This document shows positions 1 to 57,701 of a stretch of 57,701 nucleotides of DNA, piece by piece. A program made the position numbers and the translations under genes. The DNA comes from Gracilinanus agilis. Taxonomy: Eukaryota. The stretch spans positions 5,052,134-5,109,834 of the forward strand of contig NC_058130.1 in NCBI RefSeq assembly GCF_016433145.1. The letters run 5' to 3'. The notes below the pieces were generated by a model, which saw only the letters and a list, made by a program, of their open reading frames with translations, did no database searches and was not told the origin of the DNA. Each line of letters begins with the position of its first letter. The stretch's first letter is position 1.

Positions 1-764
1 TCCCCTGTATTCGGCTCTAAGCTGAGGAAGGGGCCTGCTTCTGATTTGCTGGGCTTAATAAATCGATACGCTCAGAAGATCAAAGCCTCGTCTCCTCAAG
101 TGTTCCATCTTTTGCGGGTGACACCCTCGCCGAGCCGGTCATCTTTCCCGACTTTTTCTTTTTCAGGTAAATGATCTCCTGGGTTTTCAGAGAGCCAAAG
201 ACAATCTGGGTTGAAGGCAAGAGGAGGTCCGAAATGATCGCGCTTCTCTAGGGGGAGAGAAGGGGAGGCTGGAGTCCGAGGTGCCATCTACGAAGAGAAA
301 AGGGGATCCAAAAGCAGTGCCAAAAGACTGGGGGGCACCTCAGGGAGTAAGCCTGAACCTATGACACATCCAGAGAGAATTCCTGCCCCAAACCCTGCCA
401 GGTGTTCTCTGCCCAGATTCCAAGCCCTACAGGTTCCTTTTGAACATCAAAATAGCCATACCCACCCTCCATTATTCACAAGATAAACGGATGCTGGATT
501 ACTGTCAGGATCAAATAACCTATTGATCTCATGTTTAAGTGGCAGCAAAGAACCCCCGAAGATAATCATTACACTAACAAGGAGAGATTTCCATCCCTTC
601 CTTCCTGGTGGTCTCTAGGGAGGTACCTGGAGGACGGCTTCTTTCTGAGGGCTAGAAGCACCTTTTGGAAGCCTGCGCCCTCCCGCGCTTTAGGACTGGA
701 GGCTTTTGCTGTTGCCAGTTCCTGCAGACATGGATGGGTTGTTTCCTTGGTCTCGTATCTCCCA

Positions 765-875
765 ACTAGAATGTAAGTTCTTGAGGACAGTGACTGCCTC
801 CCTCTTGTATCTGTATTCCCAGTGCCGAGCACATAGTGGTGCTTAATAAATTCCTGTTGATGGAGGGATGGATGG
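765..875 (+). mobile_element. L2 LINE 3' end fragment
   Basis: CTAGAATGTAAGTTCTTGAGGACAG...GTGCTTAATAAATTCCTGTTG followed by a (GGAT)n-like tail; matches the L2 3' terminus as recalled. Confidence 0.6.
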
Positions 876-1577
876 TGCTAGATGTTTTTAGTAGATATTT
901 CTCTGTTCAATAAACCAGCTTGGCTCAGCTGGCACCAATCCAGCATTAATGAGCTCAGGGTAAAAATGCAGGATGCCCCTGGAGGCCAGTTAGTTGTGCT
1001 TCGGTGCCCCGTCTTACAAACGGGAGCCTTTGTTGGAAGTAAGAACGCCTAGAGATAACATGGAGAGAGGATTCAAATCCTTTAACTCAATGGGGAAATA
1101 AGCCTATCAGCAGCTCACAGCACGTGAAAGATGGCCCGGCATTACCCTGGCATCCCTTGCTGAGATGCATTCCATCCCTCCAACCAGCCTTGGTCCTAGG
1201 CTGGTGGCCGCCATTGTGGTTTTTGCCTGCCTCCCCGCAATCCCTCAGGGTGACGGATGGTCCTGGGGGTCCGTGTCGCTCTGGTACAAGGAGCTAATAG
1301 AAATGAATCCCTAATCACTGCCAAAGTCAATGGCCGTAACCAGGGATTGCAATGAAGATCCCAGCTAAGACGTAGTCATTAGTGGCACTGGGGTGGTCAG
1401 CTGTGAACTCAGCTTCGTAGACACGCCGGAGTGCAGCGGAATTCCTTTTCCTTGGAATTCATTTAAGCTGAAGTCAAAATGTCCACCTGGGTCCTAAGCT
1501 GAATGACCAAGAAATATTTGGACACTTCAAGGACTCGTGATTTCTTCTGTATGGACAGCTTCTCCACCCCACCATGA

Positions 1578-1820
1578 CAGGAGGTGCAGTGGCTAGAGCA
1601 CTGGGTCTGGAGTCAGAAGGAACTGAATTAAAATCAAGCCTCAGACACTTACCATGGGCAAATTACCCAACCTCGACCTCAGTTTCTTCACCTGTAAAAT
1701 GGGGGTCATAGTAGCACCTACCTCTTAGGATTGTTGTGAGGATCAAATGAGACAACATTTGTAAACTGCTTCACACAGTACCTGGCTCATAGTAGGTGTC
1801 TAATAAATGCTTGTTCACTT
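1578..1820 (+). mobile_element. MIR CORE-SINE
   Basis: GCAGTGGCTAGAGCACTGGGTCTGGAGTCAGAAG head and CCTCAGTTTCTTCACCTGTAAAATGGGG core. Confidence 0.75.
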
Positions 1821-2029
1821 TTCCTTCCCCTTCCCCATCAAGACTGTATCTCTTCCATGGCTTAGCAGATGACATTCCAGATTTGCAGTGGTCAAAGACT
1901 TCATCAGCTTTAGTCGAGGGAGGAGTCTCTCTGGACTTGGCCAGAATGGTCTGGGGGGCAGATACAGGCAGACCATCAGCCCACTGATTGCTGGCTCTCA
2001 CCAGGGGCTCATTCCACCTCCTGCTCATT

Positions 2030-2230
2030 ATATATATTTTTTTAAACATTTAATTAATTCTTTCAGTTACACGGAGAAATAATTTTTAGCAATTGTTTTC
2101 TGATGTTTTAGGATTCAGATTTTCTCCCTCCCTCTGTTCCCCACCTTGTGAAGGCAGTAAACAGTTTGATATGGGTCATACCAGTACTTCCACACAATAT
2201 AAATATATACATATATATATTTCCATATTG
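2030..2230 (-). mobile_element. L1 3' UTR fragment
   Basis: T-rich tail followed by TTCTCTCCCTCC...GGCAGTAAACAGTTTGATATGGG, typical of a marsupial L1 3' end in antisense. Confidence 0.5.
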
Positions 2231-2899
2231 CTCGTATCCTGTATCTTTTTGAAGAGATCTGGATGATCTTCTTGAACACAGTTGTTGGTAATTAATAGGC
2301 TGCTGGCTCCCCAAGTCCCCCATGGGTGCTCCTTCGATCTTTGGAGCAACATGCAATTTTGATTCTTTGGATCACGGTGCTCTGTAATTCACTTATACGG
2401 TAGGATTGGAAAAAGATTGGTGTTAACCTTTGGCTTTGTTTTAGGGGAAAGCTTGGGGGTCATTAAAGCTGCAGTGCACTTTCTAAGTTAAAGGTTAAAT
2501 TATTAATAAAATTTAAAATGAAATACAGTACTATGAAACATCCAAAAGGTAATTCAGTCTATTCTTCTTTTTAATTTTGGCCCAACTTTTTGTCCATCTA
2601 CTGAATTGGTCCAAGACATTCTTACTGAATGAGGAACCAGCTTCTATGGTGTCCATTTAACTGCAATGATCATCTGGACAGTGGGTGGTCTTCATCTACC
2701 TGGTCTTTCTGTTTTGGATGGTGAGACAGAACTCTTCTGAATCTTTCCAGCTCTTACCCTTTGAATAGCTGTCGAAACAATCTTTCTAAGGTTCTGGTCT
2801 GCCCATAGCACTCCTGCTGTTCCACCTTCCTCAGAAAAACAAAAAAAAAAAAGAAAAAGAAAACCCCAAGAGTTTCCTATTGTTTACTGAATTAAGAAC

Positions 2900-5872
2900 A
2901 TATTCGAGGGCAGGGCCAAGAGGGTGGAATAGAGAAAGTACTAAAGGTAACTCTCCCAACATTCCCCTTCAAACAACTTTCAAATAATGCCTCAAAATGA
3001 ATACTAGATGGCAGACAAAACACTTAGGGTGAGACATTTCTCCAGTCCAAGACAACTTACATCAAAAGGAGAGGTTTAAGGCACTGGGATGGGGTTTGGC
3101 CCAGAGTCTATTGGCAGCAGCATCTTCTGTGGGACTTGGAGGTGGCAATAGCAACACTGGTACCTTCAGGAGCTCTCCAGCCAGAAATGGCAAGGGGGTC
3201 AGCCAACCTGTAGAAAGAGACTACAGCCGACACCTTTGCTATCACTGGGTACAGGACCAGGCGCTATTGGTCAGCTCCCCTGACTATTTAAAAAAAAATC
3301 CTATTCTAGTGTCAGGGAAGATCAAGCACAAACTCAGAAAACAATTATGTCAGAACAACAAGTGAAACCTCAACAAAGGAGCAAAATGGATACAGACCTA
3401 ACTAGAATTCTTAGAAGAGCTAAAAAATGATTTTAAAAATCAGAGAAGAGTAGAGGAAAAATTGGAAAAGAAATCAGAGTAATGCAAGAAAATTATGAAA
3501 AGGTAATTAACAGCTTGGTAAAAGAGGCACAAAAATTACTGATGAAAATAACATATTAAAAAACAGAACTGGCCAAATGGTAAAAGAGGGACAACACTTC
3601 ACTGATGAAAATAACCACTAAAAAAAGCAGAATTGGTAAAATGGAAAAAGAAGTACAAAAGCTCACTGAAAGAAATAATTCTTTAAGAATTAGATTCAGG
3701 CAAACAGAATCTAATGTCTTCAAGAGACATCAAGAAATGATAAAGCAAAGTCAAAAGAATGGGGGGAAATCCCCAGAAAACTGTGAAAGACCTTACTGGA
3801 AAAGCAATTGACCTGGAAAATAAAGGAGAGATCATTTAAGAATTATTGGATTATCTGAACCCCATGATCATAAAAAGGCACGAATATCATCTTTTAAGAA
3901 ATTACAAGAAAAACTGCACTGATATCCTAGAGTGAGATGGTAAAAGAGAAATTTAAAGAATCCACAATTTGCTTTCTGAAAGAACTCCCCAAATGGAAAT
4001 TCCCAGGAATATAACAGCTAAATTCCAGAGCTCTTAGGTCACAGAGAAAATATTTCAAGTAATCAGAAAGAAATTATTTAAATATCACTAAGCTATAGTT
4101 AGTAAAATATAAGATTTAATGGCTACATGTTAAAGGATTATGGGGCTTGAAATATGATATTCCTGAAAGCAAAGGAGTTACTATTACAACCAAGTATAAC
4201 CTATCCAGCAAAATAGGGTATATTCCTTCATGGGACAAAAAGTGGCTATTTAATGAAATAGAAGATTTTCAAACATTTCTGATGAAAACACCAGAGATGA
4301 ATCAAATACTAGACTCAAGAAAGAAAAAAAAAAGGTAAATGTGAAAGAGAAATCATAAAGGACTCAATAAGGATAAATTGCTTATATTTCTATGTGGGAA
4401 GATGATATATGTTACTCCAAGAACTTTATCATTATTAAGAATGGTGTGGCACAGTGGATAGAGTATAGGGCCTGAAGTCAGGAAGACTTCAAGTCTTGAT
4501 TTCAAATCTGGTCTCAGACATTTGCTAGCAGAGTGCCCTTGGGTAAGTCATTTTACCCTGTTTGCCTCAGTTTCCTCATCTGTAAAATGAGTTGAAGAAG
4601 GAAATGTCAAACCACTCCAGTGTCTTTGCCAAGAAAATCCCAAATGGGGTCATGCAAAATCAGTCATGACTGAAATAACTCAACAACATACATTGATAAA
4701 GGAAATAAAAATAAGTCAATTATATTGAGGTGATCTAAAAAATGGATGAACAAGGAAAAGGGATGCACTTGGAGAAGGAGGAAGGGAGAGGAAGAATGAA
4801 GAAAATCATCTCACATGAGGGAAGCATACAAAAAACCCTTTTACAGTGGAAGGAAAAAATGGGGAGGACAACTCTGAAACCCGCTTTCTCTAAATTGGTT
4901 CAAAGAGGGAAGAACGCGCGCACACACACACTTTCATTTGGGTGTAGTAAGCTATCTTACCCAACAGTGAAATAGGAGGGGAAGGGGATAAGAAAAAGAG
5001 GGAGGGGAATGATAAAGGGAGAGCAAACCAAGGGAGGCAGTAGCCAGAAAAACACATTTTTGGGGAGCAATAGGGTAAAAAGAGAGAAGGATAAACAGAA
5101 GAAAAAAGGATAAAACAAAACAGAGAGAAGCCATAACTGTGAATGTTAATGGGATGAACTTACCCACAAAATGGAAGTAGATAAAAGAATGGATTAGAAG
5201 TCAGAATCCATATGTTATTTACATGGTGTGTTACGATTAAACAATTAGGTCCCCAATTCCAAATAAACAGGTGGAAATAGAAAGATACAGACACTGTATA
5301 CACACAAATTAAAATAAAGTGCTAGAGCAGAATCCATTATGATTCAGCTAATGTAAAAAACACAGGGGTAGAGATCATGATCTCAGGCAAAGCAAAAGCA
5401 AAAACAGACCTAATGAAAAGAGATAAGCTTTCTTAATTAAAGGTACATAGAAAATGAATATCAATACTAAATCCATGTGCACCAAATGACATAATGTCCA
5501 AATTCTTAAAGGAAAAGTTAAATGAGTTGCAGGAGGAAAGAGACTGTAAAACTACTAGTGGGGAGCCTCAACTTTCCCCACTCAGAGATAGACAAATATA
5601 ATCATAAAAAATAGAAAGAAATTAAGGAGATGGATAGAATATTAGAAAATTATATACGATAGCTCTGGGGGGGGGAGGGTAGAATAGAAAAGGTATAACT
5701 TTTTTTCCTCAGACGTGCCTGGCACCTTTACAAAAAATGGGTCAGATATTTGGGCATTAAAATCCTCCCAAACAAAGGCGGAAAAGCAGAAACATTACCC
5801 TTTTCAGACCATAATGCAATAAAAATTATTTTCATTAAGGAACTGTAGAAGCATAGGTTAGAAATTCATCAA
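2900..5872 (+). mobile_element. Degenerate L1 LINE: 5' region, ORF1 remnants and start of the ORF2 endonuclease; truncated at about 5872
   Basis: A-rich coiled-coil ORF1 remnants (ORFs 3605-3811 and 4147-4338), ORF2 start-like AACTGTGAATGTTAATGGGATGAAC near 5135, and TTTTCAGACCATAATGCAATAAAA (FSDHNAI motif) near 5800. Confidence 0.8.
4440..4690 (+). mobile_element. MAR1 CORE-SINE nested in L1
   Basis: CORE CCTCAGTTTCCTCATCTGTAAAATG plus RTE-like tail GAAGGAAATGTCAAACCACTCCAGTGTCTTTGCCAAGAAAA. Confidence 0.75.
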
Positions 5873-6560
5873 GTAAGTCGGCGTTTATGGCCTCCTTCGC
5901 GCCAAAGCCCGTGCCAGGCGCTGGCGTGGTCCGGGCTGGCGGCCAGCCTTCTGGTCCTCCCCTCCGGAGAATGGATGGATTCTTATCAGCTCGGCGAGTC
6001 CCGGCTGTTTGCGTGGCGCCCGGAAGCACCCGCGAGGCGTTTCTGGCAGGACCTCAGCTTTCCGCCTGGCCCTGGCTAGCCCCTCGCGTGCCCCAGCGCT
6101 TAATTCTGCATACAAAAGGCGCAGCTCAGAGTGAATCCAGCCGCTTCTGGCGGTTCGTGTTTGGATCCTAATTTTACGTCACTTTCTAGGTCTTGTCGAA
6201 GAAAATTGCTGTTTGCCATAGGAGGTCTCGGTGGAAAATGAAAATAAAGCAAAGTGGGAAAACGAGGCAGAACTGGGTTATCCGCGTAGAGCTGGCCTTG
6301 GAATGGCTTTCCATGCTGGAAACGCCTTGTCTCATTGCTTTCCCATGCGGACACGGAGCACGCGGGCCGGGTGAAGCCTCTGCGAGGAGGAGGAGAAGGA
6401 GGCCGCTTTACAGCTCCAGAGCAAAGCCACCGGTCCCCCAGGGGCTGCCAAACAAAAACATGGCCGCCTCCTTCCGGAAGTGGTTGTTCAAACTCGGCCT
6501 ATTTTCCCAGGCTCCTCTTGGGTTCCTCCAGCGGCCCTCCGCGCCAGATACTGGAGAGCC
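5873..6560. promoter_or_regulatory. Orphan CpG-rich island with promoter/enhancer-like motifs
   Basis: Abrupt CpG-dense segment; GATA CTTATCA 5982-5988, CRE-like TTACGTCA 6174-6181, YY1-like AAACATGGCCGCC about 6456-6468, ETS CCGGAAGT 6474-6481. No gene assigned. Confidence 0.4.
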
Positions 6561-8119
6561 GCCTCTTGGGTCGAACAGCAGAGCCGGGCTGGAGCTTCCT
6601 CTGGATGACTCGCGCTCCATCCTACTTCAATCCCCGTTTAATGATACAGGATCAAAAGCAGGGATAGGACCCGGCACAGGAAGGTTCGAACAGCAAAAAA
6701 GGCTGAACAATTGCCTCCAAGGAGCTTCCGGTCTTCGAGGGGGGCCACAAGATGAGCACAACACAAGGCAGAGCCTGGCTGGGTAACGGGGAGCCAGACA
6801 AACGCGGATACTTGGGGTGAGCCGTGGCAAAGTGAGGAGTCTTGACGGGAGTAAAGAAGCAGGAGCCCAGGCTGGGCAGAAGGAATGGCCCCCAACAACG
6901 GCATGGTAGTCTGAGATGGTCTATGCCAAGCTCAGGGAACAGCTGACAGTCTAGTCTGGCTCAGATGTGGAGCCTGAAGACCCGCTGGGCAGAGGAGGAG
7001 GGGACCGCACATTGGAGGGCCTTAGGTCCCAGGCTCTGGAGTTTTTATTTTATTCTCCATGTACAAGGGAGCCATGGAAGGTCTTTGCCGGGGAGTCCTA
7101 TTGGTGAGATCAGTACATTGGGCAGAGTATGGGAAGAAAGTGTTGAAGAAGAGCAGCCATGGGCATGGCAGAGCGAGTCCCAGGTCTGGTTCCAATCTGG
7201 TCTCAGATGCTGCCTCCCGGCCCAGCCTTGGTCCTTCTGTCTGAGAGCCCTTACTAAGAGGGAAAGGAAGGGTTTAAAGAGGAAGAGGAAGGCTCAGAGG
7301 TCAGCCAGGAGACAGCTGGGCCACAGAGGAGGTAGAGAGTGCGAGCACCTGAGGCCACTGCCAGGACTGGCATCTGGCTGACTCCTAGCCAGGGGAGAGC
7401 ATCGCCAGGAAGAGGGTGGGGAAGGTGTGAAGGGAGTTTGGGACCTGATTAGCTGGCAGTATCAGTGTGATGCCCCACCGGACACTTGGGAGGCGAGTGG
7501 CTGCGAGACCAATGAGCTCAGGTGGAGTCCGTGACATGACTGGGCAGGATTCAGGGCTTTTTTTGCCAGGGACATTAAAGTTACTCTTTTTCTTTGAGAA
7601 AAGATTTGCTCATTCCACTTAACTGGAGACTCCTGGAAGGCGAGAAAGATGTTACACCTGCTTCTCGCCTGGTGTCTGGTGCCCCACACCACCAACCAAC
7701 TGGTGGGGATCCTTGGGAGCTGGCACTCAGGCCACGAGCTTTCTAAAGGGCCTGCAGTGTACCAGGTCAGGGCCAGGGCCTGGGGAGGCCAGTGGGGAGA
7801 TGCCACAAAGTTCTGGGTCTTCTCTTTTGAACCTTTCGGATCAGGTGGCCCTGGGCTTGGATCCTGAGCCAGAGGGGCCCCCAAGACCTGTGCCTTCCCT
7901 CCCTGTTCCAAGGCCAGTGGGTGTGCTTGTCTGTGTCTTGACCCTGGGATGGTCTGTCGGCCTGCAGAGCTCTCAACAGGGCCACATGACAAGCGCAGGT
8001 CAAGGAGCAGTCCAACATGGGGCACAGGGCGCAGAATGAATAACCTGGAGGAAACTTAGGAGCCTCAGAACCCAAAGGACATCCTCTGCATAGGAAAGCC
8101 CAGCCCAGATGCCTGGTGC

Positions 8120-8737
8120 TCCTCTTTGAAGTGTCCGGCTGCCCAAAGAGATCATAGATAAACAGAGTTGTACAAAAATATTCATACCACGCTCTTTGTG
8201 GTGGCAAAAACCTGGAAAACGAGGGGATGCCCTTCTATTGGGGAATGGCTGAACAAAGTGTGGTATATGCTGGTGATGGAATACTATTGTGCTCAAAGGA
8301 ATAAAGAACTGGAGGAATTCCATGTGAACTGGAAAGACCTCCAGGAAGTGATGCAGAGTGAAAGGAGAACCAGGAGAACATTTTACAGAGATGGATACAT
8401 TGTAGCATGATCAAATGTAACTGCTACTAACAATAATGCAATGATCCAGGACAATCCTGAGGGACTTAGGACAAAGTATGCTACCCACATTCAGAGGAAG
8501 AACTGCAGGAAAGGAAACACAGAAGAAAAACAACTGCTTGAACACATGGGTTGATGCGGACATGATTGGGGATGTAGTCTGGAAACTACCACACCAATGC
8601 AGCTATCAATAATATGGAAATAAATCTTGATCGATGACACAGTAAGAAACCAGTGGAAATGCACGTCGGCTATGGGGGGGGGGGGTAAAGGGGAAAGTAA
8701 GAACACATGTAAACATGGCAAATTTTTCTAAAAAATG
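8120..8737 (+). mobile_element. L1 3' end (ORF2 C-terminus and 3' UTR)
   Basis: ORF 8168-8410 (LFVVAKTWKTRGCPSIGEWLNKVWY) is the L1 ORF2 C-terminus; followed by a poly-G tract and A-rich end. Confidence 0.85.
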
Positions 8738-9613
8738 AAGTGACCGGCTGACCATCTCTGCTCTTGGACTCAGCGACCTGCCCTTGGCTTTTCCTCAATG
8801 TGGTGCCCTGGCCGGGGCAGGATGGAGGGGCCATCTCCTTCTTATTCCTGGAAGCGATGGCTCCCACGTGGTCCAGGTGGCGTCCTGGCCATAGGTGGCC
8901 CTTCCTCACACCGGGACCCTTTAAAGAGTCAGTGGCAAGCCTTTAAATGCACCTTTACGCTGGAGCTGTGGTTGGCCCCAGGCTGACGGGTCAGTGGGCA
9001 GAGGAGGCCCATAATGGCGGCCACACCGTAGCCCGCTGTGACCCACCTTCTCCTCCGGATTGAATCAAGCTGTCAAGCTACAAGCAGCCTCCTTGTTTAG
9101 TTCTTACCAGCAGCCTCCAGCATGCCTTGAAGCATTTTCCTAGGAGGATGTGTGAGGCCTTTACCCAAAGCTCTTTCTAGAGTCTCCCCTTGGTCTCCAG
9201 GGAGGACTCCGAGGGTGGGAAAGAGCGCCCAAGGGAGAAGCCCTGGGTGCGAATCCTGCCTCTCCCACTACGTGGGCAGCCCCAGAAAATCCCTGAAAAC
9301 CTGACCTGCTTTCCTCACAGGTAAAATGAGAGAGACAGCCCTGCTGGAGGCACAGAGAAGATTATGGGTACGTGTTGGTTCTACCCACACCGGAATGGCA
9401 GCCTTCCAGGACATTTTTTCCTGAAGGAATGGCCAGGCGCTGTTCCCCCCCCCCCCCCCCCCCCATGTTTCATGGTTTTCTTTTTGCTAGCTTTTGCCTT
9501 CTGCCTTAGACTCTGTTGGGCCCGTCCCGTCTCTGGGCCTGACTCTCCAGCCACCCCCCCCCCACTCATACAGGGTCTGTCTCATGGTATCGCCCCTTGG
9601 GGGAAACTTGGGC

Positions 9614-9619
9614 TTTATT
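9614..9619 (-). terminator. MRPL32: Candidate MRPL32 polyadenylation signal (AATAAA); ATTAAA alternative at 9688-9693
   Basis: TTTATT on the plus strand about 315 nt after the stop codon. Confidence 0.5.
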
Positions 9620-9934
9620 GTCTGTGAGGAATAGAAGCTCCAAATGAAAATTCTGAACAAAATTCAAATTTCCCCACCTTACATTAATTTAATAATCCCC
9701 CAATAAACACCCCCTGCCCCACCCACCCCCAACGTCTGACTCTCTGAATGGGAAGAGCCCGGCCGGAGGCTGCGTCCCCAGTTCTGGGCTCAGACACGGT
9801 CAATCTGGCATCCGAGGCTGATCCTTGAGCTGTTCCTGAGGCCCATCCCGAGGGGTGGAGAAGCCAGGGATGGGCCTGGAACCCCCAAGAAGCCCGAGTC
9901 GGCGTTCCCAGAGTCGTGCTGGATGGAGGCACTG

Positions 9935-10189
9935 TCAGCCCCTGAAGAACCAGGATGGCCGCTTCCTGTCCCGTTCGATGATCCTCTTGCCTCGATCCTC
10001 CTCCTCAGGACTCTCCCCGCGGTACAGGACCACCGTCTCCACGGCGGGGGCCCTCAGAGGGCCCCCCTCCTGCACCCCTATCTGCCTCCTGATCTGCACG
10101 GTCTCGGCACGGACCTTGCTGTAGCAGTAGCCACACAGGACGTGCTTGAGCTTCAGATGGCCACATTCTGGGCACACGTCAATGTTGTT
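9935..10189 (-). CDS. MRPL32: 39S mitochondrial ribosomal protein L32 (bL32m), coding exon 3 of 3
   Basis: Acceptor TTCGCTTTTAG; encodes [22 protein letters not shown]...[10 protein letters not shown] with the two CxxC motifs; phase 0. Confidence 0.96.
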
Positions 10190-10838
10190 CTAAAAGCGAA
10201 ACAAAGCAGACGGCCGTGAGATGCCGCATTTCTGGGACCCAGTGTGTGTGTGTGTGTGTCTACAGAGGACGGACAGTGTAGACGGGCAAAGCCAGGAATC
10301 AGGGGCTCCCGGTGCTCCCGCTGATGCGCTTCCTCCCATGGAGGGAGCTTCGCATTCATTTCCACGTCCTGTTTTGTGGGGGCGCTACATGCCGTGCTGG
10401 GTATGAGGGAAGGAAAAGCCCAGGCTCTGGCCCGGGGGAACTCCCAGGGAATGGGGAAGACACTCTTCTGGCCACCCCGGGCAGGCCTGCACAGTGTAAT
10501 GGGTGACAATGTGATGATAATATGATGCTGGTGGTAAAAGTGAGTCACCAGCCTGTAGCTAAAACTAGCAGGAGATTTGGGGCTATTGGTGATGAGCAGC
10601 CTCGGCTGTGGGGCTCAGTGAATCTCCGCTGTTAGCTGCAGGCTCCTTTAAGCTCCTTTAAGGTGTTGATGGGCGGCCCCTCCCTGCTGAAGTAACTGCC
10701 TTCCTATTGGGTGAGAGAAGAACCCAGCAGGAAGTGGGGCTCGAACTTCCTGGTTACAACGGAGACTTAGCTTCCACTTCTCAGTAAACGCAAGTTCTTA
10801 ATATTCTCTTCCCTCCTCAGTCCCTTTAGCCTTAGTGA

Positions 10839-11385
10839 TGTTGAAGGAAATACAGAAACTCTCTGATTCAGGCTAAGGGATTTATTTTAAACTGGGAAGG
10901 GAAAACTGAGGCAAGAGGATTCAAGGTCTTGAGAAGCTGTTGCTAGGGGCAACTGGCAAGTGTTGGCAATGGACCTAGAAGGTCAGGTCAGGCTGAGGGA
11001 ACCAGCCCTCTGCCAGAGATAATCTGACACTGCCCTGATGTTATTTGATCCACCAGCTAAACAGATGTAGTTGTTAAGTAGGTTTAGGGGTGTCCCTAAC
11101 CACTAGGATACTCTATGCTAAGTCCTGCCCACGTTCTACAACCCAACCTCCTTTCACCTCCCTTCAACCTCCCGGGGTACCCAAGGGGAAGTCAGGGGTA
11201 GCTGGGTGTCTGGGTGAGGTCAAGGAAATCAGAACCCTCAGGTTGGGTTTGCAGGGCCTTAAATAGTCACAGACCAATTGTCAGCTGGTACGTGGGTGGC
11301 ACCTGCCAGGCCAGAGTTCCATTCTGCTAACTGACAGGATTGCCCAGGGTAATATTGCAAATGCAAGAAATCTTGCATTATAACA
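10839..11385 (-). mobile_element. Putative solo ERV LTR in MRPL32 intron 2
   Basis: On the minus strand: TG...CA ends, TATTTAA near 11260-11266, AATAAA at 10881-10886 about 42 nt before the CA end. No clear TSD found. Confidence 0.4.
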
Positions 11386-11978
11386 GGAAGGCCTGGAGGC
11401 AGCCTTTAGCAGAGGCTGGCTCAGAGGGAGCCTCAGCCACCACCAGACCAAGCGCTGGGACTCAGGAGATGGAAGGTCCCAGCAGTCCTGGATGGCGGAG
11501 CAGGAACCAACCTTAGGAGGGGGACAGCAAGGAGGCCCAGGGAGGGGCTGGGGAGCAGCTCTGGGGGAAATGCCCCAGGAACGTCCAAGGACAGTGGCTG
11601 AGAATGGCAGGGGAGTGGCTGGAGGGGTGATGGGCCTGCTGGCTCGCACCCCATCCTGTGGATAACAGATCAAGCGTGGCTCTCCTCCATTGGAGAAGAG
11701 AGTGCTAGGACAAATGGACAGAAGTCAGGGGGTCGACCTCCTGACCCCCTGCGCTGCCCCTAAGGGGGAGGGGCGGCCTTCGGGGGGCGCAAGGCTGGAG
11801 GAGCCCCGGCCAACAGGAGGGGTCTGGCTAGCCGGCCTCCCTCTGGGCCCGAGCCTCTGGCATTTGTAGCTCTCTGCTCACCACTGAGGGCTTCCCTGGC
11901 AAATGAGGACGAGACCCCGAGACACATCCTGCCAAAGCACTGGCCCGCCTGAGAAATCCCTTCCAGCTTCTTCCTTAC

Positions 11979-12160
11979 CTTTGTTTTCAGCTGCTTCTGG
12001 AGGCATCGCCTCCGACACCGATTCACTTCGATGGTGCGCCGGTTCTTGGGGGCTGCCATCCAGAACACACCATCCAGAAAGGCAGGAGGCTCCCCGCCAT
12101 GGCTGGGGTCTGCCAGGGCCCCAGAGAGCATGGCCGGACCCTGCACAGCCAGCGCCGGGC
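11979..12160 (-). CDS. MRPL32: MRPL32 coding exon 2 of 3
   Basis: Acceptor GCTTTGATAG, donor AAG|GTAAGG; encodes [11 protein letters not shown]...[21 protein letters not shown]; phase 1 to 0 (182 nt). Confidence 0.96.
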
Positions 12161-12794
12161 CTATCAAAGCAAACACAGGAATGAGACAGCTGTGACTCCC
12201 CCACCACAACGATGACCGCCAACACTCGGAGCTGGACACAGGTGGTCATCGGCCCCAGAAGGCAAGAGGAGAAGGAAGCCTGACAGGATCCATTCAGGAA
12301 AGGGCTCAGCCCCGCTGACGCCCCCTACCCAACACCAGGAGCTTGGATGAGTCACGAGGACAAGGACCCGGAGGGGATGGGGGGAGAAGGGGTGGAGGTT
12401 GGGCAAGGAGGGGTGTGGGGGGCACCCTAGGTGGGATCCGGAGAATGAGAACACAGACCCAGCAGAGGCTACTGGCCAGAAGCGCAGGACAGGAGAGGAC
12501 TGCCCTCCTCCTCAGGCCATCTGGAGGAATCTGCTGCTGGGGCAGCCCCTCTACCCCCGCTACCTAGCTCAGAGGAGGCACAGAGAGGAGAGCTCAGAGG
12601 AATGAGGTTTCAGTGGACCCCAGGTAGCATGTCGGGAGTGTTTCCTGTTAGCCCAGGATGGCCCCTGTAGCTTTCACAGGTTAAGAAAACTGGGGCCCCA
12701 GCTCTGATGTGGGCTGTCCCTTCCCCAATAGCAGAGGGACCCTGTGAGGTGGGTGCTGTGACCATCTACATTTTACGGCTAAAGAAACTGATGC

Positions 12795-13350
12795 AAGGGT
12801 ATGCCCTTCAATTGGGGAATGGCTGAACAAATTGTGGTATATGTTGGTGATGGAATACTATTGTGCTCAAAGGAATAATAAACTGGAGGAATTCCATATG
12901 AACTGCAAAGACCTCCAGGAATGGATGCAGAGTGAAAGGAGCAGAGCCAGAAGAACATTGTACACAGAGACTGATATATTATGGTAAAATTGAATGTAAT
13001 GGACATCTGTACTAGCAGCAATGTAATGACCCAAGACAATTCAGAGGGATTTATGGAAAGGAACACTATCCACATTCAGAGGAAGAACTGCAGGAGTAGA
13101 AACACAGAAGAAAAACAACTTCGTGGACACTTGAGTTGATGATTGGGGATGTAGACCTGAAAAGACCACACCCATGTAACTATCAATAATGTGTAAATAA
13201 GTCTTGACTGACCATACCAGTGGAAATTTGAATTTATTATGGTGGGGGGGGAGGGATTTGGGGGATAGGGGGGGTGAAGGGTAAAGTAAAAACATGACTT
13301 ATGTAACCAGGGAAATTTTTTCTAAAAATAAAAAATTATTTAAAAAAAAA
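12795..13350 (+). mobile_element. L1 3' end in MRPL32 intron 1 (antisense to the gene)
   Basis: GGGGAATGGCTGAACAAATTGTGGTATATG...; same family as 8120-8737; ends in an A-rich tail. Confidence 0.85.
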
Positions 13351-13499
13351 CACAGACAGGAGTTGGGCTTCTGGTCCCTCTGAACTCCTGGAGCAGGAGC
13401 TTTATGTCCTTCTTTGCATGCCAGCACAGTGCCTGGCACCCAGCAGGCCCCAAGGTGCCTGGAGGGTATTAAAGAAATAAGGTGGGTAAAGAGATATAG

Positions 13500-14119
13500 A
13501 TGTATAATGATGGTGAGGATGTATATCTGTTTATGATCTTCTCAGCTGAAGTTGGTGGGAGGAACACCTACTCCTATCACCCTGGCTGCTGCTGTAAGTT
13601 ATCCCCTTTCTCTCTAACAGGTTTGGTTGAGAACCTGTTAGGGATTCTTTAACAGCTGCCCAAGTAAAGACACTTGAGAGGTTAGATAGATGGGAAGGCC
13701 TTTTCAAGCCCAACCTGGGGTTGGATAATTGGTAATAGACTTGATCTGCCTTGGATAACGGTTCAGGATCTGACTGTGTTTGACTCCCTTCGGAAGGGCT
13801 GTGATAGAAAGACCACTCAGGAAGGTACTTCTTGTTAAACACTCTTTTAACTCTAGGTAGGGAAAGGATAACAAGGTCAAGGATTGGGGATTGGAAACCC
13901 TATTGACCTATTATCTATTAGACTAATTAACAATCAGGACTGGAGGCTACTGATCTGGTAGAGGCTTGAGATTTCACTCTCTTGCTATCTCTGGCCAGAC
14001 CTAGCCACAGCCAAGCCAGAGAGTAGGTAAGGCTATTGCTGCAGATGTATTGATGATCTTTATTCCCTCAGCCCTCTCACCAATAGTGTTGATGATTCAC
14101 TAGCTCTCACAGTCTAACA
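13500..14119 (+). mobile_element. Putative LTR-like element in MRPL32 intron 1
   Basis: TG start near 13501, CTAACA end at 14119, LTR-like internal composition; orientation and ends uncertain. Confidence 0.3.
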
Positions 14120-14734
14120 GGAAATAGATTCAGGCTTCCCTACCCTCTTCTTCTTCCACCACCCTTCCACCCTTCAGTCAGCCACCCACTGCCCATATTG
14201 AACCACAGAGGTTTGCAGAGATCTGTGATCTCCAGTTCTCGGCCTCTGAGTCCAGAGATCTCCTCCAATGTAGATGTCAGGGGGTATATAAATGGTGGGG
14301 CTGATTGATGTTTGCCCCTGGCTCACAGCACCTGGGAACATTCCAAGTCCCTCAAATGCCATCCCTGTCGGTCAAGGTGGCATCCATCTCTTCCCAGATT
14401 ATTGAATATAACAAGGGTCAGGTGAGGAATGGGCGCATTGTGTGGGGCCCTGAGGGGGGGGGGGGGGGCTGGGCTGTCCAGAGTGGGAGAAGCAACCTGG
14501 AAGCCCAGCTGGAAGATGGGGTCTGAGAGGCCACAGCCTTGGCTTTTCAATCCCTTTCACTTGTGAGGGAGGGGCTGGAGTGACTGGAAGGATGTTGGGG
14601 CTCTCCACATAGGTAGGAAGGCGAGATCTGGGGGTGGGGCTTGGGAAAAAAACCAGACTAAATAGGGGGGTGGGGCAGAGCCCCTGAGCTGGCGAGGACC
14701 CACAATTAGGGTGGAAACAGAAGGAAGCCCAGTG

Positions 14735-14940
14735 TCCACTAAGCACCCACCATGTGCCCAGCACAAGGCTGAGCTCTTCACAAACACAGTCTCATTTGAC
14801 CTCACAACAATTTGAGGAGTTCAGCGGTATAAGGATCCCCACTGTACAGCTGAGGAAACTGAGGCAAACAAAGGTGCAACGACTGGCCTAGTTTCCACCG
14901 CCAGGAAGTGTCTGAGGCTGCACTTGAACTCAGGTCTTCC
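14735..14940 (-). mobile_element. MIR CORE-SINE
   Basis: CTCATTTGACCTCACAACAA...GAGGAAACTGAGGC...GAACTCAGGTCTTCC. Confidence 0.7.
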
Positions 14941-15619
14941 GAAGGTACGGGGGCGGTGGCACTCGGGGCGGCAATGGAGAGAGCCCCCTCGGAGGCTCAG
15001 TGAGGCCAGACAAGAAGAGCCACAAAATGCGCAGTGACCCCTGTCGGACTTTCTTGGGTGCAGCCCGGGCTCCTGCAGGCAGAAGCCCGAGACTGCGCGC
15101 TGAAGGGGCGAACTGGCCCTGTCCCCCCATGCTCCCCTCAAGCCCCGGGCAGGAGTGAGTCACCAGCCCCCAAAGTTATGCTCTGGAGCTTGCCCCATCT
15201 CTGCCTAGGGCATCGCCCAAAGTGAAGGTGACCTACAGGGTGGAGGCGGCCTGGGAACTGGCCTGATTCCGCCTCACTGACTGCGTAGGATGTTTTACTC
15301 AGCAACCCCACCAGAAAGACTAGAATCGGCTCAGAGTTGTTCTCAAGGAAGATGCTCCAGGGATGTAGAAAGAAGGGAAGGGTCAAAGGGCTGGGGTCAG
15401 CAGACCACGTGGTCTCCCGCCACTGCGCCGCGGAGGAGCTTGGGAAGAAGGTCAGGCGGGCGGAAGCAGATACTGGGAATGCCCCCTGCGCGCTCCCGTG
15501 CCTCCCCGCCCCGCCTTCCTCTTAAGCGCTTCCCACACGATTCTGCGTACTACGCCCCGCCCACACTCTTCCCCGCGCGTCCCTGACCCCGCCTCCTCAG
15601 CTGCCCTACAGTAACCTAC

Positions 15620-15761
15620 CCCAGGAAGGGCCCTGGAAGCCGGCTGACAGGCCCGAGGGAAGCGTACCCTCCATGCGGTCCCAGCAGTTCCGCAGCAGGC
15701 GCGCGGCAGCCGCCGGCCAAGAGGGCAGGGTTACTCGCAGGCACGCCAAGGCGCGGGCCAT
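15620..15761 (-). CDS. MRPL32: MRPL32 coding exon 1 of 3 (mitochondrial presequence)
   Basis: GCGGCGGCCATGG Kozak context; MARALACLRVTLPSWPAAAARLLRNCWDRM...GPSW, donor G|GTAGGT; phase 1 fits exon 2. Total CDS 579 nt = 192 aa. Confidence 0.9.
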
Positions 15762-16004
15762 GGCCGCCGCAAGGAAGTGGGGGAAAAAAGCGAAAGCGGC
15801 GGAGGATCGGCTTCCTGCCCGAGGGACCACGCACAGGAACTTGGGAAGGCGAGGCCTTTTGTACTTTCTCGCGGACTACAAGTCCCGGCATGCCGTGCGA
15901 TCGCGCTTTAGGCTGCCAATGAGGAGCGGCGCACTGGCGGAAGCGGCCCCGGGCCGGGGTATTGTGCGCAAGCGCCGCTCTTCAGGCCGGCTGCAGCGGG
16001 GAAG
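15762..16004. promoter_or_regulatory. Bidirectional CpG-island promoter of MRPL32 and PSMA2
   Basis: Head-to-head ATGs with 243 nt between them; ZNF143/THAP11-type ACTACAAGTCCCGGCATGC 15875-15893, CCAAT 15916-15920, ETS CGGAAG 15938-15943, NRF1-like TGCGCAAGCGC 15965-15975, YY1 AAGATGGCGG over the PSMA2 ATG. Confidence 0.88.
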
Positions 16005-16045
16005 ATGGCGGAACGCGGCTATAGCTTTTCGCTGACCACTTTCAG
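16005..16045 (+). CDS. PSMA2: Proteasome subunit alpha type-2, coding exon 1 of 8
   Basis: MAERGYSFSLTTF(S), donor AG|GTAAGG, phase 2. Confidence 0.97.
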
Positions 16046-16939
16046 GTAAGGGCGGCCGGGCCAGCGCGTAGCAGCGGCTTAAGGCCCGATGGGGCTGGCT
16101 CTCTGGTGGCTGGAGGCGAGGGACATGGAGCTGCCTCGGAATCCAGAGCCGGGGTTGGGGCCGGTACTGGGGCGGGGGCGGCGGTGCCGAGTCACTGTGA
16201 ACCCCGCCGGCCCAGGGCCTGGGCCGGAGCTGGGGTATGGGCCGGAGCTAGGGCCGGAGTCGGGGCCTGTACTGGAGGTGAAGTCGGGGCAGGGGCCCAG
16301 AGGCGGCGACGCACCCGGCCGGGGAAGCCTGGGGTCTGCGCTTTCACTTTTCCTTCCGCGCCTAGCCGGCCTCCTCCCCGTGCATCCAGCTGGAGGCTCC
16401 TGGGCTCGTCCACTCGACCCTCTCCCTAGGTAGGAGCCCCAGCGGGCAGCCCGCGGAAGTTGGAGGGGGCAGGGAGGCCATAGGGGCTTGGACTCTGGCC
16501 TGGAAGCGTTCAAGGACTTGTCTACTGTGCCTGACACGCCAGATGGATCTAGGGATTGTCGCTATTGTACTCAGATGAGGATGTAACAGATAAGGAAACA
16601 GAGGCAGGCAGGGCTGAAGTGACACTTCCAGGAAGTGTCTGAAGCCAGATTTGAGCCCAGAACCTCCCATCTCCAGGCTTGACTCTCCACTGAGCCACTC
16701 TGAGCAAAACTAGGGTAAGTGATAAGCCGGTGGGGTTTATTAAACGAGAGGACACCTTGATTAGACTATTTTATAGAACATTTTAGTCACTAGTGGAGAC
16801 TGGATTGGGGGGGGTCGTTAGTTGTCACATGTATGTAGTATGGACTGACTTCTGTGGTTAGACTAGGTGACCTTTAAGATCTCTGCCAACTCTAACATTC
16901 CATAATTCAGGGAGAGAAACCCAGTAGAAGGCTATTGCA

Positions 16940-17135
16940 GGGGGCAGTGAGGTGGCCCAGTGCATAGAGAGAGCCAGTCTCTGAGGTGGGTAGTCCTGGG
17001 TTCAAATCTGGCTTCAGACACTTCCTAGCTGAGTGAATCTGGGTAGGTCACTTACCTCCATTGCCTCACCCTTACTGCTCCTCTGTCTTGGACCCAATTC
17101 CCAACCTCAATAAGATGGAAGGTAAAAGTTTAAAA
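16940..17135 (+). mobile_element. Marsupial tRNA-derived SINE (SINE_Mdo-like)
   Basis: GGGGCAGTGAGGTGGCCCAGTG head, TCCTGGGTTCAAATCTGGCTTCAGACACTTCC, tail GATGGAAGGTAAAAGTTTAAAA. Confidence 0.7.
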
Positions 17136-18242
17136 GAGAGTGAGGCCATTGCAGCAGTAAGAGCACCTGAAAGGGGACTTGTAGGGGTGTGTGTGTGTAG
17201 CTTAAGAGTGAGGATCACAATCGATCAGCAAACCTACTATGTGCCAGGCCCTGCTCTCAAGATGCTCCTGATGGGGTGGGGGTGGGGGGTCAGGACTGGA
17301 AGGAAGCCAGGGAGGTCAGTAGTCATCAGAGGAGGGATGGGGGACACCAGAAAGAATGCCCAGAGCAGAGAGATCTTGTTAATGGAAAACCCAGGAGGCT
17401 GGTGGCCCTGCATGGAAGAGGAATAAGGTATAAGAAGGCTGGAGAGGTATGAGGAGACTCTGGAGGCCATAGGGAGCCATGGGCGGTTTTTGAGTGGGGA
17501 GGAGGGTGACATGGGCCCATCCCTTTGGTGGCCAAATGTATAGGGTTGAGGAGAGAGCCTGGGGGCATGTTGCAGTATTCCCGGTGTTAGGTTTGGAGGG
17601 TCTGCTCCAGGGTGGGGGCAGTGTCAGAGGAGGGAAAAGTTCTGAGAATTCAGGAGGCACTGCAGAGGGTGACTGAGGCCACAAGCCTGATGAGGGCAGC
17701 CTGGGCCGGTGGTGTTGCTCTCTGGAAATAGGGTAACGAGGTCTGTGCTGGACATGGTTAGTTCAAGGTGTCTAAAAGGAGGAGGAGGAGGGATGGGAGA
17801 GGCCCGTTTGAGAAGCATCTGCCCAGAGACAACCAAAGGGACAGTGGAGGAGTGGAGAAGCCACTCTCTGGGGCAGCCGGAGCTGGCTCTGGGCCAGTCT
17901 GGTGAAGGAGCTGGGCCATGTGTATTGGGCTGCTGAAGAAGAGTGTGGAGGGAAAGGAATGGGGGGCCAGACACAGGGAAAGCTGGAGGGGAGGGTTCAA
18001 GGACGAGGAGCCAGCAAGGAACAGCTGGACAGCAGAGAACTCACTCCTTGGGACAGGTGAAAACCATATTGCAAGAGAGGCGGCTAGTGTGGACGGTTTT
18101 TTAGGAGTTTGAGAAAGGGAAGGTCTGCTGAGGGGTTTGGGGGGGGGGTAAGTGGACGCCTCTGGGAGAGAGGAGAGGTTGGAGGGAGATGAGTGATGGG
18201 GCCTCCTGGGATCCTCCTAGCCCGTAGCTACTGGTGTTACAG

Positions 18243-18382
18243 NNNNNNNNNNNNNNNNNNNNNNNNNNNNNNNNNNNNNNNNNNNNNNNNNNNNNNNNNN
18301 NNNNNNNNNNNNNNNNNNNNNNNNNNNNNNNNNNNNNNNNNNNNNNNNNNNNNNNNNNNNNNNNNNNNNNNNNNNNNNNNNN
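18243..18382. other. Assembly gap (140 N) in PSMA2 intron 1
   Basis: Run of n characters. Confidence 0.99.
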
Positions 18383-19166
18383 TCTCCAAGAACTGGCTCA
18401 GTGATTGTACAGATAACTTTGGGGGCTGAGCGTGAGAGACTCAAGCTCTCCCCGCCACCTCTAGGAAGGTAGCCCCAGCTGTGCAGTTTGGCAGACAGTT
18501 TGGCAGACGGGTATTAGACAGGGACTGAGTGCAAGGCCCAGAGAGCCTTGCAGAATGCACACAGAGTCATTTCCCTCCCCCCCTCCCCCCCAAAGAGAGA
18601 TCCAGGAAGGCCTCCTGGAGGAAGTGCCCGAGCCTCGCCTACATTTACCTTGAGGGTCTGGTCTCTGAAAAGCATGGGGAGGTTGGCAGCCTTCAAAGGG
18701 CCCCCCATCTCTGGCCACTGACTTTGGCGCCTGTGGGGAGTTCTGGCCTCTGGCATGAGCTCCTAAGGCAGGGGGAGGGGCCCCATCTGACAGGAGAAGG
18801 GAAGACCATGGGAGCCTCCCATTGGCCCCGCCTGCCAGGTGAAGTTGTTACAATGTAGCTCTAGCTGTGGGCAGCTACAGATACATTGTTGCCCCTCAGC
18901 CTTGCCTTTGCAAGTGATCTCTGCTGGAGCAGCAGCTGCCGGGTTGGGGCTCTGCCCCAGACAGCCAAGAGGTTTGCGGTTGGTCCGTGTGCCCAGGCCT
19001 GTGCTGGGCTGTGTTGACCGAAGGGAGAGGAGAGGAGGGGGCTCGAGGCCTGCCTGCAACGCTTACAAACATTCTGCAGATTGGCTTCTTGAATGACGTC
19101 ATCCTAGGGATGAGCCGGGCAGACCCTCCGAGGTCCCCTCCTAACCTCGAGTCTTTCTGCCTCTAG

Positions 19167-19243
19167 TCCTTCTGGGAAGCTTGTTCAGATCGAGTATGCC
19201 CTGGCGGCCGTAGCTGGAGGAGCCCCTTCTGTTGGAATTAAAG
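19167..19243 (+). CDS. PSMA2: PSMA2 coding exon 2 of 8
   Basis: Acceptor CTGCCTCTAG, donor G|GTAAAG; (S)[25 protein letters not shown]; 77 nt. Confidence 0.97.
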
Positions 19244-19521
19244 GTAAAGGGGGGGTGGGGGCCCTCCGGGTACTGGGGGGCTTTTCGTTTCCTCTCTGAG
19301 GCCCCCACGTGATTCTTCCTGCGGTCCATCGGATTCTGTTCTCTCGGCTGGCCGTTTCCTTGTACTTGGATGCTGCCTCGTGCGGGGACGCCCGGGGGAC
19401 ACCCCAGGCCTGCCCAGGCCCTCATTCCTCGGCCAAGGGGGGAGCCGCCAGGCAGGGGAGAGAGTCCGGCCGGGGTTCATTTGGGACAGACGGGGTGGAG
19501 TCGAAGCCTGTGTCCTTTCAG

Positions 19522-19654
19522 CGGCCAACGGCGTGGTGCTGGCCACGGAGAAGAAGCAGAAGTCCATCCTGTACGACGAAAGGAGCGTCCACAAGGTGGA
19601 GCCCATCACCAAGCACATCGGCCTGGTCTACAGCGGCATGGGCCCCGACTACAG
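19522..19654 (+). CDS. PSMA2: PSMA2 coding exon 3 of 8
   Basis: Acceptor GTCCTTTCAG, donor AG|GTCTGC; [44 protein letters not shown]; 133 nt. Confidence 0.97.
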
Positions 19655-19711
19655 GTCTGCCCCCGGGCACGGAGGGGGGCTTTGGGGTCCCCGGCGGTGA
19701 GGCCGCTCTGA

Positions 19712-20405
<694 letters not shown>

Positions 20406-21325
20406 TAGCCTCAGCCAGTGATTGCCCAGCTGGAGAGGTCCATGCCCTTAGCCACACCTGCCAAGGAGTCTGGGGGGGAGGGGCTCGTCTGCTGTTCCAG
20501 CGCCCAGCACGCCGTTTGATGCTCTTCAGGGCCTTGAAATCCCATAGAATCAGGCCGAGTCTGAGTGACTCCAGGAAAAGCTTCCGGGGCGCTCGTACTG
20601 GACACCCAGCTCTTAAGCTCAGTCGGGAGCTCCCGAAGCCCTTGTCTAAGCGCAGCTGTCTGTACGGCGCCCCCCCTCCGAGCATCTCCTCTGGAGCCAG
20701 AATGAAACGGCTGCTCTGGGACCAGCAGGCGGCGGCGGGGAGAGAGGGGGGAGGGAGGTTACTTTCCTCGCAGCTCCATTTAGCTCACTATTCTGTGGCC
20801 ACCACTGGAGCCCCCTCACCCCGCTCACAGGGAAGTCCAGCACAAACATGAAGAGAAGAGAGCAAAATCCCTTCTTGCCTCAGTTTATCCAACTTCTCTG
20901 CCCACTCACTCTGGCGTGGCGTAGCTCAGGGGCCAGCTGTGGCTCTCTCTTGCCCTGCCTCCTGTCTTGGGATCTCTTGGTCTTTGGCTTCCTTTTTCGG
21001 GCTGCCACTCTGTCCTCGTGACCCGACCCACCCAGTGCTCTCCTTTGCACAGTCTCTGCTCCTGGGTCACGTTCACTCCAGCTCTCGCCAGGAGCCGCCC
21101 TGGGAAGTGGGGGGCTGGTCAGTTTCCTTCTCCCAGCCTGTTCCCCCCCCCAAATCCTTCCCTGAGAAGATGCTGAGGAGGTTCTTGGGGACTCCAGGCT
21201 AAGGGAAGCCGGGTAGTGGGGGTGGGGGTGGGGGTGGGGAGGACCTTCCGGGAGGCGTCTAGGCCACTCTTGGGGCCTGGCGGATTCCCTCTGGGTAAGG
21301 CCTGTTCCCTCCCCTTTCTGACTAG

Positions 21326-21532
<207 letters not shown>

Positions 21533-22042
21533 TGAGGCCTGGGGGTGCCAGTTCTGCTGTTCCACCTGATGATTCTCCCCCATTGGGGGGGGCTATTTTA
21601 TCTCAAACATTATTTGATCTAGAACCAATCCCAGGGCGAGGAATGCCGGCCATTCTGGACGTTTTTGTATTGAAATCTGGCCTTAAAGAAGAGCCAGCAG
21701 AGAGCGGCTTCCCTGCCGAGGGGCACCAGGCCGATTCTTGTCCAACTCGCCGTGCAGATTTTTCTCGGGGCTCACTGTGCCATCAGGATTTCTGGGGAGG
21801 AGGGGGGGATTCCTTTGAGCTACTCCGGAGGTGACACACAGACTAAGAGGCCTCCTGGCCTTGTTAAACTCTCCCTAGTGGCTCAGTGGAGAGTCCTGGG
21901 TTCAGATCTGGCTTCAGACCTCCCTAGCAGGGCCCCTGCCCCCCATTGCTAGCCCTTGTGCCTGGGAATGGGCGCCCAGGCCTGGCCCTGAGAGAAGGAA
22001 TCTCCACGGAGACTAAGGCCGCCTTCCTTTGTTCCTAACTAG

Positions 22043-22100
22043 ATACAATGAGGATCTGGAGCTGGAGGACGCCATTCATACAGCCATCTTAACACTCAAG
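22043..22100 (+). CDS. PSMA2: PSMA2 coding exon 7 of 8
   Basis: Acceptor GTTCCTAACTAG, donor AAG|GTGAGA; [20 protein letters not shown]; 58 nt. Confidence 0.97.
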
Positions 22101-22211
22101 GTGAGAGGCCAGTGGGGGCGGGGACGGGGCTTGGGGGCCTTGGGGCGGGGCGTCCTCATTAACGTCAGCGATTGCCCCGCCCTGAGCGTCCTGTGTCCGC
22201 CCATTCCCCAG

Positions 22212-22328
22212 GAGAGCTTTGAAGGGCAGATGACAGAAGACAACATAGAGGTGGGCATCTGCAACGAGGCGGGGTTCCGAAGGCTCACCCCCACCGAAGT
22301 CAAGGATTACCTGGCCGCCATCGCATGA
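22212..22328 (+). CDS. PSMA2: PSMA2 coding exon 8 of 8
   Basis: Acceptor CCATTCCCCAG; [38 protein letters not shown]. The exons sum to 705 nt = 234 aa. Confidence 0.97.
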
Positions 22329-22460
22329 GCGTCAGCCCGAGCGGCCCCGATTTACGATTTGAAGCGTTTCCAAATGTTTGGGTTCTTCTGGTTTTTGCAT
22401 ACTTCTTTCTACCTAGTTGAGTGGACTCGAGTTTTTAAAACGACAGCTGTCGGCGATCCT

Positions 22461-22466
22461 AATAAA
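22461..22466 (+). terminator. PSMA2: PSMA2 polyadenylation signal AATAAA
   Basis: AATAAA 132 nt after the stop codon, followed by a GT-rich stretch. Confidence 0.75.
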
Positions 22467-22779
22467 AGTGCTCAATCCAGCGTTGTGGTGGTGGGCCAGA
22501 AGGAAGGATGTGGGCGGCCCGGCCAGCGGGGGGAGGGGATAGGGCTGGGGGAGAAAGTCCAGAACCCCGAGGGGAGCGGGCGAGGGAGGGCCCTCCCCGA
22601 AGTGGCTCCAGGGGCCGAAGTCCCAGAGTTGGACTTCTGGCACCCACCAAGGTCCTCTGTCTGCTGGAAGGAGCCTCCAGACCACAAGGGAAGCCGCCAG
22701 GGGCAGGCCAGTGCAGCCTCTGCGCCCGGCCAGAAGTGTCAGTACTGGCGGCCATCCCCACATGCCTAGGTTAAAGGAT

Positions 22780-23280
22780 GCGGGTGAGAGTGCGCAGGCG
22801 CCTAGGGCCCCCGGCAGGCGTCGCTGCTGAGCTTCGGTATTTGGTCTGCGCGGTGGCGGAGCGCGCCAAGCTAGGGGCCGCGGGAGCGGAGGGACGGACA
22901 AACGGAGGGAGAACCTAGAGCTGCCTGGGCGGTAGCTGGACGGAGCAAGGCCCCCGCCGCTGACCAAAGGGATCCCAGGTCTCTGGGCGCAAATAGAAGG
23001 AAAGGGCTCTAAGGCTGATGCAAGAGTCAGCGGCTGGGGGCTAGTGCGCACGCGCGCTACCCAAGGGGAGGGGAGTAGCCGGCGGCGGGTGCCCTCAGCC
23101 AAGATGGCTGCTGGGCTGGCTTCTTACGGGCGTCCGCAGGCGGCTAATGCCTGCGGCGGCGTCAGATGGCCTCGGCCATGTGACTTGCGTACCTCCCCTG
23201 CCGCGACGGTGGCCGGCTGGGAGCGGCGCGGGGAACCGGAACCGGAGCCGGCCTGAGGCGAGGGGCTGCCGGCGGGCCAG
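22780..23280 (+). promoter_or_regulatory. C7orf25: CpG-island promoter and probable non-coding first exon of the C7orf25 homolog (donor at 23280/23281)
   Basis: NRF1-like TGCGCAGGCGC near 22791 and TGCGCACGCGC 23045-23055, YY1-like CCAAGATGGC near 23099-23108, donor CAG|GTGAGG. Confidence 0.65.
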
Positions 23281-25290
23281 GTGAGGCGTCGCCCGCCAAC
23301 CCGCCTGCGCCCCGCCGAGGTAGTGCTGGGCTGTGCAGGGGAGGGGTGCGGGGCTGGGCTAAGTGGCCCACTGCAGAAGAAGAAACTGAGGCCCTGAGCG
23401 ACAGTGGGGTTGGGCCAACTAAGGGCCTCCATTTCTCCCACCCCGGGCGCCGCTGCTTTCAGCGATTAACCCTGGGCTCTGTGCAGGGGCCTGGCGCCCT
23501 GCCGGTTTGGGGTGGGAAGGCTCGAACCCAGGTCAGCTCCTCCCCTTCCTGTCCTTGCTAGGGGTCAGGGAAGGGGAATCCCACCCATTGGAGGCAGGGA
23601 GGGGTAGGGGCAGAAGGAACCCTGGAAGGCTTGGAGGAGGAGGTGCCGGCTCCCAATCCCCAAGCTGAGCCTTGAAGGCTACCACCAGAGAGGAGCCTGG
23701 AGAACTGGCAGGGCCCAGGCATGGACACTGGCGTCTGCGCTTAGGGGTAAAGACTGGGTGTGTGAGGCCCAGGCAGCAGCCCCCCTCCCGGACGTTTGCT
23801 CTTTGGAGCACACTTTCCGCCCCAAGGGGCGCCCCAGAAGTGTGCGGAGCCGGGATCTCCTCCAGGAGGGGGAGACAGTGCCCCCTCCCAGCACCCCTGG
23901 CCAGGCCAAAGGCGGGAGTAGCATCCGCACCCTGGGGCCCCAGGAGCAGAATTCCCCGTTTTTCTCCCCTTTCTGCTGCCGGGACAGGGAGCCAACTCGG
24001 ACCTGGCACAGCCTTAAGGTGCCTGGTGGGCCCCAGGGCCGGCCATGGTTCCCAGAGAGCCTCCTCAAGGCCTCCGGCTGGCCAGCGGCCAGGACTTTGG
24101 CCTTCTGGGCTCCAACTCAGCCCAGTGGAGGGGTCGTGGAGCCCCTCCCCTCTGCTTCTGCTCTGCCTTCCCCCCTTCTTTTGGTGCGTGCCCAGCCTCC
24201 TGTTGGACCATCATGGGGCGCCCCAGCCCCAGCCTCTCTGGGCTTACCTGGGGAAGGCCTGCTAGGTGCCGGGAGGCCAGAGGAGGGGGACAGGCAGCAG
24301 CTCTCATCTGGGACCTGTCAGAAACCAGAGCAGACCTGAGGTGTTCCTCCAGCCCAGGGCAGACTCCCTAACCCGGCCCCCCCCCAAAAAAAAAAATTAG
24401 GTGGAGGCGGCCAGGGGCTCCCCGGGAGCTGTCTGGGGGCCACAGAAAAGAAAAAGTCAAAAAGCCCCTTACCAGGATCTCAGGCTATCCTTCCAACAAC
24501 CCCCATCTTGTGGGTGAGGAAACTGAGGCAGGCAGGTGCAGGGACTTGCCCAGGGTCTCCCAGCTCTTGTAGGTCGGAGGGAGGTTCCCTCTGCCCTGGC
24601 TCAGGTAAAGACAAGAGTCTGTTTAAGGTCTGGGCCCCAGGACTGCAGAGTCCAGCTGCCTCCTGACCAGTCACCCCCTCCTCTGTTCAGTGCCCCAAAC
24701 GGCCTCCCCTCCTCATCTCCAGGCTCAGCCAGGCACTCCCTCTCAATGCTTCTTCCCTAGAGGACCTCCTGCTCCTCCTGAGTCTCTGTGGGTGCATGAC
24801 CTGGGCTGCTCATGCCCCTTTGGGTCCTGGCACCGAGTGGGCATTTGGGAAGTTTATGGGCCCTGCAGCCCTGCCTCCCTGTGTGGGCTCAGTCTCTGGG
24901 CGCTGTGTGTGCCCACGTCGGGGTTTGTTGGATCCTCCGTCAGGGACTACTTTGCCCAGGGTGCAGGTGTCGCTGCGCCCAGCACATGGTTGGTATGAGT
25001 GGCAGCTGATGGACCGGAGCCAAGTCTGCCCGATTGTCCGACGTTGTGGTGTCTGGTTTTGTGGGAAGTGGGCCAGGCAGAGAAGCTCAGTTTCTGGGTG
25101 TCCCCTTGAATCTCTGGCCTTGTGTGGCGTGGGCTGGGGGGGAGGCGCTGTGCCAGGCAGGTCCCCGTGCCCAGAGAAGGAGCCATGGGAGCCCCCCAGC
25201 CAGGTGCCCACAGGGCCCGGGGGCCGGCCTGGGTCTCCGGAGGCCCCCTGACGCCGCTCTCCCTCTCTCAGTAGGAAGGATGCTGCCAGC

Positions 25291-26556
25291 ATGTCGGTGC
25301 AGTCGATGCTTCGCGAGCGCATCGCGGCGGCCGAGGAGCTGATCGGGCGGGCCGAGGCGCTGTCGGGCTCCCGGAAGGGCGGCGTGGAGGGCGGCGCCAA
25401 GCTGTGCAGCAAGCTCCGGGCCGAGCTCAAGTTCCTGCGCAAGGTGGAGGCTGGCCGCGTGGCCGTGAAGGAGTCGCACCTGCAGAGCACCAACCTGACG
25501 CACCTGCGGGCCGTGGTGGAGGCGGCCGAGAGCCTGGAGGCCGTCGTGGCGGTGCTGCACGTCTTTGGCTACGCGGATGGGGCCGGCGACAAGCAGACGC
25601 TCGTGGTGGACGTGGTGGCCAACGGCGGCCACACGTGGGTCAAGGCCATCGGCCGCAAGGCCGAGGCCCTGCACAACATCTGGCTGGGCCGCGGCCAGTA
25701 CGGCGACCGGAGCGTGGTGGAGCAGGCCGAGGACTTCCTGCGCGCCAGCGCCCAGCAGCCCGTGCAGTACAGCAGCCCCCGCGTCGTCTTCGCCTTCTAC
25801 AACGGCGTGTCCAGCCCCGTGGCCGACGAGCTGAGGGGGATGGGCGTCTCCGTCCGGGGGGACATCGTGGCCGTGAACACCCCCCCGGAGCGACCCGAGC
25901 GGCTCCTGCCCGGCGATGGCGAGTCGGACGAGGAGGCTCCGGGGCTCCCGCCGGTGACCCGCGTGGACAGGGAGAACGTCGTGGCCAGCGTGGCCTTCCC
26001 CACTGAGGTCAAGGTGGACATGTGCGGCCGCGTGAACCTGGACATCACCACCCTCATCACGTACGTGTCGGCGCTGAGCTACGGCGGCTGCCGCTTCGTC
26101 TTCCGCGAGAAGGTGCTGACCGAGCAAGCCGTCCAGGAGCGCCGGGAGCGCGTCCTGCCCCAGCTCGAGGCCTTCATGGCCGGCAAGGAGCTGTTCGCCT
26201 GCGAGTCGGCCGTCAAGGACTTCCAGGCCATTCTGGACACCCTGGGGGGCCCCGGGGAGAGGGAGCGGGCCGCCCGGCTCATCCAGGGGGTCCGCGTGGT
26301 GCCGGACCAGCCCTCCGAGCGGGCCTTGAGACTGGTGGCGAGTTCCAAGATCAACAGCCGCTCGCTCACCATCTTCGGGACGGGAGACACCCTGAGAGCC
26401 GTCACCATGACGGCCAACAGCGGCTTCGTGAGGGCCGCCGCCAACCAGGGCGTGAAGTTCAGCGTCTTCATCCACCAGCCGCGGGCGCTCACTGAGAGCA
26501 AAGAGGCGCTCGCCACCCCCCTACCAAAGAGCTGCCCGGCCGGTGGCGGGCTCTGA
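25291..26556 (+). CDS. C7orf25: UPF0415 protein C7orf25 homolog, single coding exon, 421 aa
   Basis: [18 protein letters not shown]...[16 protein letters not shown]...[18 protein letters not shown]...[11 protein letters not shown] matches my recollection of human C7orf25; acceptor CTCTCTCAG at 25271; same gene order as in human. Confidence 0.95.
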
Positions 26557-26738
26557 CACCTCGAGGGAGGGTCCGCCTTCCCCGGACCCGCCGCCCCACA
26601 GCCTCTCCCCAAAGGACAGGATGGAGGACCGAGGGCCGCCGGACGTCCACCCGTGGAGTCCCAGCAGAGGGAGCCACCGCTGTGGGCTTCGTCGAGAGAG
26701 GGGGGGTTTCCGGGTAGTTTGTGTCTAAGGCGTCCCCC

Positions 26739-26744
26739 ATTAAA
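26739..26744 (+). terminator. C7orf25: Candidate C7orf25 polyadenylation signal ATTAAA
   Basis: ATTAAA about 180 nt after the stop codon. Confidence 0.5.
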
Positions 26745-27699
26745 TATCTATCTGGTTAAAGAGTCCCCAACTTGGCTTCATTTTTGTTCTGCCTCCCCAT
26801 TTCTTCATGCGGCGTGGGGGGGGGGGTGAGAGGGAGCTTCTCCAAAGAGCCCGTGAGCCAGAGAGGGGCTCAGACCCCTGCTCATTGGGGGAGGGTAGCG
26901 TGGGGGGCCCCTGGGCACCTCCTCCTGAGAACCCGGGGCTCCTGCCAGCAGCCAGGCCAGAGAGCTTTTCCCCTGAAGAGCTGGGGGCTCCAGAGCAGCC
27001 TTCCTCCCGTCGGCCCCGTCGGCGAGGGCAGCGAGAAGGCGGTCAGCAAAAAGCTTTGGGTGAGGAGGGGGAGCAGCTCTGGGGTCCCCCCTTGGCCCTT
27101 CCACGGAGCAAACTGCTTAGTGGTGGCCCATGACCCATCTGCCTCCTGGCTTGGTCTGTGCACTGGAGGGAGCCGGGGCAAGCCTCCAGGCCTCGGCCTC
27201 TTTGCCGGCCTGGGCACCAGCACCCCGGGCCCCTCTGGAGACCCCGAGAGGAGGGAGCGCCCGAGGAGAGCGGCCACTGCTTAGGCAGACGTCAGACATT
27301 CCGATTCCATCCAGATAAGGGACTTTTCCCACAGCCTTTGGGAGGCTGAGCTGTGTCCAGCACATGTTAATCGTATGTGAATTAAGGGCTGACTGGAGAC
27401 TTGAACCCACAACCCAGACTTGATCCTGAGCCTCACTTTAGGATGTTCCTTTGCATTTTAATTCCTGAGAAATCTGCATTTTCAGTGGAAAAGGAAACAT
27501 CGGGCTTACAGGTTCAATTGGGAGATGTTGGAGAAACCTCAGGACCGCCTGTCCTGGCTGTGAACGGTCGCGGCAGCCGAGCAACGTGGCTCTTTGTTCC
27601 TGAGTCCGTAAAGGACACTCGGGGGCGCCTGGCTGAAGCTGGACGTCTGGAGTCTCGGCGGCAGTCAGGAAGGCTGTGCTCTGACAGGGCCCCAGACAC

Positions 27700-27830
27700 C
27701 AGTGAGTGACTGTGCCTCTGTTTCCCCATCTGTAAAGTGAGAATAATAGTCGTGTCTACACCGGGCGGTGGTGAAGATGGAGGGAGATCTTTGTAAAGGC
27801 CTATGCCTGGGGCTTGCCAGGAATGATCGT
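27700..27830 (+). mobile_element. MIR fragment (GC-drifted)
   Basis: GTGCCTCTGTTTCCCCATCTGTAAAGTGAGAATAATAG core. Confidence 0.6.
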
Positions 27831-28513
27831 TGCCTTCCTCCCGCCACTAATCCTCGCAGCTCAGGACAGCCAGTAGCTTCTTCCGGCTCGCCCAGGCTCT
27901 TACCTCCACCATTAAGGCTTGACAGCCCCCAGCCTGAAGATGGCGTGTCGGATTGGCTTGAAGATTCGTCTTCACCATAATCTGAATCCCTTTGCTCCCA
28001 CTTGCCAGCTTTTTCCTTCGTCCCTTCCTGCTCTCATTTTCTAAATTAAATTGTACTTTCTTCCAATGATCAAGCCTTTGTGTTTCCTCCCCCCATCCTG
28101 AAAAAAAAAGGATGCCGAGGCCCTCATCGCACGTCCTCCCTTCCCACTGCTGCGTCTCGTTCGGCCTCCGGACAGCCGGCAAATGCCCGAGACAAGGACT
28201 CGGCGGGATACGCCGGGGAAAGAGCCGGGACCCAGAGCCCGGGCGTTCTTCCACTTTCCTCAACGACAGGACTTCAGGGGGTGCAGCTTCCCCGGGCTCT
28301 GGTCCTCCAAGGTGGCGGGTTGTGGGGCCGTTTTCTGGGCCCTTCTCGTGAACCATCCTCTGCGTTTAGAAGGGAGGGAGCTGCTATATGGCACACACCG
28401 GTGCCTAGGCATATGCAGGGTTTTTGTTTGGTTTTACTCCTTGAATTTGCTGGAATTTTCTAGAAAGGGGTTCTCTCCGGATTTGTCCAAAGGACTCCCA
28501 AAGAAAAGCATCA

Positions 28514-28723
28514 GGGGCAGCTGGGTAGCTCAGTGGAGTGAGAGTCAGGCCTAGAGACAGGAGGTCCTGGGTTCAAGCCCGGCCTCAGACACTTCCCAGC
28601 TGTGTGACCCTGGGCAGGTCACTTGACCCCCATTGCCCACCCTTACCACTCTTCCACCTATGAGACAATACACCGAAGTACAAGGGTTTAAAAAAAAAAA
28701 AAAAAAAACCTATATATAAGAAA
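28514..28723 (+). mobile_element. Young SINE1_Mdo-like element with TSD
   Basis: GGGGCAGCTGGGTAGCTCAGTGG head, long poly-A, TSD AAAAGCATCAG at 28504-28514 and 28724-28734. Confidence 0.88.
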
Positions 28724-29619
28724 AAAAGCATCAGAAAGCGACTCCAGAGTCCAGCTGGTTCCCTTCCTGCTTTGTTTTGATTTTATCTTGCCTGCAGTAT
28801 GCTTTCCAAAGGTCAGCCTGTTAGTTTGGGGAGGGGAGCCACAGTTCTGGGATGATTCACTGATCCAAGAGGAGAGAGAAACCTCCTGGAGGCCCCGAGA
28901 CACCAGAGGCATTTTCTCCTTTTCCCAGCAGATGCTCCCATGTGGCAGCCAGCTGTTTCCCTCCCAGATAGGTTTTGATTAAATTACAATTAGCTAAGCT
29001 GACCCGCCTCTTTCTTTAGTGTCCCTTTAGGCTGGGATCCTTAGGAAGGCCCAGAAGCTGGAGAAAAACTACCCACAAAGTAAGCTGAGCTTTGGAAGAG
29101 GTCTCAAGGCTGTCTAATGCCACTCGTACATCCCTGAAATCTCCCCCATAGCTGCCCCCAGCGCTCTCCCAGGGCGCATTTTACTTTGGGTCAGGCCTGA
29201 TGACTAGCAAGTTCTGACATCCAGCCTCCCTTTGCCTCTTTGTCACTTCTCCCCGCTGCCCCAGGTTCTGCTCTCTGGGCCAAACCGAGCCAAGCCAATC
29301 TCTTGTGTCTCTGACAGCCCTTCAGACCCAGCCACCTCCCCTTCCCTCTGGTGCTCTCCAGGCTGACCCCCAGGATTCCTCTGGGGTGTTCCATGCTTTC
29401 CACTAATCTAGTGCATTTACCCCTTACCCTGGCAAGGGGAGCACCCTGAAAGGCTCAAGACTTCCCCAGTGCCACTCTCCAACCCCTGCAGGAAAATCTA
29501 CAAATGAGATTTCAGGCCTTTTTACAGAAGCAGGAATTTGCCCAAATAGCCACTAGAGCCCATCCCGAAGATGCATTAAAGGCAACGAGAGGAGCAAAGC
29601 CTGGATTGTGGTCTTTGAA

Positions 29620-29800
29620 GCATCATGATACAGTGGACTTGAAGTTAGGAAGTCGAGTTTGAATCCTGCCTCTGCCTCTTCCTTCTTGTGCGTCCTTAGG
29701 GCTCCCCTTCCTGGACCTCAGTTTCCTTTTCTGGAAAATCAGGGATTTGGGCTCGATGGTCACTAAGGTCCCTTCTGGCTCCCAGTCTGTGTTCCTATAG
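29620..29800 (+). mobile_element. MIR3-like SINE
   Basis: GGACCTCAGTTTCCTTTTCTGGAAAATCAGGG...AAGGTCCCTTCTGGCTC. Confidence 0.6.
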
Positions 29801-32601
29801 CACACGCTCCATCCAGAAAAGGGGCCTGAGGAGGCTCACAATCCCTGCTCTGATTCCCACCATCCACATCAATTTCCCTCTGGACCTCTCGACGTGGATT
29901 CTCTGCTCCACGGCAAACCGGGTGATGCCATGTTGATGGGGTTGCCTAAAATGAAAAGAGGAGCCGCAGAGGGCCTTTGGTTAGCTTCAGACAGGAAAAT
30001 GGAGCAGGTGGGAGGGTGGATCTCAGCGCCCGGGCGAAGCCAGCGAGAAAGACCGTTTTATAGGCTCCTTGTCCGGAAGCACAAGAGCACATCCTGGAGA
30101 GGAGCCGCCGAGTTCACCCGAAACTGGCCAAAGAAGTGGTCCAGCGAGTTCGCTCTTCCAGCTCCTGCAATCTCAGTTCAGGCCAGGAGGCTGCGCTTAT
30201 GTATTGGTTTTCTTCAAGGAAACCCGAGTTTTCCAGGTTAATCCGAATCCTGTGGCTGCCTGGCTAGTTTAACTGAAACCCACTCTGAACTGCGTTTCGC
30301 AAAGTGTAAACAGCAGCCGCTTCTTGGGGTTCCTCCGCTCTTTAGGAATAATACAGACGGTCCTTAAAAGCCCGGCCAAGCCATTTTCCAGAACTTCTTG
30401 CTGAAACTGATTGAAGAAACCCAAATCCCCGGATTCAATAAACATCCGGCTCAGGAGGCAGATGCGTTCCCAATGACGGCCTCCTTCCTTTGGTCTGGCA
30501 CGTTCGCATTTTGTTGTCTCTTCATCTTTTAGAGTCTTGTTTTCTCATCTGCAAAATGGGGGTAGAGAACGCCATTCCATCCTATTAGAGTAGATGAGGT
30601 CCCGATCCCCTGCCTGGTGCTGTGGGCAGGCAGAGAGGAAAATGGGGCGGTCTTTCCCCTCAGGGGGCTCATCTTCTCTCCGGGAACCCAGCCTTACTCA
30701 GCGATCTGAATATCGGCATATACAAGAGAACCCCGAGTCCTATCAGGGGGCCTCACAGATGGGACCTCAGGCAGTGTCCCTGGCAGTGAGAGAATCCCAC
30801 AGGCGAGGCGAGGAGGGAGAAATGGGGTGGCGGGAGATCCCGTATGGACGACAGCAAGACAACAGCTCCAACACAGGCTCTGAGAGGGGGAAGGAATCGG
30901 GGCAGCGTCGTCAGGCAAATCGAGGAATCTGCATTTCTACCAGGGAACCCCCAGGGAGCCCCTGAAACAAGGGTCTGTCACGGACATCATTTAGGAATAT
31001 TCCTTTGGTCGCGGTGTAGAAAGAAGATAGAAAAAGCTGGCTGGCAGCTCCCACTTAAGGTTCATAAAGCACTTTATGGTTACCTCTTTGATCCTCACAG
31101 CAAGCTCCATTTCGCTTACGAGAAACTGAGGCAGGTTAAATGATTTGCCCCGAGGATGGAGAAACTTGGTGGCTGGACTCAGTTTGGGGGGACGTTGGAT
31201 GAGAATGAAATACCCAGGGGGACCCCTCAGTGGTTAGCCTTGGTGGCTGGAGGCAGTGTTGGGCATGTTGAGTCTGCAGGACCTCTGGGTGAAGGTGTCC
31301 GGCAGAGAGGGGTGCTGGGAGCCCCGGCAGACACCAGAAATGATTTTCTCTGGTGTGAGTGTGTGCAGTTGCCGTGTGTCCTATCTCTCTGTCTGAGAAA
31401 GGTGTAGATCAGATGTGTTCTACCGCTTCTCCCCTCCAGATGTCTGGCAGGTTCTCTCTGGCTTCTTCCAGCTCCCCCTCGGAAGGGATTGGTGTAGACA
31501 TCCGGACCTGAGGCTTTCTGGTCTGGGCCTTGTTAGTAGGTCAGGAAGCAAACCGATTTCCGCCAAGGAAGTAACCTCTTTGCTCCCTCGCCTACAGATG
31601 TTTAAACTGAGGCCTCGGAAGCACGCTTGGAGAGTGGCCACCGTTAGGCCTCTGGACGAGTCCGTCCCAGCCTGAGGGAGCAACCCCTGAAGGGTTCTGT
31701 CCCTTGGCCCGCTCTCTGCCTGGGGAGGGAAATACTTTATGGGCAGACGTGCCCACTGCCTAGGGAGGTAACGATGGAAGAGCGCAGGGGCAGCTGCTCT
31801 CATCCCCAAAGCCCTCTGCAAAAGAGGGAGGACAGGGTGGATCTCGCGCTGGGGAGCCCCACAAGGGCCGGTGCAGCAGGGGGGGGGTGCCAGAGGACTC
31901 TGTCCTGCCTTCATCACATCAACTAGAACAAGTTCTTACCTTCTTCCATGGAAAAGAAGACACCCGACTAGATCTGTGTTTCCAACTAATTTAGCCAGTT
32001 GGGGCTTGAAATATGGAGGCAAAATTGCTAATGGCAGGCTGGGAACTAGGGGTGGGTTCTGGGGGCAATCCGTGATGATCTCTGGGTTCTCCTTTGGTGC
32101 CTGCCCAGGTGTGGGGGCTACCTGCTCTCCTACTGTGGGCCCCAGGTTAGAAGAGACATTTTTTCTTTCCACCTATTTGGTCTTTTCCTCTAGGGATCAT
32201 TAGGCGGCTCTCGTTTAGAAGGTTCTGGGGATTCTAGAACTTGGAATCACCAGCACAGGGTCACCCCCACACAGGAGCAGCTGGGGAACCTCCCTCTCTG
32301 TGGGGACCCCCTCTTCCATTGGAGCCCAACAGAGGACGTCCTACATGATGTGCCCAGACATCTTTGGCGCACATAGACCTCTCCCTGCGTTAGGCTTAGG
32401 GTGGAGAGCTTCCAAGCTCACCAGAGTCTCACCAAGCGTTCTTCTATGAACTCTTTACATAGAGGAGAGACACGTTGTTGGGAGGAGACTTTCAGGGTGT
32501 CGCTTTTGGTTTTATTTATTTAGTTACAGACAAAATACATAGAGGGAGTCTTGTATTCTTTGCACCTTTCATTAAATAAAGCGCCTATTGAGATGTGGTC
32601 T

Positions 32602-32801
32602 GGGGACAGCTAGGTGGCTCAGTGGATTGGGAACCAGACCTGGAGATGGAAGATCCTGGGTTCAAATGTCACCTCAGATACTTATTTAATGATATAACTC
32701 TGAGCAAGTTCCTTAATCCCTGCTCTTATGGTTCTTCTGCCTTAGAACCAAAACACAGTATTGAATCTAAGATGGAAGAGAAGGGGTTAAAAAAAAAAAA
32801 A
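32602..32801 (+). mobile_element. Marsupial tRNA-derived SINE
   Basis: GGGGACAGCTAGGTGGCTCAGTGGATTG head, ACAGTATTGAATCTAAGATGGAAG tail and poly-A. Confidence 0.75.
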
Positions 32802-34727
32802 GATGGTCTGGATTTTTATATTTGACAAAGCCTGCCTGTTCCCTTCTGTTTTCCTCAGGGCTACCCTCAATCCGTGTGTAAATCATTCCCATAGGGAATT
32901 CTGTATCCATTTAGGTCAAGAGATCGGGGTCTTCTCAGTCTCCTTTTGGTGGTAGTAATATCATGTGGGATTACTTATTCAATTATCCCCTCCCTCAAAA
33001 TGTTTTAAAAAGATTAATCCTGCTGAGATGTCTCTATATCAAATCAGGTACTTTTCTGCTCTATCTGCTCTCTTCCAGCTTTGCCCCCATCAAGGTCTGA
33101 GGGGTTAAAAGTCGTGATCCTTGGGTGGTCCTGGAATGGATTATGAAATGGATCGTTAGGAGTGTGCTGGCCAAAGTTCCCCACTTCCTGCTGATGGTCC
33201 ATCTGTGAGTGAATCAGACCTGGGCTGACGTGGCTTAGTAGGTTTCTTGCTAAGTTTTCGGCAGGTTTTCTTTTGCCCCTAATGCTTTCTCCAGCCTTGT
33301 GAGAAGGCATTGCTGTGTTCTGTCATCTTCCTCTGGACTAGTTAATCTTAATTGATATTTCCTCTGGCTGGAATTTGTCCTAGCTGGGCAGGGAGACCAA
33401 GGACTTGCTGTCTAAGGCAGTTTCTCGCCTGTTTTGGCCTTCCCGTTGTGGCCACTGCTTTACATGCTGTTAAGCTTCTTTAGGAAAGTGTGATAAGTTA
33501 CAGGGATGTCTCCTATATTTTTCTCTCCCTCCCTCCCTCCCTCCTTTCCTCCTCTTCTTTCCTTTCTTCCTTTCTCCTTTCTTCTCTCCTCTTCCTCCTT
33601 CTCTCATCAGTTTATCAGACAAGATAAAGTCACATTTGTAATTAGATCAGTCCTTTTGGCTTCTCTTCGCTCCTTCCAGTTTGATGCTGATTTTGCCCTT
33701 ATTAGTCGAGGGTATCCCGTCTCATTTAGAGCAGCTTCTCCGAAGACTCAGCAGCACATAGGAGGCAGGGATTCCTATCTGGAAAGACGGGGTCAAGTTC
33801 TCTGGTCATGTTCTTAAGTCCTTATAGTGGCCTTTCAGTTTCTGAGCCTCATCTTGAAGAAAAATATTCCTGATCTGGAAGAAAGAGGAGTTTTTGCCCC
33901 TCTGATCTCATTTGTTTCTTAATCCTCAACCTTATTTCCAGTGTGATTTTCATTCTCCTCGTCCCAGCAAAGCCCCCCCTTCTGGGTTTTCTCTCCCAAT
34001 GACCACCTGGCACTGGCAAGAGCAACCTCCAGAAGGTGCCCCTCTACTTCTCCTCTTAGGTTCAAACCACCCGGAGAGGCTGGAGATGGTTTTCTGCCAT
34101 GCTCACCCCCAAGCTCCTATCCGGTACGGCCCCTCCCCGAGGATGTAGCCAGAATTCATTCGATTTTAGAAAAGGGCATTGATATGGTAGAGTAAAAGGA
34201 GAAGAGCAGACATCTCCCCCTGCCTCTCCCGGGGGTAAACTCGTCCTCCTGTTTAACACTCTGTGCCCAGGTGGAACAGGCTCCAAGGAGCGCCTGGCAT
34301 AGTACCCGGCACATAGTGGGTGCTTTTACACATCTGTTCCCTTCTCCGGACTCCCCCCTTTCAAACTCTGAGACGTCTCCTTCACCCACAAAGCTCCCCA
34401 TTCCTGCATGTGCTTCTTTTCTGCTTTGGGGGAGCCGAGCCAGGCCTTTCGCAGAGTCCTGAAGCTGCCTGGCCTCAGGGTGTCCGGTCTGTCCTCAGTC
34501 TGCCCCTCTGCCCGCCCCACGCGGTCCTTGGTCACCCAGGAGGCCGTCCTCCGGTCAGTGGATGAGGAGGAAGTCCTCGGGGCCTTTCCAGCCCTGTGAA
34601 ATCTGCCGCCCCAGCCCCTGGGAGCCCAGGCTGGCCTCCTCCATTATGGCGAGGCATCCGAGGTGACTGTGTAGGGGACAGCAAAGGAGCGAAAGCCTTA
34701 TAAGTTAGAACTACACAAGACTTCTGG

Positions 34728-34945
34728 TGGTCGCTGTTCAGTCTTGTCCCACCATGACCCCACAAAGACCCTGGAGTGGTTGGCCAGCTCCTTCTTCAGC
34801 TCCTTTTAGAGATGAGGAAACTGAGGCAAACGGGGAAGTGACGTGGCCAGCGTCACGCAGCTCATAACTGTCTGAAGCTGGACTTTCACTCGGGAAGGGG
34901 AGTCGTCCCGATTCTGAGCCCGGCGCTCCATCCACGGGCCACCGA
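34728..34945 (-). mobile_element. MAR1 SINE (GC-drifted)
   Basis: GGAGTGGTTGGCCAGCTCCTTCTTCAGCTCCTTTTAGAGATGAGGAAACTGAGGCAAAC. Confidence 0.65.
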
Positions 34946-37050
34946 GCTGTTGTTTATTCAGTGAAACCTGCTCTCTCGAAGACTGGCTTTGGGGGGCTCT
35001 GGGGCTGGGCCCCACTGAGTAGCCAGCCCGCTGCAGGGCCTCTGTTTGGTCTCGTCTCACTTCCCTTTTCCCTGCCCTTGCCTTGGATGCTTAGAGCTTA
35101 TCTTCAAATATTGAATTTATTTTTAATGAAAAAAAAAAGTCTATCGTCTCTTTTTCCTCCCTCCTCGCACTGGGGGAGCCAATTCTGCTGAGTCAAAACA
35201 GATTCTCCCACCGGCCTCCTCCCTAAACTAGAGCTCCTACGGCCGGCGCTATCGGGAGGGGAGCAGCGGGCTTCGTCTTCCGCCTGCTGGAGCCACGGTG
35301 AGCTCACTCTCTGCCCGGGCTGCTGCCAGATCTGCACAAAGTGAAGGCTAAGCCCTGGGCTGCCTCATACCCCGGAGGATGCCTCTTTGAGGCCAGGGCA
35401 AGGGCTGCAGGCCTTAGGCAGGCCAGTGAAGCCGGGAGACCCTCGGCCCTTGAGGTCTGGGTCAGTTTGGGCCTGACGTGGAGCCAAATAGGCTCACCTT
35501 GGACTCTGCCTCCTCTGCTCTTGTCCCAGTCTCTAGGGGGCCCCCCTGCCATCCCGCGGGCTGGCCATCAGAGGGCGGATAAGTCCGCCGTCCTGTGCTC
35601 TGTGGAAGTCTCGGGGTCCCTCTCCAGGGAAACGGGAGGAAACCTCCAAAGGGGATGGGTGTGACCCCGCCAGAGCCAGACAGCCTGAACTTGAGCTCTA
35701 GGGAGGATGGGAGGCCGGCTTCAGGGCAGCTCTAACCATTGGAAAGGGGGCCTTTCCCCGCCTCCGTCGGCCTCTTGGGCTCTCAGTTCTTCCTTGGGGC
35801 CTTTCCCCACAAAGAGTGGAGGACAGCTACTGTGGACGCTTCAGTCAATCCACATTTATTTAGCACCAGGCCGTGTGCTAAGCACTAGGCTCTCTCCTGG
35901 CTTCTCTTCTGCAGCTTCAACAGCTGATCCTTAAGGGATCTTGACAGCCTCGGCCTGGGTGCCCAGCGCTTACTTGGCACAGTGCCCGGCACACAGTAGG
36001 CGCTTAATGCCTGCTTGTTAACCTGCCTTGTCTCTTCATTGATTGGTGCCCCCCAGAAGCTGTCAGGCAGGGCAGTGGACAAGGGAATTCCTCTCAGGAG
36101 GGTCGCTGCTTCCCTCCTGGGGATGAAGTTGGCCCGCTTCGGCCAGCAAAGGGGGCTCCTCGCCTGCCACCCGGGGACTCCCCCCCCTTTCCTGCTTGGG
36201 AGCCAACCCAGAGAAGCGGCTCTCGTTCAAGCCTGCCTCCTCCCGGGGCCCCGGAACCTTGGGATGGCGCGTCCCCCCCAGAAACAACTCGCAGCCAAAG
36301 GCTCGGGAGATGTCATCATCCACCGTTTATTGTTTTCAGGCATTTGTGACAAAAGGGGGTCTCTGGCAGCGCCACCAAAGAGAAGGCTGGAGGTCAGAGG
36401 AAATCGGGCCGTCTTCCTCGTCCGGGCTCTCGCCCTGGGCAGCTGGGAAATGGGCTGAATGGCACCGAGCCGAGCCGTCTCTGCTTCCACAGCCCGCTCT
36501 CTGATGCCATCCGTGTCGTTGTCCCCAGCGCCCAGGGAGCTCCCTGGCTGGATGCTGTTATCTGCCGGGAGCCTGGGCTCCGGGGAAGTTTCTCTGGGCT
36601 GGATTCTTAGGCTGGAAGAGGAAGAGAGAGGGAAGAACTCGTTCTAAGTGCAGCCCAGAAAGCAGAAGAGCCTCCGTGTGGGCCGCCTCCTCCTGCCACT
36701 TTCCACCCAGAATACCGCCTTCCTATGGCAGCCCTGAGAAGGAATCATGATCTCTAAATAGGAAAGGCCCTCGTTTCCCATCCAGCCCTGCCTGCCCCAA
36801 GCCAGTCTCCTCTCTCCCCACTCAGCTCCTGCCCAGTGGTCCAGACTCTTCTGGAATCCCCGCAGGGACGGGGCGCTCACTATCTCCCCAGGCAGCCCTT
36901 TCTACTCATTGTGAGGAGATTTGCCCTGACCTCCAGCCCAAGTCTGCCTCTCTGGGACTTCCACTCAAGCCTTTCTTCTTCCTTGTCTCAATCCTCCGGG
37001 GCTGTAAGACAGGCAGGATCGGAATGACTAACCTGGCCAGGCCCGTTTCT

Positions 37051-37056
37051 TTTATT
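37051..37056 (-). terminator. Candidate polyadenylation signal AATAAA of the unnamed secreted-protein gene
   Basis: TTTATT on the plus strand, 70 nt after the predicted TAG at 37127. Confidence 0.45.
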
Positions 37057-37126
37057 GAAAGAAATACAGAGGCAGGCCATGCCCACCTCTCCTACTGGGC
37101 AGACTCCCAGAGCCCGGCGCATCCAG

Positions 37127-37143
37127 CTAGGAAATGAAGATGC
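37127..37143 (-). CDS. Unnamed secreted mucin-like protein, candidate terminal exon 3 (GIFIS*)
   Basis: Acceptor CTACCTCCGCAG, phase 1 compatible with exon 2, early TAG and downstream AATAAA. Alternative terminal exons exist (see findings). Confidence 0.4.
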
Positions 37144-37379
37144 CTGCGGAGGTAGCTCCAAGGCTGGCCCTTTACTTTTCATTAAGCAAATCGAGGAGAC
37201 AAAATCTCCTCTCCCTTCCCCTGCCAGCTGGGATCCTTTCCTCCTTTTTAATGACACTTCCACCACCAGCACAGTCCCTGGCACACGGGGCGTGCCTAGA
37301 CATTTCTTGTGGATTCATGGTAGCCTGAGAGGGATTGAACCGATGGACTAATGGATCCTCACAAGGGTCCCGTGAGCTC

Positions 37380-37910
37380 TCTGTTCTTCTTAGCTTTAGG
37401 CTTTAGAGGTGAAGAAATTCATCCTCACCTGATTAAGTGACTTGTCATTAAATGAAGTGGAATTTGAACTCAGCTCTTCCCCATTCCCTGGCAGCCACAT
37501 CTCTAACCACTGCACCTACCTTCTGAATAGCAATTGCTAAACTATGCCTAACGTCTCAAAGTGTGCAAGGCACTTTTCCTATGTTGTCTCATTGGAATCC
37601 CACGAGAGCACTGTGAGGCAAGTAGAAGAAATGATTATCCCCATTTTACAGACGAGGAAGCTGAACCACTGAAAATTAGGCAATTTCCTCAAGATCCCAC
37701 CCATACACCGAAGAGGACTCCTGACCGAGCCCCCTTTCCCCCTCGCTACTGCTCCTTGTGCTGACCAGACACTTTTTTGCTCATGTTGCTGATTAAACAT
37801 TTGAGACTTGGAGAGTTTCAGCGACTTGCTCAGGGTTTCATAGCTAGAAGGTGGAGGAAACGTGGCTTAAACCAGATTGTCCACTTGCAAACCAACTGAT
37901 AGCATGATGC
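37380..37910 (-). mobile_element. Cluster of MIR fragments
   Basis: ATTATCCCCATTTTACAGACGAGGAAGCTGA; GACTTGCTCAGGGTTTCATAGCTAG; GGAATTTGAACTCAGCTCTTCC. Confidence 0.6.
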
Positions 37911-37924
37911 CTCTCTAAGGTATC

Positions 37925-38055
37925 TCCCCTCCCTCCTTTCTTCCCTTCTTCCTCCCCCTCCTTCTTCTCTACCCTGTCCTTTCTCCCTTCTTCCCCCCTT
38001 CTCTTCCTTCTTCCCTCCTCCATTCCCTCTTTCCCCCTCCTCCCTCCTTCCCCGT
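37925..38055. repeat. CT-rich low-complexity tract
   Basis: About 130 nt of almost pure C/T. Confidence 0.85.
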
Positions 38056-38101
38056 GGCCTGGGACTTGGGAGAGGACCCAGAAGCTATGGCACTCTCTTA
38101 C

Positions 38102-38497
38102 CAGTAGTGGAGCTCTTAGTGGTCTCTGCCGTGGGGGTCTCGTCTGTGACTTCGTAGTTCTCAGTGGTCTCTGCCGTGGGGGTCTCGTAGCTGCCAGTGG
38201 GCTCAGCCGTCGGCATCTTGTCTGTGGCTTCTTCGCTCCCCGTGGGCTGGGCAGTCAGGATCTCGTCGGTGACTGTCAGAAATTCTGAGCTTGGTTCTTG
38301 GCTCGGCTCCGGGCTGGTTTGCAGGAGTGGCTCCTCACTGGAGCTGGGCCCCTCGGTAGGTTCTTCGGAGTCCTTGGCCTCTGTCATACAGCTGGATTCA
38401 TTGCAGAGCTCCTGGGTTGGCTCGGGGCTGGCCTCCACCAGCAGACTGTCTATCGTTGGGCTGGTCGAGTTCTCAGTCACCGAGTTTGCAGATTCTT
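38102..38497 (-). CDS. Unnamed secreted mucin-like protein, exon 2 (132 codons; acidic, Ser/Thr/Glu/Pro-rich)
   Basis: Acceptor CTGCTTTCATTGTCCAG, donor ACTG|GTAAGA, 396 nt, phase 1-1, open frame EESANSVTENSTSPT...ETPTAETTKSSTT. Confidence 0.72.
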
Positions 38498-39122
38498 CTG
38501 GACAATGAAAGCAGAATTAAGGCCTCTTTTCCTTTGTTCTCTTGGCTGAATTCCCTGTCCCCAAACCAGTTCATTAAGCAGGAGAAATGAGAGATGAGAT
38601 TAATTGGCCACCATGGGGAGAGCACCCCACTTGAGCTAGGAATCCAAGCCCTGGCTTCAGATTTCAGCTGGGCTGGTGGACTGACTCCCTGGGTGACTTT
38701 GGATGAGTCCTTGCCCTTCTCGGGACCTCGGGGTCCTCACTCGTCAACCGAGGGGTCAGGGATCTCCCAGGTCCTTTCCAGGTCCCTATCCTCCGGTCCC
38801 TTCTTTCCCAGATCACGCTGGGCCCCATCGGTCCTCCCTTTAGCTACATTTCTCATGGGTTCGGATACAGAGGGAAAAGGGATTGAGGCCCCAAACAGCT
38901 TCAGCCTCCCACCATCAGCCTGGCTTTTCTTTGCTTCCATCTACGTTCTCGAGAAAGTTTCCCCAATGGGAGCTTTTCGATTTCGAGGGATGAAAATACG
39001 GGCAAATGGGGAAGGGAGGGACAGAGACTCACCCCAACACGAAAGCCCGTTCTGATGGCTCATTTTAACTGAGCGACGGCACAGAAATTCAGAGCTCTAC
39101 AAGGGGGCTCCCCTCGACTTAC

Positions 39123-39192
39123 CTTGGCCTTTGGTTGAGTGGACCAGGGCCAGGGTCATGAGGCCACAGAGGACTAGGACTTCCTTCAGCAT
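39123..39192 (-). CDS. Unnamed secreted mucin-like protein, exon 1 (signal peptide MLKEVLVLCGLMTLALVHSTKGQ)
   Basis: ATG with A at -3, basic N-region, hydrophobic core and small residues before the predicted cleavage site; consensus donor CAAG|GTAAGT; phase 1 matches exon 2. Confidence 0.72.
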
Positions 39193-39271
39193 CTTGATGG
39201 CTTCTCTTGGTGGCGAGGGCTAGCGGGGAGCCAGGCTGAGCAGCGTCTGGCAGGGAGAGAAACTGCGGTCC

Positions 39272-39319
39272 TATTTAAGGGAGCGCTCGCCCTTCTGGGT
39301 CAGCTCGTGCCTCCGCCCC
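39272..39319 (-). promoter_or_regulatory. Core promoter of the unnamed secreted-protein gene (TATA-like TTAAATA 39272-39278; GC box near 39310-39319)
   Basis: CCTTAAATAG about 80 nt upstream of the ATG; GGGGCGGAGG further upstream. Confidence 0.55.
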
Positions 39320-40149
39320 CTCAGGAGGGAACCTTTCTGGAAACATCAAGTGAGGCAAGGGGGGGGGGGCAACAACTCATTTAGCCTCCAGGTTAATGGC
39401 AGGAAAACCTGGAGGGCTCTGAAGGGCCTCAGCCTCCTCCCTTGCCTTGCAATTCAGGTCAGGTGGGAAGCCAAATTATAGGTAGGAGAGATGGAATGAG
39501 ATGATAGGAGCTCTGCAGAGGTCACGAAAGAGAGACAGCAAGGCTGAGCTGGGTGCTCAAGGGTTCTTGGAGGGTCTTGGGGCACCTATGATTCATCGAG
39601 GCAAGTGCTGACCCTGGCCTGGGGTGGGAGAGGGAACTGAAGAGCCAGATGTGATCCACAAGTGATCCCCAATCCTTGCTCCAGGGCGATGGGGAGAAAG
39701 CTTGGTGCAGCCAGGAGAAGGATGGATGCCAAGCCCAGAGACCTCAGGTCAAACCAGGGCTCAGAAGCTTAGTGGCTCTGGGATCAGGAGCATCATTCGA
39801 TCTTTATGAGCCTCAGTTTCCTCACCTGGCTAAGGAGGGTGTTAATAATAATAATGCAGGATCAGATTAGCATCACAAAATCTTAGGGCTGCCCCAAGGA
39901 CCCTCAGGAACCATGTGACTTGAACAGAACTGAACAGAACCCCTGGGACTTGAACAGAATGTCCTTCACATTACAACCTACGTGGCATCCAACTTTTTCT
40001 TGAAGACCTCCAGGTGAGGAGAGCTCACTACCTCTAGGGTAGCCCATTTTGTATTACTCAGAAGGTTCTCCTGGCATCAAAGCTAAAGTCTCCTTTTCAC
40101 CTTTGATCTTTTGTTCCAGTTCTGCATTATGAGATCAAGAATAACCAGT

Positions 40150-40800
40150 CTAATTCTTCCTCTGCGTGATAGCTTTTAATTTTTAAAACAATATTCTATT
40201 CCCCCCCATTACATGGGAAAACAATTATTTAATATGTTTTTTTAAAGTTTGAATTCCAAATTCTTTCTCTTCTTCTGACTTCCCCTCCCCTCCCCTTTCT
40301 TCCCCCCTCCCTGAGATGGTAAGTAATTTGACATAGATTTTACATGTGTAATCATGTAAACCATGAAAATGAAGAAAGAAGTGAAATATAGAATGTTTCA
40401 GTGTGCATTCAGTCTCCATCAATTCTTTCTCTGGAGGCAGATGGCATTTTCCATCATGAGTCTCTGGGACTGTCTTAGATCCTTGTATTGCTGAGAATAA
40501 CTAGGTCATTCACATTGGTTCATCAAGAATTAGTGCTGTAACTGTGTGCAATGCTCTTCTGGTCCTGCTCACTTCACTTTGCATCACTTTGTTCATATAA
40601 TTCTTTTCAGATTTTTCTGAAATCATCCTGCTTGTCATTTCTTATAGCATAAAACTTGTTCAAATACCACTCGGCTGATGTTGTGGCCCCTCGTTTTCCA
40701 GTTCTTTGCTACCCCAAAAATAGCTGCAATAAATATGTTTTATACAAGTAGGTCCTTTTCCCCTTTAAAAAATATCTTTGGGATACAGACCCAGTAATAG
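40150..40800 (-). mobile_element. L1 3' fragment
   Basis: TGAGATGGTAAGTAATTTGACATAG...TTGGGATACAGACCCAGTA, typical of antisense marsupial L1. Confidence 0.75.
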
Positions 40801-40804
40801 ACTT

Positions 40805-41150
40805 GGCTACTAAAATAGCTGGGCATCAATCGAGGACAATTCTGAGAGACTTGTGAGGAAGACTGCTATCCACAGCTCGAGAAAGGACTGTTGGAGTAGA
40901 AATGCAGAAGAAAACACATGACTTATCCCTTGTTTACATGGGTATAAGATTTGGGGTTTTGGTCTTAAAAGATTGCTCTCTTATCAAAATGAACAATATG
41001 GAAATAGATATTGAGTGATAATCCATGTACAACCCAGAGGAATTGCTTTTCAACTCTAGGATGGAGGAAGAGAAGAAGGGAGGGAGACAACACGAATCAT
41101 GGAAACATGGAAACAATTTTAAAAATTTGAAATAAGATGAAAAATAAAAT
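40805..41150 (+). mobile_element. L1 3' UTR fragment
   Basis: GACAATTCTGAGAGACTTG...AAATGAACAATATGGAAATAG, with an A-rich end. Confidence 0.7.
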
Positions 41151-41424
41151 GAGTTGCCTAGAACTGGATGCAAAGCCCCAGTCCTTGTGGTGTGACCAGA
41201 GCAGAGGGAGGTGAGACTCTCCCCTTAAGACGCAGACTCTGGCCAATGACCGTTAGCTGTCAGATCACACAACTCCCATTGAACTCTCAGTCCATTCCAG
41301 CCCCCAAATATTCCCTCATTGGAAATGGCAATGAAAACTAGAGAGGATGCACCACCCTTTGCTTTGCCATTGGGCCCTGAGGACCACGAAGCCTTTCCAT
41401 TTATAAGCGGCTGAAATGTCTTTA

Positions 41425-41570
41425 TGTGTTAGCTCCCCCTAAGAGAATGTGAGCTCTTTGAGAAGAGGTCCTGTTGGGCTTCTTCAAAATTTGTAACCTC
41501 AAAGCTAGACATTTAGTCAGGACTTAATAAATACTTTCTCATTCATTCATTCATTCATTCATTCATTCAA
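41425..41570 (+). mobile_element. L2 3' end with (ATTC)n tail
   Basis: AGAATGTGAGCTCTTTG...CTTAATAAATAC followed by (ATTC)n at about 41540-41568. Confidence 0.7.
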
Positions 41571-44500
41571 GCCCAGGCAAGACTAATAATAGCTACTAAT
41601 TGCTCTTCCTTAGTGTTTTAAGTCTTGCCAAGTACTTTAAGTACATTTTCTTATTTGCTCATCCTAACAACCCTGGGAAATATAACTGTTTCCTTTTATA
41701 GATTTGGCAGCTGAGACTGAGAGAAAGTAAATGACTCACTTAATAGCAAATGATTTGGTAAGAGTCAGAAGGCAGATTTGAACTCAGGTCCTCTGTAATG
41801 GGAGATGATCTTGACTTTGAGGAAGAGAGGGAAGGTCAAGTGGCTAAATGAGGGACTAATTCTCTGGGTAGGTTGCTGAGGTCCCTTCCTCCACCCACCT
41901 CTCTTCCTCTGTCCTGTCCTTCCTTCTTCCTTCGTTTTCTCTTGATTTCTTCCTCTTCCTCTCCTTTCCAAATGTCTTCCTTGTTGTTTGGATTATTTGC
42001 TTGGCCCCTGACACATGCTTGGTTCCTGTGGGTAAGATTTCTTTTTTCTTTGCATATGACCATGCATAAAGCTAGATAGAATGTGAAGAACCCATGAACT
42101 CTTAGTCAAGAGATGGAGAGGGAAGATACCAACAAGGATGTGGCTGCAAGAAAAACCAACGGGTCTTCTCCTAGTGGCTTCCTTGAAAAAACCTCAGACA
42201 AAATAACTTCTTTTTCTTAAACAAAGTTTAAAAGACTTGAGAGAAAATGCTCCCACACTCTCTGCTATACATATCAAAGAAATCACAGTAAGTGCCTGTT
42301 GTGAAATCGAGGTCTAGGTGGTAACTGAGAGTCCACTTCGAAGAAGGCACCAGGCACATGGGGGGCTTTTCTCTAAAGGCCCCATGGAAGGGTTTGGGCA
42401 GGCGTTGCATGGGATGGACTGGCATGGAAGGATCTACAGCACTGGAAAGAGGAAGGACCCACATTGTGGGGCTCTGGTTAGAGTATGTTTGTTGAGAAAG
42501 GGGATCCCTCTCCCCCGGGAGGGAGACTTCAAATGACTTTTTTGTTTCCTTGTATGAAGTCTGGGCACATCCCTTCTAAATCCTTCCTGTTTATGTCCAA
42601 ACTCCCCATTGTTTTTGTCTGAACAAACTTCTCCAAAGACCCAAGAGCTGGTTCTGGAAGGAAAATCTCTTCTTAAGATAGCTTTAACATGAACAGAAGA
42701 GGACAAAGATAGAGGCATTGGAAATTGTTGAGAGATTTCTGCCAGTCTTTAGCCATTTGGGCAAGACACTCGGGATGTTGTGAGCATGGGTTTAAGGGCA
42801 AAGGGACAAGAATCTTCCATTCTTTGAGAGCTAGATGGGTGTCATTATTCTGGCCAGTGACCTCTCCCAGCCTTGGATGATGCAATTTTCTAAGTATTTC
42901 CTAATACATAATCTTATTCCATCTGAGAACAGGTCAGGAATCAAGATGATTGCTTGTTGGTCAATTGCTGACAATCTCACGGAGAGGAAGTGGCAAAGCT
43001 GGGGGCCAGGAAACAGGTCTCCAAGATGCTTTCCATGCCTTTTTCATGCCTTTCCTGCTCCAGGCTGCCTATATCAAGTTAGCCAAGATGCTGGCTCATG
43101 GGAATGTTGATGGTGCAACATGAACTTGAATGAGATGCAGATGCTAGCAGGAACAGTAGAACAGCCACTGGGTCTGGAGTCAGAGAGCCTGGGTTCATAT
43201 CCTGGCCCTGCCACTTGCAGTCCTCGAGTAGTTCCTTTTCCTTCTGCCTCAGTCTCCTCCTATGTCAAATGGAGGAGCTGGGCCAGGTAGCCCTTGAAGT
43301 TTTTTCCAACTGTATGGCTATGATAATCAAGTCTCTGTGACAATACGATAAGCAAGGAAATAGCAATTTAGTTTTCGAACAAGAAGAACAATCGTACGCT
43401 CCATCTGATTACACAGCTTTACCCCTGGTTTCATTTATTCCTGAGATAGAACTCAGGACAAGAGTTCATTTCCCCCTTGGAAGCCTTAACCAGGATTGCA
43501 TCTATGGAAAACAGGGTCACACTACTAAAACCAGGCTGAGATAAGGGAAGCCTTTGTCTCTCAATTATAGGCTCCTGTGGGCCTGCCAGAACCCCCAGAT
43601 TCAAGCTGTAACTCCTTGTCTTGTCACAGGATGGCCACTTTTGCCAGGCCCGAAGGTGAGGCAATGCTATGTGATTCATTCAGTTAGCTTCCTGATGGCT
43701 CCTTCCTGAGTCCAGCCAGGGCACAGGAGAGATCTCAAAGGGCTGGAGCTGGTGGGACAGGTACCATGCTGGAGTAAGACTGAGGGGAAGAAAAGTCTGC
43801 CAACCAAATCATCTGGACAAGCATCCAATGAGGACCTTCTGGGCAAAAAAACCAGGCCAGACAACAGGACTATGGGAGCTAAGATCAATGTAGTATTTAT
43901 AAATGTTAAGCAGGCCATCACCACATTTGGACCAGCATTCAGGGCCCGCGATGACAACATGGTGTCAAGCTCCTTCTCCAAGATTCTTTCCCAAGACTGC
44001 CTTCTGTCCACTCCGTGCTGCAGCCACACTGGTCTTTTGTCCACCTCCCCTCACTCTTATTCCCCTCCATCTAAACCCATCCCTTCTATTTTCCCACCTT
44101 CTTCTTCTCAATACCTGAAGTGCTACTTAGCCTTTGAAAGAAGGCCACTCTCTCTAGGAAGTCTTCCATGATCCTCCCTCCATCCACCCCTTTTCCCACT
44201 TAGCAACCACATTTTTCAACCTGAACCCAGATGGGGGTGGGGGTGGGGGGGAGAGACAGAGAGAGACAGAGACAGAGAAGGAAGGAGGGAGGTCAGGAAG
44301 CCGACACCAAGATGACTTCAGGCCTAGGTAACTGCTAGAGAAGATGTTTCGATAATTGAGTCCCTTATCACTACTATATCAAACCTCTGCCAGACCATGA
44401 TCTCTTCTCCAAATTCCTCATGCATTAGTCTTTCTTTCCAGATCATCCGTAGTATACTCTGGTAACAAAATTGTTACTATTTCTCCCTCCTTTGATCTCT

Positions 44501-45869
44501 AGATCTTCATCATGCTTTGCCTATCTGATTTCTAGACCTCACACAAGTCTATTTTTTTGTATTTAGAATAGTACCCTACTCCCTCCCTGTCCCCAATTCT
44601 AATTCTTTTGAATAAGCTAAATGTATTTGGAGACACATACCAGCCATGGTTTTCATCCCACACAGTCACAGGAATACCCTTGGGGTCAAATTTCTCTGTG
44701 GGTAACAGAATTCCTAGCTCGTTTTGCTAATTGCCTGAATTTTGGGCACACCTCTCTCGGCATTCGAGGTCCTTCCTTGTTGGATACCATCTCCTTCAAA
44801 CTTTGGAGTATCTCAGCTCCTCTTCCTCATGATCACTGACTTCTAGGGTGTCTCACTTAGTAGCTAGACAAAGAGGGTTTGCTCTCTTCCTCATCCTTTA
44901 TATATATTTTTTAATTTTAAACATTTATTAATATTCATTTTTAACATGGTTACATGATTCATGCTCCTACTTTCCCCTTCACCCCCCCTCCCCATTCCCC
45001 CCACCCATCTCATCCTTTATATTTTAAAGCTTTTTTGATTAATTCTACAAGGCTCCAGGCAAATGCCTTCTTATCAGGCTTTGTAGAGTTTAGCTCATTC
45101 CTGGCCAGGAACCCGTCATTCCTGTATTCTTAGTTGTAGTCCAGAAATCCAAACCCCATCATCAGACCTCATTGTTTTAGTGAACTGTTCACTTTCTAAA
45201 TCAATTTTTTTTCTTTTGTGTCTCCTGTTTTCTATGTGAGGCAGGGAGGAAAAGACACCCAGTGCCCCTCTGGTCTGGCGTCACCTTCTGGGTTCCTGCT
45301 GGCAGAACTGTGTGGGTCCCCCAGACTCACCACAAATAGGAGGCAGCTCCTTGTTTGGACAAATCTAGGGAGGCTCTTTGCTAGAAGTCATGAGAAGATG
45401 GTTGACCTCGATACTCTTATCAGATTGATCAGCAACTGTCTTCCTTCTCTGAGCATGGAATCGACAGCCTTCACTAGCCTCTCTCTTCCCTGGGCCTTTA
45501 CCCGATTGTTTCTTATTTCATGGTTTCCATGGATTACTTTTGCTTTTTAAATCCATCTTTGGAAGATAAGTAAACTTGTCCTTCTCCAGCCTGCCAGCTT
45601 CTTCCTTTTTAGGAGTAGCCGCTAATGTTTGTTATTTTTTGCTTTGTTTTAGTTCTATGTCAACAATTGTCCTTTCTCTCCCATTCTCCCACTCTTTGAA
45701 CTCATTCCAAAAGTCATGTTTCTGCTTGGCCAGATCTGATCCCCCCAATTCTCCTTCCCAAATTCAACCTCTGACTTTCTTCATGAGTCCAAATCTCTTC
45801 CAGAAGATCCTGATGGTGTCTCTCTCTTTTTTCAGCTTGTCTTTTTTCTATTATATTTGTTTCTTTTCA

Positions 45870-46520
45870 TGTTTCTCAAATATTTTAAATTTTCAATTAC
45901 ATACAAAATTTTTTTAACATTTCAAAAGAATCTGAGTTCCAAATTCTCTCTCTCCGCATCCCTCACCTCTCCACTCATTGACAAGGCAAACAATTTGATA
46001 TGGGTTATAGATGTGCAGTTGTGAAATACATATTTCTGTTTTAGTCATGTTGTAAAAGAAAACACAGACCAAAAAGAAGAAAGAAAGTAAAAAGAACTCC
46101 ATCAGTTCTTTCTTTCAGTGCAGATAGCATTTTTCATCAGTCCTTTGACATTGTCTCAGATCATTGTGTTGCTGAGAATAAATCGTTCATAGTAGATCAT
46201 CATAAAATATTGATATTGTTCTGATACAATATTCTCCTGGTTCTACTCATTTCTCTTTGCATCAGTTCATGTAAGCCTTTCCAGATTCTTCTTTCAGCCT
46301 CCTGCTCATCATTTTTTAGAGCATAAAAGTATTCCAAAAGAATTGCTATAAACTTTTTTATACAAATAGGCCCTTTTCCTTTTTCTTTGATCTTGTTGGG
46401 ACACATACTAGTAGTGGTATTGCTGAGTCAGAGAGCACGAATAGTTTTATAGCCTTTTGGTCATAATTCCAAACTGTTCTCCAGAATGGTCCAATCGATT
46501 CACAACTTCACCAAAAAGTT
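45870..46520 (-). mobile_element. L1 3' fragment
   Basis: GACAAGGCAAACAATTTGATATGGG...CTCCAGAATGGTCCAATCGATTCACAAC. Confidence 0.75.
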
Positions 46521-46589
46521 CAGCTCAAGTCTTTCTATCTTCTCCTGCCACCTTCCCTTCAGTCATCACTAGTGAGAAGGAGAGGACAT

Positions 46590-46970
46590 TTCCAAGAATG
46601 AATGACAAGGAGGAGAGATGACTCAGGAGAGATGGGATCATTACCTTCCAGTTTCTGAATAGCTGTCACATGGAAGAAGGACGTCATTGTTCTACCAGAC
46701 CCTGGAAGACAGTACTAAGAACAATAGGTGGAAGCTGCAAGTTGACAAATTTGAACTGGATAAAAGCAAAACTTTCCTAACTATTGGAACTACCTCAAAG
46801 TAGGATGGGCTGCTTCAGCAGACAATGGACTCCCTCTTAATGGAAGCAATGACTAGATAATGAATGTCCTTGTTATTCAGTGGTAGAAAGGAATCTTGTT
46901 TAAGCACAGGTTGGTCTAAAAGGCCTTGGGAGTCCCTTCTAACTCTGCAATATTTTGATTCTAAAATCCC
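46590..46970 (+). mobile_element. L3/CR1 3' fragment
   Basis: CTGTCACATGGAAGAAGG...GGTGGAAGCTGC...AAAACTTTCCTAACTATTGG. Confidence 0.6.
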
Positions 46971-46999
46971 CAGAGAAGCACAAACATAGAGAAGTGGAC

Positions 47000-49215
47000 C
47001 TTCTCTTTGCCAACACCAATATTTCTATGTGACTCTTGATCCAATCCATTTCCATATTCTCCAGTAGATTGTCTCCATTATCCTCCCAGTATCTCACTAA
47101 TCTTTAATCGCTCTACCTTCTGGATTCTTCCCTTCTTCCCCACTGCTTAAAAATTCATCCATGTCTTCACCTTCCTAAAAAAGAATTCTTACTTGATTTT
47201 ATCATCTCTGAAAACTATTATCCCATATTTCTTCTCCCCTTCTTCTCCCCTTCTTCTCCCCGTCCCTTTGAGAAAATCAACTACATTAGTGGCTGTCTTT
47301 TTCCTCACTCTTTTCTTTTTTCTTTAAAATTTTTTTAAAATTTAGAATATTTTTCCATGCTTGCATGATTCATGATCCCCACATCCCGCTCTTTCCTCCC
47401 CCTTCCCAAAGCTGCCAAGCAATTCCACTGGGTTATCCATGTATTATTGTTCAAAATCTATTTCCATGTCATTCATATTTGCAGTAGAGCAATCTTTTAA
47501 CATCAAAACCCTAATCATATCCCTATCGAACTAAGTGATCGATCATGTGTTTTTCTTCTGTGTTTCTGCTCCCACAGTTTTTTTCTCTGGATGTGGATAG
47601 CTTCTTCTTATAAGTTCCCCTGGATTGTCCTGGGTCATTGTGTTGCTGCTAGTAGAGAAGTCAGTTACATTAAATCGTGCTACAATGTATCAGTCTCTGT
47701 GTACAATATTCTCCTGGTTCTGCTCCTTTCACTCTGCATCAATTCCTGGAGGTCTTTCCAGTTCACATGGAATCCCTCCAGTTCATCATTCCTTTAAGTA
47801 CAATAATATCTTTACTCTTTTCTAAATTCTCTGCCATAAGGTTTTTTACTTCATCATTCAACTAGATCTGCTCTTTCCAAAGTTACCAATGTTTTCTCAG
47901 TTGTCAAATGTGATAGCCTTTTCTTAATCTTTTTCCTTTGACCTCTCTGCAAATTTTGACATTATCAATACTGCTCATCTTCTGTATACTCCCTTGTTTT
48001 TCATGATATGACCCTCTCTTCCTATCTATATCTCCAATCACTCCTCAATCTCCTTTGCTGATACTTTCATCCATGTCATGCTTTCTAACTAGGAATATTC
48101 CCCAAGGCTCTGTCCTGGCCTTACTTTTCTTATCCTCAGTATTATTTTATGTAGTGATTGCATCAACTTCCATGGGTTCAAAGATCACCTCTAATGTAGA
48201 TGATTCACATATCTAGTTATCCAGTTCCAACATCTTTCTTGAATTCTAGTTATGTATCATCTGTTGCCTTATGAAAACCTTAAACTGGGTTTCCTATTCT
48301 CTCAAATACAAAATGTTCAAAACAGAATTCACTTTCTTTCTCCCAAGCCCTTCCATTTCCAGAAATCACTGATTACTGTTGAGGGCACCACCATCTTCCT
48401 AGGCACCCAGACTGGCAGATTCTATTATTCTGAACTCATCACTCTTACTTTCACCACATGTTCAATCTATTGCCAACTCTTGTAATTCTGTCTTCAAAGT
48501 ATCTATAACATCTGTCCCTTTCTCACTAATTATACCTCTTCTCTGCAGAAATACCTTATTATCATCCTGGCCTTCTAAACTATTTCCCTGGCCTTCAGGT
48601 TATTCTCCCTACTATAATTTCTTCTCATTCTGGTCTATTTCCCATTCTTCTGCTATCATTTTCTTAATGCACAATCTAATCATAACACCTCTCTCCTGCT
48701 ACCCTTCTTAGCAAACTTTCTATTACCTTCCAGGTATAACATGAAATCCTCTGGTATTAAATGCCCTCCATGACCTGCTCTCTTCTTACCATTCCAGGCT
48801 TCCTATTCCATTTCCTTCCACATACTCCATGATCCAATGATATTGGCCTTCTTGGGTGCCTCACACATGATACTCCCTTTCCCTGTTCTATGTTTTCCCT
48901 CTGATTGTCCATTCCCCCTTGTCTGGAATGCTCTGCCTTCTTGGCTCTGCCTCCTGTCTTCTCTGGTTTCCTCAAGCTCATCTCCAATCTCTGACTTTGT
49001 GGAAAGCCTTTCTTAGCCTCCACCATGGCTAATGCCTTTCCTCTGAGATGATCTTCCATTTGCACTGTCTAGCTTTTTATGTTCTGAGTTATTTACTTGC
49101 TCTCTCCTCCTTTGAACTGTGGAGACAACACGTGTTCTTAGCATCCTGCCTGACACCTAGTAAGCACTTAGTAAGTGCATTTTCGCTCACTAATTCAGTT
49201 GTTTATTCATTCATG
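47000..49215 (+). mobile_element. Long L2 LINE remnant, interrupted by L1 at about 47315-47813
   Basis: CT-rich L2 RT-like sequence (CTGCTCTTTCCAAAGTTACCAATG; CCCCAAGGCTCTGTCCTGG) ending in an L2 3' terminus with ATTC tail near 49200. Confidence 0.7.
47315..47813 (-). mobile_element. L1 3' end inserted into L2
   Basis: Poly-T start and L1 3' UTR; flanked by ACTCTTTT at 47307-47314 and 47814-47821. Confidence 0.75.
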
Positions 49216-50329
49216 TCCCATAAGATCCCTCCAGTAACTCTGTGCTGGAGGCACTGCGGATCTTAAAGTCTCCATCTTATAGGTGCCAAGACCGAGCGAG
49301 GTCTAGGTATGGGAGAGCTTCTTTTCCCTGATCAGATACAGGATTAGAACATGAATCTGAAAACATGCCGATTCAGATGGTCTTTTTTCCGGGCTAGATG
49401 TGAGTTGGAGGTTGTATTCAACTCTCTTTGTTTGTCAGGTACAGGTGGAAGTTTGTTTCCCACAAACAAATCTAGACTCTCACTGCAAAATTCCAGAGGA
49501 AAGGCTGCTTGTGGATCAGAGGAGACAGGAGAAACACCCAACTTGTATCTCAATTGGCAAAAGCCCATCTGCCTGAACATGTTTTCCCATTCGTGTTTAA
49601 TCCTGTCCCTGATGGGCAGCAGGTGGCTTCTGCTCACCTAGACTTCAGGTTGGCCCTCTGTATGATACAGTCCAGAGCCCTGCAGGGAGCAGGTCCGGAC
49701 TCAGTATTCATTGAAGGAAGGAATAAATGTACGTGTCTATCTGCAGAGATTAAGAACACAAAGTCCCTGTTTCTACGGGGCTAAATTTATGGTTTACAGA
49801 GTGATTTCCTCAGAACATCTCGATGGGGTAGACCAAGCAAGGAAATTTTTTCCCACTTTATAGAGAAGGAAACTGAGGTTCAGAGGGGTCACCTGCCCTG
49901 CGCAGGGTCACCTAGCCAGTAGGTGGGATTTCAATCCAGTTTTCCAGATTCTTGGTTGATTATCTGGTACTATTCTTGCTGCTAACACTTTCTCAGACTC
50001 CCAATGGCAGAGAAGCATCCTAGTGGGTGTATTCCAATGGATATCTCCTATTATGCTGGTGAAAATTAGCATCTTTGATGAAAGTCTTGTCTGCTGTAGG
50101 CTCCGGTTTCCTTCGTGAGGTCACCTGCAGACCCTGACCTCAGGTCCTGGGCTCATGAGTGTGGAAATTAAAGAACCCCAAGAGCACAGGCCTGGAGCCA
50201 GGAGGACTCCATAAAACGAGCATTTATGCAGGAGGATACTGAGTCCTTGAGAGACTGAAGGCTACACATCAGGTCCATAGCATCATGAAGATTAGAACTC
50301 AGGCCCTGGGCTTCCAAGGCTGGGGTTCT

Positions 50330-50580
50330 TTCCCACGTGGATCATGGCTAACTTTCTTGCTGAGGTTGTTGTGGAGTTGTCTCTGTGACCCCACTGGGGG
50401 TTTTCTTGGCAAAAGTACTGCACTGGTTTGCCATTTCCTTCAGAAGCCCATTTGACAGAAACTGGGGCAAAGAGTGACTTATCCAGGTTGACCTAGCTAG
50501 TGTCTGAGGCTGGATCTGAACTCAGGAAGAAGAGTCTTACTGCCTCTGGGTCTAGCTCTTTATCCACAATACCACCTAGC
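50330..50580 (-). mobile_element. MAR1 SINE
   Basis: TTTTCTTGGCAAAAGTACTGCACTGGTTTGCCATTTCCTTC. Confidence 0.7.
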
Positions 50581-50964
50581 TAATGAGATTTTCATAAAGT
50601 GCTTAACAGTGCCTGGCACATAGAAGGTGCTAAATATGTAAATGCTAATTATTAATATTAAATTGCCTTTAGGGCACTGTCTCATAAAAGGGCTACTTCT
50701 AACTGATGCCTCCTCCTTTCTGCCCACAAGACCTCCCAGCTTACTGGAATCAGGAAGACGTGAGTTCCAATCCTGTCTTAGGCAGGTCACTTACTTCATT
50801 TGCGGTGTCCACTTATCTTCTCTGTGTCTTGATTTACTCATCTCTAAAAACTGGGATAATAATAGCATCTACCTAATGATAGCTAACACTTATATAGCAT
50901 CTAATATGTGCTAGGAACCAGGCTAAGGATGTTACAGTTGTCTCTTTCCCTAATCCTGTCAGTT

Positions 50965-52680
50965 AGCCAATCAATGAACAATTATGAAGTGCCTACTATG
51001 TGCCAAGCACAGGTGCTAAGCACTGGGGATAAAAAAGGAGGCTGAAGACAGTCCCTGCCCTCAAGGAGCTCCCAGTCTAATGGGGGAGACAACACGCAAA
51101 GAACACAAAGAAAGCTTTCAGGATAGGATAAATAGACAACAATTAAATGGAGGGAACTGGTCAGCAGTAAAGGGGGGAAAGGTTCCCTGCAACAAGGCAG
51201 GATTTTACCTGGTACAGACTTGCCCATTTCTCAGATTGGTAACTATGGATGGTTGGCTCTGTCTGTCCTGTTTAATGCTGCATGAAGCTTTTTTGCTAGC
51301 AGCTCCTTTCTTTAAGGATCCAGGCAAGTCCTCTGTCTGGTCCCTGAACGCCTTTGAACCTCGCTGATCCTGAGCTCCTGGTCCAGGATCCGGGGCATCG
51401 TGTCCCAGGCGAGCTCGGTCAGTGCATGGAGGGCTCATCGCATACTCATACCCTGGCCAGGCCAGTTGACAACCGAGGAAGCTGTCCCGCTTCCTAGAAG
51501 GATAATGACAACAGCCATAATAGTGATAGTTGGCACTTACATAGTGTTTCAAGATTTATAAAGCGCTTTATAAATATTAACTCGTTTGATCCTCACCACA
51601 CCCCTGGGAGGTCAGTGCTACTATTCCCCCCATTTTGCAAGGGGGAAATGGAGGCAGACAGGATAAATGAGTTGCCCAAGATCATACAGCTAGTCTGTAT
51701 CGAGGCAATATTTGAATTTGGGTTTTCCCGTGTCTATACTGAGGATTCTTCCCATCACATCATCCAGCTGTCGATCAGAAAGAAAAGAGGAGGATTAGGG
51801 TTGGGGTGGAGAGGAAGGCACTTAGGAAATAATATCACCCCAGAAGAAATGCTGAAATGGAGAGTTTCAGCTGAAGCCAAGAAGGCTCCATGGAGAAGTA
51901 GGAGAACCATTTATAGGATGGCGACAGCAACAATATAAAGAAAGACAATAACGAAAGGCTTTAGAACTCTGGTCCAAGCAATGATCAACCCTGATGCCAG
52001 AGGAGTGAAGACTGAGACCCATAGTCTGGACAGGGCCAATATGGGAATTTGTTTGGAAAGACTATGCCTATTTATAAGGAGGATTTTTATTCTTATTGGT
52101 CTCTAGAGGGGGAAGATAGTAAGAGATGCACGCAAATAAATACAGCGAAAAAGGAGAAAAGGTCACTACACTGAGTGATCTCTCTGGAGAAAGAAGGTAG
52201 GGAAACATTGAGTAATGAAGTTGAGAGTGAGACAAAAGATTGCTGAAGAATGACTGAGAGAACGAGAAGTGTAAGCACCAATAACTTTATCAAAGAATTT
52301 AGCAGAGTGAAGGAGGAAAGATAGAAGATAATAGCCAGGGGTGTGGTTGGATGAAGTGGAGGGTTTTTTAAAGAATGGAGTGACTCAGGCCAGTTTGTAT
52401 CAGGAAAGAACTAGCCCACAGGGAAGGAGAGATGGAAGTTAAATGATAGGGTAGGGATGATAAAGGAGGCAAAAGTCTTAGAGAAAGTGGAATGGGATGG
52501 AATCACTTGTGCATGTGAGACAGTAGTGTAGAGGGGGATAGTGGTAGAGGGCATCTGAGAGATGCGAGATGAAGAGGAGGGCAGAATTTAGCAGCTAATT
52601 GCAGTTTTTTCAGTGATGTCCTCAGGGCAGTGAGTGGAATGGTGTGTACAGCTTGAGGAGAGATGAGAAGGTTTGGAAAA
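50965..52680 (-). mobile_element. L2 remnant (antisense) with a MIR inserted at about 51520-51750
   Basis: CAGTCCCTGCCCTCAAGGAGCTCCCAGTCTAATGGGGGAGAC and purine-rich L2 body. Confidence 0.6.
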
Positions 52681-52704
52681 GCCAAAGAAGAGAGTGGGAA
52701 AGGG

Positions 52705-52960
52705 GAAATTATTGTTCAATCCTTTTCAGTCATGTCTGACTCTTCATGACCCCATTTCAGGTTTTCTTGGCAAAAATACTGAAGAGGTTTGCCATTTCCT
52801 TCTTCAGTCTGTTTTTCGGGTAAGGAAAATGAGGCAAAGAGGATTAAGTGACTCGTCCATAGTTACATAGCTAGAAAGTGTTTGTGAACAGATTTGAACT
52901 CAGGAAAGTGAGTCTTCCTGACTCCCAGTCCAGCACTCTATCCACTCCACCACTTAGCTG
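52705..52960 (-). mobile_element. MAR1 SINE
   Basis: GTTGTTCAATCCTTTTCAGTCATGTCTGACTCTTCATGACCCC...TTTGCCATTTCCTTCTTCAG. Confidence 0.75.
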
Positions 52961-52989
52961 TCCAATGAATCAATTAGGGAGCCATAGAA

Positions 52990-53490
52990 TCATTACCTTG
53001 CTGCAGTGAGGGCCCACTTGAGATGCCAGAAGCCATATACTTGAAACAATATCTGAAAAAAAAAGGTCTCTTCTACAACATATCTGACACATGGAAATCT
53101 TGCCTTCGGTTGAAAACCAATCAACAATAAGGCAGCCTATTCTATACTTGGAGAGCCCTAGTTAGGAAATAGCATGAAGCCTCAATTCATCTCTCTGTAC
53201 CTTTTACTGTGACCCCTAGTTCTGTCCTCTGAGTGACACAGAACAGCCCTAATCCCTCTTCTACTATTGCTGCCCACACACTTTCGGATATTTAAAGCAC
53301 ACTCTCATTTTCCTTCTGATTCTTCTTTGCTTCAAGCTGAGCATCTTGTGTTTCTTCAACTGATTCTCTTCGGACATAGGCTCAAAGCCATTCGCCAACC
53401 TGATTTCCTTCCTTTGGATGCTTCTCAGCTTATTGTCATCCTTCCTAAACGGCTGCTTAGTACTGAACCCAAGACTCCAGATGAGGACTG
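52990..53490 (-). mobile_element. L3/CR1 fragment
   Basis: CCCCTAGTTCTGTCCTCTGAG...CAAGACTCCAGATGAGG. Confidence 0.6.
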
Positions 53491-54200
53491 ATGAAAGCAA
53501 AGGACAGCCTCATAGTCATTACCTCCTTAATTCTAGAAGCCAGCCCATCCCCCCTCTTAATGCAATCTAAGACCCCATAAGCTCTTGGGCAGACATCACA
53601 CTCCACTCACACTGAGCCCTGAAGCCTCTAATCTTCATCAGACAGCATTCGGCATACCCCACGCCCTCTTCCACCATTGAAGGTGATTTTCCAAAAACCA
53701 AGTACAAACATTGTCTGCTCCTCACCAAATTGCCTCGACTTGGCTTTGTACATTGTGGGTCTTTTGTGCGTGGGACATCCTTTTTACTTTTCTCCTTCAC
53801 CCTCCCTGGGTGGGAAAAGCCTAGACTTGAAGCACATAATCATTTCTTTAATTAACAACTGAACAAGTGGCACATTTCCTGGAAATCCAAGGTAGGGGTG
53901 GGATGGATCACTGAGGAGCCTAATCCCCCCTTTGAGAAGTCAGACAACTCTAAAGCAATGAACACAAGTCAAATCAGAATGGCTGATAAAGGATGGGGAT
54001 TGGTACAGCTCTGAAGTCTTGTGGCCTCAGCTAGCCGCTGTGCTAGAGGTAGAAACCATCTTTGGAAACATAGTGCTCTTGTCTTTTGCCCATCACACTT
54101 CTCTCCATTGGGAATTTCCATTAAGGAAAGTTACAATAAACCAAATCAGAATGTGAGGATAATAAATATATTTCCTTTTTTTTAGAAAATTCCTATTTCC

Positions 54201-54403
54201 AGGGGCAGCTGGATGGCTCAGTGGATGGAGAGCCAGGGCAAGAGATGGAAGGTCCCAGGTTCCTATCTGGCTTCAGACACTCCCTAGCTGTGTGACCCTG
54301 GGCAAGTCACTTAACCCCCATTGCCTAGCCCTTAGCACTCTTCTGCCTCAGAACCAGTACACAGTATTGATTCTAAATCAGAAGGTAAGGGTTTAAAACA
54401 AAT
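54201..54403 (+). mobile_element. Marsupial tRNA-derived SINE with 15-bp TSD
   Basis: GGGGCAGCTGGATGGCTCAGTGG head; TSD GAAAATTCCTATTTC at 54185-54199 and 54404-54418. Confidence 0.88.
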
Positions 54404-55559
54404 GAAAATTCCTATTTCTAGACCTAGCAAGGACCCTAGAGATGATGTAATCCAGCCTCTTCATTTCATAGAGTACAAACTGAGGTCCAGAGAAGGGAAG
54501 CCACTTAGCCAAGCCAGTTGGGAGCACAGCTTAGACTAGAACTTGTCTCCCAGTTCAATCCCATGTTCTTCCCACTATTTATCCCATATTCATTTTAAAA
54601 GGGGGCAGAACTCAAGCCCTAGAAAACAAGATTATACTTGTGGAGCTTTAAGCACCAGCAAAACACTTGGAAAAGGCTTTATTTAGGGGTAGACGAGGAG
54701 GAATGGGTCAGAAGGGCTCCTCTGCACTTTCGGAAATCACACCATGGAGGCAATGCCTAGTCCCCACACATTGACTCTACCTCTAACTCTGCATAGACTA
54801 AAACAATTTTCTTCGTGTTCCTGAGGTCCACGTGATCTCTAGGGAGTCGATATGATATTACAAATAAAGCTTTAGACCTAGAAGCAGGAAGACTTGCTTC
54901 CAAAGCCTGCCTTTACACTTTTTAGCTAGGTGACAATAAGCTAATTCTTTTAACCTCAGTTTCCCTCATCTATAAAATGGGGATAACGATCTCTTTAGCA
55001 TTTATCTGTCAGGGTTGTGTGAGGATTGAATGCCATGATGTGTGGAAAACACTCTAGGGAGGTCAGCTAGTTCTCTTATTATGTGCGGAGATGTGTGCTC
55101 GGACCTAAGTTGCCAAGAGAGTTCAGATGATAGAAGCCTCCTGTTCAACCGAACAGATGGTTGTCTTCTCTGTTCTTTGAACGCTGCCTGAACCTGAAGC
55201 CAGCAGAGGTTTTGTCTTCTGAGATGGAAGGGAGTTCATTCCAAATAAACATTTCATCTGGGGCTGAGGGTGCCAGATGAAGAGGCTCATTCCCCAGATA
55301 AGCTTTGGCAGCTGCTTCTCAGCATGGTCACAGCCCAAAGGACCATTTGGAGCCTTTCACAATGAGTTGGGTGCTTCAGGGTGGGGAGGACTAAAGCAGA
55401 GCTTCCCAGACTTTCCAAGGACAGTCCGTCCCCCCTTTTCATGCTGCCCATTTGCATTTTCTCCATGAACAGGAATTGATGAGACTGTCTGATGACTGAG
55501 AAAACATGAGGTGAAAAAAGCAATTCAGAATCCAGAAAGGCTTAAAAAAAAACCTTTTA

Positions 55560-56140
55560 TATTTTTTCCAGATTTCACATCGATACCATTTTTAATGCTT
55601 ATTTTTTTGACATTTCACAATCCATTTTCTCTCCTCCTCGAGATGGCATGTAATATGACATAGGTTTACATGTGTTATCAATCATGTGATACATCATGCT
55701 ATGAAAGAACTTACATCAGACAACAATTCCTGGAGGAAATAAAGTGAAGAAGAGTCTATTTCCATCTGTCAATTTGTCTATTCCTTCTATGTGACGGAGA
55801 GCCTTTTTCATCCTGAGTCCCTTGGACTTGTCCTGGATCCTGGCCTTGCTGATAATAGTTCAGTCATTTATGGTTGATCATCATACATTATTCCTGTTGG
55901 TGTACACTCTTCTCCTGGTTCTGCTCACTTCGCTTTGTATCACTTCATATAAGTCCTTCTAGGCTTTTTGGTGGTCATCTTGTTTGTCATTCCTTATGGC
56001 TCGATGGTATTCCATCATAATCATATACCACAATTTGTTCAGTCATTCCCCAATTGATGGACAGCCCTTCAGTTTCCAGTTCTTTGCCACCACAAAAAGC
56101 GCTGCTAGAAATATTTTTGTACAAACAGGACCTTGATTTT
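55560..56140 (-). mobile_element. L1 3' fragment
   Basis: CAATTTGTTCAGTCATTCCCCAATTGATGGACAGCCC...TTTGCCACCACAAAAAGCGCTGC. Confidence 0.8.
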
Positions 56141-56256
56141 ATAGGAACATTCCTCATGCTTGACAACAGTAGCCTTTGTACTCTACAGTCCAGTGGACCT
56201 GGGAGCTCATTAATACGGGCATTCATTCTGATAAGGCAGGGGACATGCTGCCCCAT

Positions 56257-56440
56257 TTTTTTTTAAACCCTTAACTTCTGTGTATTGGCTCCTAGGTGGA
56301 AGAGTGGTAAGGGTGGGCAATGGGGGTTAAGTGACTTGTCCAGGGTCACCCAGCTGGGAAGTGTCTGAGGCCGGATTTGAACCTAGGACCTCCTGTTTCT
56401 AGGCCTGACTCTCAACCCACTGAGCTACCCAGCTGCCCCC
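56257..56440 (-). mobile_element. Young SINE1_Mdo-like element
   Basis: Antisense head ...CTGAGCTACCCAGCTGCCCC; TSD ATGCTGC(C/T)CCAT at 56245-56256 and 56442-56453. Confidence 0.88.
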
Positions 56441-56969
56441 TATGCTGCTCCATCTTGTGGGATTCTTGTCCACGGCCTCAGAAAAATGCCCTACAGAAAA
56501 TCTAGACCCCTCCAAAAAACTTCCTCTTACTGCTAGGGATACCACGATCCTCAAAGTCACCAAGGCTCAGAACTGTTGTGACCTCTTTGACTTCTCACTT
56601 GCACTCACCCCACATAGTAAATCTGTTGCCAAATCTTGTCATTTCCACAATGACTCTTGCATAAGTCTCCTTTTTTTCCACTTCCACAGCCACTTCCCTA
56701 GTTTGAGCCCTTGTAAATGCTTGTGTGGCTCTACAAGAGCCTTCTAATTTCTCCTTATTCACTTTCCCTCCATGGATATACTCCTGACTTTCTGGACTTT
56801 AAAACCACATCTGTCTTGCAATCTCATCTTGGAAGTTCCCTCAGAGGCTGGAGTCTCCTTACTCTGGAACATCCAATTGTCTATGTGGCCTTCTCACTCC
56901 AGGATATTTCACTGCCATGTCTCACCATTTCTCTCATTAGTGAGTTCCTCTTGGGATCTCCATTTAAAA

Positions 56970-57174
56970 AAATTTTTTTTTAAACCCTGACTTTCCATCT
57001 TGGAGTCAATACTGTGTATTGGCTCCAAGGCAGAAGAGTGGTAAGGGCTAAGCAAGGGGGTGAAGTGACTTGCCAAGGGTCACACAGCTGGGAAGTGTCT
57101 GAGGCCAGATTTGAACCTAGGACCTCCTGTCTCTAGGCCTGGCTCTCAATCCACTGAGCTACCCAGCTGCCCCC
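56970..57174 (-). mobile_element. SINE1_Mdo-like element
   Basis: Antisense copy; TSD of about 20 bp, TCCTCTTGGGA(T/C)CTCCATTT, near 56946-56965 and 57175-57194. Confidence 0.88.
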
Positions 57175-57279
57175 TCCTCTTGGGACCTCCATTTTAAAAA
57201 TAGATCCAGGGCAGCAAACTTTCATTACCTCCTTGGTCATACTTCTAACTTTCCTGACTTCTAAGTCCTGTGCATGGGG

Positions 57280-57701
57280 AGGTAGAATCAAGACGATGGA
57301 GAAGGTAGATGGATCCATCTAATTTCTATCAAAATACCCTCCAAACAACTTTGACATAAATTATTTTGGTGACAGGAAAGATTTAAATGCAAACTCAGAA
57401 GAAGACAATTAAGTCAATTTAGCTGCATCCAAAGCCTCCAAGAAAAATAGGAATAGGCTTCAGGCCTCAAAGAATTACTGGAGAAACAAACAAAAAACAG
57501 TAAAAAAAAAGTAAAAATCAAATAAGAGAGGTAGAAGAAAAATTAGAAAAAAGATATGAGAATTATGCAGGAAAATAATGAGAAAAGAATTAACAGCTTG
57601 GTAAAAGAAGCACAAAAATACAGAAGAAAATAATACTTAAAAAAAAAAAAGAATAAGCCAATTGGTAAAAGAGGCAGAAAAATATACTGAAGAGAACTTT
57701 T
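57280..57701 (+). mobile_element. L1 5'/ORF1 remnant running off the window end
   Basis: AATTAACAGCTTGGTAAAAGAAGCACAAAAA closely resembles the ORF1 remnant at about 3500-3540. Confidence 0.7.

What the first reader, a model, noticed from the sequence alone, without database searches (positions are those of the whole stretch)
37051..39319. Unrecognised three-exon gene for a secreted, acidic mucin-like glycoprotein
Seen: GC box, TATA-like TTAAATA, ATG, a 23-aa signal-peptide exon with perfect donor, a 396-nt phase 1-1 exon rich in E/S/T/P with two N-glycosylation sequons (NST, NES) and a CNESSC pair, then a stop and AATAAA (about 160 aa). This many consistent signals is unlikely by chance, and the ORF track misses it because it is spliced. 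I do not recall a comparable gene next to C7orf25 in human. Established: signal exon, phase-1 intron and mucin exon is the layout of small glandular secretory proteins such as the GLYCAM1/LACRT/MUCL1 group; homology is not demonstrated here. Inference: a candidate marsupial-specific secretory protein (milk, pouch/skin, reproductive tract or saliva).
Basis: partly seen in the sequence, partly recalled or inferred. Interest (0 to 1): 0.8.

Follow-up and report, generated by a model that had tools for sequence, protein, structure and literature searches.

The report
Unannotated secreted mucin-like gene candidate
About 11 kb downstream of C7orf25 in the agile gracile opossum lies a well-formed but unannotated small gene model for a secreted, very acidic, sugar-coated (mucin-like) protein with no relative in any database; whether it is expressed or conserved could not be tested.

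Summary
The core model (signal-peptide exon, donor, acceptor, phase-matched open exon of at least 120 codons) occurs once in the real window and 0.01 times per shuffled window. The promoter, second donor and poly(A) signal lower the chance estimate further.

The window is Gracilinanus agilis. Exon 2 matches nothing: not the marsupial proteomes held in the 5.8-billion-cluster collection, not 1.84 billion HMMER representatives, not Pfam, not PDB. So the gene is unrecognised, and it is not a detectable member of the GLYCAM1/LACRT/MUCL1 group, which sits at another locus.

My best reading (about 0.55) is a real lineage-restricted orphan gene for a small, secreted, disordered, O-glycosylated acidic protein. 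Splicing, expression, the third exon and conservation remain untested. The single read-laying run was lost to a filter, and DNA of other marsupials could not be fetched. Three-base periodicity is only moderate and comes mostly from a short internal repeat. Interest is moderate.

The parts
39312..39320 (-). GC box (GGGGCGGAG), about -65/-72 from the putative start site
   Evidence: Read directly. The combination of a GC box with a TATA-like motif upstream of an ATG is found once among 1527 ATGs of the window.
39272..39278 (-). TATA-like TTAAATA, 30 nt upstream of the Inr-like CCAGACG (A at 39248)
   Evidence: Read directly. There is no CpG island here (CpG o/e 0.32), which fits a TATA-type tissue-restricted promoter. 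This is an inference.
39193..39248 (-). Putative 56-nt 5' UTR without an upstream ATG; A at -3 of the start codon
   Evidence: Read directly. The start site is inferred, not observed.
39123..39192 (-). Exon 1 coding part: MLKEVLVLCGLMTLALVHSTKGQ plus the first base of the next codon (phase 1); donor CAAG|GTAAGT
   Evidence: Translation. It has a charged n-region (K3, E4), a 13-residue hydrophobic core and small residues at -3/-1 (VHS or TKG). It ends in the only perfect 9/9 consensus donor in the window.
38498..39122 (-). Intron 1 (625 nt), GT...AG, with the pyrimidine-rich acceptor ttctgctttcattgtccag
   Evidence: Splicing was not observed.
38102..38497 (-). Exon 2, 396 nt, phase 1-1: 132 residues, acidic S/T/P/E-rich, NST and NES sequons, CNESSC, nine S-x-E motifs, two Tyr in acidic context, three degenerate PTAE(P/T)T units; donor CTG|GTAAGA
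   Evidence: The frame is open only in this one of the three sense frames. P(open in that frame | composition) is 0.007. GC3 is 0.70 against GC1/GC2 of 0.53/0.55. The AF2 model is disordered.
37830..37843 (-). Candidate exon 3, option a: acceptor tttcctccaccttctag|CT, coding ..A-M-K-P-stop (TGA 37832-37830); the 3' UTR would run to about 37030
   Evidence: 17/20 pyrimidines. Not verified by RNA.
37092..37126 (-). Candidate exon 3, option b: acceptor catcttcatttcctag|CT, coding ..AGCAGLWESAQ-stop (TAG 37094-37092)
   Evidence: 14/20 pyrimidines. Not verified by RNA.
37051..37056 (-). AATAAA polyadenylation signal
   Evidence: AATAAA within 1.1 kb is expected at 34% of positions, so this is weak on its own.

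Best explanation
This is a real, intact, so far unannotated protein-coding gene on the minus strand of the Gracilinanus agilis genome, about 10.5-12.7 kb downstream of C7orf25 and convergent with it.

A TATA-type, non-CpG-island promoter would drive a short transcript. Exon 1 supplies a cleavable signal peptide. Exon 2 supplies about 132 residues of intrinsically disordered, highly acidic, Ser/Thr/Pro-rich polypeptide. A short last exon supplies 4-11 residues and the 3' UTR.

The product (about 135-145 residues after signal cleavage) would enter the secretory pathway. There it would be densely O-glycosylated and N-glycosylated at up to two sites. It may also be phosphorylated on its nine S-x-E motifs and sulfated on two acidic-context tyrosines. 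It would be released as a soluble, polyanionic mucin-like glycoprotein of a body fluid or gland secretion, since it has no membrane anchor.

Shown: the sequence features, the statistics and the lack of homologues. Inferred: transcription, splicing, secretion, modification and tissue.
For: - All signals are present and phase-consistent.
- The core model occurs once in the window against 0.01 per shuffled window.
- The signal-exon donor is the only perfect donor in 57.7 kb.
- TATA at -30 of an Inr-like site plus a GC box is seen at 1 of 1527 ATGs.
- A second in-phase donor of at least 7/9 lies 5 codons before the end of the open frame, against 2.2% expected.
- Exon 2 is open in only one sense frame (P 0.007).
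- GC3 exceeds GC1/GC2, position 1 is 71% purine, and three-base periodicity gives chi2 34. That is the highest of all open frames of at least 110 codons outside C7orf25.
- Codon choice is typical of mammalian genes: CTG 5/7, AGC 10/20, GAC 5/5, AAG 3/3.
- No transmembrane segment lies in the 11.5 kb downstream.
- The exons are unique in the window and not repeat-derived.
- The AF2 model is disordered, as for mucin domains.
Against: - There is no RNA evidence. The one read-laying run failed on a filter. The only run that holds the locus (X1, type not recorded) also holds the introns and 150 nt upstream of the putative start site, as a DNA library would.
- No RNA run was reported to hold exon 2. 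Kidney, liver and muscle RNA-seq exist for this species (PMC8390783), but it is not known whether those runs are in the index.
- No annotated or assembled protein resembles exon 2, not even from this genome or from Monodelphis, whose C7orf25 is 98% identical.
- The periodicity comes mostly from the last 123 nt, which hold a 45-nt-spaced internal repeat. The first 270 nt give only p = 0.03.
- The sense strand is T-poor beyond the exon as well, so an open frame is easier to obtain there.
- All criteria were chosen post hoc.
Confidence: 0.55

Rival explanations
1. Chance constellation. A T-poor, GC-rich stretch of intergenic DNA happens to be open in one frame, and nearby consensus-like motifs (ATG plus a hydrophobic run, GT donor, AG acceptor, TTAAATA, AATAAA) mimic a gene. 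Nothing is made from it.
For: - At 0.01 core models per 57.7-kb window, a 3.4-3.7 Gb genome would hold several hundred such core models by chance.
- Given its composition, exon 2 is open in some one of six frames in 12% of shuffles.
- Two antisense frames are also nearly open.
- Periodicity in the non-repeated 270 nt is weak.
- There is no homologue, annotation or RNA support.
Against: The added features multiply the chance rate down. These are TATA with no upstream ATG (2.2%), a GC box (1/1527 jointly), purine at -3 (54%), an in-phase second donor (2.2%) and AATAAA (34%). The product is of the order of 1e-5 to 1e-8 per window, far fewer than one in the 624 windows read. The donor is the only perfect one in the window, and codon choice is gene-like.
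Confidence: 0.2
2. A real transcription unit whose open frame is not a protein under selection. It would be a young de novo or non-coding transcript (lncRNA) with a TATA promoter and splice sites, in which the ORF is incidental or only recently born.
For: - There is no homologue anywhere.
- Low-complexity, disordered sequence is typical of de novo ORFs.
- Comparison of the internal repeat units shows no excess of synonymous change: 2 synonymous against 5-6 non-synonymous codon differences.
- Annotation pipelines did not call a protein here.
Against: A canonical signal peptide placed exactly in its own phase-1 exon, followed by a phase 1-1 exon, is the classic layout of secreted-protein genes and is not expected of an incidental ORF. 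GC3 and codon choice are gene-like.
Confidence: 0.17
3. The first two exons of a larger membrane-anchored sialomucin (CD164, endomucin or podoplanin type) whose stalk, transmembrane and cytoplasmic exons were missed.
For: A signal exon followed by a phase-1 mucin exon is also how membrane sialomucin genes begin (established knowledge). The third exon is unresolved.
Against: Between exon 2 and C7orf25 (38101-26600, minus strand) there is no credible hydrophobic 19-mer. The single hit at mean hydropathy 1.62 is a T-run artefact. C7orf25 on the other strand closes the space. There is no Pfam match to any sialomucin family.
Confidence: 0.05

Closest known systems
GLYCAM1 / PP3 (marsupial VELP) and the neighbouring LACRT, DCD, MUCL1 and marsupial MM1 genes
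   Same: Small glandular secreted proteins. The signal peptide is in its own exon, followed by an acidic, O-glycosylated, S/T-rich body. They evolve fast and are hard to recognise by sequence (PMC5054531).
   Different: There is no sequence or profile similarity. That cluster lies beside TESPA1 (PMC5054531), while this gene lies beside C7orf25/PSMA2. There is no C-terminal amphipathic helix of the GLYCAM1 type, only one 7-residue helix in the AF2 model.
Lineage-specific 'orphan' mucins (MUC7, mouse Muc10 and others; Pajic et al. 2022, PMC9417175)
   Same: Secreted proteins defined by function rather than descent. They have a P/T/S-rich exon with in-frame repeats, arise in single lineages, and have no orthologues elsewhere.
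   Different: Those described lie in the SCPP locus and carry many tandem repeats. Here the locus is different, the introns are phase 1, there are only three degenerate 11-15-residue units, and the protein is unusually acidic (net -27).
Semenogelin/SVS-type (REST) three-exon secretory genes
   Same: The layout is the same: exon 1 is the 5' UTR plus signal peptide, exon 2 is almost the whole secreted protein, and exon 3 is a few codons or only the 3' UTR (established knowledge).
   Different: They lie at a different locus (WFDC region). REST proteins are basic and rich in Gln/Lys as transglutaminase substrates, whereas this one has 3 Lys and 4 Gln in exon 2. No similarity was found.

Membership tests
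GLYCAM1/PP3/VELP family | Sequence or profile similarity to the family | tested here: not met
   Pfam-A scan at E up to 10 gave 0 families. phmmer against 1.84 billion representatives gave 0 hits. The word-indexed search gave 0 hits.
GLYCAM1/LACRT/DCD/MUCL1/MM1 cluster | Position in the cluster next to TESPA1 (human 12q13 orthologue) | tested here: not met
   The window carries MRPL32, PSMA2 and C7orf25, the human 7p14 orthologue. The cluster's position is taken from PMC5054531.
SCPP genes (caseins, MUC7, statherin and others) | All-phase-0 introns; the signal peptide plus two mature residues end the signal exon; SCPP locus | tested here: not met
   Both introns are phase 1 and the locus is different. 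S-x-E motifs are present (9), but they do not define the family.
Mucin-like (PTS) secreted proteins, a functional class | Signal peptide plus a domain rich in Ser/Thr/Pro | tested here: met
   S+T is 34% and P is 11% over 131 residues, preceded by a signal peptide.
Mucin-like (PTS) secreted proteins, a functional class | Tandem exonic repeats | tested here: inconclusive
   There are only three degenerate PTAE(P/T)T units, with one 27-nt exact copy at 45-nt spacing. TRF reports nothing in the exon.
Mucin-like (PTS) secreted proteins, a functional class | Dense O-glycosylation of the protein | not testable with these tools
   This needs the protein. No O-glycosylation predictor or proteomic data were available.
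Membrane sialomucins (CD164, EMCN, PDPN, CD34 type) | A transmembrane helix and cytoplasmic tail | tested here: not met
   There is no credible hydrophobic segment on the minus strand between 38101 and 26600, and no Pfam match.
Expressed, spliced gene (any) | Reads across junctions 39123>38497 and 38102>exon 3 | not tested

The most novel reading that the evidence does not exclude
This is a didelphid- or marsupial-restricted orphan gene that arose de novo, or diverged beyond recognition, in the gene-poor stretch between C7orf25 and GLI3. It would encode a new polyanionic, O-glycosylated, possibly phosphorylated and tyrosine-sulfated secretory protein of a gland or fluid not yet sampled, such as scent gland, male accessory gland, oviduct, milk or saliva. 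It belongs to no described protein family.
Probability: 0.4. Interest if true: 0.55.

Novelty: new member of a known kind. Interest (0 to 1): 0.4.

Why it matters
If real, this gene adds an unannotated, lineage-restricted secreted glycoprotein to the marsupial gene set. It would be missed by homology-based and by kidney/liver/muscle RNA-guided annotation. Small fast-evolving secretory proteins such as VELP/GLYCAM1 and MM1 have turned out to be major milk or gland components in marsupials. Orphan mucins are a model for how new gene functions arise. A clean case outside the SCPP and LACRT clusters would be a useful example, though not a conceptual surprise.

Tried and rejected
Both sequencing-run runs returned only run X1. 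Its type is not recorded, and it also holds the introns and the upstream flank.

2. Homology. Exon 2 was searched against the 5.8-billion-cluster collection, 1.84 billion representatives, Pfam, PDB sequences and the ESM Atlas. The Atlas gave only compositional look-alikes such as the pneumovirus G mucin domain, at scores of 0.84 or below.

3. Cross-species synteny. C7orf25 orthologues of Monodelphis, Antechinus, Petaurus and Notamacropus were found. However, the look-up of encoding contigs returns no DNA for such large assemblies, and the Monodelphis isoform is not on record. The 10-kb flank would in any case have ended about 0.5 kb short of the gene.

4. A paralogue or second mucin exon at 35061-34804 (tblastn E 0.002) was rejected. 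That stretch is SINE-like sequence with no open frame of the right kind.

5. A viral or transposon origin was rejected. The exons are unique in the window, the flanking ORFs have no Pfam match, and there are no Rfam or tRNA hits.

6. The claim that the exon is sharply bounded by composition was dropped. T-poverty continues into the purine-rich tract after exon 2.

7. The bacterial promoter/terminator scan is irrelevant here.

Full report
**What is there.** The gene model lies on the minus strand and was read directly.
- A GC box (GGGGCGGAG) lies at 39320-39312.
- TTAAATA lies at 39278-39272, exactly 30 nt upstream of an initiator-like CCAGACG (A at 39248).
- The 56-nt leader has no upstream ATG.
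- The ATG at 39192 has A at -3.
- The first coding exon (39192-39123) reads MLKEVLVLCGLMTLALVHSTKGQ plus one base. It has a charged n-region, a 13-residue hydrophobic core and small residues at -3/-1, so it is a textbook signal peptide.
- It ends in CAAG|GTAAGT, the only 9/9 match to MAG|GTRAGT on either strand of the whole 57.7-kb window.
- After a 625-nt intron, the pyrimidine-rich acceptor ttctgctttcattgtccag opens a 396-nt exon (38497-38102), phase 1 at both ends. This exon closes with CTG|GTAAGA.
- AATAAA is at 37056-37051.

**The third exon is not fixed by the sequence.** Three endings are possible, giving 159, 166 or 160 residues.
- The strong acceptor at 37843 gives ...AMKP-stop.
- The acceptor at 37126 gives ...AGCAGLWESAQ-stop.
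- An unspliced transcript would end ...GKRVP-stop.

**The encoded protein.** Exon 2 is E 19%, T 19%, S 15%, P 11%, with net charge -27. Its features are as follows.
- Two N-glycosylation sequons, NST and NES.
- One Cys pair, CNESSC.
- Nine S-x-E motifs.
- Two tyrosines in acidic surroundings (GSYETP, ENYEVTD).
- Three degenerate PTAE(P/T)T units near its end.

A single-sequence AlphaFold model is disordered, with pTM 0.11 and one 7-residue helix. No transmembrane-like segment exists on this strand between exon 2 and C7orf25. The predicted product is therefore soluble, not membrane-anchored.

**Is it more than chance?**
- I scanned for a signal-like first exon, a donor of at least 8/9, an acceptor with a pyrimidine tract, and a phase-matched open exon of at least 120 codons. 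The scan finds exactly this model in the real window and 0.01 per locally shuffled window (2 of 200). Alone, that would still allow hundreds of chance models per genome.
- The side features are rare in this same window. A TATA-like motif 40-130 nt upstream of an ATG with no upstream ATG occurs at 2.2% of 1527 ATGs. With a GC box it occurs at 1 of 1527, the candidate itself. An in-phase donor of at least 7/9 within 12 codons occurs at 2.2%. AATAAA within 1.1 kb occurs at 34%.
- Multiplied, chance expectation falls well below one per genome for the full set, and to a few per genome for a conservative subset. These criteria were defined after seeing the model, so the numbers are indicative only.

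**Intrinsic coding signs are moderate.**
- Exon 2 is open in only one of the three sense frames. The probability of that, given its composition, is 0.007, and 0.12 for any of six frames.
- GC3 is 0.70 against 0.53 and 0.55 for GC1 and GC2, and position 1 is 71% purine.
- Codon choice is typical of mammalian genes: CTG 5/7, AGC 10/20, GAC 5/5, AAG 3/3.
- Three-base periodicity (chi2 34, p 6e-6) is the strongest of all open frames of at least 110 codons outside C7orf25.
- Most of that periodicity comes from the last 123 nt, where the short repeat sits. The first 270 nt give only p = 0.03.
- The strand is T-poor beyond the exon as well.
- Comparison of the repeat units shows no excess of synonymous change.

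**Context.**
- The exact C7orf25 protein of the window (25291-26556, +) is on a record of assembly GCA_016433145.1 that is 801,374,265 nt long. This is the length of the longest scaffold of the Gracilinanus agilis assembly (801.37 Mb; PMC8390783).
- The called genes on the upstream side of C7orf25 are PSMA2 and MRPL32. No gene is called in the 10 kb after C7orf25, and that flank ends 0.5 kb short of the candidate.
- The candidate is convergent with C7orf25.
- Its promoter has no CpG island.
- It sits at the far edge of the GC-rich block that spans 6-40 kb of the window.
- Neighbouring long ORFs have no Pfam match.
- There are no Rfam or tRNA hits.

**Homology.**
- Exon 2 finds nothing in the 5.8-billion-cluster protein collection.
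- It finds nothing among 1.84 billion HMMER representatives, not even itself.
- It finds nothing in Pfam or PDB sequences.
- The ESM Atlas returns only compositional look-alikes.
- The same collection does hold annotated proteins of Monodelphis (C7orf25 98% identical), Antechinus, Petaurus and Notamacropus.

The gene is therefore unannotated in all of them, or absent from them. It is not a detectable member of GLYCAM1/PP3/VELP, LACRT, MUCL1 or MM1. Those genes lie beside TESPA1 at another locus (PMC5054531). It is not an SCPP gene either, because both introns are phase 1.

**What could not be done.**
- The only run that holds the locus (X1) has no recorded type. It holds the introns and the 150 nt upstream of the putative start site as well. 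That is what a DNA library of the same animal would give, so it is no evidence of expression.
- Published RNA-seq for this species covers only kidney, muscle and liver.
- DNA of other marsupials could not be fetched.
- Splicing, expression, tissue and conservation are therefore all untested.

**Verdict.**
- The most likely reading (about 0.55) is a real, lineage-restricted orphan gene for a small, secreted, polyanionic, O-glycosylated mucin-like protein. It would be made in a tissue that annotation data have not sampled.
- The rivals are a chance constellation (0.2), a real transcript whose ORF is not a selected protein (about 0.17), and the start of a larger membrane mucin (0.05).
It works like them but is not a member of any of their families.

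Noticed in passing
window 11760-26556: The conserved MRPL32 (minus) / PSMA2 (plus) / C7orf25 (plus) arrangement is present. C7orf25 is a single 421-codon exon with extreme GC3 (0.95).
   Followed up: partly
window 37923-38052 and 33535-33604: A purine-rich GGA/GGGA low-complexity tract starts about 50 nt after the exon-2 donor. A 76%-similar tract lies at 33.5 kb. It keeps several frames open (a 59-aa Gly/Glu/Lys/Arg ORF) but has no coding signs.
   Followed up: partly
window 37640-37700, 34800-34830, 39760-39870: MIR-like SINE cores (ttcctcgtctgtaaaatgg..., gaggaaactgaggctca...) lie in intron 2 or the candidate 3' UTR, downstream of the gene, and about 500-650 nt upstream of the promoter. I recognised them by eye; no repeat library was available.
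   Followed up: no
window 6001-40000 versus 40001-57701: A GC-rich block (0.50-0.67) covers the three known genes and continues 13 kb past C7orf25. It ends just beyond the candidate's promoter, after which GC falls to 0.38-0.46. The 27-37 kb part has no recognisable gene.
   Followed up: partly
window 18243-18382: There is a 140-base run of N inside PSMA2.
   Followed up: no
window 35971-36006: read laying refuses this stretch because of a filter. Any later read-laying on this locus should start at about 36010.
   Followed up: no
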